Virus record (IMG/VR): IMGVR_UViG_3300038829_000263
Coordinates: 70,111-134,110 of that record
Reading direction: 5' to 3' (one strand)
Source of the DNA: a virus
Length of the DNA: 64,000 bases
The notes below the pieces were generated by a model. It was not told where the DNA came from. It worked only from the letters and a program-made list of their open reading frames with translations, and did not search any database. This document shows, piece after piece, positions 1 through 64,000 of this stretch. Each line of letters starts with the position of its first letter. The first letter of the stretch is position 1. A program made the translations under genes and the position numbers.

Positions 1-2
1 GC

Positions 3-1532
3 AACGAGTACATCCGCTGGGAGACGAAGCCCATCGAAGTGCTCGTCGGGTCGAGCGAGCTGCACGCGATCGGCCGCTCGCTGTTCGCCCTCCTGGCGGA
101 CGAGCTGAACTACTTCGCCCAGGGCGCCCGCACGGCCAACCGCGCGCGCGAGCTCGTGGCCGAGGTCTCCCGGCGTCTTGAGGGCCGCTTCGTCCAGGAG
201 GGCGGGGACATGCCGGGCATCGCGATCTACGTGTCGCAGACCCGCACCCGCTCCGACTACCTCGAGCAGCGCATCCGGGAGAAGCGCGGCGCCCCGGGCG
301 TCATGTGCGTGCGCGGGCCGCGCTGGGCCTTCAACCCGATGGGCTACCACCGCGACAGGAACCGCGGGTTCCGGCCCGACCTGGGGGACCCGTTCTTCCG
401 CACGTTCGTGGGCACGGACGTCACGGACCCGAAGATCCTCGACACGGTCGCGCGCCAGCCCGATGGGACGTACTTCGTCGAGCCCATCGACTCGAAGGAC
501 AAGCCGTCCGAGGAGCTCGTGCTCAAGGTCCCGATCGTCCACTACTCGGCCTTCAAGGACGACGTGCACGGCGCACTGCGCATGCTCGGCGACGTGCCCT
601 CCGGCGCCTTTACCCCGTTCTTCCCCCGGCACGAGGCCGTGGCGGCGTGCTTCGACGAGTCGCTGCCCTTCCCCTTCTCGGCCCAGAAGATCCCGTGCTA
701 CGAGCGCGCGGCCGCGGAGCTACAGGACAGCTTCGACATCAAGGCCGTCACGCGCGTCTACATGGGCCGCCTCCGGCCGCTCCGGCACCCGGACGCCGGG
801 CGCTACATCCACCTCGACCTCGCCCAGGGCGCCGGCGGCCAGGCGGACCTCGCGGGCATGGCGATGGTCCACTCGTCGGGGCACTACATCTCGGAGCGCG
901 ACCCCGAGTCGGATGCCCAGGCCGGCGTCGGCTCCTCCGAGGTCGTGATGAACGTGGAGGTCGACTTCTACGTTGCGCTCACCGGCGGCCCGTACGGCGA
1001 GAGCATCGACTTCCGCAAGGTGCGCAAGTTCATCGGCTGGCTCCGCAACTGCGGGTTCCACATCAAGCTCGTCACGAGCGACCAGTTCCAGTCGTTCGAC
1101 ATGCTGCAGCGCCTGCGCGAGGCCGGCTTCCAGACGGACCGGCAGAGCGTAGACAAGACGAGCCAGCCGTACCGCGTGCTGCGCGGGGCGGCCTCCGAGG
1201 GGCGGCTGGCGCTGCCCTGGCCTCCTGGCGTCATGCCCGTGCGCGTGGGCCTGGAGGACGCGCGCGACCGCGTGATGGAGGCGCTGCCGCGGGTGCACCT
1301 CTACCGCGAGGTCACGGGCCTCGAGCACGACGTGCAGAAGGACAAGGTCGACCATCGCGCGGAGAACCCCGATGGCTCGAAGGGCTCGAAGGACGTCGCC
1401 GACGGCCTCGCCGGCGCCACGTACCGCTGCCTGGCCGACACGGCCACCGTGGGCGAGATGCCCACCGGCGGCCACGTGCCCCAGCAGTCGCGCGTGCTCT
1501 CCTCGCTCAACCGCTACATCGACAAGGCGTGA
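3..1532 (+). CDS. terL: Terminase large subunit, 5'-truncated by the window edge
   Basis: The frame is open from base 3. It has a Walker B-like LLADELNYF and RNase H-like nuclease motifs YIHLDLA, VTSDQFQS and KVDH...GSKDVAD, and lies upstream of the portal. Confidence 0.9.
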   Translation, partial: NEYIRWETKPIEVLVGSSELHAIGRSLFALLADELNYFAQGARTANRARELVAEVSRRLEGRFVQEGGDMPGIAIYVSQTRTRSDYLEQRIREKRGAPGVMCVRGPRWAFNPMGYHRDRNRGFRPDLGDPFFRTFVGTDVTDPKILDTVARQPDGTYFVEPIDSKDKPSEELVLKVPIVHYSAFKDDVHGALRMLGDVPSGAFTPFFPRHEAVAACFDESLPFPFSAQKIPCYERAAAELQDSFDIKAVTRVYMGRLRPLRHPDAGRYIHLDLAQGAGGQADLAGMAMVHSSGHYISERDPESDAQAGVGSSEVVMNVEVDFYVALTGGPYGESIDFRKVRKFIGWLRNCGFHIKLVTSDQFQSFDMLQRLREAGFQTDRQSVDKTSQPYRVLRGAASEGRLALPWPPGVMPVRVGLEDARDRVMEALPRVHLYREVTGLEHDVQKDKVDHRAENPDGSKGSKDVADGLAGATYRCLADTATVGEMPTGGHVPQQSRVLSSLNRYIDKA

Positions 1533-1535
1533 CGC

Positions 1536-2087
1536 ATGGGCCTCGCGGCGGAGACTCTCGTGCGGCGGCTCGACGGGACGGACGCGGCCATCGCGGACCT
1601 GGCCGACGCCTGGGAGGCGTCCCCGGATCACATCTCCGTGGGCGTGTTCTCCGTGCAGGACCCGCAGATCCCGGTCGCGGCCGCCGGCGCGACCCTCGCC
1701 GGCCTGATCGTCGGCGCGCACGCGGTGCAGCCGCGCGTCTCCGGCCGGAACGTGACCCTCGTGACCGTGGAGCTCGACACGGGCGAGAAGATCCGCTGCA
1801 CGCCCACGCACCTGTTCATGCTCGTGGACGGCTCCTTCCGGGCGGCGGGGAAGCTGATGCTGGACGACAACCTGCGCGTCCTGGCGACGGACATCGCCCC
1901 CGGCACGAACCCCGACCTGATGCCTCTGCCCGACCTGAGCGGGCAGATCATCGCGAAGAGCTTGGTCTACCCGGAGATCAGGGTCGTCTCTGTTACCATG
2001 GCCGCCGTGGGGGACGCCTACGACATGTCGGTCCCCCGCAACTGGAACTACGGGCTGGCGACGCGCATCTTCGTCAACGGCGGGTAG
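1536..2087 (+). CDS. Stand-alone Hint-domain (mini-intein-like) protein with degenerate catalytic termini
   Basis: Intein block A-like GLAAETLVRRLDG, block B IRCTPTHLFML, and block F/G-like DAYDMSVPRNWNYGLA..IFVNGG. It has its own start and stop codons and no exteins. Confidence 0.85.
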   Translation: MGLAAETLVRRLDGTDAAIADLADAWEASPDHISVGVFSVQDPQIPVAAAGATLAGLIVGAHAVQPRVSGRNVTLVTVELDTGEKIRCTPTHLFMLVDGSFRAAGKLMLDDNLRVLATDIAPGTNPDLMPLPDLSGQIIAKSLVYPEIRVVSVTMAAVGDAYDMSVPRNWNYGLATRIFVNGG

Positions 2088-2096
2088 GAGGGTCGG

Positions 2097-2486
2097 ATGT
2101 CGGCGACGTACTCGGTTCAGGTGACGCTCACCCGCACGCCGGACCCGAACGACGTGCAGGGCGCGTGCGGGCCTCGCTCCTACAACCTCGACCTCCCCGG
2201 CCTCGTCGCGCAGGAGCTGTCGCTCAAGGTCCCGCCGGCCGCGGTCGACCTCCCGCTCCTGGTCCCAGGCGTCGGCGCGCCCCAGGTCGTGTTCATCCGC
2301 TCGGACATCCCGGGCATCACGTACAAGCGGAACCTGGAGACGGTCGCGAACACCCTCGGCGCCGGCGGCTTCCGCCTGGAGGCCGGCGCGCCCGGCGCAG
2401 GGAGCCCGACCCTGACGCAGCTCCTGTTCTCGAACCCTGGCGGGGCCGCCGCCCAGATCTACGTCCTCGTCGCCGGCCCCGGGTAG
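2097..2486 (+). CDS. Hypothetical beta-rich protein, possibly virion-associated
   Basis: AGGAGG RBS, GC3-biased codons, and position between terminase and portal. Confidence 0.75.
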   Translation: MSATYSVQVTLTRTPDPNDVQGACGPRSYNLDLPGLVAQELSLKVPPAAVDLPLLVPGVGAPQVVFIRSDIPGITYKRNLETVANTLGAGGFRLEAGAPGAGSPTLTQLLFSNPGGAAAQIYVLVAGPG

Positions 2487-2515
2487 CGGGTAGCCTGTTG
2501 GCGTAGGAGCGTCAC

Positions 2516-4447
2516 ATGGCAGAGCGCGGCTTCTTTGGGCGGTTGCTGGACGAGATGGTCGTCCATCCGTGGGCCGCCCTGGCCAAGGTCGGCGGCCTCG
2601 ACCGCCTGCCCGATCGCCGCGTCTCGCGCAAGCGCTACCTGGGCGCGCGCCAGGACGACGCCGATCCCCTCCGGCGGTCCTCGCGCACCCAGGCGATCTA
2701 CAAGGCCCTGGGCGTCTACGCGCTCGAGGAGTCGCGCTCGGAGCTCTACGCCAACTACCGCGAGATGGACACGGACCCCATGATCGCGGCCGTGCTCGAC
2801 GCCTTCGCGGAGGACGCGACGCAGGTCGACCCCGAGCACAAGCGGATCGTCTGGGCCGAGGCGCAGAACGAGGAGGTCAGGAAGCTCGTCACGGCCACGA
2901 TGGACCGCCTGCGCCTGGAGCAGTGGGCGTTCCCCATCTGCCGGGCCCTGGGCCGGGACGGGGATGTGTTCATGCACATCGCCGTCGCCCGCGGCCAGGG
3001 CGTCGTGGCACTCCGGCCCTACGAGCCCTGGACCGTGGCCCGCATCGACGACGACATCGGGCGCCTCATCGGCTTCGGCCCGGCGAACGAGATGGGCGAC
3101 GCGCAGCAGACCGACCGCTCGGCCGTCCCGCACTACCGCGTGCTCCACTTCCGCCTGCCCCCGCGCGAGCTGACGGACAAGTACGGCGTGGCCGCGTCCT
3201 TCCTGTGGGGCTCGCGCCTCATCTGGCGCCAGCTCCAGTTGATGGAGGACCAGGTCGTGATCCAGCGCCTGCTGCGCCGGCCTGACCGCCTCCTGGCGCT
3301 CATCGACACGACGGGCCTCTCGCACGACGAGGCGTGGCAGACGGTCAAGGACTGGGAGCGGCGCCTCTACCGGGAGTGGTACCTCAACACCCAGCAGAAC
3401 GTGTTCTCGTCCATCGGCACGCCCCTCGACATCGCGAAGGACGTCGTGCTCCCGCGCGGCGAGAACAACCAGACGCAGTTCACGAACTTCCCGGCCACGA
3501 ACACGAACGACATCCTGCGCGACCTGGACCTCTTCCTCGCGCGCCTCGCGGCCGGCGTCGGGTTCCCCCTGGGCTTCATCGGCCGGGGCGGGGACTACCA
3601 GCCCGGGCAGTCGCTCTCGCGCCAGTACCACCCCTTTGCCAAGCGCGCGGGCCGCCTCCAGCAGTCGTTCCTGCCCGAGGTCGCGCGCCTCCTGATGATC
3701 GACCTCGCGTTCCGGGGCCTCGACCCGCTGCACCCCCGGAATGCCTTCTCCCTCCACATGGCGTCCGTCTCGCCCATCACCGAGATCGAGCGCAACGAGG
3801 TCATCCAGCTCAAGACGGACCGGATGGAGCGGCTCCTCACGCTCGGTCAGAACGCCCAGCTCAACATGGCCGAGTGGATCCCCCTCGTGCTCGAGAAGCA
3901 CGGCGGGTTCTCGCCCGACCTCGTGAAGAAGCTCTACCAGCCGAAGCCGGAGCGCGAGCTGCCCCAGGGCTTCCGGCCGCCCCCGGCGCCGACGCTCGAC
4001 GTCAACTACTCGCCCTCCCCTGGGCCGGCGATCGACCCATCCCAGGTCGCCCAGGCGGCCGCACCTCAGCCGTCCTACCCGGACAACCCGCCGCTCCAGG
4101 CCGAGGACAAGCAGGCGCTACTCGCCCAGGTCGGCGGCCTGGCGCCGGCGATCGTCGAGTCCGTGGCCTTCGGCTCCCTCGGGATCCAGCCCCTGGAGGA
4201 GACGATGAAGCAGTGGCGCCCGGACCGCGAGAAGCTCGTGGAGGCCGCGGAAGGTAAGGCCGTGGAGGAAGGGCGAGGCGCCCCGCGCGAGGATCTCTTG
4301 ATGGAAGGCGCAGAGACGCGAGTCGGCGAGCTGGCCTCCGACTTCGTCAAGCAGTCCATGATGGAGAGCCGCCGCAAGGCGACGATCACGCGCCTCACGC
4401 TCGTCACGGCCCTGGCCGGGCTCCCGGAGGAGGGCGCCGGTGCCTGA
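2516..4447 (+). CDS. Portal protein (T4 gp20-like)
   Basis: YREMDTDPMIAAVLD, LQLMEDQVVIQRLLRRPDR, DVVLPRG and DILRDLDLF resemble gp20 family motifs. It follows the terminase and has an AGGAG RBS. Confidence 0.9.
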   Translation: MAERGFFGRLLDEMVVHPWAALAKVGGLDRLPDRRVSRKRYLGARQDDADPLRRSSRTQAIYKALGVYALEESRSELYANYREMDTDPMIAAVLDAFAEDATQVDPEHKRIVWAEAQNEEVRKLVTATMDRLRLEQWAFPICRALGRDGDVFMHIAVARGQGVVALRPYEPWTVARIDDDIGRLIGFGPANEMGDAQQTDRSAVPHYRVLHFRLPPRELTDKYGVAASFLWGSRLIWRQLQLMEDQVVIQRLLRRPDRLLALIDTTGLSHDEAWQTVKDWERRLYREWYLNTQQNVFSSIGTPLDIAKDVVLPRGENNQTQFTNFPATNTNDILRDLDLFLARLAAGVGFPLGFIGRGGDYQPGQSLSRQYHPFAKRAGRLQQSFLPEVARLLMIDLAFRGLDPLHPRNAFSLHMASVSPITEIERNEVIQLKTDRMERLLTLGQNAQLNMAEWIPLVLEKHGGFSPDLVKKLYQPKPERELPQGFRPPPAPTLDVNYSPSPGPAIDPSQVAQAAAPQPSYPDNPPLQAEDKQALLAQVGGLAPAIVESVAFGSLGIQPLEETMKQWRPDREKLVEAAEGKAVEEGRGAPREDLLMEGAETRVGELASDFVKQSMMESRRKATITRLTLVTALAGLPEEGAGA

Positions 4448-4628
4448 CAAGGACCCGACCGCCCCGGACCCGCACGTGCCCCCTGACCTCCAGCGGCCGC
4501 CCGCGCCGCCCCCGGCCCCGCCGCCTCCCCCTTCGGCGCCCCCGCCGCGGTTCGTCTCGCACTGCGGTGAGGCGTTCCGCTCCGACCAGCCCTGCCCGCG
4601 GTGCGGCCGGCGCCTCCTGGAGGACTGA
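4440..4628 (+). CDS. Small Pro-rich protein with C-terminal zinc-ribbon-like motif
   Basis: HCG...CPRCG motif; it overlaps the portal stop and abuts the next gene. Confidence 0.55.
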   Translation: MPDKDPTAPDPHVPPDLQRPPAPPPAPPPPPSAPPPRFVSHCGEAFRSDQPCPRCGRRLLED

Positions 4629-4973
4629 GTGCCGCGCCTGCGCGAGCTCGAAGCGACGTTCCTGCGCCTCGACGCCGCGCGGACGGGGCAGTCGTTCACC
4701 GAGGTCGGCGATGTCCTGGCGGGCTCGGACGGTGTCCTGTTCCTATGCCCCAAGTGCTTCGTCGCGAACAAGGGCTCCGTCGGTACCCACTCGGTCATCT
4801 GCTGGTGGGTCGGCGTGCCCGAGGGCGTCTCGCCGAAGCCTGGGCGATGGACGCCTTCGGGTACTGGCCTCGACGACCTCACTTTCGTGCCCTCGGAAGG
4901 TCGTAGCACGTCCGTCGCGCTCCTCGGCGGATGCCAGTGGCACGGGTTTGTGACCAACGGAGCGGCCGCATGA
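4629..4973 (+). CDS. Small Cys/His protein, DUF6527-like
   Basis: FLCPKC..H..W...LT..S...CQWHGFVTNG pattern and GGAGG RBS. Confidence 0.6.
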   Translation: MPRLRELEATFLRLDAARTGQSFTEVGDVLAGSDGVLFLCPKCFVANKGSVGTHSVICWWVGVPEGVSPKPGRWTPSGTGLDDLTFVPSEGRSTSVALLGGCQWHGFVTNGAAA

Positions 4974-5239
4974 TCGTCATCCCGCGCAAGCAGTACACGC
5001 CGACGCCGCAGGGCCGGACCCTGCCCAAGGGCCTCGGATGGGTTTGGTGGAAGGGGAGCCTGTTCATCGAGTGCCCGAGCGGGCATCGTGCTGCGTTCGA
5101 CCTGAGCCCCAACGGGCACCAGGTCGCGGCTGACGGCACGATCAGCCCCTCGGCCGTCTGCCCCGAGACGGGCTGCACCTTCCACGAGTTCGTGCGCCTC
5201 GCGGACTGGACGCCGGAGCCGCCCCCGGAGGACGCGTGA
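4970..5239 (+). CDS. Second small Cys/His protein, DUF6527-like
   Basis: ATGA overlap with the previous stop; CPSGH...GTISPSAVC..GCTFHEFV pattern. Confidence 0.6.
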   Translation: MIVIPRKQYTPTPQGRTLPKGLGWVWWKGSLFIECPSGHRAAFDLSPNGHQVAADGTISPSAVCPETGCTFHEFVRLADWTPEPPPEDA

Positions 5240-6594
5240 GCCACGAGCTGCCCCCGCTGCTCTACCTCGTCGACGACCCCGGCCGCCCGGCCGGCGCCGA
5301 CCCGGCCGATCCCTTCGCCGGCCTGAGCGAGGCCCAGGCCGCGGAGCTCCGCCAGGCGCTCGAGGAGGCCGTCCCGCGCTGGACGCCCGACCAGGTCAAG
5401 GTGATGGACTACCTCGCGGACCTTCGCGACGGGGCCTCCACGACCGGCTCCCTGTCCGGCGCGTTCGGGTGGGCGCCCGCGCGGACCAGGCAGATCGTGA
5501 CGCAGCTCTCCGCCAAGGGGCTCGTGCGCGTGGGCGGGGAGGAGGACGCCGCCCGGGCCGGCGGAAGCGGGCTGTACGTCGAGTTGAAGGACCGGGACCT
5601 GTGGGTGAAGTGGCTGCGCTGGGGCAAGGAGCCCATGGCTGAGGCGAAGGCCGTCGGCACGGCCGACCTCTCCGGCGACCTGGCCGTGCGCGACGCGGGC
5701 CTCCGCGCCGGCTGGCGCTCGACGGTCCGTTATCACGTCCGCCAGGCGGCCACGAACGCCCCGCGCGAGATGAAGATCGCGGAGGAGAACGCTCGGGGCA
5801 CGATCGCCCCGCTCTTGCGCGGCTGGCTGGCCGGGAACATCACCTACGCCGACCTGGAGGAGCACTCGTCGTTCCTCTGGCGCCTGGCCTACGAGCAGGT
5901 CCACGAGATCGGGCGCCACGCCTCGGCGCTCGAGCGGCTGCATCCCGACCCCCAGGTGCTGGCCGAGGAGGAGACCTGGTTTCGCTCGGCCGTGCGCGAG
6001 GAGATGCGCTACTGGCAGCTCGCCATCCGGGAGTGGCGCGATCGGCGCGCGGCGGCGACGCGCGTGCGCAACCGTGAGGAGCGCGCCCAGACCGTCGCGG
6101 CCGTGGACGAGCGGGGCTGGCAGCGCTTCGAGGCGTACGTGCGCGCCCTCCGGTTCATGTTCGAGTCGTCGCGCATCCTGGCCCTGCCGCCCGATGTGCT
6201 CCTCTACTGGATGGGCCCCGACAAGCGAAAGGACCCGAAGGACCGTGGCATCTGCGAAGGGTGCCAGTACATGATGGAGCGCTCGCCCTTCGTGAAGGCG
6301 AACATCCCCGCCGTTCCGCGCGACGGGCAGACGCCGTGCCTCACGAACTGTCGGCACAAGGTCGTCATCCGGATCGGCCGCGTGGACGAGGCCGCCCGGC
6401 GCTTCCAGGAGCTCCCGGCGCGGGAGTCCATGGTCCGGCAGCTCAAGCGCATCAAGGACGAGTCCCACGGGGCGCACCGGCAGCGCCGTGCGGCAGGCCA
6501 CGCGCGGCGCACGGCCGGCGCGGGTCGTGAGCATGTCCACAACCCCTTCCACCGGGAAGGACTCGGGACGCTCGGGCAGGAGCCGGCCCCGTAG
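5236..6594 (+). CDS. Head morphogenesis protein (Mu gpF / SPP1 gp7-like) with N-terminal winged-helix-like region
   Basis: C-terminal W...CEGC...P.PRDGQTPCLTNCRH motif; located just downstream of the portal. Confidence 0.65.
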   Translation: MSHELPPLLYLVDDPGRPAGADPADPFAGLSEAQAAELRQALEEAVPRWTPDQVKVMDYLADLRDGASTTGSLSGAFGWAPARTRQIVTQLSAKGLVRVGGEEDAARAGGSGLYVELKDRDLWVKWLRWGKEPMAEAKAVGTADLSGDLAVRDAGLRAGWRSTVRYHVRQAATNAPREMKIAEENARGTIAPLLRGWLAGNITYADLEEHSSFLWRLAYEQVHEIGRHASALERLHPDPQVLAEEETWFRSAVREEMRYWQLAIREWRDRRAAATRVRNREERAQTVAAVDERGWQRFEAYVRALRFMFESSRILALPPDVLLYWMGPDKRKDPKDRGICEGCQYMMERSPFVKANIPAVPRDGQTPCLTNCRHKVVIRIGRVDEAARRFQELPARESMVRQLKRIKDESHGAHRQRRAAGHARRTAGAGREHVHNPFHREGLGTLGQEPAP

Positions 6595-6604
6595 AACCTG
6601 TGGG

Positions 6605-6639
6605 CTAGAAGAAGGCCGCGCGATGCCCTAATATCAGGG
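6605..6639 (+). promoter_or_regulatory. Conserved promoter-like motif, copy 1 (likely leaderless transcript)
   Basis: 27 of 35 nt are identical to 10276-10310. TAATAT at 6629-6634 ends 6 nt before ATG 6641. Confidence 0.7.
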
Positions 6640-6640
6640 C

Positions 6641-7408
6641 ATGCCCATCACCGACAGGGCCACCGCGGCCGCCGACTTCGACACGCCAGCCACCGCGCGC
6701 CCCGCGCGCTACCTCGGGATCGACCCTGGCCTGGGCGGCTGGGCGGCCATCGTGGATGGCGACGGCAAGCTCGTGGGCACCTGGCCGACTCCCACACTTC
6801 CGCATCCGACGGAGCCCACGAGACGAGTTTACGACCGGCACGGCATGCTGGTGCTCATCCACAAGATCGCCGGGCCGGGGATCGACGGAGTCGCGATCGA
6901 GAAGCAGCACGTCATGCCGCGGAATGGCGCGCTGGCCGGCTACGCCTCCGGCTTCGGCTACGCGATGTGGCTCGGGCTGCTCCTCGCCGGTGCGCACCTG
7001 GACCCGTTGGAGGTCGCGAGCCAGACCTGGAAGAAGCATCACGGCGTCCTGCCCCCTCCCATCGAACGTCGTCCGGGGATGCCCCTGGCCGACCCCCAGG
7101 CCCTGGGGGCCTGGCACGCCCAGAAGCCCCCGAAGGGCGCGAAGAAGTCCATCATGCGGGCCTGGAAGAAGGCGAGGCCGCAACCCCCGGCGGCGGAGCA
7201 GGCCGAGTGGGAGAAGCTCGACAGGAAGCATAAGGCCGGCCGGCGGGATGAGGGCGCGCGCCTGGCGGTGCAGAAGGTCCAGGAGCTCCATCCCATGCTC
7301 GACCTGCGCGTGAGCCCGCGCTCGTCCCAGCTCTCGACCGACAAGGCCGTGGCGGTCCTCCTGGCGCACTTCGCCCGCGACGTTGCGAGGGCCCTGCCCC
7401 GTGGCTGA
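6641..7408 (+). CDS. RuvC-like Holliday junction resolvase
   Basis: YLGIDPGLGG, VAIEKQ, SQTWKK and C-terminal DKAVAVLLA motifs. Confidence 0.8.
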   Translation: MPITDRATAAADFDTPATARPARYLGIDPGLGGWAAIVDGDGKLVGTWPTPTLPHPTEPTRRVYDRHGMLVLIHKIAGPGIDGVAIEKQHVMPRNGALAGYASGFGYAMWLGLLLAGAHLDPLEVASQTWKKHHGVLPPPIERRPGMPLADPQALGAWHAQKPPKGAKKSIMRAWKKARPQPPAAEQAEWEKLDRKHKAGRRDEGARLAVQKVQELHPMLDLRVSPRSSQLSTDKAVAVLLAHFARDVARALPRG

Positions 7409-7700
7409 GGCGAAGGCGGAGGACACGCGGCGCCGCGTCGTCAAGGTCGGCGAGGTCTACTACGACGAGGTCGACTTCGAGGCCACGTTCTACGAGGCAG
7501 CGCTCGAGGTCGTGCTGGGCGGCGTCGTGGGCCAGGGGGCGACGATCCGGGACGCCTTCTGGTCCGTGCGCGCGGCGCGGAAGAACCCAGACGCGCACAA
7601 GCGCGCCCTTCGCATGGCTCTCTCCCGCCTCCGCGAGCGCGCGACGCCCACGACCCTGGAGGGCGCCGTCGTCGTGGCGAAGTTCCAGTCGTCACCTTGA
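7401..7700 (+). CDS. Hypothetical protein
   Basis: GTG start overlapping the resolvase end; GC3-biased codons. Confidence 0.6.
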   Translation: MAEAKAEDTRRRVVKVGEVYYDEVDFEATFYEAALEVVLGGVVGQGATIRDAFWSVRAARKNPDAHKRALRMALSRLRERATPTTLEGAVVVAKFQSSP

Positions 7701-7725
7701 GGAAGAAAACAAGATAGGGCATTAT
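7697..7725 (+). promoter_or_regulatory. Sigma70-like promoter (TTGAGG-N17-CATTAT)
   Basis: A-rich spacer in a GC-rich genome, 17-nt spacing, upstream of an AGGAGG RBS and GTG 7752. Confidence 0.5.
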
Positions 7726-7751
7726 CCGCCCCCAGGGGCAGGAGGAGTCTC

Positions 7752-8312
7752 GTGGGAACGACCAAGACGAAGCCGGCGGCCGACGCGCCCTCGGCCGAGG
7801 ATGTGCAGAAGGCCGAGCGCGCGGCGGAGAAGCTGCGGCTCATCGACGAGATGGCGATCCTCGACTTGCGCAAGGACGCGATCGAGGAGGCCCGGGACGA
7901 GAAGAAGAAGCGGCTCATGGTGCTCATGTCCGAGGACGGCGACCGGAAGCTCACGAGCGAGTGGGGCGACGCGCAGTTCAAGACGAAGCGCCTGTTCAAG
8001 GTCCACGATCCGTCCGCCCTCCTGCGCCTGTTCCCCGCCAAGACCCTGGAGGAGGTCGCCCTGTTCCTGGCCGAGCGCTTCAAGCCGACGGCCGAGTTCG
8101 CCGACGGCGTGATCGCGGCGGGCCTCGACCTGACCTCGGCCGTCACGGTCGGCCTCGACGAGAGCATGACCGTCGAGCGCGCGCGGACGAAGGCCGCGAA
8201 GGCCAAGCAGAAGCAGATCATCGAGCAGACCCGCCGCGAGGCGCAGGAGAACGTCGAGGCGCTGGCCAAGACGATGCGCCAGGGCGCGAACACGAAGAAG
8301 GGAGCGAAGTAG
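7752..8312 (+). CDS. Hypothetical helical protein (weak Gam/gp157-like resemblance)
   Basis: Strong RBS; coiled coil followed by short beta elements. The family assignment is tentative. Confidence 0.65.
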   Translation: MGTTKTKPAADAPSAEDVQKAERAAEKLRLIDEMAILDLRKDAIEEARDEKKKRLMVLMSEDGDRKLTSEWGDAQFKTKRLFKVHDPSALLRLFPAKTLEEVALFLAERFKPTAEFADGVIAAGLDLTSAVTVGLDESMTVERARTKAAKAKQKQIIEQTRREAQENVEALAKTMRQGANTKKGAK

Positions 8313-9359
8313 ATGGACTGGCAGGCGATGATGACGGCCGCGAAGGCAACAGGGGTGCCCGTGATGCTGATCGGAGGCCCGCCCCCCGGCGGCCCCGAGC
8401 CCGGCGCCCCAGGGAGCGCGGCCTTCACGGCGCTGCGCGACGAGGCGTCGAAGTGGCGGGAGGAGGCCCAGCGCTGGCAGGCGGCCCACACGGACGCGCA
8501 CGCGGCGCTGCAGCAGGCTCGTGCGGCCGCCCCGGCGAACGGGACGGGAGGCGCCGATGCCGCGCGTGCCCAGCACCTGGAGATGCGCCTCAACAAGGTG
8601 GACGCCGACTTCCGGGGCGTCGTCGCTGAGCGCGACGCCGCGAAGGCGAAGGCGTCCGAGCTGGAGGGCCTGATCGGTCAGCTCCGGTCACAGGCCGCCA
8701 CGACGGCCCCCGGTGCGAACGCGGCGCCCGTTGAGAAGACGATCGAGGACTACCCCATCGACGTCCTGGGCCTGGAAGCGTCCGTGTTCAAGATCGTGCA
8801 GAAGGCCGCCGGCGAAGTGAAGACGGTGAACGAGCTCTGGGCCGCCTTCCGCGCGGGCAAGATCAAGCCCAAGACGAAGGACACGCCTGACGGGCACTTC
8901 ACGCAGCCCCAGGTGATCGACATCTTCAACCGCCTGGCCGGCCGCGTTCCGTCGGCTCACCGGCCGGAGAACGGGTCCACCGGCCCGGCCCCCGGCGGTC
9001 AGGCGGCCACGGGCGTCCCCGCGGGCTGGGCGGACCGCTCCTGGCTGGCCCGGATCGAGTCGGCGCGGAAGAAGGAAGCGCGGGCGGGCGAGGTCCGCGT
9101 GGAGCTGGACACGATCAAGGCCGAGCTCGAGAAGGTCAGGGGGCAGCCCTTGACGCCCGACACGGCGGAGCAGATCACGGCCCTCACCGGGAAGATGCAC
9201 GACGCCGACAAGCTGCTGGGCCTCTACGAGGGCCAGGTGCTCGCGCTCCTGTTCGCCTGCGGCTTCGAGCCCAAGGTCGCGAAGACCGTGGACGCGGCGC
9301 TCAAGGACGCGGGCCTCGTGCACCTGATGACGACCGTCCCGGCGGGCGTCGGCGCGTGA
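8313..9359 (+). CDS. Coiled-coil protein with a possible RNA polymerase alpha-CTD-like segment
   Basis: Abuts the previous gene; contains YPIDVLGL...KTVNEL...IDIFNRL between coiled coils. Confidence 0.65.
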   Translation: MDWQAMMTAAKATGVPVMLIGGPPPGGPEPGAPGSAAFTALRDEASKWREEAQRWQAAHTDAHAALQQARAAAPANGTGGADAARAQHLEMRLNKVDADFRGVVAERDAAKAKASELEGLIGQLRSQAATTAPGANAAPVEKTIEDYPIDVLGLEASVFKIVQKAAGEVKTVNELWAAFRAGKIKPKTKDTPDGHFTQPQVIDIFNRLAGRVPSAHRPENGSTGPAPGGQAATGVPAGWADRSWLARIESARKKEARAGEVRVELDTIKAELEKVRGQPLTPDTAEQITALTGKMHDADKLLGLYEGQVLALLFACGFEPKVAKTVDAALKDAGLVHLMTTVPAGVGA

Positions 9360-9613
9360 CCAACCCGGCAGAGACCCTCGCCCGGGAGCAACTCCGGCAG
9401 GAGGTCGAGGCCGAGGTCCGTCAGGAGATCAACCTGGAGGCCGCAAAGGCCGCCTGGGCGGAGCAGAGCAAGCAACGGGAGGCGGCCGCGCGGGCGCGCG
9501 TGACCCTCCTCCTGTCGGCCACGATCTTCCTGCTCGTGCTCCTGCCGATCGGGGCGGGCCTGGGGGGCCTCTCCATCCGCGTGTTCCGCTACGCGGCCGG
9601 CTGGGGGTGGTAA
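9356..9613 (+). CDS. Small membrane protein
   Basis: GTGA overlap; hydrophobic stretch VTLLLSATIFLLVLLPIGAGLGG. Confidence 0.7.
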   Translation: MTNPAETLAREQLRQEVEAEVRQEINLEAAKAAWAEQSKQREAAARARVTLLLSATIFLLVLLPIGAGLGGLSIRVFRYAAGWGW

Positions 9614-9746
9614 GAGAACGGCGAGGGTCGCAACCTCGGGCGCGGCCAGTCACCGTGCTCGCTGTCGGGATCGCGAAGTCCCGTGACCGCGCGGCCAGCC
9701 CAGGCTTGACCTCCTGGGCTTCGACCGCGCGGTGGCCTGTACGTGC

Positions 9747-9785
9747 AGAGGGCCCCGTCGCTCCACACAAGCGGCGGGGCCCTCT
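9747..9785. terminator. Strong hairpin between convergent genes
   Basis: AGAGGGCCCCGTCGCT-CCACACA-AGCGGCGGGGCCCTCT forms a 16-bp stem with one wobble pair. Confidence 0.65.
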
Positions 9786-9807
9786 CCATCGGGGTGAAGG
9801 ATGGGTT

Positions 9808-10194
9808 CTAGCGGAGGACGCTGCTCTGGCCGCCCACGGTCCCGTCCGAGGTCGCGGGCTTGTACCAGACGGCCCAGGTCTCGTCCGCGTGGTTCACGCC
9901 GTCGAGGTTCGTGATGCGCGCCTTGCCGGCGTTCGGCCCCGACCTGAGGAAGCTGTACTCGACGCCCACGGCCTTGACGGGGGTCAGCTCCCAGGCGCGG
10001 GTGGCGGTCACGTAGGACACGACGAGGATCGGGTCCCCGAGGGCCGGGTTCGCCAGGTCGACGAAGCCGGCGATGGCGGGACCCACCACGAGCTCGAGCA
10101 CGGGCGAGTCGGCGTCGGTCTGCACCCGGGGGGCCAGGTCCGCGACGGGCCAGGTGCGACCGACGTCGGGAGCGTTCGAGAGCTGCTGAGCCAT
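9808..10194 (-). CDS. Hypothetical protein on the minus strand
   Basis: AAGGAG RBS, TGCTAAACT extended -10 upstream (10226-10234), and GC3-biased codons. Confidence 0.75.
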   Translation of the reverse strand: MAQQLSNAPDVGRTWPVADLAPRVQTDADSPVLELVVGPAIAGFVDLANPALGDPILVVSYVTATRAWELTPVKAVGVEYSFLRSGPNAGKARITNLDGVNHADETWAVWYKPATSDGTVGGQSSVLR

Positions 10195-10275
10195 GTCGGA
10201 CTCCTTGGGTGGGCTTTCCGCCGGCAGTTTAGCACCGGCGCCCAGGGCCGCACGATACCTCGTCCTGGTCGTGAA

Positions 10276-10310
10276 CTAGGATAAGGCCGCGCGGCCTTCT
10301 AATATCGGGG
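10276..10310 (+). promoter_or_regulatory. Conserved promoter-like motif, copy 2
   Basis: CTAGGATAAGGCCGCGCG-N5-CTAATATC, matching 6605-6639, directly upstream of the helicase ATG. Confidence 0.7.
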
Positions 10311-10314
10311 GACC

Positions 10315-12549
10315 ATGACGCCCACCGCAGAGCAACTGGCCATCGCGGCCCACCCCGGCGGCCCGGCGCTAGTCGTCGCCGGTGCTGGAGCCGCCAAGAC
10401 GACGAGCCTCCTCCTGCTCGTCCGGCGCCTGATCCAGGAGCGGCGGTTCGCGCCCTCCCGGATCCTGATGACGACGTTCTCTAAGCGGGGCGCCTCAGAC
10501 ATGGGCCGACGCGCCGTCCCCCTCTGCGTCCCGCATGGGGTCGAGTACCGCACGCTCAACTCCGTCGGTTACATGCTCGTCAGGGGCCAGCCTGGCGAAC
10601 GGCCGCCCACCCGGCCCGCGGACTGGCAGCTCAAGCGCGTCGTGCGCGAGGAGCTACGCCGGATCGAGCGCGAGCGCGGCCCCGACTCGGCCGATTCCTT
10701 GCCCCGGGAAAAGGACGTGATCCGGGAGTACCGCCTGGCGAAGGCCGCGCTCATCTGGCCCGAGCCCTGGGTGGCGGCGCACGGGGCCGAGTTCGCCGGC
10801 TACGCGGCCTGGGCCTCCGCGCGCACGCGCGAGCCCCTGGAGCCCGACACGGCGAAGGTCATCGCCGAGTGCTATCAGGCGATCGAGACGACCGGCCGAC
10901 GCCCCGAGGACTTCGGCGTCCAGGCCGGAGAGGACAAGCCAGGGCCTTTCGCCCGCGACATCGGCAACCGCTGGGTGACCTACGACGACCAGCTCGCCAT
11001 CCCGGCCCGGTCGATCCTCCGGCGCGCCCCGGAGGACGCGTGGATCTACCCCTGGTACGCGGCCTACTGGCAGGTGCTGTGCGATGAGGTCCAGGACAAC
11101 AACATCGCGCAGTGGGTGCTCGTCGAGTACCTCGCGCGCGACCTGAACCTCGTGGTGGTGGGCGACGATGCGCAGTCTATTTTTCGGTTCCGCGGGGCCG
11201 CGCCTGTGCTCATGCGGGAGTTCCTGACGCGCTATCCGCACGCGCGCGTCTACCCCCTGTCGACGAACTTCCGCTCCGACCAGGCCATCCTCGACGTGGC
11301 GAACAAGGTGCTCGAGCATCTGCCTGAGCGCCTCTTCCGCGGCCGCCTGACCGCTGGCCTCCTGCGGCCCCAGGTCTGGCCACCCACCGTGCTCGAGTGG
11401 GGGTCTCCAGGCGACGAGGCCCGTGGCGTCATCTCGGATGTCGAGGCCGCCATCAAGGACGGCACGAACCCCGACGAGATCACCATCCTCTACCGTATCA
11501 ACGCCCAGAGCGGGCCGTTCGAGATGGAGTGCATCCGGCGGGGCATCCACTACAAGATCGCCGGGTCGTCGTTCTTCTCCCGGGGGGAGATCAGGGCGGC
11601 CCTGGGCTTCGTGGCCGTGGCCATGGACGAGGAGGACGAGGAGGGCTTCCGCTACTGCTTCGACGTGCCCACGCGCTACCTGGGCGCGAGGTTCCTGGAG
11701 GAGAACACGTGCCTGCGCGCCGTGCGCGCGAACTCCGCGGCGAACAAGCTCGGGCGCTGGAGGCGCGGCGCCGAGGAGCTCGTGCAGGTCGTAGCGCACG
11801 TCCGGCGGCGCTTGGAGGAGCGCGGCGTCGTCGAGGCCCTGCGCTACGTGTTCGAGACAGCCGGCGTTAGGAAGCACTATCGAGAGGAGGGTGCCGATGA
11901 CGAAGATGAGACAGACGTGGACGAGGCGTGCACCGTCCTCTTGCACTGTGCAGGCACGCTCCCCGGGGCTGCAGAGCTGGTCAAGTTCGCGCGCGACCTG
12001 AGCAAGACGGCGCATGAGGACCACGAGGGCGCGACCGAGCGGACGCCGCGCATCACGCTCTCCACCGTCCACAAGGCGAAGGGCCTCGAGTGGGACGCGG
12101 TCTACGTCGTCGGCGTCGTGGGCGGCCTGTTCCCCTTCGCGGAGGCCCCGCCCGAGGAGGAGCGCTGCCTGTTCTACGTGGCCGTCACGCGCCCCCGGCG
12201 GCGGCTTTACGTCTCCCGGACGACGATGGGCGGCGACGGACGCGCGGCGCCGCTCTCATCACTCCTCATCGAGGCGGGGCTCGTCGACCAGGAGGCCGCG
12301 CGCGCCCAGGACGCGGAGCGGCGCACGGCGTCGATCGTCGCCCGCCTGGAGGCTCTGGACGACGAGGAGCGCGGGAAGTTCCTGCGGCTCCTCCGGGACG
12401 CGGCCAAGGGCAACCCGCGGCTGGCGGCTGCGGTCGCGCGCCTTGAGCGCCGGCCGGAGGCGGAGGAGCCCGACTTCGAGGGCGAAGTGGCGGCCGCCCA
12501 GGCCATGTCGTCAGCGGCCGCTCTCGCCGACGACCTGGACGACTTCTAG
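10315..12549 (+). CDS. uvrD: UvrD/PcrA-family SF1 DNA helicase
   Basis: TAEQ, AGAGAAKTT, TFSKR, DEVQD, VGDDAQSIFRFRGA, NFRS, STVHKAKGLEWD and EERCLFYVAVTR motifs. Confidence 0.92.
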   Translation: MTPTAEQLAIAAHPGGPALVVAGAGAAKTTSLLLLVRRLIQERRFAPSRILMTTFSKRGASDMGRRAVPLCVPHGVEYRTLNSVGYMLVRGQPGERPPTRPADWQLKRVVREELRRIERERGPDSADSLPREKDVIREYRLAKAALIWPEPWVAAHGAEFAGYAAWASARTREPLEPDTAKVIAECYQAIETTGRRPEDFGVQAGEDKPGPFARDIGNRWVTYDDQLAIPARSILRRAPEDAWIYPWYAAYWQVLCDEVQDNNIAQWVLVEYLARDLNLVVVGDDAQSIFRFRGAAPVLMREFLTRYPHARVYPLSTNFRSDQAILDVANKVLEHLPERLFRGRLTAGLLRPQVWPPTVLEWGSPGDEARGVISDVEAAIKDGTNPDEITILYRINAQSGPFEMECIRRGIHYKIAGSSFFSRGEIRAALGFVAVAMDEEDEEGFRYCFDVPTRYLGARFLEENTCLRAVRANSAANKLGRWRRGAEELVQVVAHVRRRLEERGVVEALRYVFETAGVRKHYREEGADDEDETDVDEACTVLLHCAGTLPGAAELVKFARDLSKTAHEDHEGATERTPRITLSTVHKAKGLEWDAVYVVGVVGGLFPFAEAPPEEERCLFYVAVTRPRRRLYVSRTTMGGDGRAAPLSSLLIEAGLVDQEAARAQDAERRTASIVARLEALDDEERGKFLRLLRDAAKGNPRLAAAVARLERRPEAEEPDFEGEVAAAQAMSSAAALADDLDDF

Positions 12550-12559
12550 GATAGGCCGC

Positions 12560-12715
12560 GTGAACTTCGAGCGCGCGTTTCCCTTCGCGGCCTGGTACCT
12601 GGAGGCAACCGCCGAGGACGTCGTCTCAACCGTGCTCCTCAGCGCGGCGATGGCATGGGTCGCGTGGCCTGGTGTACACGAGTGGTGGGTCAAGATGCGC
12701 AGCGGAGAGCCGTAG
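12560..12715 (+). CDS. Small hydrophobic hypothetical protein
   Basis: Fills the gap after uvrD and has one hydrophobic helix; short and uncertain. Confidence 0.35.
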   Translation: MNFERAFPFAAWYLEATAEDVVSTVLLSAAMAWVAWPGVHEWWVKMRSGEP

Positions 12716-12741
12716 CGGTAGACTGGGCCCCGGAGGCGCGC

Positions 12742-13863
12742 ATGCCGTTCGGATCCGGGTTCCCCGTGGCCTTCGGCGGGGAGGGCGTCGTCCCGCTCTC
12801 CGAGCCCCGCTCGAACGTGGGCGATCCGCCCGTCGGCTTCGACTTCACGACGGACCCGGACGGCCCTCTCCCCGGCGCCTGGGAGTTCTTTGTCCTGGAG
12901 GACGACGGGGCCGGCAACAAGACGACCCAGCCCGAGGCCGACCCGACCTACTACTTCCGCGTGGCCGACGGCCTCGGGTGGTGGCGCTACACGCGGCAGC
13001 CGACCATTCCGGGCCTCGGCGCACCGTTCCAGGAGCGCGGAGCCCTGGCGAGCCCGGTCGGGATCATCCTGGGGCCCTGCTGCGAGCTCGAGCTGGCGCT
13101 CCGGCGGCCGCCCGACCTCCTCGACGGGAAGGCGGACGAGTTCGTCTACGAGGTCATCCTGGGCTTCCAGGGGGACCAGGCCGCGACGAGCTTCTACGGC
13201 GCCCGGCTCCGGGCCAACTGGTCGGGCGGCGTCTGGGCGCCGGCCGTGGCCTTCGACCTCGTGCGCGCGCAGGGGCAGAACCCGGGGCAGCTCGTGGCCT
13301 TCACCTTCGACCCTGTGAACGTGCCCACCGACGTCTGGCTCGCGGCGCCCCTCTGCGGCCTCAAGCTCAACGTCAGGAACACGCTCTTGCAGGGCTTCTT
13401 CAACGACGTGGCCGTCCTGGAGACCGCTGTCCCTAACACGGGCGGCCGGGTCATCGTCCTGGCCCGGGTCTACAACCGCTTCGGGGCCGCGATCGTGCCT
13501 GTCCCCGTCATCGCCGGTTTCACGCTCCAGACCCTGCGCGACCTCGTGAGCCTGGGGCCCACGCCCGCGATCCCAGGCCAGTCCGTGCTCGAGGCCGCGC
13601 AGCTACCTGTCGTGCGCCTGCCGATGAACGAGCTAGTCGATGCCGGCTTCTTCAAGCGTGTAGGGGCGCGGGTCTGGCGCTGTGTCGCCGATGTCGAGGT
13701 CAACGTCCAGGGCTTCAAGAACGCCTACCGCGTCGGGGAAGTCCTGCGCCTGGCCGAGCCCGCAGGCGAGAAGGCCCTCACGCAACCCCTTGTCTCGGTC
13801 ATCGCGGACCTGTCGGGCATCCGCGCCGCGCGAGAGCGTGGCGGTCCTGCTGGTACGGCCTGA
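12742..13863 (+). CDS. Putative virion protein, beta-sandwich-rich
   Basis: GGAGG RBS before ATG 12742; aromatic, beta-rich composition. Confidence 0.65.
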   Translation: MPFGSGFPVAFGGEGVVPLSEPRSNVGDPPVGFDFTTDPDGPLPGAWEFFVLEDDGAGNKTTQPEADPTYYFRVADGLGWWRYTRQPTIPGLGAPFQERGALASPVGIILGPCCELELALRRPPDLLDGKADEFVYEVILGFQGDQAATSFYGARLRANWSGGVWAPAVAFDLVRAQGQNPGQLVAFTFDPVNVPTDVWLAAPLCGLKLNVRNTLLQGFFNDVAVLETAVPNTGGRVIVLARVYNRFGAAIVPVPVIAGFTLQTLRDLVSLGPTPAIPGQSVLEAAQLPVVRLPMNELVDAGFFKRVGARVWRCVADVEVNVQGFKNAYRVGEVLRLAEPAGEKALTQPLVSVIADLSGIRAARERGGPAGTA

Positions 13864-13925
13864 TGGAGTCGGTGGACAGGCCCTGGAGTACGGAATAGGA
13901 TCGCGAAGCCGGCGGAGGCCCCGGG

Positions 13926-15044
13926 ATGCCGCTGACGATCTTCGAGATCACGTCGGTCACCCCGCGCGGCGGCGCGGCCGGCACGGTCGTCACGGTCGCC
14001 GGAGATAACTTCGGCATCGTCACGGGCCAGATCATCATCGACCCCCTGGGCCAGGCCATCGCGGTCGCGGCCACGTCCTGGGTCGACGACGAGATCGTGT
14101 TCACCGTCCCGGCCCTCCCCGTCCAGCTCCTGAACCGCTTCTCCACCATCCGCTTCGTCAAGGCCACGGCCGACGACGCGGCAGAGACGCCGTTCTGGGT
14201 CCCGGCCGTCCCGCCCACGAACACGGGCCAGGACTACCAGTGGCCGAACTTCGAGGCAGGCACGTCCGGCGAGAACGCGGATGACCCGCGCGTCCTGACC
14301 GCGGCCGACTTCAACCGCGTGTTCGACCAGGCGAAGTCCGGCGGCGCGGGGAGCCTCCCCCCGCTCATCGGCGTCCAGTTCGCGGCCCTGATGGAGAACC
14401 CCATCGGCGTCGCCTCCTGGAACCCGATCACGCAGGACATGATCTTGCCTGCCTTCATGGTCGGCTTGACCCTCGCCGCGGGCTCGGCCTCGCGCGAGCT
14501 GGGCGAGAACGTCGTGAACCCGACCTTCAACGCCACCTACAACCGCCCGCCCGCCCTGGCGATCCTCACCGACTCCGATGGCTTCCCGGCCCAGATCGTG
14601 ACGGCCCTCCCGAACCCCATCACGCGGCCGAACACCTACGTCAAGAGCGCGATCGGCGCGACGACGGTGTTCGACCTGGCCGCCAACGAGACCGGCGGCC
14701 CCACGCGCAACGCGCAGGTCACGATGACGTGGCTCCCGCGCGTGTTCTTCGGCGTCGGGCCGGCCGGGGGCTTGACCGAGGCCCAGATCGAGGCCCTGGC
14801 CGGCAACGCCCTCGCGGGCTCACGCGCCCGGACCTTCGCCGTCGCCCCAGGGGCAGCGGAGAAGATCTACTACGCCTACCCGACGGCCTTCGGCCTGGGC
14901 ACGTTCTCGGTGGGCGGCTTCGCCGGCGGCTTCCTCCCGCCGATCGTCGTCAACGTGACGAACCCCTTCGGCGTCGTCCTCCCCTACTACCTCTACGAGA
15001 GCGCGCTCCTCGGCCTGGGCGCGACCACCGTGGTCGTCACATGA
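13926..15044 (+). CDS. IPT/TIG-domain virion protein
   Basis: N-terminal ITSVTP.GG.AGT.VTV.G.NFG...SW.D.EI.F.VP is a typical IPT/TIG pattern. Confidence 0.75.
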   Translation: MPLTIFEITSVTPRGGAAGTVVTVAGDNFGIVTGQIIIDPLGQAIAVAATSWVDDEIVFTVPALPVQLLNRFSTIRFVKATADDAAETPFWVPAVPPTNTGQDYQWPNFEAGTSGENADDPRVLTAADFNRVFDQAKSGGAGSLPPLIGVQFAALMENPIGVASWNPITQDMILPAFMVGLTLAAGSASRELGENVVNPTFNATYNRPPALAILTDSDGFPAQIVTALPNPITRPNTYVKSAIGATTVFDLAANETGGPTRNAQVTMTWLPRVFFGVGPAGGLTEAQIEALAGNALAGSRARTFAVAPGAAEKIYYAYPTAFGLGTFSVGGFAGGFLPPIVVNVTNPFGVVLPYYLYESALLGLGATTVVVT

Positions 15045-15514
15045 CCCAGCCGGGCGACGTCACGGTCATCAACACCCTCGCGATCCAGAACGACGCCCCA
15101 GGTCCCATCGTCCGCGTCGACGAGGCGAAGGGCGGGTTCCACATTCGGGCCGATGTCGCGGCCCGCGACGCGATGCCGACCTACCTGCGCCTGGAGGGCA
15201 TGCTCTGCTACGTCGTCGCGACGGCGCAGTTCTTCCAGCTCGTCGGCGGCATCGCGAACGTCAACTGGCAGCTCGCGGCCTTCGGCGGCGGGTCGGACCT
15301 CCAGACGGACGTCTTCACGCCCGTGGACGGCCAGGTGGCATTCGTGCTATCCCAGATGCCGGCGAACGCGGACGCGTTGATCTTCCTCGTCAATGGGGTG
15401 GGCTACATGAGGCCGCTAGGGCACCTGACCATCGTGGGGGTGAACCTGACCTGGCTTAACAACCCTTTCACGATGCAGGCGACGGATCAAGTCGCCGCGA
15501 TCTATCCGGTGTAG
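15041..15514 (+). CDS. Putative virion fibre/decoration protein
   Basis: ATGA overlap; GGFH..ADVAARDA.P..LR.EGML.YV...F.L.GG..N.NW motif of a kind seen in phage structural proteins. Confidence 0.65.
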   Translation: MTQPGDVTVINTLAIQNDAPGPIVRVDEAKGGFHIRADVAARDAMPTYLRLEGMLCYVVATAQFFQLVGGIANVNWQLAAFGGGSDLQTDVFTPVDGQVAFVLSQMPANADALIFLVNGVGYMRPLGHLTIVGVNLTWLNNPFTMQATDQVAAIYPV

Positions 15515-15524
15515 GAGCGCAACG

Positions 15525-15722
15525 ATGCCGAGCACGACCTACGAGTACACCCTCGCCAACGGGGTCAAGGTCTACGCCATCCAGGGCGGACCGGCTCTCC
15601 CGCTGGCCGATGGCTCGAAGAAGCTGCCGGCCGACATCCAGCCCGGGGACAATCTGCGCTGGCTGGCCGACGCGCCGCCCAGCGCCGTGCAGGCGCCCAT
15701 CGTGACAGGATCGGTGGACTAG
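15525..15722 (+). CDS. 65-aa protein resembling the central half of a Hint domain
   Basis: AGGAG RBS; YEYTLANGVKV...LADGS...IQPGDNLR aligns by eye with the 1536 Hint protein. Confidence 0.55.
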   Translation: MPSTTYEYTLANGVKVYAIQGGPALPLADGSKKLPADIQPGDNLRWLADAPPSAVQAPIVTGSVD

Positions 15723-15889
15723 TGGGCCGCGCCTCGCGAACGAAGCGGGAGAGGCGGGCGGCGAGGGCCGTGCCTCGGCTGCGTCCTCCGCCGATTGCGC
15801 CACTCGTCGGGCCGGATGGCCAGCCCCAGGGATTCGTGGTCGTAGATGAGGCCGGCCGGGCTACCGTCATCCCGGCGAGGAGGAAGTAG
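15722..15889 (+). CDS. Small basic hypothetical protein (55 aa, not in the ORF track)
   Basis: TAG/GTG 1-nt overlaps at both ends; it fills the gap exactly. Confidence 0.5.
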   Translation: MGRASRTKRERRAARAVPRLRPPPIAPLVGPDGQPQGFVVVDEAGRATVIPARRK

Positions 15890-17730
15890 TGGTCGCGCCA
15901 TCGTTGCTAGTCGCCAAGATCGGCACAACGCCTCTTCGCGTGTTCAGGATGACGGGAGGGACCACCCTCACGCAGGTCGGCAGCGACGTGACCGGCTTGG
16001 CGTATGCCCCTGCCACCAACCACTGGGGATCTAACCAGGTCGTCGAGTACCGCGGCCGGCTCTACTTCGTCCACACCGGCGCGGGCAGCAACGCGATCGT
16101 GTCCAGGTACAACCCGGTCACAGATGCCTGGGACATCGTATTCACGTCCCCCAACACGGCCACCGGGCAAGGCTCCGGCAAGCGCACCGGCCTGTTCATC
16201 GCCAACTTCCCCCCGCGGATGTTCTTCTTCGACTTCCAGGACGGGGTGGGAGACCGCCTCTTCTACACCGATGACGGCACCTCGTGGACCTCGGGCGCGA
16301 CGATCTCGACGACCGCCCAACTAGGTCGGGCCGTGTTGTACCGCAACAAGCTGTACATCCCCCGAACGTCGAACGTAATGGACATCGTCGATCCCGCGCT
16401 GAATACGATCACGCGCATCAGCAACGTTGCTGCCTCCTCCCCGAACTCGGGCGGCATGTGCGTGTTCCGCAACCGCCTCTACCAGGTCGCGCAAGGGGGC
16501 TCCTCCGGCGACGACCAAGTCCTCTACGAGTTCACGGGCGGAGCGTGGGTCTCGCGCGCCACGCTCCTCGCCGTTTCGAGTGGAGCCGGCACCCCGGACG
16601 AGTGCTACGCCTTGGCCCCGATCGGCAACACGAAGATGGTGGCGATCACCATCGGGTCCACGGACGGCACGAACACGACGCGCGGCTCGCGCGCCTTCGA
16701 CCTTACGCCGACCGGGCCCACGTCGTTCACCGTGACGGACGTCACGACCCCTGTCATCCCATCCGGCCTGCGCGCCCCGCAGACGGCGACCTCGCAGCGC
16801 TGGACGACCTTCGTGGACAACCAGACGAGCCCCGGGTCCCCTGCCGTGTTCTTCTGGCACCTGAGCAGCGCCACGGCGGGCACGTATTCGTACTACGAGT
16901 ACGTGGATTCTTCGACTGAGCTATCGCCGGGTTCGGCTGGGCCCAACCAGGACGTCGTCGTCCCGTACCTGCCCAACGGAGGCGGGGACCGCATCTGGGA
17001 TGGGTCGGGATCCCTCGATGCCATCGCCACGAACGCCGTCGCCTCGCCGACCCTCGGCCACTCGCGGTTGACTGCGCTCTGCTCGGGCGACACGGCCGGG
17101 GCGGGCGGCATGCGTACGTCGGTGCGCCTGGCGACGATCGCGGCCCTCCCGGCGAACACGCCGGCTGGGGCCGGCGTCGGCAAGACCCTCACCGGGAACG
17201 CTAACGGGGCGCTCTCGGTGGACGGGACAGCGGTGGTCAACGGCGACCGCATCCTCGTGAAGGATGAAGTCGCGGCGGCGAACAACGGCATCTATACGGT
17301 GACCGACCAGGGAAGCGGTGGCGCGCCTTTCATCCTCACGCGCGCGACCGACTTCGACCAGGTCTCCGCGACCGAAGTCGCGGCCGGGGCCTGGGTCCGT
17401 GTCACGGCCGGCGGGACCCTCTCGAACACGTTCTGGCAGATGAACCAGACGGCCACGATCACCATCGAGACGACGGCGCTCACCTGGGCCCAGCTCACGA
17501 CGAGGTTCCTGCGCTTCTGGTACTCGCCCAACGAGAACGCGAACCTCGTCCAGGGGACGCTGGGCGGCACTCCTTCGGGCCAGGCCGGACAGCTCACGAG
17601 GAACGTGAACACGATCGAGGGGGTCATCGCTGACGGGGCGACCACCTTCACGTTCGACTGGAATGCCGGGGGAGACGGGCAGCAGAACGGGGCCCCGGAG
17701 GGCGCCGCTCTACGGATCGGGACGACGTAG
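15889..17730 (+). CDS. Putative receptor-binding/fibre protein: beta-propeller-like N-terminus plus a shared structural domain
   Basis: Propeller-like repeats (YRGRLY, YRNKLY, FRNRLY, DDGTSW) and an SVRLAT...GDRILVK...NGIY...LTRATDFD domain. Confidence 0.7.
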   Translation: MVAPSLLVAKIGTTPLRVFRMTGGTTLTQVGSDVTGLAYAPATNHWGSNQVVEYRGRLYFVHTGAGSNAIVSRYNPVTDAWDIVFTSPNTATGQGSGKRTGLFIANFPPRMFFFDFQDGVGDRLFYTDDGTSWTSGATISTTAQLGRAVLYRNKLYIPRTSNVMDIVDPALNTITRISNVAASSPNSGGMCVFRNRLYQVAQGGSSGDDQVLYEFTGGAWVSRATLLAVSSGAGTPDECYALAPIGNTKMVAITIGSTDGTNTTRGSRAFDLTPTGPTSFTVTDVTTPVIPSGLRAPQTATSQRWTTFVDNQTSPGSPAVFFWHLSSATAGTYSYYEYVDSSTELSPGSAGPNQDVVVPYLPNGGGDRIWDGSGSLDAIATNAVASPTLGHSRLTALCSGDTAGAGGMRTSVRLATIAALPANTPAGAGVGKTLTGNANGALSVDGTAVVNGDRILVKDEVAAANNGIYTVTDQGSGGAPFILTRATDFDQVSATEVAAGAWVRVTAGGTLSNTFWQMNQTATITIETTALTWAQLTTRFLRFWYSPNENANLVQGTLGGTPSGQAGQLTRNVNTIEGVIADGATTFTFDWNAGGDGQQNGAPEGAALRIGTT

Positions 17731-18690
17731 CAGGGAGAGGGCGTGGCCGACTATCTCGGGCCAATTCAAGCGCTCGGCGTCCCGCTGCCGTCCGGGCAGT
17801 ACCTGGGGCCGGCGCAGTTCATCTCGGCCCCCCTCATCGGGGAGCAGTTCCTCGGGCCCATCCAGGCTTTCCCGTGCCCGTTGCTCACCGAGCAATTCCT
17901 CGGGCCGGCGCAGTTCACGACGGTCGCCATCGTGTCCCCGCAGCATCTCTCTCCGATACAATTCTTCTTCCTGGAGGTTCGCGTGGCAGGCATCAAGGGC
18001 AAGCAGATCGCGACAGGGGCCGATGGCATCGCCACCGCGAACCTGGTCGATGGCGTCCTCTCCGCGAACGCGGCCGGCCGGGCCAAGATCGCGACCGGCT
18101 TCTTCGACCTGGCGACCGTGAACGACAAGTTCGCCGCGGCGAGCATCGCGCTCGACCGCCTGGCGGAGGCGGTCATCCAGGCGGACGGCGGCCAGGCGTT
18201 CACGGCCGACCAGTCGATGGGCGGCTTCAAGCTCACGAACCTGGGCACGCCCACCGGCGCCCTCGACGCCACGAACAAGCAGTACGTCGACGGCGTCGCC
18301 TCGGGCATCGACTGGAAGCAGTCGGTCCGCCTGGCGACCGCCGCTGCCCTGCCGGCGAACACCCCCGCAGGCTCCGGCGTCGGCAAGACCCTCACGGCCA
18401 ACGCGAACGGGGCCCTGTCGGTGGATGGCGTCGCCGTCGCCGTCGCTGATCGCGTCCTCGTGAAGAACGAGGCGGCCGGGGCCAACAACGGCATCTACAC
18501 CGTCACGGCCACAGGGTCGGCCGGGGCGCCGTACGTGCTGACTCGCGCGACCGACTTCGACCAGGACGCCGAGGTCACGGCCGGCGCCGCCACCTTCGCC
18601 ACCGAGGGGAGCACGCAGGCCGACACGGGCTGGGTCCTCATCACGAACGATCCCATCGTGGTCGACACGACGGCCCTCTCGTTCACGCAG
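17119..18690 (+). repeat. Duplicated ~125-aa domain (approx. 17119-17493 and 18322-18690) in two adjacent genes
   Basis: Near-identical protein segments SVRLAT.AALPANTPAG.GVGKTLT.NANGALSVDG...NNGIYTVT...LTRATDFDQ. Confidence 0.85.
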
Positions 18691-19131
18691 TTCACGGGGA
18701 CCGGCGCCCTCACGTTCGGGATGCCGGTCGCCGTCGGCACGGCCAACGCCGAAGGCGTGGCGACTACCGTCTCGCGCTCCGACCACGTGCACGACGCCCC
18801 GGCGCCTTCGACCCTGCGCAAGAGCGTGGCGCCCACGGTCACGAGCGGCAACTTCTCCTCTACGGGCATCACGGCCGGCTTCACCCCGGCCCTGGGCGGC
18901 CACGTGCGCGTGGTCGTGAACGGCGTGGAGTACCCCGTGGGCGACGGCAACCGCCTGGACCTCGGCGGCTTCACGAACAACGTCGTGGCGTACTTCTCGG
19001 CCGACGGCGGTGCGACCGCGAAGGCGATGAGCGCGATCGTCTCCACGGACACGCTCTACTGGAACGGCACGAACGCCGGCTTCAACCTGGCGGTCACCGA
19101 CGAGGTCTCCATCCACGGCGAGGCGTTCTAG
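17743..19131 (+). CDS. Putative fibre/decoration protein with N-terminal 16-aa repeats
   Basis: Five [YFH]L[GS]PxQ repeats, a DATNKQYVD fibre motif and the duplicated domain; alternative start GTG 17983. Confidence 0.75.
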   Translation: MADYLGPIQALGVPLPSGQYLGPAQFISAPLIGEQFLGPIQAFPCPLLTEQFLGPAQFTTVAIVSPQHLSPIQFFFLEVRVAGIKGKQIATGADGIATANLVDGVLSANAAGRAKIATGFFDLATVNDKFAAASIALDRLAEAVIQADGGQAFTADQSMGGFKLTNLGTPTGALDATNKQYVDGVASGIDWKQSVRLATAAALPANTPAGSGVGKTLTANANGALSVDGVAVAVADRVLVKNEAAGANNGIYTVTATGSAGAPYVLTRATDFDQDAEVTAGAATFATEGSTQADTGWVLITNDPIVVDTTALSFTQFTGTGALTFGMPVAVGTANAEGVATTVSRSDHVHDAPAPSTLRKSVAPTVTSGNFSSTGITAGFTPALGGHVRVVVNGVEYPVGDGNRLDLGGFTNNVVAYFSADGGATAKAMSAIVSTDTLYWNGTNAGFNLAVTDEVSIHGEAF

Positions 19132-19143
19132 TAGGAGGGGCCG

Positions 19144-19695
19144 GTGGGGTCAGGACCGATCGTGGACCAGGTGCCGGAGGAGACGCCGACGAGGCGCGCG
19201 CCGCGTCGTCGCCTGGACCTCCGGCAGATCGGCGGCCTCCCGCCGGTCTACTCCATCCCGCTGGCCGTCTCCCACGTCTCCCAGGGCGTCCGTGGTCTCG
19301 TTCAGCCCACGTCCGGGATGCACGTGGGCTACCTGCTAGAGGAGGACGGCGTCGTCGGGTTCCAGGGCGTCGTGTGCCCCGACTTCGAGTTCACGGCGGC
19401 CATCCTCCGGGTCGAGTTCACATCCGTGGACACGCTCCCGGAGGATCCGTCGTGCTCGGTCTCGGCGCTCTACCTCGACAGGGCCGGGAAGGTGCACAAG
19501 CAGTTCACGCCGCCGCTCGTCGCCTGCGGGGACCTGGCCGAGTTCCACATTCCCGCCGGGCGCCTGGCGCGCTCGCGCGTTCTGACCATCGCCACGGGCT
19601 TCGCGCTCACGTCGTTCATGCCCCAGGAGGGCGATGAGCCTGCGCGCAAGAGGCCGATCCTCTTCCGCGGCGCCTGGCTGGAGTTCCCGGAGTGA
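19144..19695 (+). CDS. Hypothetical protein
   Basis: AGGAGG RBS and GC3-biased codons. Confidence 0.65.
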   Translation: MGSGPIVDQVPEETPTRRAPRRRLDLRQIGGLPPVYSIPLAVSHVSQGVRGLVQPTSGMHVGYLLEEDGVVGFQGVVCPDFEFTAAILRVEFTSVDTLPEDPSCSVSALYLDRAGKVHKQFTPPLVACGDLAEFHIPAGRLARSRVLTIATGFALTSFMPQEGDEPARKRPILFRGAWLEFPE

Positions 19696-20072
19696 CGACA
19701 CGGCCACAGCTAAAGCAGCTAGGGCTCTTTCTGGGGCGCCTCATCGGCGCGGACTTCAACACGACGGCCGACCAGGCTATCCCCATAGGCGCGGGGCTCT
19801 ACGTGCCGCGGCGGATCATCGTCACGAACCCGAGCACGAGCCTGACCCTCGCGGCGGGCGGTATCTACACGGGGGCCGGCAAGACGGGCACGATCGTCGT
19901 TCCCGCGGCGCAGGTCTACTCGGCCCTGACCGGCGCCACGAAGTTTCTGGACTTGACGCTCAACTCGCTAACCGACGTTCTCAGCGCGTCGCAGTTGCTC
20001 CTCTCCCTGACGGTGGCCCAGGGCGCGGCCGCGACGGGCGACGTCTATCTGTTCGGAGACGTTCTGCAGTAG
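19692..20072 (+). CDS. Hypothetical beta-rich protein, possibly virion-associated
   Basis: GTGA overlap; Ala/Thr/Gly-rich beta composition. Confidence 0.65.
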   Translation: MTTRPQLKQLGLFLGRLIGADFNTTADQAIPIGAGLYVPRRIIVTNPSTSLTLAAGGIYTGAGKTGTIVVPAAQVYSALTGATKFLDLTLNSLTDVLSASQLLLSLTVAQGAAATGDVYLFGDVLQ

Positions 20073-20168
20073 CCCCCCTGCCGCCTGTCCGGCATACTGG
20101 TGAGGCGGTGCGCGGCGAGTGGATCCGCCTCCCTCGCCGCGCACCGCCAAGCCTCTGGGAGGGACCCG

Positions 20169-21137
20169 GTGACGACGGCGACGCTCTACCGCGATGCGGA
20201 CTACGGGGCCCTGGCCATCTACCCTGGGGCCAGCGGCCTCGTCACGATCGACCACGGGTTCCTGGCGGAGGACTTCGAAGCGGCCCTGTCCGTCCTCGAG
20301 CGCCACGGCAGGGGCGAGACGCAGCCCGGCCCGGGCGCGTGCCACTGGCGCCTGGAGAGCGCGCATCCCCTGCAGGTCATGGCCTCCGTCGATGCCGCGC
20401 TGCGCCTGCGCGGGTACGCCGACGACGCCCTTGGCGAACGCGCGATCCTGCGCGTCACGTCCCAGGAGGCCGCCCGGCCTGATTTCCCGGCGCCGGGAAA
20501 GTGGCCGTCCGGGGCCGACCTCGACGCACACGTTCGGGCGCTCATCACCCCAGCCCTGGCTGAGGCCGCGGGCGCACCCGTGCCTCAAGTGGCCGTGGCC
20601 GTCATGCCCCGCCCGAACTCGCAGGAGTCCGCCCCCTGGGCCCGCGCCCGGGCCCTGCTACCGGCCGGCGATGCCAAGGTCGTCCAGGAGCGCCTCCGGG
20701 CCGCCCTGGTCGGTCCCGTGCGCGAGATCCTGCGCCGGGCCACGGTGACCGCCTGCTCGCCCACCCTGCCCCATGGCCGGCTCCTGGCGGAGATCGCCCT
20801 CGCCATCCCCCGGGCCCTCTTGAACGAGTGGGAGAGCGCCATCCTCCCCGCCTTCCGGCCGGCCACGCACGGGTGGCGCCAGGTCTGGCTCAAGCGCGGC
20901 GAGAAGGACGTCCCGGAGTCCTTGCTCTCCCGCGCCCGCGAGGGCGGGGCGATCGTGGGCGAGGCCCGACAGGGCCCGCGCGCTCTGGGCCTGCGCATCC
21001 CCTCGGCCATGCCCGGGGACCACCTGGCGGACACGGCCTTCTCCGAGCGGCTCTGCTGGCTGACCGAGGCCCTGGGGGTGGAGCTCGTCGGCATCGACCC
21101 CTACCAGGACTGGACCCCCGCCGCTGCCCACGAGTAG
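20169..21137 (+). CDS. Hypothetical protein
   Basis: GGAGG RBS before GTG 20169; GC3 bias. Confidence 0.6.
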   Translation: MTTATLYRDADYGALAIYPGASGLVTIDHGFLAEDFEAALSVLERHGRGETQPGPGACHWRLESAHPLQVMASVDAALRLRGYADDALGERAILRVTSQEAARPDFPAPGKWPSGADLDAHVRALITPALAEAAGAPVPQVAVAVMPRPNSQESAPWARARALLPAGDAKVVQERLRAALVGPVREILRRATVTACSPTLPHGRLLAEIALAIPRALLNEWESAILPAFRPATHGWRQVWLKRGEKDVPESLLSRAREGGAIVGEARQGPRALGLRIPSAMPGDHLADTAFSERLCWLTEALGVELVGIDPYQDWTPAAAHE

Positions 21138-21146
21138 CATGGGCGC

Positions 21147-24100
21147 ATGCCCATGCAGCCGCAAAACGAGACCTCCCGCGGCAGCCTTGCCTCCGTGACC
21201 CCGGGGTTCCTCGGGGCGACGCAGCGTGGGCGGCTCTCGGAGTTCGGCTGCGCGGGGTGCGGCTTCGCCATGCCGCGCTACCCCGGACGCTACCCCGCGG
21301 CCTGCCCCAAGTGCGGCGGGACGGTCGAGCGCCGCCAGGTGGCCGAGGCCGAGAAGATCCCCGGCGGGAAGGCGGCCGGCATGAAGCCGTCAGACTTCGA
21401 CCCCGGGGCGCTCCTCGCCGGCATCCGGGTCGAGATGGAGCACACGAGCGACGCGGCCCTGGCGATGGAGATCGCGATGGACCACCTGGCGGAGGACCCG
21501 GCCTACTACGACAAGCTCGCCACGATCCACCCGCCCGAGGAGGAGCCGGCCGAAGGCGGCGCGGGCTCGGGGTTCGTCGGCGCCCCGGACTACCCCTCCT
21601 GGCAAGGCGAGGGCGCCCCGATTCCGCTCGCCTCGCGCGCGTGCCGCATCCAGGCCCTCATCGAGGCCGGTGCGCAGGGGCGGTACCCCTACAACGCGGA
21701 CCCCGACCGCTGCTCCCGCCCGCGCCGGCTCACGGCCGCCCAGGTCGAGGAGCTGTGCCCTGGCGGTGCGGCCGGCCTGCGGATGTTCCTCGAGCAGGGG
21801 AACCCCGAGAGCCGCTACTTCCGCATCGAGTCCCCGGCCGCCCCGGTGCTCATCTGCGAGTTCCACGTCGGCGGCGACCTCGTGATCTATGCGACCGTCG
21901 ACCCCGTGACTTACCTGGGCTTCGACCCGCGCCAGGAGCTCGTCTCGGAGTCCTCGCGCTGGCCGGGCACGGTCGACGTGCACGACCCCGGCCACGACAT
22001 CATCGCGCGTATAGCCGGCGACAAGTTCCAGCTCGAGGACGTGAACACCTGGAAGGTCCACGGCTCTTGGCCGCTGTCCGACCTGATGAAGGACGACCCG
22101 ATCAGGAAGGGCATCCGCCTGGCCGGGATCTTCCTGGACGCCTTCGTCGTCGAGCAGATCCTCCAGGCCGCCGGCGGCCGCTACCGCGAGTGGGCCAACC
22201 GCATCGTGGGCGCCATCCACGCGGCCGATGATGCGGCGCTCCGCCGGGGCCTGCGCGGCATGCGCGAGGGCGTGGACGAGGAGGTCATCAGGGCGTCGAA
22301 GGGCCTCGGTCTCTCGCGCGACGACCTCCCGCAGATCGACTCGGACAAGATCGACGACTTCCTGGAGTGGCTGCGCGTCCAGGGCATCGGCGTCTACCCG
22401 ACCGAGGCCACGGCGCGCCTTCTCCTGCCGTCCCAGGGCGAGCTGGAGTCCGACAAGATCGCCGCGATGGCGAAGGAGCCCGAGAAGCTCACGAAGGGGA
22501 AGATCATCACGTCGGCCGACGGCTATGTGCTCGATGGCCATCATCGCTGGGCGGCCTACGTCGAGGTCTACCCCGAAGGCAACATGCCCGTCTGGCAAGT
22601 CCAGCTCGACATCGTCACCCTCATCAACCTGGCGAAGCTGTTCCCAGGGGCGAAGGTGCGCGACATCTCCGGCAAGCGCGTGGCCGAGGCCGCTGACTCC
22701 AAGATCGCGACGCGCCTTTCCTCGCTGGCCGCGCGACCGATGTGCCAGTTCAAGGGGCCTACCTGCGTCGGGCGCGCCTGGTGGAAGATGAACACGCCGC
22801 GCCCGTGGGGCGAGTTCGCCTGCTCGTCGTGCCTGACCGTCCTGGAGAAGGAAGCGGGCCTGGCGGAGGCCGTGAACCACGACATCGTGACGCGCGTCGT
22901 GAGCGCGATGCGCCAGGCCAACTTGCAGCCGCGCTTCGAGGGCGGCATCGCTCCGACGCCCGACGTCGGCTACGTGCGCGCCATGGCCCTGGGCAACGTG
23001 GCGCTCGAGCTCGTGTTCGCGGGCGCGCGCCTCGTCTCCGCTTCGATCGTCCCCCCGGACGCCCCTGAGGACGACAAGGCTCAGATCCGCGCCGCGGTGA
23101 TGGGCGTCCTCCCGAGCATGGCCGACATCGACTTGACCGAGAGCGCCGAGATGCCCTCGGAGCGCGAGCTGTCGGACCTGGCGACCGGCGCGACGGCAGT
23201 CACCAAGAGCGGCTCCGCGATCGAGTTCCGCTTCCCGCACGGCCGCTACGTTGAGATGGCCCACGACGCGATCCATGCGAAGTGGCCGCGCCTGGGCCTC
23301 CAGTTCTCGCAGTCGAAGAACGGGAACCCGGTCCTGATCGTCTCTCCGCCCTACGTGCCTCCGGTGCGCCGCCCGGACGCCCCGTTCTCGCTCGAGTTCT
23401 ACGACGTGAGCCACGAGGGCGACGAAGCCCCCATCCTCCGTGACATCGCGGCCGCCGGCGGCAAGGTCGTGGGGCGGCACCGCTCCGGCGAGGAACTGTC
23501 GGTCGACATCTCCGCCCCGGATGGCGAGGACGCGTTCATGGCGAAGTTCAAGCGCACGCGCTCGGCCTCGCGCCTGAACGAGGCGCGCCTGGAGGAGACG
23601 CGCTGGTCGCGCGCGGACCTGAACCGCCGGTTCAAGGGGCAGTACCACAACAAGGGCTTCGAGCTGCTCTACGGCGATGACCAGGCCGATGCCGGCGGCG
23701 GGCGCAAGCAGCCGCGCTACGCTGTCATCTCGACCTTCAAGTGGGTCGAGGCCCCGGTGAAGGGCGACTCCATCATGGACTACATGGACGAGATCGAGGC
23801 CGAGGCCCGCGACGCGATGATGGGGATGCGCGTCGTGGACGTGGGCGACGACTGGGCCGTGGTCGACATCGACTGGCGTGGGCTGGAGGAGGGCAACATG
23901 CCGGACGACTACACTCCCTCCCAGGCCCGCGCCGCGATCCGCGGGATCATGGCCGCGCAGGAGAAGGGCGTCATCCCTGTCACGACCCAGGCCGTCGCGG
24001 CTTTCGGGTTCGGCAACCCGCGCTACACGGATCTCGCGCGCCAGGTGCTCTCGCGCCTCCAGGACCAGGGCTACGTCAGCTCCGACCGGGACCAGGGCTG

Positions 24101-25859
24101 GCATCTCTACCAGTCGGCGAAGTACTGGCTGGCGGAGGCCGGCGGGAAGATCGTCCCCGGGGAAGGTCCCCAGGCCGGTGGCGGCGCCTGCCGCGCGGTC
24201 GGCGGCTTCCGGTTCGAGCTGGGCAAGTCGAAGAAGCGGAAGCCGCGGAAGGACGTGCAGCGCGCGATCCAGAACCGGCTCAACGCGAAGCGCGGGCTCG
24301 CGTCGCGCATCTCGGCCGCGAAGAAGTGGCACCAGAGCTCCCAGGGCCGGCGCTACCACCGCGACCTCGGCCGCTACCTCCGCCAGGAGTCGTACTGGCC
24401 CCTGTTCGAGCGCGAGACGGAGTTCACGAACCGCTACCAGGCCCTCGGCCTCGCGGAGCCCGACCCGGCCACGATGTGCCTGGGCGCGTGTGAGGGCACG
24501 GGCATGGTCCCGGTGAACTACGCCCCTGCGAAGGCGGGTGGGATCGGCCCCGATCCCGACCTGACCTACAAGGCGGCCTGGGAAGCGGCCGAGGCCGCTA
24601 GCCCGGCGGAGGACGGATGGCACTTCGTGAAGTGCCTGGGCTGCGGCGGCTCGGGGAAGGCGACGCGCCTGAACGAGAGCCATCTGCCCCCGCTGGTAGG
24701 GTTGGACCGGGCTCGCCTGGCCGTCGAGGTGGAGCGCCGCTCGGGTCTGGACCGCGGACCGGCCGACGAGCGGCGGGTCCTCGCGGCCATCGCCGCGGTA
24801 GAAGCCGGCGACCTGAACAACCCTGACGCCGCCCTCAAGCGCCTGGTCTACGAGCTCTGGTTCTCGCTCAAGGACAACCCACTGCCTGGACTGCGCGAGG
24901 ACGTGGGCGAGCGCACGGTCGATGACCGCTTCGACGAGTTCCTGCGCAAGCTCATCACGATCGAGTCGACGGACGTGCTGCAGGACGTCAACTTCACCGA
25001 CGACGGCGGCATCTACCTCTTCTTCGACCCCTCGCTCTGCGGGCCCGACCTGGACGAGATCCTGATGGCGCTCCGTCAGGCCCAGGGCAGCGAGGGCGTC
25101 GAGATCGTCGGCACTCCCGACGAAGAGGACAGCGACTGGTGGGTGATCTTCTCCCCGCCGCCGACCGACTCGGCCGCGTGCGTCCCTGGCCAGGAGACAC
25201 TGGACCAGCAGGCGGCGGGGGACGAGGTCCAGCCGGTCGATGGCGCGCCCGCGCCCCTGGCGAGCATGGCCGTGATGAAGCAGAACTCGGTCGACCGCCT
25301 GGCCATGAGCGTCGACATCCCGGCCCTGATGCAGGGCATCGATGGCGCCGAGGCGCAGAACGAGGCGACCGAGCGGGTCTACTACCGCATCAAGGTCGAC
25401 GGCAAGTACGTGGGTTCGCCCACGAACACCCGCACGGCGAACCCGAACCTCGCGGCGACCTGGGGGACGGACGAGCGCGACCAGGCCGAGAAGCTGGCCA
25501 AGCTCATCCCCGGCGCCGTCGTCGAGCCCTATCTCTACAAGAGCATGCTCAGCGAGTGCGGCGCGCACGGCCCTGTCATCCCCGAGGCGCTCCAGCCCCG
25601 CGAGGACGGCGTCGTCGTGCTCCTGTGGTCGGCCGTCGAGAGCCGCGTGCCCAGGTTCAAGGGCATTGCCTCGGGCGGCGCCGACCTTCACGGTCTCCGT
25701 GAGGCCGCTGCGCAGGGGAAGGGCACCCTGTTCCTCGTGCGTGCTCTGGGGGCCAGGGCCGCACGTGATACGATTCGTACTGGCAAGGGCCTGCACGAGA
25801 TCGCACCCAACGTCCTGACGAACGAGGTCGGCCTGGCGCACGTCCTCGCCGCGGAGTGA
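21147..25859 (+). CDS. Giant multidomain protein (Zn ribbon, DUF5661-like, ParB/Srx-like, wHTH-like, DnaJ-type Zn finger-like); putative internal head polyprotein
   Basis: GIRVEMEHT...EIAMDHLAEDPAYYDKL; LPSQ...IITSADGYVLDGHHRWAA; CLGACEGTG...CLGCGGSG; [LIVM]xE motifs at module boundaries. Confidence 0.75.
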   Translation: MPMQPQNETSRGSLASVTPGFLGATQRGRLSEFGCAGCGFAMPRYPGRYPAACPKCGGTVERRQVAEAEKIPGGKAAGMKPSDFDPGALLAGIRVEMEHTSDAALAMEIAMDHLAEDPAYYDKLATIHPPEEEPAEGGAGSGFVGAPDYPSWQGEGAPIPLASRACRIQALIEAGAQGRYPYNADPDRCSRPRRLTAAQVEELCPGGAAGLRMFLEQGNPESRYFRIESPAAPVLICEFHVGGDLVIYATVDPVTYLGFDPRQELVSESSRWPGTVDVHDPGHDIIARIAGDKFQLEDVNTWKVHGSWPLSDLMKDDPIRKGIRLAGIFLDAFVVEQILQAAGGRYREWANRIVGAIHAADDAALRRGLRGMREGVDEEVIRASKGLGLSRDDLPQIDSDKIDDFLEWLRVQGIGVYPTEATARLLLPSQGELESDKIAAMAKEPEKLTKGKIITSADGYVLDGHHRWAAYVEVYPEGNMPVWQVQLDIVTLINLAKLFPGAKVRDISGKRVAEAADSKIATRLSSLAARPMCQFKGPTCVGRAWWKMNTPRPWGEFACSSCLTVLEKEAGLAEAVNHDIVTRVVSAMRQANLQPRFEGGIAPTPDVGYVRAMALGNVALELVFAGARLVSASIVPPDAPEDDKAQIRAAVMGVLPSMADIDLTESAEMPSERELSDLATGATAVTKSGSAIEFRFPHGRYVEMAHDAIHAKWPRLGLQFSQSKNGNPVLIVSPPYVPPVRRPDAPFSLEFYDVSHEGDEAPILRDIAAAGGKVVGRHRSGEELSVDISAPDGEDAFMAKFKRTRSASRLNEARLEETRWSRADLNRRFKGQYHNKGFELLYGDDQADAGGGRKQPRYAVISTFKWVEAPVKGDSIMDYMDEIEAEARDAMMGMRVVDVGDDWAVVDIDWRGLEEGNMPDDYTPSQARAAIRGIMAAQEKGVIPVTTQAVAAFGFGNPRYTDLARQVLSRLQDQGYVSSDRDQGWHLYQSAKYWLAEAGGKIVPGEGPQAGGGACRAVGGFRFELGKSKKRKPRKDVQRAIQNRLNAKRGLASRISAAKKWHQSSQGRRYHRDLGRYLRQESYWPLFERETEFTNRYQALGLAEPDPATMCLGACEGTGMVPVNYAPAKAGGIGPDPDLTYKAAWEAAEAASPAEDGWHFVKCLGCGGSGKATRLNESHLPPLVGLDRARLAVEVERRSGLDRGPADERRVLAAIAAVEAGDLNNPDAALKRLVYELWFSLKDNPLPGLREDVGERTVDDRFDEFLRKLITIESTDVLQDVNFTDDGGIYLFFDPSLCGPDLDEILMALRQAQGSEGVEIVGTPDEEDSDWWVIFSPPPTDSAACVPGQETLDQQAAGDEVQPVDGAPAPLASMAVMKQNSVDRLAMSVDIPALMQGIDGAEAQNEATERVYYRIKVDGKYVGSPTNTRTANPNLAATWGTDERDQAEKLAKLIPGAVVEPYLYKSMLSECGAHGPVIPEALQPREDGVVVLLWSAVESRVPRFKGIASGGADLHGLREAAAQGKGTLFLVRALGARAARDTIRTGKGLHEIAPNVLTNEVGLAHVLAAE

Positions 25860-28800
25860 TACCCATGCTCGAGTCGCTCAGCCTGGCCATCCGGATCTAC
25901 CGCCACCTGGCCGAGAGCACGCAGGAGGTGGCGCCCGGCGACGTGTGGGAGTGGGCCGCGGTCCGCAAGGCCCTGCTCTCCGCCCCGCACGGCCCCGGGC
26001 TCATCAAGCACCTGGAGACCCTGGGCGAGTCCGCGCGCGAGGGCTCTCTCGCCTGGCTGCGCTCGATGGCGCCGTTCGCCCCCATGGGCCGCGTCGTCCG
26101 CCTCCCCGGCGTGGCCGAGGCGCGGGCGTTCCTGACGAAGGTCCGGGCCGAGGGCATGCTGGCCGAGCCCATGGGCGAAACGTGCGTGCAGGTCCACGAC
26201 GTGGACGAGGAGGAGATCCGCCGCGCCGTCCAGGCCGCGCAGGGCGTGCTCGTCGAGACCGCGGCCTCGGCCTACAAGGCGTTCGACCACGACCTGTTCC
26301 AGAACATGCTGGACGACGGCAACTCCGTCGAGCGCGTCGAGTCCGCCATCCTCCGCGCGATCGAGTCCCGCGGCGCGGGCACGCTCGACGAGTCGTTCGT
26401 GATCGTGGGCCAGTACGCCCCCGAGGAGAAGTTCATCGGCCGCCTGGAGCGGTTCGCCGACCTCCGCCCGCGCCAGGTGCTCGGCATGGACGTGGAGCTG
26501 GCCGAAGCGCTCTACGTGGCCGGCCGCCTCCCGGCGGCGGCGCGGCCGATCGTGGCGCGCGTGCTCCACCTGACGGAGGAGACGGAGAGCGCGCCCGTGG
26601 GCGACACGGCCGCCTCCCCGGCCCAGGCCGGCACCCCGCTCGACAAGGGCGGCGTCGCGAAGGACCAGCCCGACGTCTCGGCCGGCGCCCCGGCGCAGTC
26701 GCAGGACGGCGAGAAGAAGGAAGCCGAGCAGCCGACCGACATGCGGCCCGACGAGCCCTCGGACGAGATCACCCTCCCCGACGGGACCATCGTGCCCGAG
26801 GACGTGCTGCGCCAGGCCCTGGCCCGCATGCTCGTCGTCCTCTCGACCCAGCTCGAGCAGGGCGTCGGGACAAACGGCCAGCCGAACGGCAACGGCGAGG
26901 AGGAAGGCGAAGAGGGCGAGGAAGGGGACGCGGAGGCCGACGAAGGGGAAGACGAGGACGCCGGCGCGACGCCCGCGCCCGCCGCGCCCCCGGCCGAGAA
27001 GCCCGCGGCCCAGGCGGCCGCCCAGACCGAAGGGACGATCGGTCCCAGCTTCAAGACCGGGGACGAGGTGCGACTCCCGGACGGCCGGACGGGCCGTGTC
27101 ATCACGTCCGTGTTCAACGACGTCATCGTCAGGCTCGCGGACGGCAGCGAGTGGCGTGGTCCCGGCAGCACCGTCCTCAAGCTGGCCCAGACCGAGGCCG
27201 TCGTGGCCGAGGGAACGCCGATGTCCGACATGCTCAACCGCGAGTTCCCGCCTGGCAGCGTCTGGGCGGACGGCGCGGGCGAGCGCGCCCGGATCACGGG
27301 GAACGGCTCGGACGGGCTGGTGTACTACGTCGAGTTCACGCGCCTCGACCGCCTGTTCATGGGATGGTCGCACGACTACCGCACGGCGGATCAGATGATC
27401 GCCGCGAAGAAGTCGGGCGAGATCCGCATGGTCCGCAGCGAGTCCGTCGTGAAGGTCACAGAGGGCCGCAAGCACCTGATGGCGGCCGTGGCCGACCCGG
27501 CCAAGTTCGAGGTCGGCTCGTTCAAGGTCGTGGCGATCGGCGAGGGCGTCCAGGCCCAGGTCGGGCGCCTGGCGGCGACGAAGCGAGAGCGCATCCAGTC
27601 GCTCGTGTTCGACAAGGCCAAGTTCACCGAGGCCACGGCCCAGGAGTGGATCACGCGCTACCGGGCGAAGACGGTCGCCCCGGCCCGGCGGCCGGAGCTG
27701 ACCGAAGCCGCCAGCCCCAACCTGAATGACCCCCTGGCGCTCTCGCGCGGGATCTTCGCGAACGCGAAGGAGCACTACGGCGCCACGCGCTCCTACCTGG
27801 GCGGCAGTCGCGGCATGCACCAGCTCCAGATCTGGTTTCCCAACAACGAGAGCGCACGGCGCTTCGTCGCAGAGATGGGCGGCGAGTGGGGTCCCAACGT
27901 CCGCATCGAAGAGTCGCTGATGAAGGACGCCAGCGTGTTCGTCGAGTGGTACAGCCCGATGTTCGAGGGCCAGCGCCTGGACGAGGACTGGTTCACGAAC
28001 ATGCGCGAGAGCGCGAAGGCGTTCTACGAGACGGCGTCCAAGGACGCATCCAGCGCCGCTGAGCAGCTCGGAACGAAGCCCACGTCGGCGAAGTCGTGGC
28101 CTGACATGCTGGCGCGTGCCGAGCGCCTGGGTGACCACTGCTCCGTCTCGCTCCGCCAGGCGCTCGTGATGAACCGGGAGCTCGTGCAGGCGGCGAAGGG
28201 CGCCGATGCGCTGGCTGGGGTGGAGGAGCGCACGAGGCGGTCCGTGGCCGAGGCCGAGGAGCCGGGCGACGCCGAGGAGAAGGCCGTCGGTGCTGCGGCC
28301 TGGGAGGACGCGCGCGCGCAGGTCAGCGCGATGAAGGCCGCCGTGTTCAAGCTGGTCACGGACGACCTCGTGAAGATCGAGGCCGTGTCGAAGGCCCTCG
28401 ACGCGAAGAAGGCGATGCGCGCGGCCGTCAAGCTCCGCGAGACCTTCGAGGAGCTCCACGACGAGATGAAGAAGGCGCTCGGTTCCTTCGAGGACGCCCA
28501 CGACATGTTCGTGGCCGAGACGGGCGCGGAGAAGCCGGCCGAGGAGGCCCCCGCGGCCGAAGCCCCCGCCCCGGCTCCTGCAGCACCGGCTCCCGCCGCC
28601 CCTGCAGCGGAAGTCCCTGCTCCCGCGGCCCCGGCCCCTGCGCCGGCCGCGGAGGAGTCGAGGACCGACCAGGCCGTCCGGCGCCTGACCGGGTCGAACG
28701 TCGCGCGCCGCGTCGCGGAAGGCGTGATGATGGGCGAGGTCGTGGACGCGATGCGGGCCGAGTGCTCGGACCTGGGCCTGTCCGTGCGGGAGCTGGCCGA

Positions 28801-29092
28801 GGTCCACGAGCGCATCTCCGGCGTCGAGGCCCTGGCGGCCCAGCGCGTGTACAAGCTCTCCCTGTCCGAGGCCGACCGCGAGCTCGTGTCCGCCGTGAGC
28901 CAGGCGCCCACCGACGCCCCCGGGCGGTTCGCGCAGGCCACGGCCGAAGGCCGCGAGGCCAAGGTCTACGAGGCCGAGCTGGAGGAGGTCATCGGGGCCC
29001 TCCGGTGCCTGGGCGAGGTCGAGCATGGGCTCCTGGCGGCGGAGCTGTCGCGGGCGATGCGGGGGATGGCGCTGACCGCCGGGCGCGTGTAG
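25856..29092 (+). CDS. Large multidomain/coiled-coil protein; putative prohead core or internal head protein
   Basis: GTGA overlap; acidic and Pro/Ala linkers, SH3-like segments (FKTGDEVRLPDGRTGRV) and many [LIVM]xE[AGS] motifs. Confidence 0.7.
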   Translation: MIPMLESLSLAIRIYRHLAESTQEVAPGDVWEWAAVRKALLSAPHGPGLIKHLETLGESAREGSLAWLRSMAPFAPMGRVVRLPGVAEARAFLTKVRAEGMLAEPMGETCVQVHDVDEEEIRRAVQAAQGVLVETAASAYKAFDHDLFQNMLDDGNSVERVESAILRAIESRGAGTLDESFVIVGQYAPEEKFIGRLERFADLRPRQVLGMDVELAEALYVAGRLPAAARPIVARVLHLTEETESAPVGDTAASPAQAGTPLDKGGVAKDQPDVSAGAPAQSQDGEKKEAEQPTDMRPDEPSDEITLPDGTIVPEDVLRQALARMLVVLSTQLEQGVGTNGQPNGNGEEEGEEGEEGDAEADEGEDEDAGATPAPAAPPAEKPAAQAAAQTEGTIGPSFKTGDEVRLPDGRTGRVITSVFNDVIVRLADGSEWRGPGSTVLKLAQTEAVVAEGTPMSDMLNREFPPGSVWADGAGERARITGNGSDGLVYYVEFTRLDRLFMGWSHDYRTADQMIAAKKSGEIRMVRSESVVKVTEGRKHLMAAVADPAKFEVGSFKVVAIGEGVQAQVGRLAATKRERIQSLVFDKAKFTEATAQEWITRYRAKTVAPARRPELTEAASPNLNDPLALSRGIFANAKEHYGATRSYLGGSRGMHQLQIWFPNNESARRFVAEMGGEWGPNVRIEESLMKDASVFVEWYSPMFEGQRLDEDWFTNMRESAKAFYETASKDASSAAEQLGTKPTSAKSWPDMLARAERLGDHCSVSLRQALVMNRELVQAAKGADALAGVEERTRRSVAEAEEPGDAEEKAVGAAAWEDARAQVSAMKAAVFKLVTDDLVKIEAVSKALDAKKAMRAAVKLRETFEELHDEMKKALGSFEDAHDMFVAETGAEKPAEEAPAAEAPAPAPAAPAPAAPAAEVPAPAAPAPAPAAEESRTDQAVRRLTGSNVARRVAEGVMMGEVVDAMRAECSDLGLSVRELAEVHERISGVEALAAQRVYKLSLSEADRELVSAVSQAPTDAPGRFAQATAEGREAKVYEAELEEVIGALRCLGEVEHGLLAAELSRAMRGMALTAGRV

Positions 29093-29139
29093 ACGACGCC
29101 AGGGCGGTTTGGTACCCTTCCCCACAGGAATAGGGCAGG

Positions 29140-29472
29140 ATGCAGAGCACGAAGTCCGCGTACTACACAGCGCCCGCCATCGCGGCTCGCATCGTGGAGT
29201 TCAAGAACAACGGCTCGCTCCCGCCCTACGTGGTCGTGGAGAACCTGGGCACAACCGCGTCCGCCTCGGTGATCTACCAGGAGAGCGACGACGGCTCCAC
29301 CTGGACGGACATCGCCTCCACGACGACGACGGTGAACCCTGGCACGTCGAACGGCCAGAAGATCACGTCGACCAAGGCTCACCTGGCGCTCAAGGCCGGC
29401 GGGAACGTCCCGCTACTCGTGAGCGTCCATCGCACGGTGAACGGGTCTCCGGCCAGCCTCGGGGCGGCCTAG
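29140..29472 (+). CDS. Small beta-sandwich protein, putative virion component
   Basis: QESDDGSTWTD motif; TGGTACCCT extended -10 upstream. Confidence 0.7.
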   Translation: MQSTKSAYYTAPAIAARIVEFKNNGSLPPYVVVENLGTTASASVIYQESDDGSTWTDIASTTTTVNPGTSNGQKITSTKAHLALKAGGNVPLLVSVHRTVNGSPASLGAA

Positions 29473-29493
29473 TTTCAACAGGAGGGTGGCCAC

Positions 29494-30531
29494 ATGGCCG
29501 AGATCGGCTACAGCTTCAACGGGATCGGCCTCGCCGAGGCGCAGGACAGGGTCAACGAGCACCGGACGGGCGTCCCGAGCAAGGGCCTGATGGCGCTCCT
29601 GCAGCGCACCATCGGCATCCGCCGGACGTCCAAGGTCGGCGTCGCGAACACCGGCCGCGCGGCGGCCCACGTGCGCCTGCGGCACCAGGGCCTCGAGCGG
29701 ACCATCGCGGCCGAGGCCCTGGCGGCCCTGAACGTGCCGGCGACGAACCGCTTCGTCGGGCGGCTCCAGTTCGGCGCGATCACGCCGGGCTCGATCGTCG
29801 TCACCGAGGCCGGCGCCCTGGCCGACATCGTGGACGACGGCCTCGGGAAGCTCTACGACATCGGGTTCGTGGGCGTCGCGGCCAACTTCCGCGGGACGAT
29901 CAACTACGTCACGGGCGCCCTGGACGTGACCTTCGGCGCGGCCTTCACGGCGCCCGTCACGATCGCCTACCGGCACTCCGACTACGTGGACTTCGCCTCC
30001 GCGAACCAGATCGTGTCCGGCCCCGCGGGCGCGCTCCCCTACACCCTCCAGCTCCCCTTCGGGCGCGTGGTGCCGGGCAGCGTGTCGCTCACCGACGGCG
30101 TCTCCACCTGGGTGGACGACGGCAAGGGCAACATGATCCAGGCGAACCTGGCGCGCGGCACGATCGACTACGCCGCCGGCATCGTCGTCCTGAACACGGG
30201 CCCGGCCGTCGCGGCCCCGCTGACCGCCGCGTCGGTGATGCAGTACAACCCGTTCGCCGCGCTCGTGGCCGCGGGCGGTGGCCAGAAGCTGCTCGACATC
30301 TTCTCCCAGATCCCCGAGCTCACGAACGGGCCCTGGGCGGCGGGCGTGGACAGCGAGACCCGGCTCGGCCTCGTGGGCGAGTCGAACGTCCTGGCCCTGG
30401 CCACGGACCTCGTGGTCCAGTGGTCGCACTACGGCGAGGAGCCGTACCGGGTGGACGAGGTGTTCTCGGGCTTCCCGCCCGGCGGCTTCTCGAACGACCC
30501 CAACGTGGACCAGGCGGTCGCCCACCTGTAA
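29494..30531 (+). CDS. Putative virion protein with two PGS..DDG.G..GTI[ND]Y modules
   Basis: AGGAGG RBS; the module is shared with capsid, sheath and baseplate proteins. Confidence 0.75.
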   Translation: MAEIGYSFNGIGLAEAQDRVNEHRTGVPSKGLMALLQRTIGIRRTSKVGVANTGRAAAHVRLRHQGLERTIAAEALAALNVPATNRFVGRLQFGAITPGSIVVTEAGALADIVDDGLGKLYDIGFVGVAANFRGTINYVTGALDVTFGAAFTAPVTIAYRHSDYVDFASANQIVSGPAGALPYTLQLPFGRVVPGSVSLTDGVSTWVDDGKGNMIQANLARGTIDYAAGIVVLNTGPAVAAPLTAASVMQYNPFAALVAAGGGQKLLDIFSQIPELTNGPWAAGVDSETRLGLVGESNVLALATDLVVQWSHYGEEPYRVDEVFSGFPPGGFSNDPNVDQAVAHL

Positions 30532-30594
30532 GGGCGACCGGCCCCGTACGGGGCTTGATCGGGGCACCGTCGGGCACCGCACGAAGGGGGAGCC

Positions 30595-31488
30595 ATGGCG
30601 ATCGTCAGGACAACGCGCGACGAGGTACTGCGCCTCGGGCCTGGGGCCTCCGGGGAGGAGTCCCGGCTCTCGGGGGCGTCCCTCGTGTTCGCCGACATCC
30701 CGGCGCTCGGCAACGTGCACGCCTACGTGCATCGCCCGACGGAGCTCAAGGGTGCGGCGGGGCTGTTCGGCGTGGAGCTATCCGACGGCGGCGCGGCCGC
30801 CGGCGCCACGCAGCCCTACCGCTTCGAGCTGGCGCAGCCCCCGGCGGACTTCACCGTCGGGGGCGCGACCTTCGCCCGGCCCAGGACGCGCCAGCGGGTG
30901 CTCGTGGCCGACGGCCGCGGGCACTTCTGGGTCAACCAGGAGGTCCCGGCCTTCGCGGCCTTCGCTCCTGTCCAGGACGGGGCGCTCGTCCAGTGCGGCC
31001 GCAAGGAGCACATGCTCCCGATGCCGGGAAACAACGTCCCGGCCGGCGCGACCTTCCTCCTCCGCTTCCGCTGGGTGGCCACGGCGGTCGTGGCCGAGGT
31101 CCAGGCGTCCCCGCCCATGACGCCTGGCGTGCCCGACGGGATACGGCGCTCCTTCCGCGGCCAGCTCGGGAACCTGACGCCCAACTCGCGCATCGCGCCT
31201 GGGTCGGTCGTGTTCACGGCCACGGTCACCGCCCTGGCCCTCACGATCCGGGACGACGGCCTGGGGCGCCTCGTCGGCATCCGACGCGACGCGAACGGCA
31301 ACGTCACGGCCACGGCCGATGGCCTCATCAACTACCTCACCGGGCAGTGGTCGCTCGACTTCGGCCCCCCGCCCCCGGCGACGGCGATCGTCCCGGACGC
31401 CGCGACCAACATCTCCGCCTCCTACGAGCACTCCTGCCCCTACCTCCCGCTGGACGTGCATCTGGAGTGGGACGTTCTGCTCCAGTAA
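30595..31488 (+). CDS. Putative virion protein with one PGS..DDG.G..INYLTG module
   Basis: GGGGAG RBS and the shared module. Confidence 0.75.
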   Translation: MAIVRTTRDEVLRLGPGASGEESRLSGASLVFADIPALGNVHAYVHRPTELKGAAGLFGVELSDGGAAAGATQPYRFELAQPPADFTVGGATFARPRTRQRVLVADGRGHFWVNQEVPAFAAFAPVQDGALVQCGRKEHMLPMPGNNVPAGATFLLRFRWVATAVVAEVQASPPMTPGVPDGIRRSFRGQLGNLTPNSRIAPGSVVFTATVTALALTIRDDGLGRLVGIRRDANGNVTATADGLINYLTGQWSLDFGPPPPATAIVPDAATNISASYEHSCPYLPLDVHLEWDVLLQ

Positions 31489-31498
31489 GGGCTTACTG

Positions 31499-31945
31499 AT
31501 GGCTGTCCGTGTCCCCCTGCCGCGCTACGCCGACCTCCCCAAGGTCGTGCTGTTCCATCGCGCGCACCCGACGGACCCGACGGTCATCCTCCAGCTACCG
31601 AACGAGGACCGGACGGACTCGGAGACGTACCGCCTGGACCTCGAGCGCGAGGGCGACCGCGGGTGGATCGAGGGGCTTCCCGGCGGCCGGGACGTGCTCT
31701 ACAAGCTGACGATGGAGATGCACATCGCCTACGAGCCGGCGACCGGCGGCATGCGCGCCATCGCGGACCTGGACGAGCCCACCATGCGCCAGCAGGAGAT
31801 CGCGCTCGCGCGCCTGGAGGCGTCCCGCACGGCCAACGGCGCCCAGCGCTCGACGCTCCGCTCCCGGCGCCACGTTCCCCCACCGTCGACGTTCCGCCTG
31901 GGCCTCATGCTCGGGCAGGAGCCGCTCAGGAGGGCACCCCTGTGA
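31499..31945 (+). CDS. Hypothetical protein
   Basis: GC3-biased ORF whose stop overlaps the protease start. Confidence 0.65.
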   Translation: MAVRVPLPRYADLPKVVLFHRAHPTDPTVILQLPNEDRTDSETYRLDLEREGDRGWIEGLPGGRDVLYKLTMEMHIAYEPATGGMRAIADLDEPTMRQQEIALARLEASRTANGAQRSTLRSRRHVPPPSTFRLGLMLGQEPLRRAPL

Positions 31946-34900
31946 GCGTGGAACTCCTGACCCCGTCCGTGGCGCGGCTCCTGCTCGCGGAGCAGCGCAA
32001 CGCCCCTCAGCGGATCGAGCTCCGCGAGACCTTCTCCGTCGACCCGCGCGCCCTGACCGAGGGCGCGAAGGGGAACATCACGGAGCTGGCCGACGGGCGC
32101 TTCCGCGTCCGGTGCAAGGGCCAGCACTGCGGCCTCGTCAACCGGAACAACCGGCGCTACGAGACGAAGAAGACGTGGGGCAGGCACACGCTCCCGGAGA
32201 GCGTGTTCATGCGCCGGGTCAAGTCCCGCCGCGTCGTGGGCCAGCTCGAGCACCCCCCGGAGGGACGCGGGGGCATGGGCCTCGGTGCGATCGTCGTCAC
32301 GGAGGTCGAAGCCCCGAACGCCCAGGGCGAGGTCTGGATCACGTTCGAGACGATGTCGACGCCCGACGGGCGGATCGCCGAGTCGTACATCCGCGACGGC
32401 GTCGGCTTCGGCGTCTCCTCGCGCGGACACGGGTCGGTCGTCCGCGGCGTGGATGGCGTGGACGACGTGCAGGAGGACTACGAGCCGGGCGCCTGGGACT
32501 GCGTGCTCGACGAGTCGACCCCTGGCTCCGAGGTCGTGTCGCAGAAGCTCCGGGAGAGCCGCAAGGCGCTCCTCGAGTCGGTGGGCGGCGATGAGGCGAA
32601 GGCCCGCGAGCTGTGCCGGATCGAGACCGAGTCCGCCCTGGCGCGCATGTTCCCCACGGCGCCCGCGGCCGCCCAGGAGAAGAACGTGACCGAGGCCGAG
32701 GCTGGCGACCCGTCGACCGGCGGCGTGGACGACGAGATGCCCCCGACCGGCGCGAACGAGTTCCTCCTGGCGCTGCCCGACGGCGCAGGCCACTACCGCG
32801 CCTACGACAACTCCATCAACCAGTGGGACGTCTGGCTGGAGATCCACAACCTCGCGCCGAAGCGGATCGCGAAGGCCCTGCAGACCCTCGCGGCCGCGAA
32901 GGCGGCGGCCGAGGCCCACGCCCAGTACGTGGTCGGCGCCGCCATGACCGAGGCGGCCAAGCAGGACCCGAACGCCCGGCGTGCGCTCCGTGCGGCCCTT
33001 CGCGACGCCATGCGCGCCCAGGCCGAGGCCGCGACGAAGAAGCCCGTCACCGAGGACGCGGAGGAAGTCGCTGCGGTCCCCTTCACGGGCACGTGCGTCT
33101 GGCTGCGCGACTTCGACTCGGCGTCCGAGGCCGAGAAGGCGATGAAGGCCCTGGAGGCCGCCGGCTTCCACGTCGAGCAGGACGACTGCTGCGTGTCCGT
33201 CCAGACCGGCTACACGGACGCCCTCCAGGCCATCGAGCACATCAAGCGCGTGCTCGGGATGAAGGACATCGCCATCGACGAGGTGCGTGTCGTACGCCAT
33301 GGCAAGACCGTCTGGGCTGACCGGCTCAGCGAGGCCCTGCCGGGCGATCCCACGCCCCAGGTCGGGGACATCGCCTACGACGGCGGCGCGGAGTACGTCA
33401 TCACGAGGATCGACGCGGCGAAGGGCCTGGCCTACGCCACGCACCCGCGCTACGGCGACCGGACGTTCTACATGCCGGCCACGCAGCGCGGGCAGAACTA
33501 CGGGTTCTGGCCGCGGCACGACAAGATCCGCGGGAAGCAGGCATGGGGCCATCAGGACCGCCCGCGCGTCTGGGGTCCGCTGGGCTTCGACGAGGCGATC
33601 AACACGCTCCCGTCCGTGGCCGACCAGCCCCAGACGTCCGTCCCCCAAGCCGAGGACGACGAGCTCGATCACTTCCCCTTCGACCTGGACGACGAGCCCT
33701 GCGGGCTGGAGATCCTGGGCGACGACCCCTACGAGGAGAACGGCATGGGCCCCACCGCACCCGCGTCCTTCGGCGCCTCCGACTTCGGCGAGATGGGCAT
33801 CTACGACAACGGCGACATGGACGGTCTCCCCATGCCCCCGATGGAGATGGCAGAGCCGGAGGAGCCCATGTCCCAGGCGACCTACGCCGAGATGAAGGCC
33901 AAGATGGAGATGCACCGCGCCGGCTACATGGAGATGCGCGGCCAGATGGAGCGCATGCGGCGCGGCATGTCCGAGGCCGAGGGCGGCTCTGGCTACCCGG
34001 CGGCCCTTCCTCTCGACGATCCCGAGGACCTGGACCACGACCTCGACTGGGTGAACGCGCCCAAGATCGACGTGGGCGTGGCCGAGGCCGAGGGGAACGG
34101 CAACGGGAAGAACGGGAAGAACGGGAAGAAGGACGACGAGGAGGAGAAGGACAAGGACAAGAAGAAGGACGAGGCCAAGCGCCAGGCCGTGTACTACTCC
34201 CGTGTCCCTCGTCCCATGGCCGAGGGCAAGCGCCCTGCTGGCCACGCGCGCCTGTACTTCACGGAGAAGGACGAGCTCCTGGGCCTGGCCGAGTTCAACG
34301 AGCAGGGCAAGTGCGTGGCGAAGTCCGGGATGCGCGAGGGCAAGCTCGTGCCCATCGGCAAGGGCACGCCCCCGACCCCCGCGAAGGTCCACGAGTCCCA
34401 CAAGGGGTTCGTGAAGGGCTGCGGCCTGTGCGAGGAAGTCACGCGCCGTGAGCAAGCGGCGCTCGTGGCCCGCCGCAAGGCGGCCGTGGCGGAGGCGGCC
34501 AGGCTCGTCGGCATCGCGCCGGCCGCTGCCCCGGCGAAGCCCTCGCTCACCGAGATGACGAAGGACGCCCAGGACTTCATCGGGCGGGAGATCGCCCACC
34601 TGGTGAAGGACAAGGGCTACGAGCAGGACCGTGCCGTGGCGGCGGCCTACAACATCGCCCGTGAGAAGGGCTACTCCGTGCCCACGGCGCCCAAGGACGA
34701 GGCCGCGGTCAAGGCCATCGCCGGCAAGACGCTCATGGAGCACTCGACGCCCGCCGGCGAGGTCGTGGCGCTGCGCAAGCGCACCTCCTACCTCCAGGAG
34801 GAGGTCACGCGTCTCGAGCGCGAGAAGGCGCAGATGACGGACCTCGTGAACACGATGTCGTCGGTCCAGCGGGCCGCGCTCACGGAGGCCGAGATCAAGC

Positions 34901-35430
34901 GCGTGGTCCAACTCCACCCGGAGCTCGGGCGCATCAAGGAGCGCCTGGACAAGGCCAAGAGCCCGGCCGAGGTCGTGGCGGAGGCCAACTTCGCGCTCGG
35001 CCTCCTGGGCAAGCCGCTCATCCCGGTGACCGAGGCGGCGCCCAAGCCGGCCCCTGCCCCCAAGCCCGCGGCCGCGCCGAAGCCCGCCCCCCAGAAGCCC
35101 GCCCCCCAGAAGCCCGCCGCTCCCCCGGCGCCCATGACCGAGGCGTCGACGAAGCCGGCGGCCCCCGCGAAGCCGCCCGCCCAGACCCCCGCCCAGGCGC
35201 CTGCCCAGGCCCCCGCACCGACGAACGGCGCGACTCCGGCTGGTGCACGTGCTAAGGTGGGGACGACCGCCGTGGAGAGCCTGGCCGTGCCGGACGCTCC
35301 CGGAGGTCCGCTGACCGAAGCGGAGGAGGCGGCCTTGCTCGGTGGCGGAGAACTCACGGAGGCGTCCCTGGCGACGGGGACCATGAGTCGCGTTGCGGCC
35401 TACAGGCGTAGGGCGCGGGGCGAGAACTAA
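31942..35430 (+). CDS. Prohead maturation protease (T4 gp21-like) fused to a long scaffold/cargo region
   Basis: NRNNRRY, GQLEHP, TPDG, GVSSRGHGS and WDCV..STPG motifs; AGGAGG RBS and GTGA overlap; lies directly before the capsid gene. Confidence 0.88.
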   Translation: MSVELLTPSVARLLLAEQRNAPQRIELRETFSVDPRALTEGAKGNITELADGRFRVRCKGQHCGLVNRNNRRYETKKTWGRHTLPESVFMRRVKSRRVVGQLEHPPEGRGGMGLGAIVVTEVEAPNAQGEVWITFETMSTPDGRIAESYIRDGVGFGVSSRGHGSVVRGVDGVDDVQEDYEPGAWDCVLDESTPGSEVVSQKLRESRKALLESVGGDEAKARELCRIETESALARMFPTAPAAAQEKNVTEAEAGDPSTGGVDDEMPPTGANEFLLALPDGAGHYRAYDNSINQWDVWLEIHNLAPKRIAKALQTLAAAKAAAEAHAQYVVGAAMTEAAKQDPNARRALRAALRDAMRAQAEAATKKPVTEDAEEVAAVPFTGTCVWLRDFDSASEAEKAMKALEAAGFHVEQDDCCVSVQTGYTDALQAIEHIKRVLGMKDIAIDEVRVVRHGKTVWADRLSEALPGDPTPQVGDIAYDGGAEYVITRIDAAKGLAYATHPRYGDRTFYMPATQRGQNYGFWPRHDKIRGKQAWGHQDRPRVWGPLGFDEAINTLPSVADQPQTSVPQAEDDELDHFPFDLDDEPCGLEILGDDPYEENGMGPTAPASFGASDFGEMGIYDNGDMDGLPMPPMEMAEPEEPMSQATYAEMKAKMEMHRAGYMEMRGQMERMRRGMSEAEGGSGYPAALPLDDPEDLDHDLDWVNAPKIDVGVAEAEGNGNGKNGKNGKKDDEEEKDKDKKKDEAKRQAVYYSRVPRPMAEGKRPAGHARLYFTEKDELLGLAEFNEQGKCVAKSGMREGKLVPIGKGTPPTPAKVHESHKGFVKGCGLCEEVTRREQAALVARRKAAVAEAARLVGIAPAAAPAKPSLTEMTKDAQDFIGREIAHLVKDKGYEQDRAVAAAYNIAREKGYSVPTAPKDEAAVKAIAGKTLMEHSTPAGEVVALRKRTSYLQEEVTRLEREKAQMTDLVNTMSSVQRAALTEAEIKRVVQLHPELGRIKERLDKAKSPAEVVAEANFALGLLGKPLIPVTEAAPKPAPAPKPAAAPKPAPQKPAPQKPAAPPAPMTEASTKPAAPAKPPAQTPAQAPAQAPAPTNGATPAGARAKVGTTAVESLAVPDAPGGPLTEAEEAALLGGGELTEASLATGTMSRVAAYRRRARGEN

Positions 35431-35469
35431 CCGAGGCGTCGAGCCTACAACGACGCGCAGGAGAGCAAT

Positions 35470-36918
35470 GTGATCGCAACTCGTGAGATGGCGCGGCGGT
35501 CTCGGATGCTGACGGACCGCCTGGTCGACAAGCACAGGGCCCTGGTGAAGAAGTACGAGAGCTTCTCGCTCCCGGAACTCGACATCAAGGGACTCAACCC
35601 GATGGAGATCCTGGAGACGGGTCCCAACCGGGAGAAGGACCCGCTCAAGGCGTACAAGTGCGCCCGCCTGATGGAGAACTTCGTCCAGGCGGCGATGCGC
35701 CAGGGCACGATCGACGAGACCTCGCGCGCCTCGCTGCCCGCCTGGATCAAGTCGGGCCTCGCGCTGATCGCGGCCGCCCAGGCCGACGACCAGACCGACA
35801 TGGTCATCTCCGACCAGCCGCTCTCCTCGCGCAACGGCCGCATCCACTACCTGGACGTGGTCAGCGAGCGCGCCAAGGGCCAGATCGGTGACCGGACGAA
35901 GCTGTTCGACGCCCTGGCCGGGTTCCGCGGGACGCAGGACTTCACGTCCGAGAACATCGAGAACGAGCGCCTGTCCGGCCCCGGCGGCGCGACGTTCAAC
36001 GTGTCCCTGGGCTACTCGCCCGTCATCCCGGGCACGCTGCTGCTGACCGACGGCACGCAGCAGGTCCGCGACGACCGCAACGGCAACCTGGTCGGCGACG
36101 TGGGCGCGCCCGGCGGCGGGTTCACGAACACGATCGACTACCTGACGGGCGCCGTATCGGTGCGCCTGGCGGTGGCGGCCGCGGGCGATGTCCGCGTCAG
36201 CTACCAGTACAACATCGAGGCGTCGCTCGTCCTGCCCGAGTACGGCATCCTGCTCCGCGCCGAGGCAGTCCAGGCCCGGCCGCGCGCGCTCGGCGCGTCG
36301 TGGTCGCACCAGGCCGTCATGGACTTCATGAACGACTACGGCATCGACGCCGAGCCGACCATCATCGAGGCCGGCGCGCGCCTGATCGCCCAGGAGAAGT
36401 TCAAGCACGTCGTCAACACCCTGCGCCAGAACGCGACGGGCGGCTCGATCCTGTTCGACAACACGGCCCCGACGGGCGTGTCGTACCGGGACCACCTCAA
36501 GACGTTCTCGCTCTACCTGAGCCGCCTCCAGGACCTCATCTGGGAGGCGACCCAGCTCGTCCGCCCGAACCGGATGGTGATCCACCCCTCGATCCTCTTC
36601 ATCGTCGCGTTCCAGGACGGGTTCGAGGGCGTCAAGTTCGCCAACGACGGCATCGCCGGCCCGCGCTACGTCGGCCGCCTCGCGCGGCACGACATCGACG
36701 TGATCGCCGACCCGACGTTCCCGCGCGACGAGTTCGTGCTCACCCACCGCGGCCAGGAGTTCGTCTCCACGGCGGCGGTCATGGGGACCTACGTGCCGCT
36801 CTACAAGAGCCCGGTGCACGTGCGCGGGTTCCGCAAGGACTTCGCGCTGCTGACCGAGTACGTGCTCAAGATCATCAACTCGAACCAGATCGGCACGGGC
36901 AAGGTCATCAACCTTTGA
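35470..36918 (+). CDS. Major capsid protein (T4 gp23-like HK97 fold)
   Basis: QPLSSRNGRIHYL, VQARPRALGASWS.QA..D...YGIDAE and YVPLY motifs; follows the protease/scaffold gene. Confidence 0.92.
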   Translation: MIATREMARRSRMLTDRLVDKHRALVKKYESFSLPELDIKGLNPMEILETGPNREKDPLKAYKCARLMENFVQAAMRQGTIDETSRASLPAWIKSGLALIAAAQADDQTDMVISDQPLSSRNGRIHYLDVVSERAKGQIGDRTKLFDALAGFRGTQDFTSENIENERLSGPGGATFNVSLGYSPVIPGTLLLTDGTQQVRDDRNGNLVGDVGAPGGGFTNTIDYLTGAVSVRLAVAAAGDVRVSYQYNIEASLVLPEYGILLRAEAVQARPRALGASWSHQAVMDFMNDYGIDAEPTIIEAGARLIAQEKFKHVVNTLRQNATGGSILFDNTAPTGVSYRDHLKTFSLYLSRLQDLIWEATQLVRPNRMVIHPSILFIVAFQDGFEGVKFANDGIAGPRYVGRLARHDIDVIADPTFPRDEFVLTHRGQEFVSTAAVMGTYVPLYKSPVHVRGFRKDFALLTEYVLKIINSNQIGTGKVINL

Positions 36919-36928
36919 TAGCCTATTC

Positions 36929-36968
36929 TTGACCTTCTCTGCGGCTATCGCTATCATGCGGTAGCCGT
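36929..36968 (+). promoter_or_regulatory. Sigma70-like promoter (TTGACC-N17-TATCAT) with the -10 box inside an inverted repeat
   Basis: TTGACC 36929-34 and TATCAT 36952-57; repeat arms 36941-51 and 36958-68. Confidence 0.65.
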
Positions 36969-36984
36969 AAGGCAGGAGGTCAAG

Positions 36985-37944
36985 ATGGCCAATCGAAGGG
37001 CGCTCACGGACGAGCAGGAAGCCCAGCTCGCCCGGGACTACGAGAACGGTGACGGTCAGACGATCCTTGCCCGGCGCTACGGCGTCGGGCAAGTGACCGT
37101 ACGGGCGGCTCTCGCCCGCCAGGGCGTGAAGCAGCGGTCCCTGGGCGAGGCCAACGCGCCCAAGGCGGACCCGGCCGAGATAGTCCGGCTCTACCGCGAC
37201 GAGGGCCTCAAGACGGAAGAGGTCGCGGCGCGGTTGGGCGTTTCCGAGGCCACGGTGTTGAAGTTCACGCAGCGCGCGGGAGCCTCCCGGCCGAAGCGTG
37301 TGCGCTACAGGTTCGATCGCGCGTTCTTCGATGAGGTCGACGACACCCGGGCGTACTGGGCTGGGTTCATCGCGGCTGATGGTTGCATCACCGGGAACTC
37401 GGTCAACATCGGGCTGGCGAAGAAGGACCGTGGGCACCTAGAGCTGCTGCAGAAGGCGGCGCAACTCGAGCAGCCCATCCGGGAGCACAAGACTACGCAG
37501 GGGCACGACGCGGTTTATCTGGGGGTCACGTGCCCGGAGTGGGTCGCGGCCCTGCGCGATACCTACGCGCTCCGGGGAGTTCCCGGCGGGAAAGCAGTCA
37601 ACTTAGTGGGGCCTCCGCGCCTGGCGGCCGCGATGCGTCTCCCATTCCTGCGTGGCTTCTTCGACGGAGATGGCTCGGCCGATCCCAGCGGGGCCGTAAT
37701 CTTCACGACTGCGTCGAGCGCGTTCTCGTTGTGGATCCAGTCCGTGTTCGGGCCGCCGTCCCGTATCTACGATCAATCGTGGACAGACTCGCGGGGGGCC
37801 GTTCATCCTGCATTCCAGTTGCGCTACGGCATCCGCGATGCCACGGCCCCTCTCGTGGCGCGCCTGCTCTACGCTGGTTCGACGCCCGAGACCCGGCTCG
37901 CCAGGAAGCACGCGCGGCTGCTACGCTGGCTCTCGCCGGCGTGA
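36985..37944 (+). CDS. Free-standing double-motif LAGLIDADG homing endonuclease with two N-terminal HTH-like repeats
   Basis: YWAGFIAADG and FLRGFFDGDGS motifs; weaker GC3 bias than neighbouring genes. Confidence 0.88.
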   Translation: MANRRALTDEQEAQLARDYENGDGQTILARRYGVGQVTVRAALARQGVKQRSLGEANAPKADPAEIVRLYRDEGLKTEEVAARLGVSEATVLKFTQRAGASRPKRVRYRFDRAFFDEVDDTRAYWAGFIAADGCITGNSVNIGLAKKDRGHLELLQKAAQLEQPIREHKTTQGHDAVYLGVTCPEWVAALRDTYALRGVPGGKAVNLVGPPRLAAAMRLPFLRGFFDGDGSADPSGAVIFTTASSAFSLWIQSVFGPPSRIYDQSWTDSRGAVHPAFQLRYGIRDATAPLVARLLYAGSTPETRLARKHARLLRWLSPA

Positions 37945-38026
37945 GCCGGACAACTTCTTCGACCCGGCCTAGCAGGCTACTGCGGGCCACTTCTTCGACT
38001 TCTGACCATCGAGACATCTCCTCGCT

Positions 38027-38054
38027 CGAGCCCGGGTCGACCGTCCCGGGCTCG
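38027..38054 (+). terminator. Putative terminator hairpin
   Basis: CGAGCCCGGG-N8-CCCGGGCTCG, a perfect 10-bp stem after the capsid and endonuclease genes. Confidence 0.55.
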
Positions 38055-38163
38055 GGCCTTGTACGGGGATGTGACGCCCTGGCTCGTCTGGTATCCTGGG
38101 GACCGAACCTCCCGGTGCCCCTGGGTACCGGTACAAGCGGGACACCCGCGAAGGACGACGACG

Positions 38164-38655
38164 GTGAGCGAGAAGGGCAGCAAGACGGCGGAGAAGGTGG
38201 AGAAGCTCGACACGTACGGGAGGCCGCCGCTGCCGCCCGACACGCCGGAGAACAAGCTGGAGCGCCTCTACTGGTGGCTCCCGACCGACAAGGACTGCCC
38301 GACCGACCTCGTCATCAACGCCGGCAACCGGCCGGTGATCGTGGGCGCGCAGGCCCAGGTCCCGAGCGACTCCCCGCGGATGGACATGGGCGACCGGCGC
38401 CAGGGCGCGTTCTACGTCCAGCAGCTCGTGGCCCAGGGCACGGGATACGGCGTGATCCGGCTCGCGGAGCTCTCGCTCGAGCGCGCCCGCCAGCTCGAGC
38501 GCGACCGCAAGATCCGCGTCGGGATCCTCCCGCCCCCGTGGGTCGAGCGCGTCCGGGAGAAGGCGGCCAAGGGCGAGGCCCCCTCGGGCGTGGCCGAGCC
38601 GAGCGAAGTGCTCGCGTCCAGGCTCACCCGGGCCGCCTCGGGGCTGGACATCTAG
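38164..38655 (+). CDS. Hypothetical protein
   Basis: GC3 bias starts at GTG 38164; TGGTATCCT lies upstream. Confidence 0.65.
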   Translation: MSEKGSKTAEKVEKLDTYGRPPLPPDTPENKLERLYWWLPTDKDCPTDLVINAGNRPVIVGAQAQVPSDSPRMDMGDRRQGAFYVQQLVAQGTGYGVIRLAELSLERARQLERDRKIRVGILPPPWVERVREKAAKGEAPSGVAEPSEVLASRLTRAASGLDI

Positions 38656-38658
38656 CCC

Positions 38659-39111
38659 GTGTCGCAGGCACGCCGCAACATGATCGTGAGCCACGGGGGC
38701 GCGACCGGCCGGGGTGGGTTCATCCCGGCCGGCGGCGACGTGCGGCCCGACCTGGCACCGCACGTTCCAGGGGACATGGTCGTGAAGGACCCTCCGCCCA
38801 AGCCGGCACAGGCCGCCCCGCCCCCAGCCCCTCCGGCGCCCCAGGCTGCGCCCCCGCCGGCCGAGGCCCCGGAGGTCAAGACCGAGGCCAAGAGCGAGCC
38901 CAAGGCCGCCGGCGGACCGCCCAAGGGCCCCCCGGTGCGCTCCACGCGCAAGGGCCCGGCGAGCCCCCTGACCCTGCCCACGTCGGCGGCCGAGGCGCGG
39001 GCCCTCAAGCCCGAGGCGGCGGCCACCATGGCCCAGACCCTGGGCGTGGACACGTCCGGCGTCCACGAGGACATCGTGGAGCGCCTGGTCGGGGAGCTGG
39101 GCCTGGAGTAG
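38659..39111 (+). CDS. Pro/Ala-rich protein with a short C-terminal helical domain
   Basis: Small low-complexity protein downstream of the capsid gene; the start may be ATG 38680. Confidence 0.6.
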   Translation: MSQARRNMIVSHGGATGRGGFIPAGGDVRPDLAPHVPGDMVVKDPPPKPAQAAPPPAPPAPQAAPPPAEAPEVKTEAKSEPKAAGGPPKGPPVRSTRKGPASPLTLPTSAAEARALKPEAAATMAQTLGVDTSGVHEDIVERLVGELGLE

Positions 39112-39136
39112 TTCCCGGCCCCAGGAAAGGTGCGCC

Positions 39137-39874
39137 ATGGCGACTCGCGCGGAATGGCGCCAGCGGATCCTGGACGACCTCGGTGGGGAAGGGGTGGACC
39201 CTGACCTCACCGAGGGCCAGCTCGACGCGGCGCTCGCGCGCGCCCTGGAGTGCCTGAACAAGTACAAGCCGTTCGGGATGTGGTTTCCGTTCGAGGTCCC
39301 GGCGGCTGAGACCATCCGCATCACGTTCTTCGCGGAGGACCCCCAGGTCGATCCCCTGGGGCACCCCTACACCTACGTGGAGAACGTCCTGGACGTGCAG
39401 TTCTCCGACCGCAACCGGCGGATCATCGGGCCGCGCGCGGGCTTCCTGGAGGGCTACTACCTGCGCTGGGGCTACCAGGGCCCCAGGACGTTCTTCCAGC
39501 TACACGTCGGCGAGCGCCTCTACGAGCGCATGACGGGCTCGCGGCCGGACTGGCGCTGGGACCCTGCCACGCGCAACCTCTACCTGTCGTGCCCCTCCAG
39601 GGACACGCGCGTCGTCGTCTACGCCACGCGCAAGCGATACGTGGAGGAGATCCGCTACGACTACGAGACCGACTTCCGGCGCCTGGCCGTGGCCTCCGCG
39701 AAGCGCACCCTCGCCCGCGTCCTGGGCTCCCGTGGGGCCATGAAGCACCCGACGGGCGACATCCAGATGGACGACAAGGAGCTGCGCGCCGAGGCGAAGG
39801 ACGAGTGGGCCGAGATCGAGACCGTGCTCCGGCGCTCGCTGGCGTCCATCCCTCCGCCGGGCTACGTCGGGTAG
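39137..39874 (+). CDS. Neck/head-completion protein (T4 gp13-like)
   Basis: ILDDLG...DLTEGQLD.AL..AL N-terminus; A.AKR.L..V.G...L..EA..E C-terminus. Confidence 0.72.
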   Translation: MATRAEWRQRILDDLGGEGVDPDLTEGQLDAALARALECLNKYKPFGMWFPFEVPAAETIRITFFAEDPQVDPLGHPYTYVENVLDVQFSDRNRRIIGPRAGFLEGYYLRWGYQGPRTFFQLHVGERLYERMTGSRPDWRWDPATRNLYLSCPSRDTRVVVYATRKRYVEEIRYDYETDFRRLAVASAKRTLARVLGSRGAMKHPTGDIQMDDKELRAEAKDEWAEIETVLRRSLASIPPPGYVG

Positions 39875-39883
39875 AGGAGGCGC

Positions 39884-40645
39884 ATGGCCGGCCAAGTCAT
39901 CAACGACTCGCAGGAGAACCCGAACCCGGAGGTCTCTCGCAATAACGTGCTGGCGGCCCTCGCAGCCGAGCGTGCGCGGCTGGGGCCGTTCGGGACCCGT
40001 TCGTTCGCCTCGCTTGCTCGATCCCCTCTCCCGGCTGGCGACCCAGCGTCCAAGAGCGGCACGAAGGTGGACTTTGACACGGAGACGAGCGGCGTCCCAT
40101 CCAACCTGGCCGCGGTGGATGAGGAGTTCTCGCTGCTCCCGGAGTTCACGCACTTCGGCAACGGGACGCGCGTCGGGCAGACCGTATATGAAGGCGCCGC
40201 GTTCAAGGCCGTGCGCAGAGGCCAGTTCAACCGGGTGGTCGTGCGCTTCACGCTCGTCACGCCCCCGGGCGCGCTACGGCTCTTGCTGTTCCAGCGGCCG
40301 GGTGGGATCGGCGGCGGCCCGACGAACCTGATCGCGACCTGCGATGTCGCGCCCGGCGCCCTGGGCAACTTCGAGATCACGCCTGCGCAGGGCCTCGTCA
40401 GCCTCGATCAGGGCGTCGTCTACGCCCTGTGGGGCCGCTCCAGCGCCTTGGGCACGTTCACGTTCAGGACCCTGTTCCCGAATGCCTGCGACCTCATCAC
40501 GTTCAACGTGCAGGCAGGGACGCACCCCACGCCGTTCGCGACGGTCATCCCGGTCAGTACGGTCCCCACGACGTTCAACCCGCTCACACAGGCCCTGACG
40601 ACGTTCAACTCGACGGCGCCCGCGATGCGCTTCAAGAGGGTGTAG
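39884..40645 (+). CDS. Hypothetical virion protein
   Basis: GAGGAGG RBS; beta-rich C-terminal domain. Confidence 0.6.
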   Translation: MAGQVINDSQENPNPEVSRNNVLAALAAERARLGPFGTRSFASLARSPLPAGDPASKSGTKVDFDTETSGVPSNLAAVDEEFSLLPEFTHFGNGTRVGQTVYEGAAFKAVRRGQFNRVVVRFTLVTPPGALRLLLFQRPGGIGGGPTNLIATCDVAPGALGNFEITPAQGLVSLDQGVVYALWGRSSALGTFTFRTLFPNACDLITFNVQAGTHPTPFATVIPVSTVPTTFNPLTQALTTFNSTAPAMRFKRV

Positions 40646-40647
40646 CG

Positions 40648-41205
40648 GTGCCGACCTACCACTACAGCCGCCAGAACGAGGACATCGACCGACGCATCCG
40701 CGACGTAGACCTCGTTCCGCTAGCGGTGAACTGCGCCGTGGAGCTGTTCATCGACTTCGACCATGATCTCACGTCGGACGAACGGGCGGCCCTCGACCAG
40801 GCCATGCTCGATGCCGGGTACGCGTTCGCGGGCGTGGACAACTCGGGCGAGTCCGGCCTGGAGCAGACGAAAAGGGCGAAGTACCTGGCGATCGACACGA
40901 GGACAGAGGAGCTGATCGACCAGGGGTTCAGCTTCGCCGGGAAGGTGTTCTCGCTCTCGTCTAATGCCCAGAAGTACTGGATCGGCATGATGGTGGGGAA
41001 AGACCTCCTCACGTACCCGCTCGTCGTGAACACGCTGGACGACTCCTCCACGCTCTCCGTGACGGACGCCGTAATGGTCCTGCAGATGTACGGGACTGCG
41101 ATGGGTACCGTGAAGGCACACCTCGCGTCGGGCACCGCGCTCAAGGACCTCGTGCGGGCCGCGACGACCATCCCCGAAGTGCAGGCCATCGTGGACAGCC
41201 GCTAG
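40648..41205 (+). CDS. DUF4376-like (fibre-associated) protein
   Basis: KRAK...ID......GFSFAGKVF...LKD.V.AATTI.EV.AI pattern. Confidence 0.6.
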   Translation: MPTYHYSRQNEDIDRRIRDVDLVPLAVNCAVELFIDFDHDLTSDERAALDQAMLDAGYAFAGVDNSGESGLEQTKRAKYLAIDTRTEELIDQGFSFAGKVFSLSSNAQKYWIGMMVGKDLLTYPLVVNTLDDSSTLSVTDAVMVLQMYGTAMGTVKAHLASGTALKDLVRAATTIPEVQAIVDSR

Positions 41206-41264
41206 CCGGCGGTCGTCAGGGTCATCCGCTACGCTAGGTCGTCGCCCGCTCCTGGAGACCGTCC

Positions 41265-41687
41265 ATGGACATCTACCTGCTCCTCGCGCAGGATCCCGTC
41301 GAAGCTGCTGACAAGGCCGTCGGCATCCTGGAGCGGATCCAGCAGGGCGGCGCCCTTCTCGTCACTCTCGTCATGCTCCTCGTGACGGGCGGCCTGGCCT
41401 ACTGGCAGCTCCGGCGGAACGCGGCTCTGCAGGAGCAGAACGCGAAGCTCGAGCGCGAGTGGCGCGAGGCCGACGGCAAGGTCGCGACCGAGCGCCGAAG
41501 CGAGAACATGTCACTCCTGCGGGAGCAGCTCGCCCGGGACAAGGAAGCGCAGGAGGTCCAGGCGGCGGCGGCCGAGGCCGTGGAAGGGCTCGCCAACGCC
41601 GTCCGGGACCTGACGGCCAGGATCGAGCGGCTGGACACCCGCGTCGAGACCGTGGCGCGTGACGTGCATCCGCGGGGAAGGGGTTAG
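41265..41687 (+). CDS. Single-TM coiled-coil protein (holin/antiholin-like candidate)
   Basis: One hydrophobic helix followed by a coiled coil; GGAG RBS. Confidence 0.55.
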   Translation: MDIYLLLAQDPVEAADKAVGILERIQQGGALLVTLVMLLVTGGLAYWQLRRNAALQEQNAKLEREWREADGKVATERRSENMSLLREQLARDKEAQEVQAAAAEAVEGLANAVRDLTARIERLDTRVETVARDVHPRGRG

Positions 41688-41733
41688 ACCGGCCCAGGCC
41701 GAAGGGCTAGTATGCCGGTCGAGGGAGTAGGTC

Positions 41734-42186
41734 ATGGCAGCATCGCCCGCGCCGGATCGTTCCGCTCACGAGTCACCTCGTCCCGATCCTGAGATGGAGC
41801 ACCTCCAGGCGCAGGTCGCGGCGAGCGGCCGGGCCAGGCGGGACGCCGGGGCGCACATCAAGAGCGTAGCGGCGGCCGCGTTGGCGGTGACGCCGGCCCA
41901 GGGCGTGCCCACGAGGCCTGTGTCGGGCGCGTTCCGTACCGGTACCCCCACCCCAGCGGCTGACCTGGAGGACTCGGGAGAGATCAAGAACGAGGCGGCC
42001 GCCGCTCTGGAAGGCAGGCGCGCCGCGGGCGCGCGGCTCAAGCGGACGTCCCAGGCGTGCACCTACGAGTCGAGGACGACGATGTGCATGGACCCGGTCG
42101 AGGCCGCCCGCATCCGCGAGGAGGCACGAAAGGCGGCCCAGGACAGCGACGAGACCGAGGCGTCGCCCACGCCCCTGCCCGCCTGA
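41734..42186 (+). CDS. Hypothetical low-complexity protein
   Basis: ORF with a GGGAG RBS. Confidence 0.55.
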   Translation: MAASPAPDRSAHESPRPDPEMEHLQAQVAASGRARRDAGAHIKSVAAAALAVTPAQGVPTRPVSGAFRTGTPTPAADLEDSGEIKNEAAAALEGRRAAGARLKRTSQACTYESRTTMCMDPVEAARIREEARKAAQDSDETEASPTPLPA

Positions 42187-42405
42187 CCGCCCTGGGCCGC
42201 CCTGGGCGGTGTACCGACATCGCGGCCTCGGGCCTATCATCAATAGTACCTATTGACATCGGCCGGAAGCCCCCAACTTCTCCACAGGGCCTGGCCGCGC
42301 TCGACACCCCGGCCGGCCGGTGCTACGCTCGCGCTGTTCCCACCAGGTAGGCGATACGGCGGGCCTATAGCCCCGCCGGCGTCGAGCGGCGGGGGTGAGG
42401 CGCGC

Positions 42406-43032
42406 GTGGTCGATCCGGCAGCCGTCGCTGACCGCGGCGGAGTATGGCCCGTCCCCTTCGAGCGCGCCGAGCGCATCCTGCTCCAGACGCAGGCGAAGAA
42501 GGACCGGCGCGACGTGCCGGCCGTCTGGTACTGGCGGCGCCTCCACCCGGACGACTCCCCGGGATCCGGCGCAGCCGCGGACGAAGTGCTTGACGAGGAG
42601 CCCGACATCACGGCCGTCTACGCCCCGCCGGTGGCCGCCCACCTGTTCATCGACTGGACGAAGGAGCGGAAGGGGCAGAAGAAGGGCCGCATCGAGCGCG
42701 CGGGCACGGTCCCCATCGGCCTGACGCGCGCGGAGGCCCGGCGCCTGGGGCGCCTGTTCGGGACACGCGACGACGCCGAGGGCCTCTCGCGGCAGCCCCC
42801 GACGGACCTCCTGTTCGTGCCCAGGGCGGACGACGTGTTCCTGTCGCGTGGCCGCTACTACGAGATCGTCCAGCTCACCCCCGAGTGGTGGGGGGCTACG
42901 AGCCTGGTCGCGATGTGGATGGGCACGGGCGCGATGACCCCAGACGACATGACGCGGCCGGGCTACCGCCAGCTTCCCCCGCCCCCGACACCGCAGCCGC
43001 CGCTGCCGGAGGTCGTTCCGTGGCCAGGGTAA
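42406..43032 (+). CDS. Head-tail joining/neck protein (gp14-like candidate)
   Basis: PRADDVF...GRYYEI motif typical of head-closure beta-barrels; position before the tail completion genes. Confidence 0.55.
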   Translation: MVDPAAVADRGGVWPVPFERAERILLQTQAKKDRRDVPAVWYWRRLHPDDSPGSGAAADEVLDEEPDITAVYAPPVAAHLFIDWTKERKGQKKGRIERAGTVPIGLTRAEARRLGRLFGTRDDAEGLSRQPPTDLLFVPRADDVFLSRGRYYEIVQLTPEWWGATSLVAMWMGTGAMTPDDMTRPGYRQLPPPPTPQPPLPEVVPWPG

Positions 43033-43643
43033 GGCTCGTTTCCACGGTCCGCGGACAGGGCCGTCTGATCGTCAAGCCGGGCACGGTCGCCGTCGCCCCT
43101 CTCGTCGTGGCCGAGATGCGCGAGGCCAGCCGGACGCAGCTCCGGGTCATGGCCGAGGAGCTCCGGCAGCTCATCGTGGACCGCGCCTTCGCTGGCGCGC
43201 CCCAGCCCCCCGGGTCGCGGGTCGTCTCCGCGCCGTCGCCCACACTGCGCATCGACATCCCAACGGCCGCGCGCACGCCCCTGAACCTGCGGCCGCTGAC
43301 GCGCCGGCACGCCCGGCGCAAGGCCGCCGCGGGCCACGACGGCCGCATCCTGATCGAGGCCGGGGACTACCTCTCCAGCATCGCGGTCATCCCGGGGCGC
43401 GGGACGAAGTCCGTCACCTACACCGTGCGGCCGGCCTCGCGCGATCACGAGGGCTCCGGCGACTCGGGCCCGATCAAGCTCTCGCTCCTGGCGCGCGTCC
43501 TCGAATTCGGTTCGCGGCGCTGGAAGATCCCGGCCCGGCCGCACTGGCGTCCGGCGGCCCGTGACATCCAGGCCCGGTTCAAGCGCCTGCCGCGGGACGT
43601 GGCGGCGGCGGGCCTGCGCGCCGCGCTGCGGAGGGTCACGTAG
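43020..43643 (+). CDS. Tail completion/virion morphogenesis protein (HK97 gp10 / Mu gpG-like)
   Basis: Basic protein with LI..G.Y..SI and LARVLEFGS...IPARPHWRPA motifs. Confidence 0.7.
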   Translation: MARVRLVSTVRGQGRLIVKPGTVAVAPLVVAEMREASRTQLRVMAEELRQLIVDRAFAGAPQPPGSRVVSAPSPTLRIDIPTAARTPLNLRPLTRRHARRKAAAGHDGRILIEAGDYLSSIAVIPGRGTKSVTYTVRPASRDHEGSGDSGPIKLSLLARVLEFGSRRWKIPARPHWRPAARDIQARFKRLPRDVAAAGLRAALRRVT

Positions 43644-44405
43644 GTGTACGCACTGTTTTATGAGGCCGTGCGGGACTTCTTCGCCCAGGCGCAGCACGCC
43701 GGGCAGGCGGTCCCGTGCGTGTTCGCGACGCCTGACCGTGCGCACGCGGAGATGACCCGCGTCTCGAAGCGCCGGCTGCAGGGGGCGAAGGCCCTGGCCG
43801 AGGAGGACGACTACGACGCCCCGGTGGCCACGGCCCAGGCGATCGAGGACCGCCCGGCGCCGTCCCCGTTCATGTCGGTGCACCTGTCGGTGCCCGAGTA
43901 CGATCCCACGCGGTTCAACCCCGGCCGCTTCGTCGTGACGAAGGACTTCCAGGCCGGGACGGCAACCGTGATGCGCTTCCCGAGGCCGGTCGTGGCGGAC
44001 GTCCAGGTCGACCTGTGGGTCGCCGGAAGGGGGGCCAACAAGATCGCAATGGCCCTCGCGCCGCAGATCGACCTCCGCTTCTACGCGGAGTCCGTCTGGC
44101 TCCCCGTTGACTGGACCCTCGACAAGTGGTATCGCCCACCCTTCGACTTCCTCGAGCACGGCCGGGTGCTAGGGCGGACGCGTGTCCGGCTCATGGCTGC
44201 GAGGGGGTGGGTGGACAACTCGGACCTGGAGCCAGGAGACAACCCGAAGGCCGTGCGCTGGACTTGGTCCGGTAAGCTGGAGGGCTACATCCCCTACAGG
44301 CCCGTGGAGGCCCGGCTCGTGCGGAGCGTCCGCTACGAGCTATACGACAGCACGAGCACCCCGCCGCAGCTCCTCCTGGAGGACGTTGGCGGATCGGAGG
44401 ACTGA
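43644..44405 (+). CDS. Tail terminator/sheath stabiliser (gp15-like candidate)
   Basis: Immediately before the sheath; FATPDRA, P.P.MS and P.PV...QVDLW motifs. Confidence 0.6.
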   Translation: MYALFYEAVRDFFAQAQHAGQAVPCVFATPDRAHAEMTRVSKRRLQGAKALAEEDDYDAPVATAQAIEDRPAPSPFMSVHLSVPEYDPTRFNPGRFVVTKDFQAGTATVMRFPRPVVADVQVDLWVAGRGANKIAMALAPQIDLRFYAESVWLPVDWTLDKWYRPPFDFLEHGRVLGRTRVRLMAARGWVDNSDLEPGDNPKAVRWTWSGKLEGYIPYRPVEARLVRSVRYELYDSTSTPPQLLLEDVGGSED

Positions 44406-44408
44406 GAC

Positions 44409-47400
44409 ATGCCCGGACCCGGCATTGACATTCGGCTGTTCGACCTCACCGTCTACGCGCCGCAGATCAGCGACGCGATCGTGGGCTGCGTCGGGCCGGC
44501 CACGAAGGGTCCCACGAACCAGCTCATCGACATGACCGACGAGGGGAACTTCGTCAGCACGTTCGGGCGGCCCGCGGACAACATGTACTCCCAGCGGGCC
44601 TGCCTCCGCTACTTCCGCCGGGGCAACCAGCTCAAGTACGCCCGCATCGCCGGCCGGAACCTGGCCACGGCGCGGATCATGCTCCTGGACGCGACCGGGC
44701 GGCAGGACATCCTGCTCGTCGAGGCCATCACCGCGGGCTCCTGGGCGAACCTGGCGCAGCTCGAGCTCGCCGTGACCCACAACGGGACGCCGGCGACCTC
44801 CTACAACCTCTTCGTCTACTTCCTGGGCCAGCTCGTCGAGAGCTTCCTCGTCATGGACAACGGCATCGTCGTCTCCCGCGTGAACAACGGGTCGACGCGC
44901 ATCCGGGTCACCCTCCAGCCCGGCGCCGGGGTCACGGTCCCTGCGGCGACGATCGACCCCCTCACGGGCGAGGTCGCGCGCCTGTCCTTCACGGGCGGCG
45001 ACGACGGCGCCTTCGCGAAGACGGACAGTGAGTTCAGCTCGACGGGCGGCTTCGCCGGGGACCGCTTCCACGGCAAGATGGACTCCGTCGGCGGCTCTCG
45101 CATCTTCGAGAACATCCTCACGATCACGGGGCCTCTGGCCTCGAAGCCCATCATCTACGGCACCGTCGGCCACGCCGTCGTCCCGGGCACGTTCTCGATC
45201 CGCGTCCAGACCGCCGTCGGCCCGGGGTTCGTCGAGCTGGCCGACAACGGCAACCTGACCTACGGCTCGGGCGGCGCCGGCCTGGGCCTCCTCTCGCCCT
45301 CGGCCGGCGCCCACGTCGGCTTCATCGATTACCGCACGGGCAACTGGGGCGTGAAGCTCATCGGCGGCGCGACGACCTTCCTCAACGGGACCGTGGATGG
45401 CATCTGGATCCGGGCGAACACGGAGTCGGTCGGCGCCACGGCCGCGGGCGTGGCCTCCTACGCCGGCACGCTGGGCTCGGGCCCGGCGGGCGTCGGCTTC
45501 TACAACGCGAACAAGTTCATGCTGAGCGTGCCGATCGACGAGGTCATCGGCACCGACGCCGCGGGTGGGGCCGCCTCCTCCAACGCGACGGCCGGGCTCA
45601 AGGCCCTGGCCGGGTGGATCATCCCCGGCACGGTCGTGCTCTCGGTCAGCCACGCGACCCTGCCCGTCCCGAACCCGGTCTACGACGATGGCTTCGGCGG
45701 CTTCCGCACCCAGCCGAACGGCGGCGGCTCGGCCCTGACCGGCGCCATCAACTACCGGACGGGCGTGTGGTCCGTGACCTGGGATCCCCTGGGCTCGCCC
45801 GTCCCGGCCGGCGGCTCCCTGGCGGCCGAGTACGCCATCCAGATCATCGACATGGGCGGCGGCCCCGTCCCCGGCCCGACGGGCCTGTGGGTCGCGAACG
45901 AGACCGTGCAGCCCTCCGACGCGGGCGGCGACGGCTCGGCGGCCTCGACCGACCCGGGCGCGAGCCCGATCGTGGGGCCGATCAAGCGCAACACGGTCCA
46001 CATCGACATCAGCGCGACCTCGGCCGGCCCCTTCCGCGCCTATGACAACGGCGTGGGCGGGTGGCTGACGCGGCCGCGTGGGGCCCCGGACGCCGTGGCC
46101 GTCGTGGGCGCCATCGACTACGACACGGGCGCCTGGTCGATCACCATCCCGGCCGGCACGATCACGGCCACCGCGAACATCCAGGTGAGCTACGCCTCGG
46201 CACTCGAGGAGCAGGCCCGGCGCACCCTGCGCGGGACCGGCGCCGAGCTCCTGGCCGCGGGCACGCCGCTCCTCGCGGGCGGCAACCCGGTGGGCGTCGT
46301 CTACGACGACCCCGCGACCGCGAACGAGTTCAACGGGTCGACCTTCCTCGACCACGTGACGGGCGAGTTCGCCCTCAAGCTGAACCTGCTCCCCCTGGGG
46401 GCGGGCATCCAGAGCTTCGACGTGCAGGACAACGGGACCCTGACCGCGGTGTACGCGCCGGCCTCGATCCTGGGCTTCGGAGACGGCACCCAGACCGCGT
46501 TCGTGGGCGACCTGGAGCCCGCGCCCTTCCGGCGCAACGCGAACCGTCTCCTCGGCTTCCAGGGCGCGCAGGCGTCCATCGCGGGCGCCGGCGAGCCCCA
46601 GGTCACGTTCGCGACCCTCGGCCTGACCGACCAGGACGACCACTGGACCCAGAACGTCGTCGTCCCCTCCGATCCGGACAACTTCCTCAACTACAGGACG
46701 GGACTCGCCGGCATCCAGTGGACCGGCGCCCCGCTGGCGGATGAGGCCGTGTTCGTCATCGCGGAGGAGACCGTACTCGACGCCGTCGCGAAGTATCCGG
46801 GCGACATCGGCAACGAGCGCGAAGTGCTGACCGATGGCTTCTACGTGCTCCTCGGCGCCGACCCGACCGTGGCGGGGACCTTCCGCCTCCAGGTGCTGTT
46901 CAACAGCGTCGTTCAGGAGTCCTTCGGCCAGGCCGAGACCATCCAGGAGCTCGTGGACAAGGTGAACGACGAGGTCAACGGCTCCCGCCTCGTGACCGTC
47001 GTCGCGCGCGATGCCGCGCTCTACATCCCGCCCGACGTGGCCGCGGACCAGACCTCGGGCCTCTCGGGGGCCTTCACCATGGCCGACGTGATCGGCGCCA
47101 AGGTCGGCCAGGTCTACACGGGCCTCCAGCTCTTCGCGAACGACGAAGTGGTGCCCGTGAACTGGCTGATGATCCCCGGGCAGTGGCACCGCCAGATCAT
47201 CACGGCGCTGCAGTCCCTGTGCGAGAAGAAGGGCCGGCGCGCGATGGCCGTCGTCCCGGCGCCCGACTCGCTCGACCCGTTCGAGCACCGGGACTTCTTC
47301 AACGGCCACTTCAAGGCCACGAGCCCGGGCGGCCCGGCGGTCCCGACCGTCATCGTCCCCTTCCCGCCCCAGGCGGAGATCAACTCGTCCCAGCTCGCGA

Positions 47401-48035
47401 CGATCGTGCCCTGGGTGACCTACTTCGACCAGTACAGCGCCAAGGACGTGACGGAGCCGGCCGACGGCGAGATGGCGAACCTCATCGCCAACACGCCGGC
47501 GCCTTGGTTCCCCGTCGCCGGCCTCCGGCGCGGCCGCGTCCTCGTCGATGCCCTGCGCTACTCGGCCTCGCGTGAGGACCGTGACCTGCTCTACGGGCCC
47601 GTCGGCCTGACGACCGAGGTCGTGAACCCGATCATCAGGAAGGAAGGCCGGGGCCTCGTCCTCTACGGCCAGCGCACGACCCAGCGCCAGCCGTCGAAGC
47701 TCGACCGCATCAACGTGCGGTGGACCGTCAACGTCATCATGAACATCCTGGACCTCGTCTCCCAGGACTTCATCTTCGAGCTCAACGACCCGATCCTGTG
47801 GCGCGAGATGAGCCAGGCCCTGAACCAGACGCTCAAGCCGATCGTGGCGCGTCGGGGCCTGCAGGACGCGTTCGTGCTCGTCGACGGGACGACCACCACG
47901 CCGGACGACATCGACCGGCTGACCGTCCGCGCGAAGCTGTTCATCAAGCCGCAGAGCGCGGCCGAGTTCATCGAGTACGACCTGATCCTCACCCCTTCGG
48001 GCGCAGACTTCGCAGATATCGTGGTCGCAGGATAG
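44409..48035 (+). CDS. Tail sheath protein with large modular insertions
   Basis: MPGPGI..DLT.Y, G.ATKGP, FGRP, PWFP.AG..RG, LYGQRT, LDRINVR, FELND and KP..AAEFI motifs. Confidence 0.95.
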   Translation: MPGPGIDIRLFDLTVYAPQISDAIVGCVGPATKGPTNQLIDMTDEGNFVSTFGRPADNMYSQRACLRYFRRGNQLKYARIAGRNLATARIMLLDATGRQDILLVEAITAGSWANLAQLELAVTHNGTPATSYNLFVYFLGQLVESFLVMDNGIVVSRVNNGSTRIRVTLQPGAGVTVPAATIDPLTGEVARLSFTGGDDGAFAKTDSEFSSTGGFAGDRFHGKMDSVGGSRIFENILTITGPLASKPIIYGTVGHAVVPGTFSIRVQTAVGPGFVELADNGNLTYGSGGAGLGLLSPSAGAHVGFIDYRTGNWGVKLIGGATTFLNGTVDGIWIRANTESVGATAAGVASYAGTLGSGPAGVGFYNANKFMLSVPIDEVIGTDAAGGAASSNATAGLKALAGWIIPGTVVLSVSHATLPVPNPVYDDGFGGFRTQPNGGGSALTGAINYRTGVWSVTWDPLGSPVPAGGSLAAEYAIQIIDMGGGPVPGPTGLWVANETVQPSDAGGDGSAASTDPGASPIVGPIKRNTVHIDISATSAGPFRAYDNGVGGWLTRPRGAPDAVAVVGAIDYDTGAWSITIPAGTITATANIQVSYASALEEQARRTLRGTGAELLAAGTPLLAGGNPVGVVYDDPATANEFNGSTFLDHVTGEFALKLNLLPLGAGIQSFDVQDNGTLTAVYAPASILGFGDGTQTAFVGDLEPAPFRRNANRLLGFQGAQASIAGAGEPQVTFATLGLTDQDDHWTQNVVVPSDPDNFLNYRTGLAGIQWTGAPLADEAVFVIAEETVLDAVAKYPGDIGNEREVLTDGFYVLLGADPTVAGTFRLQVLFNSVVQESFGQAETIQELVDKVNDEVNGSRLVTVVARDAALYIPPDVAADQTSGLSGAFTMADVIGAKVGQVYTGLQLFANDEVVPVNWLMIPGQWHRQIITALQSLCEKKGRRAMAVVPAPDSLDPFEHRDFFNGHFKATSPGGPAVPTVIVPFPPQAEINSSQLATIVPWVTYFDQYSAKDVTEPADGEMANLIANTPAPWFPVAGLRRGRVLVDALRYSASREDRDLLYGPVGLTTEVVNPIIRKEGRGLVLYGQRTTQRQPSKLDRINVRWTVNVIMNILDLVSQDFIFELNDPILWREMSQALNQTLKPIVARRGLQDAFVLVDGTTTTPDDIDRLTVRAKLFIKPQSAAEFIEYDLILTPSGADFADIVVAG

Positions 48036-48070
48036 GTTACACCGTGAATTGGGGCACCGCAAGTCTGGGT

Positions 48071-48805
48071 CTACTGCTGGCCGTAGCGGCCCTTGCCGCT
48101 CACGACTCGGTAGACCGTCTCCCAGCACAGGCCGTGCGCCTCGCCGAGGGCCGCGTAGGTCGTGGTGCCGCCCGCGTACTCCTCGCGCAGGAGGGCGGCC
48201 AGCTCGAGTGTGACCTTCTTCGCGCGTCGCTTGTCGGCGTGGCGCTTCCTGGCCACGGCCGCGGAGAGCGCCTCGCGGTCGACGGGGAGATGCGGCCAGG
48301 TCTCGCCCGTCACCAGGCGGTGCACGAGCATGTAGCCCAGGCCGCGCGCCTGGGCGATCTCGGCCGTGGTAGCGGGAGTGGTGACGAACTCCTGCAGGAT
48401 CGCCAGGGCCTCGGGCTCTGTGAGCTGGGCCCCGGCGTTCTTCTCGCCGCGCGCCGGGCGCAGAAGGCCGTCGGCGGCTGCCTTCCTGGCGTTCTCCAGG
48501 TCGGTACAGTACTCGAGGTTGTCGGCCCTGTTGTCTGCCTTGTCGTTGTTCTTATGCCCGACCTCGTGGTCCGGCGGGCATGGGCCGATGAAGGCGGCAG
48601 CGACGAGTTGATGCACACGGCGCGTGTCGCGGACGCCGTCAGTCATCAGGGAAACGCGCCGGTAGCCTTTCCGGTCAGGACTGGTGGCCAGGATCCGGCC
48701 GGCCTTCGCGTTCCCTGTTCCGCCCAGGTCGCGACGCACCCGGCCCAGGTTCGACACCGAGTAGACCCCTTCGTATCCTGGGACGGGTCGCCACTCTTCA
48801 TCCAC
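48071..48805 (-). CDS. Free-standing NUMOD4-HNH homing endonuclease
   Basis: EEWRPVPGYEGVYSVSNLGRVR; VHQLVAAAF...HKNNDKADNRADNLEY..N. Confidence 0.92.
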   Translation of the reverse strand: MDEEWRPVPGYEGVYSVSNLGRVRRDLGGTGNAKAGRILATSPDRKGYRRVSLMTDGVRDTRRVHQLVAAAFIGPCPPDHEVGHKNNDKADNRADNLEYCTDLENARKAAADGLLRPARGEKNAGAQLTEPEALAILQEFVTTPATTAEIAQARGLGYMLVHRLVTGETWPHLPVDREALSAAVARKRHADKRRAKKVTLELAALLREEYAGGTTTYAALGEAHGLCWETVYRVVSGKGRYGQQ

Positions 48806-48870
48806 GGCGGGCCTCTTTCGGCCCGCATGCTAGGTCACGGAGCCGGCAAGAGCCGATAGGAGCTGATCGC

Positions 48871-49422
48871 ATGGCCTCGCCCTACAACTACGCCGGTCTC
48901 CACATCGCCCAGGCGGGGGCGGTGTTCGATGTCCAGCACAAGAACATGGGCATCCTGGAGCTTGCCATCGACAAGCTCGTGCCCGGCGCGAAGGAGCCGC
49001 TCATCCTCGCGCTCGAGGACTTCAACATCCCCGGGCGCAAGATCGGGACGGGCAACCTGCCCTACCTGAACGGCAACTCGCAGTACCTGACGCGCCCCGA
49101 GCCGATGGAGAAGATCAGCATCACGTTCCGCGACTTCCCGCAGGTCGGGATCCGCGGGATCCTCCACCGATGGTTCTCCAGGGCCTACGACGAGGAGACG
49201 GGCCTCGCCCTCCCCTCGGGCCTGCTCAAGTGCGATGGCTTCGTCGTCCTCTTCCAGACGGACGCCACGGCCGAACGCACCGCGCGCCTGGAGGGCCTCA
49301 TGCCGACCGACGAGCCGCCCATCGAGGTGAGCTACGGCGACGGCGCGCACATGGTGATGAAGGTCAACCTGTCGGTCGACAGGATCATCTGGGAGCCGAG
49401 CCTGTTCAACCCGGTCAGCTAA
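48871..49422 (+). CDS. Tail tube protein (T4 gp19-like)
   Basis: 183 aa, after the sheath; P.R......YLNG, ISITFRD, W...YDEETG and LSVDR motifs. Confidence 0.85.
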   Translation: MASPYNYAGLHIAQAGAVFDVQHKNMGILELAIDKLVPGAKEPLILALEDFNIPGRKIGTGNLPYLNGNSQYLTRPEPMEKISITFRDFPQVGIRGILHRWFSRAYDEETGLALPSGLLKCDGFVVLFQTDATAERTARLEGLMPTDEPPIEVSYGDGAHMVMKVNLSVDRIIWEPSLFNPVS

Positions 49423-49467
49423 CCGGGCGGGCCTCGGCCGTAACAACCTGAGAACGGAGATACAGCC

Positions 49468-50568
49468 ATGACGGGTGAGGCGGACACCCTGATGGGCGGT
49501 GGTGGAGCGCCCTTGCCTCTCGGTGCGAGGGCCCTCCAGGCCGCGGCAGCGGCCCGGGCGACCCGAGCGGCCGGCGCGGCGTCTGGGGGAGTAACCCCGG
49601 GCGTCGCGCCGGCCACGCCTGCCGGGCCCCCTGACCCCCTGGCGCGGCCCTACCAGCTTCCCTCGCGTGGGATCGCGCTGTTCTACCCCGAGGCACCGGG
49701 GTGGGACGGGACGGTGCTCATCGCCCCGACGCGCGGCGAAGAGGAGGAGTTGCTGGGCGGCGCCTCGGCCGACAAGGGCGCGAAGCTCGCCGTGATCCGG
49801 CAACTCACCCAGCAGCTCGTCCGGCCGACACATCCGGCCGTGCCCCTCTCGCGCCTGACGCTCCAGGACTGGATGGCGGCCTCCATCCACTTCCTGGCCA
49901 TCTCGCGCGGGACGGACCAGGTGGGCCTGCGGCCGACGCATGAGCGTCCGCTGGGGTGCGGGCAGGCGTCGGACCAGACCCGCGCCCTCGCGGCGCTCTC
50001 CTGCACGGTCCTGCGCGTCGCCGAGGGCGCGGAGACCCCCAACTGGCCGGACGTGCTCGTTGACGGCGAGGAGGCCGTGCTCCGCGAGATGGCAGAGGAG
50101 GAGACGGAGGCCCAGGGCGACGGCAAGACGACCGAGCGCCTCGTGCCGGCGACAGTGACCGAGCCCTTCCATGCGACCGTCGCCGACACGCTCATCGCCT
50201 GGCGCATGCTGCGCGTCGACGACATGCGCCAGGGCGAGGAGTTCATCGCCAGGACGGGCGATGCCCAGACGAAGCCTGGCTCGCCCTTCTACAACTTCAT
50301 GCTCTCGCGTCAGATCGTGGGCATCGGCAACCGGCCGGTGAGCACGATCGAGGCGCTGCAGTGGGTCCGGCGGACGCCCAGCTACGAGCTGGACGAGCTC
50401 CGCGAGGCGATCGACCTGCATCGCCTGGGCTACAACATGCAGCCCCGCTTCCGCTGCCCGCACTGTGGAGGGTCCTGGCGCGTCAAGCTCCCGCTTGACG
50501 CCTCGCTCTTTCGTCGCGGACGTGCTCGTGCCAGGGGACGGCCTGGTGTTCCTGGAAGCCCTCCGTAG
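49468..50568 (+). CDS. Tail/baseplate hub assembly chaperone (T4 gp26-like)
   Basis: LPSRG..Y, EEELL, C-terminal CPHCG...LP...LFR; lies between tube and tape measure. Confidence 0.72.
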   Translation: MTGEADTLMGGGGAPLPLGARALQAAAAARATRAAGAASGGVTPGVAPATPAGPPDPLARPYQLPSRGIALFYPEAPGWDGTVLIAPTRGEEEELLGGASADKGAKLAVIRQLTQQLVRPTHPAVPLSRLTLQDWMAASIHFLAISRGTDQVGLRPTHERPLGCGQASDQTRALAALSCTVLRVAEGAETPNWPDVLVDGEEAVLREMAEEETEAQGDGKTTERLVPATVTEPFHATVADTLIAWRMLRVDDMRQGEEFIARTGDAQTKPGSPFYNFMLSRQIVGIGNRPVSTIEALQWVRRTPSYELDELREAIDLHRLGYNMQPRFRCPHCGGSWRVKLPLDASLFRRGRARARGRPGVPGSPP

Positions 50569-50749
50569 GCAACGCTGGACCCTGCACAAGCTCGGCGTGC
50601 GGTACGCCGACTGGAGGTTGATGACAAGGTGGCAGCGGGTCGACATGCTCCGGCGCCATGGGGCGGACCTGGAGAAAGACCTGCTCAAGGCGGGAGAGGG
50701 CCTCGGGCCGCTCCTGGGCGTGCTGGCGGGGCGGATCCTGGGCATGTGA
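50510..50749 (+). CDS. +1-frame extension of the chaperone (gp51/gpT-like), probably reached by frameshift
   Basis: GC3-biased +1 frame after TTT CGT; L..LGV.Y.DW..M...QR..M pattern; ends 8 nt before the tape measure start. Confidence 0.6.
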   Translation, partial: FVADVLVPGDGLVFLEALRRQRWTLHKLGVRYADWRLMTRWQRVDMLRRHGADLEKDLLKAGEGLGPLLGVLAGRILGM

Positions 50750-50757
50750 GGTAGTGG

Positions 50758-52749
50758 GTGGCTGACGGCCTGGAAAACTCGCTGACGTTCTTCCTGGAGG
50801 CCGAAGACCTGGCCTCGGGACTCGTCACGGACGCCCAGGCCGCGATGGACGCCAGCGCCGAGGGGGTGGAGAACACCCTGCTCGACCTCACGACCTCGCT
50901 CGAGGAGGCCACGGGCGTCATCGACGAGGGCGCGGCTGACGTGGCGCTGGGCGTCGGCCAGATCGCGGCTGGGTTCCAGGAGGCGCTGACGCTGGCCCTG
51001 GCCGGCATCGACGACATCACCGAGACGACGCTCGACCTCGTGGAGGCCACGGACGACAACAGGGACTCCCTGGGCGCCATGAACCTGCTCCTGGGGGAGA
51101 CGACCGAGCAGGTGATGGTCGCGGAGGAGGTCACCGAGCAGTGGACCCTCACGCTGGGCGCCCTGGGCACGGCCGGCGTGGCGGGCGTCTCGGCCGTCGC
51201 GGGCGCCGTGACCGGCCTCGGCAAGGGCCTCGTGTCGGCCGGCAACACTCTGGACAACTTCGGCAGCCGCGCCGGCGCCCTGGGAGGGATCGTCAAGACC
51301 GTCAGTACTCTCGTGACCGGCCTGGGCGCCACGCTGGGCGGGGCGGGGCTCGTCGGGTTCCTCCTCGGGCCCCTGGCACCGATCCTCGGCCTTCTGACGC
51401 CCATCTTCGACTTCCTGATGGAACAGCTCGCGCCGGTGTTCGACATCATCGGCGCCGCGATCGAGAACGCCTTCGCGCCGTTCCAGTTCATTCTGGAGAC
51501 GGTGATGCAGTCCTTGATGCCCGTGATCCAGGACGCGTTGAACCCACTCGTCGGCATCCTCACGGCTATGGCCATCCAGGTCGGGGCGATGCTCCAGAAC
51601 CTGCGCCTGGGCGACGGCGGCTTCATCGCCTCCATCGTGGAGACGATGGCCGAGCTTGTGCCCGTCGTGATGCGGGTCGTGCAGGCCCTGGCCGAGGCCG
51701 CCCAGCGCGTGCTCCCGGCGATCGGCAAGATGGTCACGGCGTTCCTGCCCGTCGTCGTGAAGCTCGTGGAGATCCTGGCGGATGCCTTCATCGGCCGGAT
51801 CGAGGCGTTCACGGACGTCATCGTCGAGGTCGGCCCCCTCCTGGCCACGACCTTCGCCGACCTCCTGATGGCGCTCATCCCGCTGATCGAGCCCCTGACG
51901 AAGCTCGGGACCCTGCTCATCAAGCACGTGTTCGCCCCGGCCGTGATCGCGGCCGTCCAGCTCCTCGCAGCCGGGATCCAGGCTCTGACGCCGGTCATCG
52001 AGGAAGTCTCGTCCGTCCTGGGGGCCCTCGTCGAGATGGTCAACGAGGCCCTGGCGGACTTCTTCGGGCCCAAGCTCGGGAAGTACGTCTCGGACTTCAA
52101 CGTCCTGTTCATCGAGCCGATCAAGGCCGCCGTGCAGGGCGTGATCGACTACGCCACGCAACTCGTCAACGTGTTCCGGATGGAGGGCGTGTTCGAGGGC
52201 GTGAAGAAGATCGTCGTCGACTACTTCGGGTTCCTGGGGAGCGCCATCACCAAGATCCTGGAGCTCGTCGGCCTGGCCGAGGAGAAGGCCGAGGGGGAAG
52301 GCGCTGGCCTGGCGGAGGCCGCCGCGGAGCAGCAGGCGGCGGGTGTCTCGCCCGAGGTCGTGGGCGCGCTCGAGGCCCAGTCGCAGGGTGACCGCGATGA
52401 GTTCAACAAACGCATGCGAGCGCTCAAGGCCAAAGGCGGCGGCCTGGCTGAGGGCGGCATCGCCGTCGAGCCGACGACGCGCCTGTTCGGCGAGGCCGGC
52501 CCGGAGGCCGTGCTGCCGCTCAAGGCGGACGTGATCCAGGAGTTCGTGGCGCCGGTGCTCAAGGACATGGAGCTACCGGGCATGGATGAGGCCGTCGAGC
52601 TCCTGCAAGGGATCCTCGGCGCGCTCCGCGGCACTCTCACTGTCCGCGGCATGGCCGGCGAGGAGCGCGGGCAGGCTTTCCCGGCGCCAGGAAAGCCCGA
52701 GGCGGCGGACGATCGGGGCATCGGCATGCTGGGCTTCGTCGCGGGGTAA
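50758..52749 (+). CDS. Tape measure protein
   Basis: Amphipathic helical repeats, C-terminal LAEGG...GEAGPEAVLPL motif, and position. Confidence 0.88.
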   Translation: MADGLENSLTFFLEAEDLASGLVTDAQAAMDASAEGVENTLLDLTTSLEEATGVIDEGAADVALGVGQIAAGFQEALTLALAGIDDITETTLDLVEATDDNRDSLGAMNLLLGETTEQVMVAEEVTEQWTLTLGALGTAGVAGVSAVAGAVTGLGKGLVSAGNTLDNFGSRAGALGGIVKTVSTLVTGLGATLGGAGLVGFLLGPLAPILGLLTPIFDFLMEQLAPVFDIIGAAIENAFAPFQFILETVMQSLMPVIQDALNPLVGILTAMAIQVGAMLQNLRLGDGGFIASIVETMAELVPVVMRVVQALAEAAQRVLPAIGKMVTAFLPVVVKLVEILADAFIGRIEAFTDVIVEVGPLLATTFADLLMALIPLIEPLTKLGTLLIKHVFAPAVIAAVQLLAAGIQALTPVIEEVSSVLGALVEMVNEALADFFGPKLGKYVSDFNVLFIEPIKAAVQGVIDYATQLVNVFRMEGVFEGVKKIVVDYFGFLGSAITKILELVGLAEEKAEGEGAGLAEAAAEQQAAGVSPEVVGALEAQSQGDRDEFNKRMRALKAKGGGLAEGGIAVEPTTRLFGEAGPEAVLPLKADVIQEFVAPVLKDMELPGMDEAVELLQGILGALRGTLTVRGMAGEERGQAFPAPGKPEAADDRGIGMLGFVAG

Positions 52750-52752
52750 CGC

Positions 52753-53694
52753 ATGGCCACACCACCCACAGTCGTTCCTGGCGCGTTCCGGTTCCCCCCG
52801 CGGTCCATCGCTATGACCCCGCCCCCGAAGGGCGCGTCGCCCAAGCAAGCGGGCTCGAACATCCGCGACAACCCGGCGAAGAAGCTCGTCCCCACGGCCT
52901 CCTACAACGACACGTCGATGTGCGCCCTCGTCCTGGAGGACGTGCCGGCGGCCTCGGACGACTCCCGCCTCGTGTTCGAGACCTTCCCCGGCACGCTCGA
53001 GCAGAGCTACTCGCTCAGCCCGTACCGGAAGATCGGCGGCAACCGGATGCCCCAGCCGTCCTTCGCCACCTACCAGGGCGGCGACTGGGGGCCCTTCCCG
53101 CTGACCCTCAAGTTCCGCGCGGCCGAGCGCGTGGCCGTCGACCCGAACAACCTGGCGCCGGCGGACCTGGAGGGCCTGCTCATCGAGATGGAGCGGAAGG
53201 TCAACTGGACGGAGGCCATCTGCTTCCCCCTGGAGCGGGCCAACCTGGAGGCCCAGCGCATCGTGGCGCGCGCCTCGGCCAGCAACGCGGCCTTCCCCTC
53301 GGCGGCCGCGACGGATGCCGCGGCCAAGCTCCGGCGCAACGACCCGCCGTTCATTCTGATCGTCATCGGGTCGTGGCGCACGATCCGTGGGTACTGCACC
53401 AACTGGCGCTGCACCTGGGAGGGCCCCTGGCATCCCATCTCGGCCCGGCCCTACGGGGCCACGGTGAGCATGACCTTCGTCCCGATCATGCCCGAGTACC
53501 CGACCTTCCAGACGATCCGGGACCAGGCCAAGGGGTTCACGGTGGCCTCCCCTGGTGCCTCCCCTGGGCTCGCCGGGCAGGCCGTCCTACGCGCGCAGGC
53601 GGAGCGCGCGGCGACCGCACAGCGGCAGCAGGACAACGCGGCCGCCTTGAACCAGGTCCGTGTCCCGGGCCAGACGACGCTCCCGAACGTGTAG
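52753..53694 (+). CDS. Baseplate tube-initiator protein (gp48/gp54-like)
   Basis: Follows the tape measure; P....SY..Y...GG..P..Y..G and PP...I.IG....RG...W motifs. Confidence 0.65.
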   Translation: MATPPTVVPGAFRFPPRSIAMTPPPKGASPKQAGSNIRDNPAKKLVPTASYNDTSMCALVLEDVPAASDDSRLVFETFPGTLEQSYSLSPYRKIGGNRMPQPSFATYQGGDWGPFPLTLKFRAAERVAVDPNNLAPADLEGLLIEMERKVNWTEAICFPLERANLEAQRIVARASASNAAFPSAAATDAAAKLRRNDPPFILIVIGSWRTIRGYCTNWRCTWEGPWHPISARPYGATVSMTFVPIMPEYPTFQTIRDQAKGFTVASPGASPGLAGQAVLRAQAERAATAQRQQDNAAALNQVRVPGQTTLPNV

Positions 53695-53701
53695 GTGAGA
53701 C

Positions 53702-54046
53702 GTGGCTGACGCGATCGAGCTGGAGCTGCCCTTCACCTCGCCCTACAAGGCGACGCGCCTGTTCATCATCGGCGGCCGCGCCTCGTTCGGCATCTGGCGC
53801 CCGCTCGAGATCACGATGGACGGCGATGAGGAGGAGGTCGCCATCCAGGAAGGCCAGGAAGGGACGTGCGAGTTCGTGGCCGGCATGGTCTACGGTGACC
53901 GCGCCCTCTGGCGCGTGATCGCCCACGCCAATCTGATCGACTTCCCGATGGAGCAGATCGTCCCCGGGACCGTCCTCAAGATCCCCAAGCCCGAGCGCGT
54001 GCGCGCGGCCCTCCTGGCCACTGCGCGGCGGCAGGAGAGCACGTAG
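53702..54046 (+). CDS. LysM-like baseplate protein (gp53/gpX-like)
   Basis: VAG.VYGD..LWRVIA.AN....P...PG..LKIP. Confidence 0.85.
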   Translation: MADAIELELPFTSPYKATRLFIIGGRASFGIWRPLEITMDGDEEEVAIQEGQEGTCEFVAGMVYGDRALWRVIAHANLIDFPMEQIVPGTVLKIPKPERVRAALLATARRQEST

Positions 54047-55281
54047 TGGCCGGCGCGACCGGAACCTCGATCCTCGAGCTCCGCACGGGTGGCCCGGGCT
54101 CGCGGGCCCTCGACATCACGGCCTTCGTGCGCAAGTTCGTCTGGTACGAGTCCCTGATCGCCGGCGGCTGGTCCTGGGAGCTGGCGTTCGCCGCGGAGCA
54201 GTGGCCGGAGTGGGAGCCCCTCCTGCTCGGCCGCGACGAGCCGGAGGTCGGGCGCTACTTCCGCCTGGGCGCGCAGAGCAGCGGCCGCGACGACCCGGGC
54301 ATCACGACGGACTGGCGCTTCGCCGTCGTGGATGGCTCCTCCTCGGCGATCAAGGGCACGGCCCTCCTGGGCCACGTCACGGGCGGGGACCGGCGCCTGC
54401 TCCTGGCATCCAAGGCACGCACGCGCGCCTGGCCGGCGTCGACCGTCGCCGGGATCCTGCGCCAGATCGCGGCCGAGTACGGCATCTCGTCCACGATCGA
54501 AAACACGCTCGGCACGCGCGACCGCCTCCAGGTGCGGGAGAGCGACTGGACGTTCATCATGCGCCTCGGCCGCGAGGCCGCGAGCGCCTCGGGGCGCGGC
54601 GACGTGTTCCCGTTCATGGACGAGGAGCGCCTGCTGTTCGGGGCGCCGAACCTCGTCGCGCCCTCCGAGCGCCGGCACGACCTGGCCGAGGTCGAGAACC
54701 GGGTAGAGAACACGATCGTCGCCTACAACGGGCGCACGGCCGATCGGCGCGGCGCGGGCACGCTCCGCGGCGTGGGCTACGACCTCGACCAGCAGGCCCC
54801 TATCGTGTTCGAGGTCGACGGCCAGGCCGCCCAGACGCACCCTTCCCTCGCCCGGCGGGTGCCCCGCCCCCAGGAGGACGCGCTGCGTGTCCTGCCCGTG
54901 ATGGAGGAGAGCGCCGCCCTCGTCGAGGCCCAGGCCCGTAGCGCCTGGGGTCGCGCGGCCCCGCGCTACTTCTCCCTCCGACTGGACACCCGGCCCGACC
55001 TGACCCTGCGCCCCGGCAAGGTCGTGGAGGTGCAGGCCACGCTCGACGGGCGGCGCGACTCCCCGCTGTTCGGGCGCTTCGTCGTGCTCGAGGTCAAGCA
55101 CACGATGGACGGGGCCAACCTGACGACGACGATCGCGTGCTTCCGGCGCGAGGCGTTCCAGGGCGAGGAGGACCCCACCGGCGCCTCGGCCTCCTCGGGC
55201 GGCACGCGCGACCGCTACCGCTTCGGCGGTGACGACCGCCCCCGCACCGTCATTCGTGCGGAGGTCATCGATGCTCGCTGA
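54046..55281 (+). CDS. Baseplate hub protein (gp27 / P2 gpD / Mu gp44-like)
   Basis: Q.RESDW.FI.RL, P.L.PGK.V.V and GRFVV.EVKH motifs. Confidence 0.85.
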   Translation: MAGATGTSILELRTGGPGSRALDITAFVRKFVWYESLIAGGWSWELAFAAEQWPEWEPLLLGRDEPEVGRYFRLGAQSSGRDDPGITTDWRFAVVDGSSSAIKGTALLGHVTGGDRRLLLASKARTRAWPASTVAGILRQIAAEYGISSTIENTLGTRDRLQVRESDWTFIMRLGREAASASGRGDVFPFMDEERLLFGAPNLVAPSERRHDLAEVENRVENTIVAYNGRTADRRGAGTLRGVGYDLDQQAPIVFEVDGQAAQTHPSLARRVPRPQEDALRVLPVMEESAALVEAQARSAWGRAAPRYFSLRLDTRPDLTLRPGKVVEVQATLDGRRDSPLFGRFVVLEVKHTMDGANLTTTIACFRREAFQGEEDPTGASASSGGTRDRYRFGGDDRPRTVIRAEVIDAR

Positions 55282-56464
55282 CCTGGTAGACAGCAGGAAC
55301 CCCGAGACGGGCCAGCCCTACGAGCCCCGCCAGTGGAACGGCCTCTATCCCGGGACCGTCATCAACGATGAGGACCCGGACAAGGGCGGCCGCCTGCGCA
55401 TCCGCGTCGACCAGGTCTACGGCGCCGAGGAGGAAGAGGAGCGCATCACGGACGGCGACCTCCCCTGGGCGCGCCCGTGTTTCCCCGTGACGGGGGACAA
55501 GGCCGGCGAGGCATGGGTCCCTGAGCCCGGGGCGGCCGTCTGGGTGACGTTCTGGGGCGGAGACCCGGAGAAGCCTGTCTGGCTGGGTGGATGGTTCCCC
55601 CTGGCCAAGATCCCGGACGAGTTCTCGTCCAGCTACGACCCGGGCCCCATGACGCGGCTCATCAAGGCCGGCGGCCACACGTTCGAGATGCGCTGGAAGG
55701 CCGGGCAGGAGCACGTCTACATCAAGACGGCCGGTGGCGTCGAGCTGGACCTCGTCGACGCGGACGCCCTGGACGGCGTCAAGGCGGAGCTGTCCCTGCC
55801 CTCCGGGCGCCGCCTGTTCATCTCCGACAAGGACACGAAGGCCCTGCTCGAGACGCCCACGCGCCGCGTGGAGCTCGACGACTCCGGCACGGGCAAGGCG
55901 ATCCTCACGACCCCCACGCAGAAGGTGGAGCTTGACGACGCCCCGCCTGGGACGATCACCATCCAGACCCCCGGGAACGTGAACGTGAACGCTGGGGTGA
56001 ACGCCAGCGTCGTGGCCGGAGGCAACATCAGCGCGACCGCCGGCGGCACGGCTACGGTCCAGAGCACGGGCCTCCTCTCGCTCCTCTCCGCCGGCGGCGT
56101 GACCATGACCTCGACCGGGCCCGGCGCCACGAACGTGACGGCCGGCGGCGTCCTCAACCTCACCTACACCGGGGCCGCCATCCTGAACTTCCTGGCCGCG
56201 CTCACGCTCATGGCCGGGGCCGTTCTGACCATCACGGCGACGGGCGCCCTGGCCCTGGCCGGCGCCGGCATCACGATCATCACGACGGCCGGTCTCGTGC
56301 AGCTCGGCGTTGTCGGCGCGAAGCAGAAGCTCATCCTGCTCTCGGCCCTGGTGAAGTACAACGCGCACACGCACAACGAGACCGGCGGCACGACCCTCCC
56401 GCCCCAGGCCGGCGACCTGTGGATCCCGGGCGTCGATACGAGCATCGCCACGGAGGCAAACTGA
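55271..56464 (+). CDS. Central baseplate spike (gp5/gpV-like: OB fold, beta-helix, HxH apex)
   Basis: YPGTV...DPD.GGRLRIRV, LPWA.P, P..GA.VWV.F.GGDP..P.W.G and C-terminal NAHTH. Confidence 0.9.
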   Translation: MLADLVDSRNPETGQPYEPRQWNGLYPGTVINDEDPDKGGRLRIRVDQVYGAEEEEERITDGDLPWARPCFPVTGDKAGEAWVPEPGAAVWVTFWGGDPEKPVWLGGWFPLAKIPDEFSSSYDPGPMTRLIKAGGHTFEMRWKAGQEHVYIKTAGGVELDLVDADALDGVKAELSLPSGRRLFISDKDTKALLETPTRRVELDDSGTGKAILTTPTQKVELDDAPPGTITIQTPGNVNVNAGVNASVVAGGNISATAGGTATVQSTGLLSLLSAGGVTMTSTGPGATNVTAGGVLNLTYTGAAILNFLAALTLMAGAVLTITATGALALAGAGITIITTAGLVQLGVVGAKQKLILLSALVKYNAHTHNETGGTTLPPQAGDLWIPGVDTSIATEAN

Positions 56465-56865
56465 TGGCCGGCGAGCGGGCAGCGCGCACGAGGTACACGG
56501 GGCCGGCCTTCCCCTTCGGGCCGCGCGCCGTGGACAACTTCGGCCCGAAGGACGACGTGCAGGTCATCTACACGTCCCTCGTGAACATCATCAGCACGCC
56601 CAAGGGGAGCATCCCCTACAACCTCGAGCTGGGCTCCTGGGTCCCCTACCTCCTGTTCGAGCCGAACGACGAGATCACGCGCTCGCTCGTGCGCTACTTC
56701 ACGGAGAAGGACCTGGCCGAGCAGGAGCCGCGCATCGTCGTTCGTTCGGTCTATACCGACCAGCCCGACGATTACTCGATCGTCGTCACCGTGGGCTTTT
56801 CCCTCGTGGGGGACCCGGCCGCCCGCGTCTACAATGCGCCCATCCAGTACAACCTGGCGGCCTAG
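56464..56865 (+). CDS. Baseplate wedge gp25/gpW-like protein
   Basis: SL.NII.T.KG..PY....GS....LFEP.D...EPRI. Confidence 0.9.
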   Translation: MAGERAARTRYTGPAFPFGPRAVDNFGPKDDVQVIYTSLVNIISTPKGSIPYNLELGSWVPYLLFEPNDEITRSLVRYFTEKDLAEQEPRIVVRSVYTDQPDDYSIVVTVGFSLVGDPAARVYNAPIQYNLAA

Positions 56866-56877
56866 CAGGAGCCCGTC

Positions 56878-59800
56878 ATGCCCGGCATTGCCCCGCAGAT
56901 CGACTACGCCGCGCGGACGTTCGACGTCATCCGGGAGCGGGCCCTGGAGCTGCTCAAGAGGCGCATCACCGAGTTCCGCTACAACGACGTCATCCAGTCG
57001 GGCGTCGTGCCGGCGATCATCGACGTGCTCTCCTGGTTTCACGAGCAGAACGCCCACTACTACGACAGGCGCTTCCGCAACTCGCTGCTGATCCTCGCCG
57101 ACACGCGCGAGGCGATGGTCGTCCTGACCCGCGCCCTGGGCTACCGCATGCGGCCGGCGACATCGGCCTCCGTGGCCGTGCGCGCCACGCCGACCCCGCC
57201 CCAGGCCGTGCCGATCACCCTCCGCAAGGGCACGCGCGCCACGACGGAAGGGGGCTTGACCTTCGAGGTGGCCGAGGACTTCGTCATCCCCGCCGGCAAG
57301 CCGTTCTGGCCGGATGGCACGACCGATGACCTCATCGTCCTCGTCGAGGGCGCCACGCGCGAGGAGACGTTCGTCAGCGACGGGACGCAGTTCCAGGCGT
57401 TCGAGCTCGGCCAGCCGGCGACGATCGAGGGCTCGGTGGCCGTGTCGATCCTGGGCGAGGTCTGGGACGAGGTCGACTCCCTCGTGTTCATCGAGGGCGA
57501 CAGGCGCGGCCGGGACGGCTTCACGTCCGACGGGACCGACGGCCAGACGTTCGAGCTGCGCCTCCTGAACGCCATCATCGACCCCGAGGACGAGGACGGG
57601 CTCGTCGTGATCGTGACGCCCCTCGGGATGGGGTCGGACGGGGCCGAGAAGTGGCAGCAGGTCCCGGCCCTGACCGGCGCCGCGCGCGAGTTCGTGGCCT
57701 CGCAAGACCTCCAGGGCGTGACGACGCTGACGTTCGGCGTGGCGGCCGACGGGGCCGCGCCGCCCCTGGGCGCCCAGGTCGACGTGCTGTACCTGATCGC
57801 CGGCGCCCAGAAGCGCTACCAGCTCACCTACGACACGGACGACCGGGCGACGATCCGCTTCGGGGACGGCGTGTTCGGGATCATCCCGCCGGCCGGCGCC
57901 ACCATCACCGTGACCTATCGGACGGGCGGCGGGGCGCGCGGGAACATCGGGACGGGCCAACTCAACACGGTCATCCAGGGCGTGCTCCCCTCGGGGGCGG
58001 CGACGCCCGTCGCCATCCGCAACTTCGAGCCCGGGCGCGGCGGCGAGCCCCAGGAGACCGTCGAGCACGCGCGCTTCTTCGCCCCCCGCTTCGCCAAGTC
58101 GAACGAGAGGGCCGTCACCCGCGAGGACTTCACGACCCTGTCGGCGACCTACTTCGACAGCCTCTACGGCGCGCCCTCGCACGCGGCCGCCTTCCTCAAG
58201 CAGCGCCGCCCGGAGCTGAACACGGTCTGCGTGGCCGTCTGGGGCCGGGACGAGTTCGGCCAGCTCTCGACCGCGAACTCGCCCCTCAAGCTGGGCATCA
58301 AGAACCTGCTCGACTCGAAGAGGACCATTACGACGGTCGTGGAGATGAAGGACGGCGTCGTCGTCCTCGTCGACATCGAGGCCGACATCACCCTCGTGCA
58401 GGGGAAGGTCCGGGCGGCCGTGTTCGCCGAGCTGGAGGCGGCCCTGCAGCGCTTCTTCCAGAGCACGGCCGTACTGCCCGGAATCAACGTCTCCATCTCC
58501 CAGCTCTACGACACGTTCCAGAACGTCGCCGGCGTCGAGCGGGTCGAGATCACCCGCATCACGGGCTCCGTGCGGGTCACGACCGACGTGTTCATCCTCC
58601 TGGGCACGGGCGCCCTCGTGCCCGCCGTGGGCGATGGGTCGGTGAACCTCTTCCAGGGGCAGTTCGCCTTCCTGGAAGGCACGACGATCGTCCCCAAGTC
58701 CGTGGTCATCACCGACGGCATCCAGCAGGTCGTGGACAACGGAGAGGGCGCTTTCTCGGGCGACGTGGACCCGCTCGCCACGCCCGGCCAGACGACCCCC
58801 CTGGGCAACGCGATGGACTACGAGACGGGGAAGTTCTTCATCAGCTTCGCGACGGCGCCCACGGCCGGCGCAGCCGTCACGGCCCAGGCCAAGCTGGAAG
58901 TGTTCTTCCCCAAGACGGAGAACCTGGGCGCCTCCGATGGCAACGTGAGCGTCGTCGACGGCGCCACGGACTACTACCCGATCGTGCGTCGGGCCCCCCG
59001 CGGCCTGTGGTCCGGGGACCGGCGCCAGGTCGTGGACTCCTTCCGCGTGGGCGCCACGAACCAGGTCCGCGGCCGCCTCCCTCGCGGGATCCTGCCGACG
59101 ACCCTCCTCTTCGTCGAAGGCACGCCCCAGACAGTGTTCGACAACGGCGCCGGGACCCTGCTCTCCGGCGTGACGCCTGTCGGCACGGTCAACTACCTCA
59201 CGGGCGACTTCGACTTCACGTACCCGCTCCCGATCGTCCTGCCGATCGTGGCCACCTGGACGACCCGCACCGTTGACCTGTTCATGCCCGCCGACCTCCT
59301 GCCCCTCCAGGCCGGGCGCCTGTTCGTCTGGGGCGGCTTCGACAAGGACGGCACACAGCCCCCAGGCGCGCTCATCGCCTACGACGACGGCGAGGGGAAC
59401 ATCGCCGGCAACGTCATCCCCGGCGGCACGATCAGCTACGAGGACGGCCGCGTGCTGTTCGAGTGGAACGCAACGCCGCCCCCCGGGCCCGCGGCCGGGG
59501 CGCTCCTCACGGGGACCATCACGCAGGCCCGGGACGGCATCCGCCGCGTGTTCGACTTCACGTTCCCCGGCGACCTCTCGAGCGGCTCGCTCGACGGCGA
59601 GGGCCGGACGCGCTTCCAGCTCTCCTCCCTCTCGACCCCCGGCTTCGTCGTCGTGGACGCCTACGACAACTGGCAGGGGAAGATCCAGGGCGTGAGCCTC
59701 GACCGCCTGGGCGAGAACACGATCCAGTACGCGGGCGGCACGGGGCGCCTGACCTTCCTCTCGCCTCCCCCGGTGGGGACGCCCGGGACCTTCCCGATCC

Positions 59801-60156
59801 AGGTCACGAACGTGGCGACCTTCCTCTACGCGGGCTGGGTGTTCCGGGTCAAGACGCCCGGCGCGGCCGGCCTGGACAAGGGCCTGTTCGCCGACAACAC
59901 CGGCCGCCTGTGGGGTCCTCCCGCGGCCGGGCCCTCGGACCCCTTCCCCGTGGCGTTCCTCGACTACCTCCGCGGCCGCTTCTTCACGCGCCTGGCGGGC
60001 TCGCCCATCGCGGCCGGCCGGGACCTCCTGCTCACCTACGACGCCCTGACGCGCGTCCCGCCGGCCCTGGACATCGTGGTCGCCGGTAACCAGGTCGCGG
60101 CCCTGGGCGCGGTGGCGCTCACGGAGAAGCCGCAGGGGGCCTCGGTCAATGACTGA
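56878..60156 (+). CDS. Baseplate wedge gp6/gpJ-like protein with C-terminal repeated modules
   Basis: IDY..R.FD, LGY, FGDG.FG..P, Y..GGG..GN and RAVT.ED motifs. Confidence 0.92.
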   Translation: MPGIAPQIDYAARTFDVIRERALELLKRRITEFRYNDVIQSGVVPAIIDVLSWFHEQNAHYYDRRFRNSLLILADTREAMVVLTRALGYRMRPATSASVAVRATPTPPQAVPITLRKGTRATTEGGLTFEVAEDFVIPAGKPFWPDGTTDDLIVLVEGATREETFVSDGTQFQAFELGQPATIEGSVAVSILGEVWDEVDSLVFIEGDRRGRDGFTSDGTDGQTFELRLLNAIIDPEDEDGLVVIVTPLGMGSDGAEKWQQVPALTGAAREFVASQDLQGVTTLTFGVAADGAAPPLGAQVDVLYLIAGAQKRYQLTYDTDDRATIRFGDGVFGIIPPAGATITVTYRTGGGARGNIGTGQLNTVIQGVLPSGAATPVAIRNFEPGRGGEPQETVEHARFFAPRFAKSNERAVTREDFTTLSATYFDSLYGAPSHAAAFLKQRRPELNTVCVAVWGRDEFGQLSTANSPLKLGIKNLLDSKRTITTVVEMKDGVVVLVDIEADITLVQGKVRAAVFAELEAALQRFFQSTAVLPGINVSISQLYDTFQNVAGVERVEITRITGSVRVTTDVFILLGTGALVPAVGDGSVNLFQGQFAFLEGTTIVPKSVVITDGIQQVVDNGEGAFSGDVDPLATPGQTTPLGNAMDYETGKFFISFATAPTAGAAVTAQAKLEVFFPKTENLGASDGNVSVVDGATDYYPIVRRAPRGLWSGDRRQVVDSFRVGATNQVRGRLPRGILPTTLLFVEGTPQTVFDNGAGTLLSGVTPVGTVNYLTGDFDFTYPLPIVLPIVATWTTRTVDLFMPADLLPLQAGRLFVWGGFDKDGTQPPGALIAYDDGEGNIAGNVIPGGTISYEDGRVLFEWNATPPPGPAAGALLTGTITQARDGIRRVFDFTFPGDLSSGSLDGEGRTRFQLSSLSTPGFVVVDAYDNWQGKIQGVSLDRLGENTIQYAGGTGRLTFLSPPPVGTPGTFPIQVTNVATFLYAGWVFRVKTPGAAGLDKGLFADNTGRLWGPPAAGPSDPFPVAFLDYLRGRFFTRLAGSPIAAGRDLLLTYDALTRVPPALDIVVAGNQVAALGAVALTEKPQGASVND

Positions 60157-60341
60157 CGCCTGCCGCATGGGCGCGCCGGTCCATTACCCTGGGAGGAGGG
60201 TCCGGGCGGCCGTAGCGGCCAAAACCGTCACGCGTAAGATATTGCTAGGATATAGCTTAGCTAGCGAACCCCCGCTCGATGACAAGGAGATGATGGGCGC
60301 CCGCCTGAGCTACCGGTGCGGAGCCCCCGCAGGAGGCCCCG

Positions 60342-61610
60342 ATGCCTAATCCGCGAGAGCCAGGGAACCGCCTCCGCATCGACCTGTACCGGCGCCTCCT
60401 CCCCGAGATCCAGCGCGAGGACCAGAAGTCCGGCGCCCACGGGTACGTGTTCCACTGGGATGACCCGGACTCGGAGTGGGACGAGCTCCTCCTGGCGCCC
60501 TCGGACCCGGCCTCGCTGGAGGCGGTCTGGGAAGCGGTCGGCCTCTCGCCGCTCTACCAGGAGCTGTTCTATGCGCTGGAACAGGTCGAGGGCGAGGACG
60601 TCGCGGTGCTCGAGTCGCTGGACGCGGTCATCGACCCGCTCCGGTGCCCCCTGGGCCTCCTGGGGAACCTGGCCGCCTCGCTCGGCTATCGCCTGGCCGA
60701 GGGCCTCTCCGAGGACGCCCAGCGCGCGGCGCTCCTGGGCCTCATCGACGCCTTCAAGAGTCGTGGGCAGTGGATTAGCTGGAAGGTGTTCTACCGCCTC
60801 CTCGGCTTCGAGATCGTCGAGGTGTTCCCGCTCTGGAAGCGCGACGTGTTCGAGGCCAACGAGGACTACGCGCGCCTGCGCTACGAGACGCTCGCGAAGG
60901 TGAACATCCCCGTCGGGCCCGCGGCTCAGACGGCCTTCGTGGGCACGCTCGCCGACGCGCCCATCAAGCCGGGCACGGTCCGGTTCCGGGACACGGGCCT
61001 CGGCGGCATCACCGTGCGTGACGACGAGGGCGGCATCCTCCTCGGGCCCGCGGGGCCCCTGGGCACGATCGACCTCCGCACGGGCGACTTCCGCCTCACG
61101 CTCCCCGCGCCGTCCGTCGGGCCCGTCGTCGTCGACCTCGAGCGCATCACCGACGAGCGGCCGTATCACGCGGCCCGCATCGACGTGGACATTCTGCTCT
61201 CGCCTATGGGGGCGCCGATCCCGCTCATCACCGAGGAGGGCGTGACGGAGCTCCTCGTGCGCATGGAAGAGGTCCGGCCGATCCACGTGCTCCTGCGCGC
61301 CCTGGCGCTCGTGGCCGAGATCCGCGACGACTTCGGCCCGACGGGCGCGACCGACGGCGTCGCCTGCACGACGCATCTCCGCGACCACCGCGACGGCGGC
61401 CCCCCGCCCGGCGACCCGCCGCCCGGCCGCGACTACAACTACATGATCGACGTCGCCGACGTGCCCGACGAGGACACCATGTTCATCGGGGTCACGCCGA
61501 CGGTCGGCACTCCGCAGACGACGGTCCACCTGGAGGACCGCGCCGAAAGCATCTGCCCGCTCGACACCCTCGTCATCGAGGGGGCGCCGGGCGGCACTCA
61601 GTACTGGTGA
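60342..61610 (+). CDS. Baseplate wedge gp7/gpI-like protein
   Basis: LY..LP.I..ED, IDP..CP..LL..LA..LG, FK.RG and VRPIHV motifs; follows the J-like gene. Confidence 0.82.
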   Translation: MPNPREPGNRLRIDLYRRLLPEIQREDQKSGAHGYVFHWDDPDSEWDELLLAPSDPASLEAVWEAVGLSPLYQELFYALEQVEGEDVAVLESLDAVIDPLRCPLGLLGNLAASLGYRLAEGLSEDAQRAALLGLIDAFKSRGQWISWKVFYRLLGFEIVEVFPLWKRDVFEANEDYARLRYETLAKVNIPVGPAAQTAFVGTLADAPIKPGTVRFRDTGLGGITVRDDEGGILLGPAGPLGTIDLRTGDFRLTLPAPSVGPVVVDLERITDERPYHAARIDVDILLSPMGAPIPLITEEGVTELLVRMEEVRPIHVLLRALALVAEIRDDFGPTGATDGVACTTHLRDHRDGGPPPGDPPPGRDYNYMIDVADVPDEDTMFIGVTPTVGTPQTTVHLEDRAESICPLDTLVIEGAPGGTQYW

Positions 61611-61613
61611 GCC

Positions 61614-62135
61614 ATGGCCGACGTGCTGGAGCCGGGACAACTCTTCCTCTTCGACCGACCCGCGCAGGGGACGCCTGTGCTCTCGTCGGAGATCCGCGAC
61701 AACCTCCAGGCCGTCGCGCGCACGAACCTGTCGTCTGACCCCGCGTTCCCGGCGAACCCGCGCACGGGCATGCTGCGCTTCCTCACCGAGGACCCGCTCA
61801 ACTACAAGCTGCAAGCCTGGCTCGAGCAGTCGGGCGGCGGCGCGGCCTGGCGGGACCTCCTCCAGTACGTGAACCTGGGCATCGCGGCGCCGGCCAAGCT
61901 CGTGTTTGACATCACCGTGCCGCCCCTGGTCAACTCGTGGACCATTGACCACAACCTGGGGTCCTACCCGCTGGTGCAGCCCTTCAACTCGGCGGGCTAC
62001 CAGTTCGGAGTCCTGGGGCAGGGCTTCGTCCCGGCGGCGAACCAGTGCCTCATCCAGCAGGTCACTCTCAACCGCGTGGTCATCACATTCGCGCCGGCGA
62101 CGTTCCCCACGGGGTTCGTCGTGATCGTGGGCTAA
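61614..62135 (+). CDS. Putative tail-associated protein
   Basis: W.I.HNLG.YP.V...N.V.ITF fibre-type motif. Confidence 0.65.
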   Translation: MADVLEPGQLFLFDRPAQGTPVLSSEIRDNLQAVARTNLSSDPAFPANPRTGMLRFLTEDPLNYKLQAWLEQSGGGAAWRDLLQYVNLGIAAPAKLVFDITVPPLVNSWTIDHNLGSYPLVQPFNSAGYQFGVLGQGFVPAANQCLIQQVTLNRVVITFAPATFPTGFVVIVG

Positions 62136-62146
62136 GGGAGGCGGGC

Positions 62147-63031
62147 GTGTTCGACAAGGCCAGGGCCTACGTGCAGCGGCGGATCGCGGCGATCAACGCC
62201 CGGCGTTCCATCGTGCCCAGGAGCTTCACCGGCCTGCGCAACTCGGACCAGGGTCCGGCGGCGCGCGGCCAGCTCGTCGTCGAGATCCGACCGGTCAATC
62301 CCGAGACGGGCCAGCCAGGGCCCTGGATTCCCCTCGTCGACGACAAGAACCTCGTCGTCACGCAGGCCGAGTCGCTCATGGCCCAGATGGCCATCAACCA
62401 GGGCCCCGGCAACAACAACTCGGCCCTGGGCTACATCGAGCTCGGCGACCCTGTCACGCCGGCGGCGCCGACCCTCGCGGACACGAACCTCCAGGCGAGC
62501 ACCGGCCAGCGGAAGGTCGTGGCGGTCACGGCCACGGGGAACCAGGTCAAGGCCGAGGCCACCTGGTCGACGGCGGAGGGGAACGGCTTCACCTACACGG
62601 AGGCCGGCCTGTTCAATGGCCTGCTCGGCCTGGGCCTCATGTTCGCGCGGAAGACGTTCGCCGGCATCGCCAAGACGAACGCCTTCGAGCTGCGCTTCAC
62701 CTGGTACATCACGTTCCTCGTGAACACGAGCGGGGGCGACTGCTCCGGCATCGCGCTCATCGGCCCCTCGACGGTCTCGGCGTACACGTTCTACACGGCC
62801 GTCGGCGGCGAGGCGTCCATCGCGGCGACCTTCGACTTCACGGCAGGCGCGAACCACGTGGACGTGTTCCTGTTCGGCCAGCGCCAGGTCCCGGGCATCA
62901 ACTACAACGAGGCCGGCCCGCCGCTCAACGCCCCGATCGGAGGCCCGCCTGCCAACAAGGGCGTGAACCTGATCGCCTGGACGCTCAACCCGCTCGACGA
63001 GATCCTGCTGGTCCATCGGACCCTCGGGTAG
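62147..63031 (+). CDS. Tail fibre attachment/baseplate-associated protein
   Basis: NLVV...YI.LGD...D..L...EGNG....EAGLF....MFARKTF..I.K pattern; GGAGG RBS. Confidence 0.75.
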   Translation: MFDKARAYVQRRIAAINARRSIVPRSFTGLRNSDQGPAARGQLVVEIRPVNPETGQPGPWIPLVDDKNLVVTQAESLMAQMAINQGPGNNNSALGYIELGDPVTPAAPTLADTNLQASTGQRKVVAVTATGNQVKAEATWSTAEGNGFTYTEAGLFNGLLGLGLMFARKTFAGIAKTNAFELRFTWYITFLVNTSGGDCSGIALIGPSTVSAYTFYTAVGGEASIAATFDFTAGANHVDVFLFGQRQVPGINYNEAGPPLNAPIGGPPANKGVNLIAWTLNPLDEILLVHRTLG

Positions 63032-63040
63032 GAGGACTAC

Positions 63041-64000
63041 GTGACCGTTCCCAGCAGGCTCAGCAAGCGTCAGGAGAACCTGGGGCCCGCGGGCTTCTTC
63101 GAGCCCGAGGCCCTCACCCCGGCGGCGAACCAGCTCCGAGTCAAGGCCGGCTACGCCTTCATCGGCGGCCAGAACATCGTCGTGCAGACGGCCGACCAGC
63201 TCACCGGCGGCTTCGCCGTCGTCATCGCCGGCAACCGGCGCTACGACCTCGTCTACCTCGACACCCTCGGCGCGCCCCAGATCCTCCAGGGCAACCAGCT
63301 CGCCGTGGCGCAGCCGTTCCCGGAGGGCGCGCCGGGCTGGACGGGCACGAACCCTGGGCCCGCCATCCCCGACAACGTGCAGCCCGTCGCCTGGGTGAAG
63401 GTCGACGAGCCGGCCACGGTCGTCATCGACCACGCCGACATCACGCAGATCAACGGGTTCCTCAAGACGCAGCGCGAGCTCGACGGCTACTTCGTGGACA
63501 AGGGCGACGTGGGCTCCGTTCCCGCCGGCCCCTCCTCGGTCGTCACGGCCAACTTCGTGGGTGAGGACCCGAACGGGTCGGCCTCCCTGCCCTTCCTCCG
63601 GGGCGTCATCACCGTCGCGCCCCTGAACGTCGTGCACATCCTCGACCAGAAGAAGGACGAGATCATCCACGCCGCGACCGGCTCGAAGATCTACGGCCGG
63701 ATCACGTTCGCTGTCGGCGTCTGGACCCTGTCGTACTTCCACACGACCGCGCTGGGGGCGGAGGCGGCCGTCGCGAACATGGCGACGGACACGACCCTCG
63801 GCCCGGGCCTGACCGACATCCAGCTCGTGGGCACGCCCAAGATTTTCAGCAGGAACGACCTCACCCGGCCCATGTTCGCCTCGCCGGCGGCGACCATCTC
63901 CGACCAGGTCGCGGCGGTCCAGGTCGGCGTCGTGCCCCTGGGCGGCATCCTGCTCTGGCAGCCGCCGACGGCCGCCACGGCCCCGGCCGTGCCGACCCTT
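63041..64000 (+). CDS. Tail fibre protein, 3'-truncated (not in the ORF track)
   Basis: GGAGG RBS and GTG 63041; open to the window end; RRYDLVY motif and VPLGGILLW (tail-collar-like start). Confidence 0.75.
   Translation, partial: MTVPSRLSKRQENLGPAGFFEPEALTPAANQLRVKAGYAFIGGQNIVVQTADQLTGGFAVVIAGNRRYDLVYLDTLGAPQILQGNQLAVAQPFPEGAPGWTGTNPGPAIPDNVQPVAWVKVDEPATVVIDHADITQINGFLKTQRELDGYFVDKGDVGSVPAGPSSVVTANFVGEDPNGSASLPFLRGVITVAPLNVVHILDQKKDEIIHAATGSKIYGRITFAVGVWTLSYFHTTALGAEAAVANMATDTTLGPGLTDIQLVGTPKIFSRNDLTRPMFASPAATISDQVAAVQVGVVPLGGILLWQPPTAATAPAVPTL

What the first reader, a model, noticed from the sequence alone, without database searches (positions are those of the whole stretch)
1536..2087. 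Stand-alone, apparently catalytically dead mini-intein gene between terminase and portal
Seen in the sequence: the whole 183-aa ORF follows an intein Hint scaffold. VELDTGEKIRCTPTHLFMLVDGSF..AGKL.LDDNL and DAYDMSVPRNWNYGLA closely recall GyrB-type inteins, yet the ORF has its own start and stop and no exteins. The Cys/Ser1 position is Gly (M-GLAAET), the block F His is Trp, and the usual FVHN|S end reads FVNGG-stop. Block B TxxH and the block F Asp are retained, and codon bias is intact. Established: terminases and portals of large phages are frequent intein hosts. Inference: an intein has been domesticated as a non-splicing protein, such as a packaging/head accessory factor or an intein-binding decoy. 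The C-terminal Gly-Gly may be incidental.
Basis: partly seen in the sequence, partly recalled or inferred. Interest (0 to 1): 0.8.

Follow-up and report, generated by a model that had tools for sequence, protein, structure and literature searches.

The report
Dead stand-alone intein gene after terminase
A small phage gene right after the DNA-packaging motor gene encodes a complete intein fold that can no longer splice. It descends from an intein that normally sits inside that motor gene, and selection has kept it across a clade of uncultured phages for a job that is still unknown.

Summary
ORF 1536-2087 (183 aa) is a real gene in a 143-kb, 70% GC uncultured T4-like phage, between a very divergent TerL and a T4-type portal. 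Its AlphaFold model (pLDDT 82) matches mini-inteins (Foldseek E 1e-9). It has no exteins, Gly in place of Cys1, and no terminal Asn or +1 nucleophile.

Seven relatives exist, all stand-alone and none with a splicing nucleophile. The four that have DNA on hand all show TerL-Hint-ORF129-portal. dN/dS is 0.21 and 0.20 in two independent pairs. The stops are not errors and there is no conserved read-through fusion.

New here:
- On a tree of 98 Hint domains the family is one clade. It groups (SH-aLRT 97) with inteins at one TerL nuclease-domain site, G|SKD, which is window TerL G660|S661. That site is empty here and lies 150 nt upstream of the gene.
- On the portal tree the gene-bearing phages form one clade, so the gene was gained once.
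- The family gained two conserved segments of its own.

"GyrB-type" is not, and the function remains untested. My best guess is a non-catalytic partner of the packaging machinery.

Earlier notes of this scan report unrelated dead Hint genes beside terL or portal in other phages, so the phenomenon recurs.

The parts
3..1532 (+). 3' part of the large terminase gene terL. The full gene is 708 aa and starts 595 nt before the window (L002:7517-9643). It is very divergent.
   Evidence: phrog_2699 terminase large subunit, E 0.005. No Pfam hit. 30 of the 145 best intein-bearing hits are its homologues. 47-58% identical TerLs lie next to homologous portals in 19 IMG/VR loci.
1383..1388 (+). Empty intein insertion site G660|S661 of TerL (GSKG|SKDVADGLAGA), in the nuclease-domain Asp motif. 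It lies 150 nt upstream of the Hint start codon.
   Evidence: Related TerLs carry inteins here, with junctions xxG|CFTGDT(K/R)V ... GVFVHN|SKD(V/L)A. The C-extein of P0040 aligns to TerL 661-676.
1536..2087 (+). Stand-alone, splicing-dead Hint (mini-intein-fold) gene, 183 aa. It starts 3 nt after the terL stop (TGAcgcATG). Its stop codon overlaps the GGAGG ribosome-binding site of the next gene.
1539..1565 (+). Block A remnant, GLAAETLVR. Gly2 occupies the Cys1 position. The start codon sits at the former -1 extein position.
   Evidence: TIGR01445 alignment. Alignment with parent inteins beginning G|CFTGDTRVR.
1671..1712 (+). Family-specific insertion of about 14 aa (IPVAAAGATLAGLI; family consensus PVAVAGATMAGLIV). 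It is absent from the parent inteins. Model confidence is low here.
   Evidence: alignment. pLDDT is 59-64 for residues 41-60.
1797..1811 (+). Block B, RC-TPTH. Cys88 is invariant and inherited from the parents. Thr89 and His92 are kept only in this copy; relatives have Gln at the His position.
1887..1973 (+). Family-specific conserved linker, TDIAPGTNPDLMPLPD..., placed where parent inteins carry a homing endonuclease or a short loop. It is predicted to be disordered and is a candidate partner-binding segment.
   Evidence: Invariant T118, P122, P146 and others. pLDDT below 50 at 119-133 and 136-143. Parents compared.
2013..2084 (+). Block F/G remnant, DAYDMSVPRNWNYGLATRIFVNGG. The penultimate His, the terminal Asn and the +1 nucleophile are all missing.
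2097..2486 (+). ORF129, a small all-beta jelly-roll protein of unknown function. It or an analogue lies between terL and portal across the wider phage group, with or without the Hint gene.
   Evidence: 35-65% identical homologues in L003-L006. AF2 pLDDT 76. Only generic beta-sandwich matches, Z <= 8.5. Analogous 137-142-aa ORFs in Hint-less relatives.
2516..4447 (+). Portal protein, T4 gp20 type.
   Evidence: Pfam Portal_T4 E 1.1e-26. phrog_213.

Best explanation
The ORF encodes an exapted intein. An intein that once interrupted the neighbouring terminase gene at its nuclease-domain site G|SKD became a separate gene directly downstream of an intein-free terL. It took a start codon at the former -1/-2 extein position. 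It lost every splicing nucleophile and carries no homing endonuclease. It acquired two conserved segments of its own. It has since been inherited vertically, under purifying selection, through one clade of uncultured T4-like phages.

The protein cannot splice or cleave anything. It is made together with TerL, because the genes are 3 nt apart or their stop and start overlap.

Inferred, not shown: it works as a non-catalytic Hint-fold binding protein for the packaging machinery, meaning TerL (possibly near the old insertion site) or the portal vertex. The conserved, flexible linker and the hairpin insertion would be the contact surfaces.
For: Fold and identity.

No exteins and no nucleophiles in any of the 8 members. 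Position 1 is G or P. The terminal Asn is replaced by G, D, A or V. No +1 Cys/Ser/Thr.

Origin:
- 72 of the 145 best intein-bearing hits are TerL or portal homologues of this phage.
- The best-scoring inteins sit at TerL G|SKD.
- The best single intein, P0040, is 37% identical over 126 aa, and its C-extein is TerL 661-676.
- IQ-TREE of 98 Hint domains: the stand-alone genes form one clade (SH-aLRT 98), inside a 97-supported group with 14 inteins of that site, against 76 others.
- The L005/L006 N-terminus, V-G-G-F-T-A-D-V-R-V-R, mirrors xG|CFTADTRVR.

Selection:
- dN/dS is 0.21 for L003/L004 (dS 0.54) and 0.20 for L005/L006 (dS 0.76). TerL is 0.13 and portal 0.15.
- GC3 is 0.97.

Synteny and coupling: TerL-Hint-ORF129-portal in all four relatives with DNA. 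Junctions are TGAcgcATG or a TAGTG overlap.

Single gain and vertical descent: on the portal tree the Hint-bearing phages form one clade (support 100) against 14 Hint-less loci, with the same internal topology as the Hint tree.

New conserved segments.
Against: - No functional evidence of any kind: no proteomics, interaction or expression data.
- The gene is absent from the sister clade, and from L011 inside or next to the clade. Those phages package DNA without it, so it is dispensable for the basic machinery.
- It evolves faster than its neighbours: 29-45% identity against 56-67% for TerL and portal.
- Net charge is not conserved; pI ranges from 4.8 to 9.3.
- Its position next to terL may simply reflect where it was born, not where it acts.
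- The family is tiny (8 sequences). dN/dS rests on two pairs and a simple counting method.
- The Hint tree has only 138 columns and SH-aLRT support only.
Confidence: 0.7

Rival explanations
1. A slowly decaying relic. An intein was stranded outside its host gene, like the Arthrobacter Arth_1007 intein pseudogene. It is still open by chance or by hitch-hiking in a tightly packed operon and has no function of its own.
For: All catalytic residues are lost. It diverges faster than its neighbours. It is absent in the sister clade and in L011. Most members no longer hit Pfam. There is a precedent: PMC3196547.
Against: dN/dS is 0.20-0.21 in two independent pairs with unsaturated dS. The ORF is intact in all 8 members across portal divergence of about 0.6 substitutions per site. 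Conserved family-specific segments were gained after the escape. GC3 is 0.97.
Confidence: 0.1
2. A weapon or shield in intein and phage conflicts. The dead Hint could protect the empty TerL G|SKD homing site from the homing endonucleases of intein-bearing relatives. Or it could interfere with maturation of intein-containing TerL precursors of co-infecting competitors.
For: It descends from exactly the intein lineage that targets the adjacent empty site. That site is heavily invaded in related TerLs. TerL in all Hint-bearing loci covering that region lacks an intein at that site.
Against: The Hint-less sister clade also has the site empty in all 14 loci, so there is no association. The window protein is acidic (pI 4.8), charge is not conserved, and there is no DNA-recognition or nuclease domain. 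No mechanism of this kind is known.
Confidence: 0.08
3. A virion structural or decoration protein of the head or portal vertex that has nothing to do with TerL. The Hint fold would be reused only as a compact beta scaffold.
For: It lies in the terL-portal interval next to a small jelly-roll protein. Its stop codon overlaps the ribosome-binding site of that gene.
Against: No similarity to any known virion protein (PHROGs gave none). It is accessory within the phage group. There is no proteomic evidence.
Confidence: 0.1
4. Not a separate gene. It would be a C-terminal Hint domain of TerL made by TGA read-through (terL and the ORF are in the same frame here), acting as a Hedgehog/BIL-type autoprocessing module. 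Alternatively the stops are sequencing errors.
For: In the window the terL stop TGA, one codon and the ATG are in frame.
Against: L003 has two in-frame stops in between. In L004 the ORF is in another frame. In L005/L006 the start overlaps the stop in another frame. There is no nucleophile at position 1 in any member. The identical protein was seen on 3 contigs.
Confidence: 0.02

Closest known systems
Class 1 inteins of phage large terminases, in particular those at the nuclease-domain site G|SKD of this TerL family (e.g. in P0110, P0097, P0044, P0012, P0040). General background: Kelley et al. 2016, PMC5050341; Gosselin et al. 2025, bioRxiv 10.1101/2025.01.02.630785.
   Same: Same fold and common ancestry: 37% identity to P0040, and one group on the tree. 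It shares the blocks A, B, F and G scaffold, including the RCTP(D/T)H motif. It lies in the same genomic neighbourhood.
   Different: No exteins. Position 1 is Gly or Pro. No terminal His-Asn and no +1 Ser. No homing endonuclease. Two new conserved segments. Inherited vertically instead of by homing. The mycobacteriophage TerL inteins described so far all sit in the ATPase domain, not the nuclease domain.
Arthrobacter sp. FB24 Arth_1007 intein (Tori and Perler 2011, PMC3196547)
   Same: A phage-derived intein left without a real host protein. It lacks essential residues, including the block B His, and was experimentally shown not to splice.
   Different: That case is a single locus interpreted as a pseudogene, and it still has 66 aa of flanks. 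Here there is a family of 8 under purifying selection with conserved synteny and newly conserved features.
Yeast HO endonuclease and WHO elements
   Same: An intein turned into a free-standing, non-splicing gene that serves its carrier.
   Different: HO keeps and uses the LAGLIDADG nuclease, with the Hint part as an accessory. The phage protein has no nuclease domain at all, so the Hint fold itself must be what is selected.
Hedgehog Hog domains and bacterial intein-like (BIL) domains
   Same: Hint fold used outside classical protein splicing.
   Different: Those remain autocatalytic (N-terminal Cys, cleavage or ester transfer) and are fused to the protein they process. This one has no nucleophile and no fusion partner.
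Other stand-alone dead Hint genes beside terL or portal reported by this scan in unrelated phages (e1-5922200, e1-5915150, e1-5888869, e1-5857032, e1-5997413, e1-6005408, e1-5367808)
   Same: Same theme: a complete Hint fold, no splicing residues, its own gene, adjacent to terL or portal, and reported as conserved.
   Different: No sequence look-alike to this protein, so they are probably independent events. Most lie upstream of terL. Those notes were not checked here.

Membership tests
Hint (Hedgehog/intein) fold superfamily | Horseshoe-like all-beta Hint fold with pseudo-two-fold symmetry | tested here: met
   AF2 model with pLDDT 81.6. Foldseek PDB hits are exclusively inteins, BIL and Hog domains: E 1.6e-9 to 1e-4, TM by target up to 0.88.
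Pfam PF14890 Intein_splicing | Score at or above the curated gathering threshold (35.8 bits) | tested here: not met
   30.2 bits, E 4.5e-7. Five relatives were scanned: four score nothing and P0002 reaches only E 0.015. Homology is nevertheless clear.
Functional class 1 intein | Inserted in frame within a host protein (N- and C-exteins) | tested here: not met
   It has its own start and stop. The N-extein is only fMet. The C-extein is 0-7 residues in the 8 members.
Functional class 1 intein | Cys, Ser or Thr at intein position 1 | tested here: not met
   Gly in the window, P0002, P0003, L005 and L006. Pro in P0004, L003 and L004.
Functional class 1 intein | Block B TxxH | tested here: inconclusive
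   Present in the window copy (T89, H92). Replaced by x-x-x-Gln in all seven relatives.
Functional class 1 intein | C-terminal (His)-Asn followed by a Cys/Ser/Thr +1 residue | tested here: not met
   The parents end GVFVHN|S. The window ends FVNGG-stop. The others end HDAG, HDGG, YA+6 aa, or SV.
Class 3 intein | Trp-Cys-Thr signature with the nucleophilic Cys at block F position 4 | tested here: not met
   Block F position 4 is Asp163 here, and Asp, Gly or Ser in relatives. The only invariant Cys (C88) is the parental RC-TPDH residue.
Split intein / fractured gene | The Hint fold is divided between two polypeptides, each fused to an extein | tested here: not met
   The whole fold is in one ORF. 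No other Hint domain exists in the 143-kb genome.
HO-type domesticated intein | Retained homing-endonuclease domain between the two Hint halves | tested here: not met
   Only a 29-residue linker lies between blocks B and F. No nuclease family hit.
Hedgehog/BIL autoprocessing domain | Fused C-terminally to the processed protein, with an N-terminal Cys nucleophile | tested here: not met
   No conserved fusion to TerL and no Cys1.

The most novel reading that the evidence does not exclude
Dead, endonuclease-free inteins that have escaped from terL or portal genes could form a recurrent, so far undescribed class of phage packaging accessory proteins. Each would keep affinity for the protein it once interrupted. 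Here that is the TerL nuclease domain around G660|S661. Each would use that affinity to regulate the protein in trans, for example by holding the terminase nuclease in check until the motor docks on the portal. This locus would be the clearest example, because its parent intein lineage and its former insertion site can both be named.
Probability: 0.2. Interest if true: 0.85.

Novelty: new variant of a known kind. Interest (0 to 1): 0.62.

Why it matters
Inteins are generally seen as selfish elements. Their only well-documented exaptations keep a catalytic activity: the HO nuclease, Hedgehog autoprocessing, and conditional splicing switches.

Here the bare splicing fold has been kept by selection for a long stretch of phage evolution, without any chemistry and without a nuclease. 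Its ancestor is identifiable, an intein of the adjacent gene, and so is the site it left.

That gives a concrete and testable case of a molecular parasite turned into an ordinary protein. It also gives a candidate new partner of the phage DNA-packaging motor.

This scan has noted unrelated dead Hint genes next to terL or portal in other phages. The event may therefore be recurrent, which would make it a general evolutionary route and not a curiosity.

Tried and rejected
The genomic context of P0002, P0003 and P0004 could therefore not be fetched. Context comes from IMG/VR and one JGI metagenome contig only.
- The single-sequence TerL scan of IMG/VR found nothing. The genome-contig scan found no relative. 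There is no hit in cultured phages.
- Read-through or fusion with TerL was rejected from the relatives' junctions.
- Descent from the real TerL intein of relative L003 (site G215|S216) was rejected. There is no significant similarity, E 1.8.
- GyrB-type ancestry rests only on a structural look-alike row in the Atlas. Sequence and tree point to TerL-site inteins.
- Class 3 or class 2 intein chemistry was rejected on residues.
- A DNA-binding decoy is unlikely because pI is acidic and not conserved.
- A T4-type prohead-protease site at the N-terminus was considered. It is not conserved (LAAE here, LTGD in relatives), so it was dropped.
- The fold of ORF129 was sought as a clue to the module. Only generic jelly-roll matches came back: Foldseek E >= 0.004 and VIA Z <= 8.5.
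It was not taken as related.
- Four literature searches found no description of a conserved stand-alone, nuclease-free dead intein in phages. The library is incomplete, so this is not proof of absence.

Full report
**Setting.** The window is bases 70111-134110 of a 143,219-bp IMG/VR virus record (flagged provirus, CheckV 100% complete) with about 70% G+C throughout. The finding lies at the start of the window. A large ORF runs in from the left (3-1532). It is followed by the 183-aa ORF (1536-2087), a 129-aa ORF (2097-2486) and a 643-aa ORF (2516-4447). The last is a T4 gp20-type portal (Pfam Portal_T4, E 1e-26). The first is the 3' part of a 708-aa gene (L002:7517-9643). It is so divergent that Pfam misses it. 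It is nevertheless a large terminase. It hits phrog_2699 weakly. Its homologues sit next to homologous portals in every related contig. It also carries the terminal nuclease Asp motif KDVADGLAGA; that reading is my own knowledge of TerL nuclease motifs.

**The observation.** The ORF is exactly as described, with ATG 3 nt after the terL stop (TGAcgcATG). Its TAG stop lies inside the GGAGG ribosome-binding site of the next gene. GC3 is 0.97, identical to TerL and portal.
- It matches Pfam Intein_splicing (E 4.5e-7, 30.2 bits, below the 35.8-bit gathering score).
- It matches the NCBIfam intein N-terminal model from residue 4.
- A search of 1.84 billion representatives gave 555 hits at E <= 1e-3, nearly all long intein-bearing proteins.
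- An AlphaFold2 model built on nine sequences reached pLDDT 81.6 and pTM 0.77.
- Foldseek against the PDB returned only inteins and their BIL and Hog kin. The top hits were the Ssp and Npu DnaE, Ssp DnaB, NrdJ-1 and RecA mini-inteins (E 1.6e-9 to 1e-6, TM by target 0.73-0.88).

The Hint fold is therefore established as well as prediction allows.

**It is a family, and it stands alone everywhere.** The closest hits are short proteins: P0002 (197 aa), P0003 (216), P0004 (212), P0005 (an N-truncated gene call of the L003 copy) and P0089 (185). Profile and pattern searches added P0156 and four loci with DNA, L003, L004, L005 and L006. That makes eight distinct members in all.
- All begin M/V-G or M/V-P followed by the block A pattern (L/V/F)-T-G-D-T-x-V-R.
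- All end without His-Asn: FVNGG, FAHDAG, FVHDGG, FVYA plus six residues, or LVSV.
- The block B His is Gln in every member except the window copy.

No member can perform any of the four splicing steps. With only fMet upstream, there would be nothing to splice.

**Read-through or a sequencing error is excluded.** In the window, terL and the ORF happen to share a frame. L003 has two in-frame stops between them. In L004 the ORF is in another frame. In L005 and L006 the GTG start overlaps the TAG stop. The identical window protein is recorded on three contigs.

**Selection and synteny.** All four relatives with DNA show TerL-Hint-ORF129-portal.

| Gene | dN/dS, L003 vs L004 | dN/dS, L005 vs L006 |
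|---|---|---|
| Hint | 0.21 (dS 0.54) | 0.20 (dS 0.76) |
| TerL | 0.13 | 0.13 |
| Portal | not available (L004 ends before it) | 0.15 |
| ORF129 | 0.14 | 0.37 |

These are Nei-Gojobori values. Comparisons with the window itself are saturated at synonymous sites. The gene evolves faster than its neighbours (29-45% identity against 56-67%) but is clearly constrained at the protein level.

**Where it came from.** I used the window's own intein-free TerL and portal as probes. Of the 145 best intein-bearing hits, 30 are TerL homologues and 42 are portal homologues of this phage group.
- I scored each individual intein with the family profile and mapped its flanks. The best scorers cluster at one TerL site, with junctions xxG|CFTGDT(K/R)V ... 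GVFVHN|SKD(V/L)A.
- That site is G660|S661 of the window TerL (GSKG|SKDVADGLAGA, window 1383-1388). It is empty here and lies 150 nt upstream of the Hint start.
- The best single true intein, P0040, is 37% identical over 126 residues (E 4e-23). Its C-extein aligns with TerL 661-676.
- I built a maximum-likelihood tree of 98 Hint domains (138 columns, LG+G4, SH-aLRT support only). The eight stand-alone proteins form one clade (98). A 97-supported split groups them with 14 inteins of the G|SKD site, against 76 inteins of other TerL sites, portal sites and other hosts.
- The L005/L006 N-terminus, V-G-G-F-T-A-D-V-R-V-R, reads like the parental xG|CFTADTRVR. The -1 Gly is retained, Cys1 is changed to Gly, and a start codon was recruited from the extein.

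How the intein moved from codon 660 to just past codon 708 is not known. The real TerL intein of L003, at a different site (G215|S216), is unrelated. The window genome contains no other Hint domain.

**What changed after the escape.** I aligned the family against its parents.
- Lost: Cys1, the block B His (kept only in the window copy), and the terminal His-Asn.
- Gained: a roughly 14-residue insertion (family consensus PVAVAGATMAGLIV, window residues 46-59).
- Gained: a conserved 29-residue linker (TDIAPGTNxDLxPxPD..., residues 118-146), exactly where the parents carry a homing endonuclease or a short loop.

Both new segments are the low-confidence parts of the model. That is what one expects of segments that order only on a partner, although the shallow alignment may also explain it.

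**Distribution.** A portal-profile scan of IMG/VR returned 19 loci. The Hint gene is present only in the window, L003 (also fetched as L007 and L026), L004, L005 (also L009) and L006 (also L010).

Fourteen loci with TerL 47-55% and portal 55-58% identical to the window lack it. There, terL is followed by one of three things:
- a 137-142-aa beta-rich analogue of ORF129;
- the portal directly;
- other inserts, of 186 and 588 aa.

On a portal tree the Hint-bearing phages form one clade (support 100) opposite the 14 Hint-less loci. The internal topology matches the Hint tree. L011 falls with the Hint-bearing clade but has terL, a 125-nt gap and then ORF129. It is either the earliest branch or one loss.

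The gene was therefore gained once and has co-diverged with the phage. It is also an accessory, not a core component. The terL-portal junction is a place where this group accumulates extra genes.

**How it most likely works.**
Shown:
- It is a Hint fold.
- It lacks the residues for splicing or cleavage.
- It has no nuclease domain.
- It is translationally linked to terL.
- It is under purifying selection.

Inferred: the protein acts by binding rather than catalysis, most plausibly on the packaging machinery with which it is co-expressed, using its two newly conserved flexible segments. One attractive version is residual affinity for the TerL nuclease domain it once interrupted. I give the general adaptor reading about 0.35-0.4 and the identity and origin statement about 0.85.

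Against a packaging role:
- Sister phages do without the gene.
- Charge is not conserved (pI 4.8-9.3).
- Its position may only record its birthplace.

The rivals (relic, conflict factor, virion protein, read-through domain) are weighed in their own section.

**Comparison with what is known.** Terminase and portal genes are the commonest intein hosts in phages (PMC5050341; bioRxiv 10.1101/2025.01.02.630785). In mycobacteriophages all described TerL sites are in the ATPase domain, whereas the parent site here is in the nuclease domain.
- A stranded, inactive, phage-derived intein is known from Arthrobacter (Arth_1007, PMC3196547). It is a single locus regarded as a pseudogene.
- The classical domesticated intein, yeast HO, kept its nuclease.
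- I found no description of a conserved, nuclease-free, splicing-dead intein kept as a phage gene.
- BFVD and the ESM Atlas contain other short Hint-only viral proteins of unknown status.

Earlier notes of this scan report unrelated stand-alone dead Hint genes beside terL or portal in several other uncultured phages. None resembles this protein in sequence. I did not check those notes. If they hold, the event is recurrent.

**Verdict.** The interpretation 'domesticated, non-splicing intein' is supported and now has a named ancestor. The function is unknown. I class it as a new variant of a known kind (Hint-fold exaptation), with interest 0.62.

Noticed in passing
L003:4232-5488 (relative IMGVR_UViG_3300037264_008105); corresponds to window TerL G215|S216, upstream of the window: The TerL of this relative carries a real class 1 intein of about 419 aa (VG|CVAEGTLI ... 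GIGCSN|SAKL). Its middle region is long, low-complexity and apparently degenerate. The same site is empty in the window phage. This intein is unrelated to the stand-alone Hint gene that lies downstream in the same contig.
   Followed up: partly
window 1383-1388 (TerL G660|S661): This nuclease-domain site, two residues before the KDVAD Asp motif, is a heavily used intein insertion point in the TerL family. At least 16 of the 90 best-scoring inteins sit here. The TerL intein sites described in mycobacteriophages are all in the ATPase domain.
   Followed up: partly
Proteins P0006, P0020, P0022, P0032 and others: Portal and TerL homologues of this phage group carry up to four inteins in one gene. 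P0006, for example, is 2039 aa with four Hint domains. This is an unusually dense intein load.
   Followed up: no
window 2097-2486: ORF129 is a small jelly-roll protein with no informative structural match. It or a 137-142-aa analogue ending ..VTAIYGS sits between terL and portal across the wider group. It is a conserved but unassigned member of the packaging and head module.
   Followed up: partly
L020:2512-3072; L023:508-2274; L024:5207-6973: Other relatives have different genes inserted at the same terL-portal junction: a 186-aa ORF and a 588-aa ORF. The junction seems to be a hotspot for accessory genes.
   Followed up: no
It shares only a 25-residue DGS..A..L.PGD.LR hairpin motif with the family (hhalign probability 58%), and Pfam gives nothing. 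Homology is not established.
   Followed up: partly
L002:7517-9643 (terL; window 3-1532 is its 3' part): The large terminase is undetectable by Pfam, NCBIfam and PDB sequence search. Only PHROGs finds it, at E 0.005. Automatic annotation of this phage group would miss terL.
   Followed up: partly

Follow-up and report, generated by a model that had tools for sequence, protein, structure and literature searches.

The idea of a cargo polyprotein, in which one precursor enters the phage head and is cut into separate proteins, has precedents in the polyvalent proteins, in the internal proteins and Alt of phage T4, and in the processed head proteins known from giant phages. For polyvalent proteins, Iyer et al. 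(2017, PMC5512222) proposed packaging, delivery alongside the DNA, and processing into units. The T4 core takes up proteins that are then cut and partly ejected, as seen for IPI and Alt, and the rule for gp21 is L/I-X-E with cutting of the Glu-Ala bond (PMC9026906). In the giant phages phiKZ, 201phi2-1 and SPN3US, a diverged gp21-type protease cleaves many head proteins after Glu, some of them at several sites, and a bolus of protein enters the host (PMC10052503, PMC5694885).

The window analysed here (the whole stretch of DNA, 64,000 nucleotides) comes from an uncultured phage that has a T4-type head and a 143-kb genome of 70% GC. It encodes a 1570-aa protein that is a chain of about a dozen swappable modules, several of which have homologues of equal length that stand alone as single domains. 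Most joints between the modules bear the short signal at which T4-type head proteases cut. As judged from sequence, structure models and analogy, loading of the protein into the capsid, followed by cutting into separate proteins, is probable. The open reading frame is real and modular, as the sequence-only reading had held, with no competing frame, and a public collection holds an identical 1568-aa protein. A word-indexed search for full-length relatives found only the protein itself. Among 185,579 species genomes there were no relatives, and among 50,697 phage records the ParB module was the sole match, the alignments in the 409 cultured-phage records matched being confined to the ParB-like stretch; no cultured relative is therefore known.

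Comparison with described systems

The protein resembles polyvalent proteins (PMC5512222) in combining unrelated, shuffled domains in one polypeptide, with at least 10 separable modules by homology and AlphaFold where that class has 2-15 unrelated domains. Its gene lies among late or virion genes, and it contains a ParB/Srx-superfamily domain, with a 2H phosphoesterase present in relative P0011 only. Unlike polyvalent proteins, it has a conserved backbone of five modules. Searches of Pfam, PHROGs and NCBIfam, at the thresholds used, turned up neither an embedded zincin-like MPTase nor a MuF, a portal or another of the described anchors; about 40% of the chain, with neither homologues nor a confident model, might still hold a diverged domain. 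Processing is here proposed to proceed through the prohead protease at short joint tags, and the ParB module stands closer to the ParBc_2 and serine-kinase kinds than to the DdrB-like form of polyvalent proteins. The likeness to the T4 core and internal proteins IPI-III, Alt, gp22, gp67 and gp68 (PMC9026906) lies in the S77 protease, the Gp23-type capsid and hydrophobic-x-Glu sites that often precede Ala. The T4 substrates, however, are either small proteins with a single function, from which a short targeting peptide is removed, or shredded scaffolds, whereas one chain here would give about a dozen folded modules. Replacing the Glu by Asp stops processing in T4 and leaves targeting intact. 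P3 also includes Val and Met besides Leu and Ile, and no N-terminal capsid-targeting sequence was identified in the 1570-aa protein; [LIVM]xE occurs within the first 14 residues in 14 of 22 relatives, where the 1570-aa protein has QNE. In the giant phages, compared by description, the motif is A/S/G-x-E and most cuts take off an N-terminal propeptide (PMC10052503, PMC5694885), and unlike these phages ours has a genome of 143 kb and no sign of an inner body.

Module composition

Table 1. Modules of the 1570-aa protein and neighbouring head genes. Positions are those of the window; a slash marks the candidate cut.
Feature	Position	Strand	Residues and bordering sites	Support
Upstream partner gene, site-rich	20100..21137	+	345 aa	Syntenic in 13 loci
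Modular head-block protein	21147..25859	+	1570 aa	Single ORF, GC3 0.94
N-terminal zinc ribbon (backbone)	21165..21347	+	7-67, ends VAE/A (E67)	Homologous in 26 relatives
DUF5661 insert	21348..21536	+	68-130	Pfam PF18905, E 5.5e-8; pLDDT >95
Module C (backbone)	21606..21950	+	154-268, ends VSE/S (E268)	Conserved in about 30 relatives
ParB/Srx-fold module (DGHHRW)	22269..22688	+	375-514, MRE/G (E374) to VAE/A (E514)	Homologues, Foldseek, VIA
Small four-Cys unit	22689..22868	+	515-574	Homologous stretch in P0013, P0021, L007; fold without confident prediction
Module 813-915	23583..23891	+	813-915, LNE/A (E812) to LEE/G (E915)	169-aa protein P0077 aligns to exactly 813-915
Very basic helical module (backbone)	24138..24410	+	998-1088, LAE/A (E997) to LFE/R (E1088)	Conserved in 33 relatives
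Zinc finger, two CxxCxGxG motifs	24411..24677	+	1089-1177, ends LNE/S (E1177)	17 homologues
Module E (backbone)	24900..25556	+	1252-1470, after LRE/D (E1251)	Conserved in 32 relatives; pLDDT 90-97
C-terminal alpha/beta module (backbone)	25557..25856	+	1471-1570, after LSE/C (E1470)	P0009, P0010, P0019, P0021, L005, L007
Second giant modular protein, same motif	25856..29092	+	1078 aa	21 vs 8.3 expected, z 4.9
S77 (T4 gp21-type) prohead protease with site-dense extension	31942..35430	+	Extension of roughly 900 aa	PF03420, E 2.7e-7; phrog_207
Gp23-type major capsid protein	35470..36918	+		PF07068, E 1.3e-15

The zinc ribbon, module C, the basic module, module E and the C-terminal module form a backbone family (Table 1). 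In relatives of about 430-1734 aa the module content varies around this conserved backbone, the variable inserts across the family being ParB/Srx, DUF5661, zinc fingers and the 2H enzyme. The zinc ribbon is modeled with pLDDT 77-90 over residues 31-62 and a dip at 61-70, and 18 of the 26 relatives have a site after it. For the DUF5661 insert, 32 matches start at query residues 64-68, many of them stand-alone proteins of 93-116 aa. Module C has pLDDT >90, dropping below 50 from residue 267, and is followed by [LIVM]xE in 26 of 32 relatives. The basic module (pI 11.4) consists of three helices with pLDDT 87-96. Stand-alone homologues of the zinc finger (89-142 aa) map to residues 1088-1175, and low-pLDDT linkers lie on both of its sides. 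Module E contains a ferredoxin-like core at residues 1255-1342 with generic fold matches only, to GspL/M and PilO periplasmic domains (VIA, Z about 8). The C-terminal module has pLDDT 90-97 and a sub-threshold Smr match (E 0.057). Outside the modules of Table 1 lie the stretches 269-374, 575-812, 916-997 and 1178-1251. Foldseek searches of residues 998-1570 against the PDB and BFVD returned no match below E 0.001, the ESM Atlas had no match for residues 1252-1570 or 139-374, and the backbone profile had none among PDB sequences.

The span of the ParB/Srx module equals the full length of stand-alone homologues of 142-170 aa. Its top Foldseek matches are sulfiredoxin and ParB-N (probability 0.9-1.0), and in VIA the top eight are all sulfiredoxin, ParB-N or serine kinase (Z 5.3-7.2), the next, unrelated row standing at 4.3; individual values are 7.2 for sulfiredoxin (82 aligned residues, rmsd 3.5), 6.8 for PadC, 6.5 for KorB, 6.5 for ParB-N and 6.0 for serine kinase. 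D92, G93 and R96 of the module are invariant in 21 homologues. Profiles gave weak matches to the serine kinase 5x0j and to Pfam ParBc_2; among the 21 homologues searched against Pfam, 10 matched ParBc_2 and one matched ddrB-ParB (E 0.019). The predicted fold and the conserved GxxR-type nucleotide-binding motif, here DGHHRW, place residues 375-514 in the ParB/Srx superfamily. The homologue in Det7 is a stand-alone 149-aa gene in a region that looks non-structural, and the "structural protein" label on homologues of this module in related records is annotation only.

Several units had been named from the sequence alone. The N-terminal zinc ribbon, the DUF5661-like unit, the ParB/Srx-like unit with DGHHRW and the very basic segment were all confirmed. 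The proposed DnaJ-like zinc finger stands as a zinc finger with two CxxCxGxG motifs, and DnaJ homology does not, there being no Pfam match and the motif alone. A winged-helix-like unit has a low-confidence model only and is not accepted as homology. The description of the chain as made of unrelated domains only was wrong, as five modules belong to the conserved backbone family. The suggestion that domains accrete between cleavage tags agrees with the differing module content of the relatives, whose comparison it had called for.

Distribution of the candidate sites

The tripeptide [LIVM]xE occurs 31 times in the 1570-aa protein against 23.7 expected (z 1.8). The longer motif [LIVM]xE[AGST] occurs 14 times against 7.3, a modest enrichment (z 2.6) that is about equal to that of the tape measure (z 2.9). 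Over the head block it is found 68 times against 27.7 expected (2.45-fold, z 8.8), compared with ratios of 1.05 for tail proteins and 1.16 for the rest of the genome, and the Asp variant is flat; the head-versus-tail difference in motif density that had been predicted is thus present. Homologues of the 1570-aa protein in 16 independent related loci contain 144 occurrences against 63.4 (z 11.3), with the Asp control in the same homologues at 50 against 54.7. The [LIVM]-x-E pattern is more than chance.

Placement at module borders is a stronger signal than enrichment within the 1570-aa protein. Across 32 multi-module relatives, 58 of the 106 module starts have a site within -12 to +3 residues (shuffles 23.0 +/- 4.1) and 72 of the 117 module ends have one within -3 to +12 (shuffles 26.0 +/- 4.4); these edges were defined by alignment to the 1570-aa protein, and a conserved residue pattern at domain ends could add to the signal. 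Control motifs with D, Q or K/R are flat or below expectation at the same borders. In the 1570-aa protein itself, 9 of 16 homology-defined edges are no more than 5 residues from a site (3.2 expected, P about 0.001), whereas control motifs reach only 1-4 of the 16. Stand-alone ParB, DUF5661 and zinc-finger homologues span exactly the inter-site stretches. Ala, Gly or Ser occupies P1' at 58% of the 141 junction sites (background 25%), and the joint motif, [LIVM]-x-E followed mostly by these residues, matches the T4 gp21 rule (PMC9026906). Hydrophobic-x-Glu in accessible positions is accordingly enriched, located at borders and in low-pLDDT linkers, and conserved in relatives.

The sequence-only reading had listed 17 tetrapeptides as delimiting the modules. 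All are present, chosen from the 31 [LIVM]xE, and about a third proved wrong or unjudgeable. Eleven lie on borders defined by homology and/or AlphaFold confidence (E67, E268, E374, E514, E812, E915, E997, E1088, E1177, E1251 and E1470). E32, E173 and E1519 were rejected as cut sites, being inside conserved, confidently folded modules, and E574, E665 and E817 were left out of the verdict as unjudgeable. The AlphaFold model of residues 1-1200 puts E268, E374 and E514 in linkers with pLDDT <50 and E67 in a dip (about 66) between modules, and the model of 998-1570 places E1088, E1177, E1251, E1470 and E1480 in linkers with pLDDT <50. About half of the 31 [LIVM]xE are held by folded modules, so the tripeptide alone does not define a cut. 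The joints between DUF5661 and module C and after module E have no site.

Neighboring head genes

The gene for the 1570-aa protein sits between fiber/decoration-like genes and the protease and capsid genes. In 16 loci, as far as each extends, the order is the upstream partner (g20100), the 1570-aa protein, giant protein 2, and genes for 110-, 345- and 297-aa proteins; an S77 protease homologue follows downstream in all five loci that reach further, and the capsid gene is reached in two. Pooled over the 10 ORFs scored, the upstream partner has 83 [LIVM]xE[AGST] against 31.8 (z 9.7), and the pooled homologues of giant protein 2 have 221 against 81.9 (z 15.8). In five relatives giant protein 2 carries a ParB-like module, around which flanking sites were looked for and none was clear. 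The gp21-like protease that had been read at 31942 is borne out by the PF03420 match (30.7 bits, cut-off 27), and its start is a GTG behind AGGAGG. The protease domain covers about residues 1-250 of this ORF. Pfam and PHROGs are the basis of its S77 assignment; a phmmer search of the domain against PDB sequences gave no gp21 match. The strict motif [LVMI][TAS]E[AGST] occurs 15 times in this ORF against 1.5 expected (z 11). In the N-terminal arm of the capsid protein, E49 and E83 ([IL]xE/TSRA) are invariant in three relatives. The ORF at 18736-20310 of locus L005 was rejected as a capsid gene, being without similarity to the window's capsid protein; its one match is weak (E 7e-7) and is to the C-terminal extension of the window's protease.

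Proposed packaging and processing

Taking sequence, structure models and analogy together, we put at about 60% the probability that the 1570-aa protein is a modular, polyvalent-type internal head protein that is packaged and diced by the S77 prohead protease. The steps of packaging and cleavage given below, the choice of sites, and the later fate and function of the products are our inference. The protein would be made late, along with the two other site-rich proteins, and built into the prohead core. The protease would then cut after Glu in [L/V/I/M]-x-E before a small residue, in flexible joints, a rule taken from T4, giant-phage S77 enzymes preferring A/S/G at P3 (PMC10052503). The products would be about 10-13 pieces of 6-26 kDa, and those retained with the DNA would enter the host at infection. 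The backbone modules, of which the basic one is DNA-binding-like, would carry as cargo DUF5661, a predicted NTPase- or nuclease-like ParB/Srx domain, zinc fingers and several further units.

If the cuts are real, a tailed phage would have a natural polyprotein strategy, in which one late gene delivers about a dozen separate proteins at DNA entry and the capsid-maturation protease doubles as the release enzyme. Such a system would link polyvalent proteins with gp21-type processing of head contents and would explain how polyvalent-type proteins that have no peptidase of their own are resolved. It would also provide a readable tag for packaged effectors, possibly for counter-defence, in uncultured phages, and suggest a design rule by which T4-type capsids could be loaded with foreign proteins. 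No known function matches the backbone modules or most of the inserts, making the family a potential source of new phage-host interaction domains. More tentatively, the two or three carriers could constitute a plug-and-play platform for capsid cargo in a clade of phages with T4-type heads. Any insert between [L/V/I/M]-x-E/small tags would then be packaged, freed and delivered, the tags and backbone together would amount to a general code for loading and release, and modules, the ParB-like one for instance, would pass freely between carriers.

Alternative explanations

The gene lies upstream of the protease, which is the position of the T4 core genes, and the backbone kept in all relatives suggests a role in assembly. 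The protein might thus be of the prohead core or scaffold type, diced like T4 gp22, gp67 and gp68, with the pieces mostly expelled and the cuts serving as disposal that makes room for DNA. In T4, the core proteins are indeed broken into numerous fragments, which exit the head (PMC9026906), and the still higher site density of the protease extension and giant protein 2 is as expected of scaffold. We nevertheless consider this unlikely, as the inserts are variable, have stand-alone homologues and are enzyme-like or ligand-binding (ParB/Srx, zinc fingers, the 2H domain of a relative), which is unexpected for a pure scaffold. The sites flank folded modules rather than shredding them, and the basic module seems suited to DNA retention.

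A further possibility is chance or composition: the proteins of a 70% GC genome have much Leu, Val, Ala and Glu, so that LxE is frequent among them; composition alone predicts 24 of the 31 occurrences, and 17 of the 31 had been picked by eye. An artefact of this kind is nonetheless very improbable and largely refuted, being contradicted by composition-preserving shuffles, by Asp, Gln and reverse controls, by tail and early proteins, and by the 16 independent relatives. The motif could also be a structural feature of domain ends and linkers, or a docking motif, in a multi-domain virion or polyvalent protein that stays uncleaved or is trimmed at its termini. The polyvalent N4 virion RNA polymerase is packaged unprocessed (PMC5512222), about 80% of SPN3US head proteins are uncut despite motifs (PMC10052503), and module ends also have somewhat more of the E-x-[LIVM] control than expected (51 against 25.8). 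This explanation is quite unlikely in our view, and cleavage by the prohead protease is favored, because the same tripeptide recurs at edges of modules that are not homologous and in linkers that are otherwise not conserved. These positions require Glu, Asp and Gln being depleted there, P1' favors small residues, and the enrichment is limited to head-block proteins beside the S77 protease.

Genome setting

The IMG/VR virus record, of which the window is bases 70111-134110, is 143,219 bp long with about 70% GC, and the late genes in the window form a single long rightward block. The 1570-codon ORF noted in the sequence-only reading is genuine, with a GC3 of 0.94 and no competing frame, and the gp21-like protease that it placed at 31942 was borne out by profile matches. 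The protease gene starts with a GTG codon that overlaps the preceding stop and has AGGAGG ahead of it. The structural block also contains a DNA helicase gene (10315-12549; phrog_1967, E 5.6e-85), located after the portal gene and before the fibre-like ones.

Late genes in the window and modules of the 1570-aa protein
Feature	Location	Basis
Portal gene	2516-4447	
Two fibre/decoration-like genes	15889-19131	
1570-aa modular protein gene	21147-25859	
Giant protein 2 gene	25856-29092	
Three small conserved genes	between giant protein 2 and protease	
S77 prohead protease gene with long extension	31942-35430	PF03420 E 2.7e-7, phrog_207
Gp23-type capsid gene	35470-36918	PF07068 E 1.3e-15
Sheath, tape measure and baseplate genes	after capsid gene in block	
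Zinc ribbon	residues 7-62	phmmer block
DUF5661	residues 64/68-130	phmmer block
Module C	residues 154-268	phmmer block
ParB/Srx-like	residues 374/378-508/514	phmmer block
Four-Cys unit	residues 516-570/584	phmmer block
Unnamed module	residues 813-915	phmmer block
Basic module	residues 996/998-1080	phmmer block
CxxCxGxG zinc finger	residues 1088/1090-1173	phmmer block
Two further modules	residues 1252-1400 and 1470/1480-1560	local re-search

Modules of the 1570-aa protein and their borders

Residues 1-1200 were searched exhaustively with phmmer against 1.8 billion representatives; the 6,932 hits group into discrete blocks. Whole modules match stand-alone proteins of 142-170 aa (ParB), 93-116 aa (DUF5661) and 89-142 aa (zinc finger). 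The previously proposed ParB/Srx-like unit is supported by two independent aligners, which agree on this fold for residues 375-514: the best Foldseek matches are sulfiredoxin and ParB-N (probability 0.9-1.0), every one of the top eight VIA matches is ParB/Srx (Z 5.3-7.2; next row 4.3), and weak profile matches to serine kinase and ParBc_2 are consistent with it. In module E the core is of a generic ferredoxin-like type (Z about 8), and the basic module comprises three helices with a pI of 11.4. For the remaining modules, no matching fold or family came from Foldseek PDB/BFVD (998-1570), ESM Atlas (1252-1570 and 139-374) or a backbone profile against PDB sequences.

When alignment edges were clustered objectively, 9 of 16 had [LIVM]xE, the putative prohead-protease site, no more than 5 residues away, compared with 3.2 at random placement (P about 0.001); for six control motifs the number is 1-4. 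In two AlphaFold models built on family alignments, linkers with pLDDT <50 hold E268, E374, E514, E1088, E1177, E1251, E1470 and E1480, and E67 lies in an inter-module confidence dip, whereas E116, E173, E202, E238, E1104, E1236, E1304, E1519 and E1551 are within confident helices or strands. E32 is two residues ahead of the zinc ribbon's first Cys, in a segment where relatives have M-S-D. All 17 tetrapeptides listed in the sequence-only reading as delimiting modules occur in the protein; homology edges or AlphaFold place 11 of them at borders, but three were rejected and the other three lie where homologues are lacking and confidence is low.

Motif counts

These 17 are a subset of 31 [LIVM]xE in the protein, for which composition predicts ~24. 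With a small P1' residue (that after Glu), [LIVM]xE[AGST] occurs 14 times versus 7.3 expected (z 2.6). This z is no better than that of the helical tape measure protein (50758-52749; 13 versus 6.0, z 2.9), so site density in the 1570-aa protein alone is insufficient for the claim; the tape measure excess would reflect helical-protein bias or processing. Across the head block (20100-36918) the motif is found 68 times versus 27.7 expected (z 8.8), compared with 36 versus 34.4 in tail proteins (ratio 1.05), the head-versus-tail comparison suggested earlier, and 82 versus 70.8 in the rest of the genome (ratio 1.16). The ~900-aa protease extension within 31942-35430 contains [V/L/M]-[T/A/S]-E-[A/G/S] 15 times versus 1.5 expected (z 11), and the stricter pattern taken from it occurs six times in the 1570-aa protein versus 1.6 (P about 0.006). 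The version with Asp at P1, the Glu position, is flat in all protein sets of the genome; in the 1570-aa protein, where the Glu form is enriched, [LIVM]xD[AGST] is depleted (1 versus 7.3, z -2.4). In T4, Asp at P1 prevents processing, and non-cleavable look-alike sites may therefore have been selected against.

Conservation in relatives

A collinear backbone of zinc ribbon, module C, basic module, module E and sometimes the C-terminal module is common to 32 representatives of 429-1734 aa, with varying inserts between; one relative carries a 2H/LigT phosphoesterase. The earlier description as unrelated domains does not hold for the backbone, and the protein is not a random concatenation. In these relatives, [LIVM]xE falls at -12 to +3 of 58 of 106 module starts (shuffles, 23.0 +/- 4.1) and at -3 to +12 of 72 of 117 module ends (26.0 +/- 4.4); with Asp, Gln or Lys/Arg at P1 the counts fall short of expectation, and those for [AGST]xE are flat. 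The proposed coincidence of sites with domain boundaries is partly upheld here and in relatives; several sites lie in folded modules. The same joints keep the motif although the linker around it changes: it is found after module C in 26/32 relatives, after the zinc ribbon in 18/26 and ahead of module E in 19/32. At 141 junction sites the P3 residue is L (53), V (49), I (24) or M (15), and P1' is Ala/Gly/Ser in 58% versus 25% background. M/L/V/I-x-E is also present within the first 14 residues of 14/22 family members, followed by basic or Thr/Ser residues (MDE/TSR, LDE/RKR), and may mark a very short N-terminal propeptide; the corresponding position here (window 21147-21190) reads QNE/TSR.

The family is encoded in two IMG/VR and 14 metagenome loci. 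Gene order (345-aa partner, 1570-aa protein, giant protein 2, then 110-aa, 345-aa and ~297-aa genes) is kept as far as each locus runs, with an S77 protease homologue downstream in 5/5 loci running further and the capsid gene reached in two. Pooled [LIVM]xE[AGST] counts are 144 versus 63.4 for homologues of the 1570-aa protein (z 11.3; Asp control, 50 versus 54.7), 221 versus 81.9 for giant protein 2 (z 15.8), 83 versus 31.8 for the upstream partner (10 ORFs scored, z 9.7) and 0 versus 3.5 for the 110-aa protein (z -2.0).

Proposed role

Iyer et al. defined polyvalent proteins and proposed packaging and injection for them, with resolution by metallopeptidases embedded in the chain (PMC5512222). 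The architecture and context of the 1570-aa protein fit this class, but the signature at its joints is instead that of the capsid's own protease, and no embedded peptidase was found with Pfam, PHROGs or NCBIfam at the thresholds used. On these grounds it is probably (about 0.6) a polyvalent protein that is packaged and then resolved into pieces by the prohead protease, which would cut it in the head at the putative joint sites.

T4 gp21 cleaves after Glu in L/I-X-E, and the first such cut to be observed was at a Glu-Ala bond; the enzyme cuts core proteins to pieces and shortens the internal proteins and Alt, a part of which is ejected (PMC9026906). Giant-phage homologues make A/S/G-X-E cuts, mostly removing N-terminal propeptides (PMC10052503). 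The main rival readings, a core protein cut up for disposal or a non-proteolytic role for the joint motif, are both unlikely.

Neighboring head-block genes

Giant protein 2 (1078 aa; homologues up to 1688 aa) shows a stronger motif excess than the 1570-aa protein (21 versus 8.3). In five relatives (L006, L009, L010, L013 and L017) the ParB-like module is in giant protein 2 rather than in the 1570-aa homologue, and modules therefore move between carriers; clear flanking sites were looked for around the relocated module and not found. The upstream partner gene (20100-21137, 345 aa) is syntenic in 13 loci and site-rich; its product matched no family and is a possible third substrate or carrier. 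The S77 protease with its extension looks like a protease-scaffold fusion built for shredding; in L005 the protease ORF is shorter, at 759 aa, and a separate ORF of 524 aa comes after it. In the capsid N-terminal arm (window 35470-35952), E49 in [IV][LM]E and E83 in [IL]xE/TSRA are invariant in three relatives, making them good candidates for the maturation cut that could calibrate protease specificity. The 110-aa protein (29140-29472) is the product of the block's most conserved gene, with 53-64% identity in 11/12 relative loci and 48% in L015.
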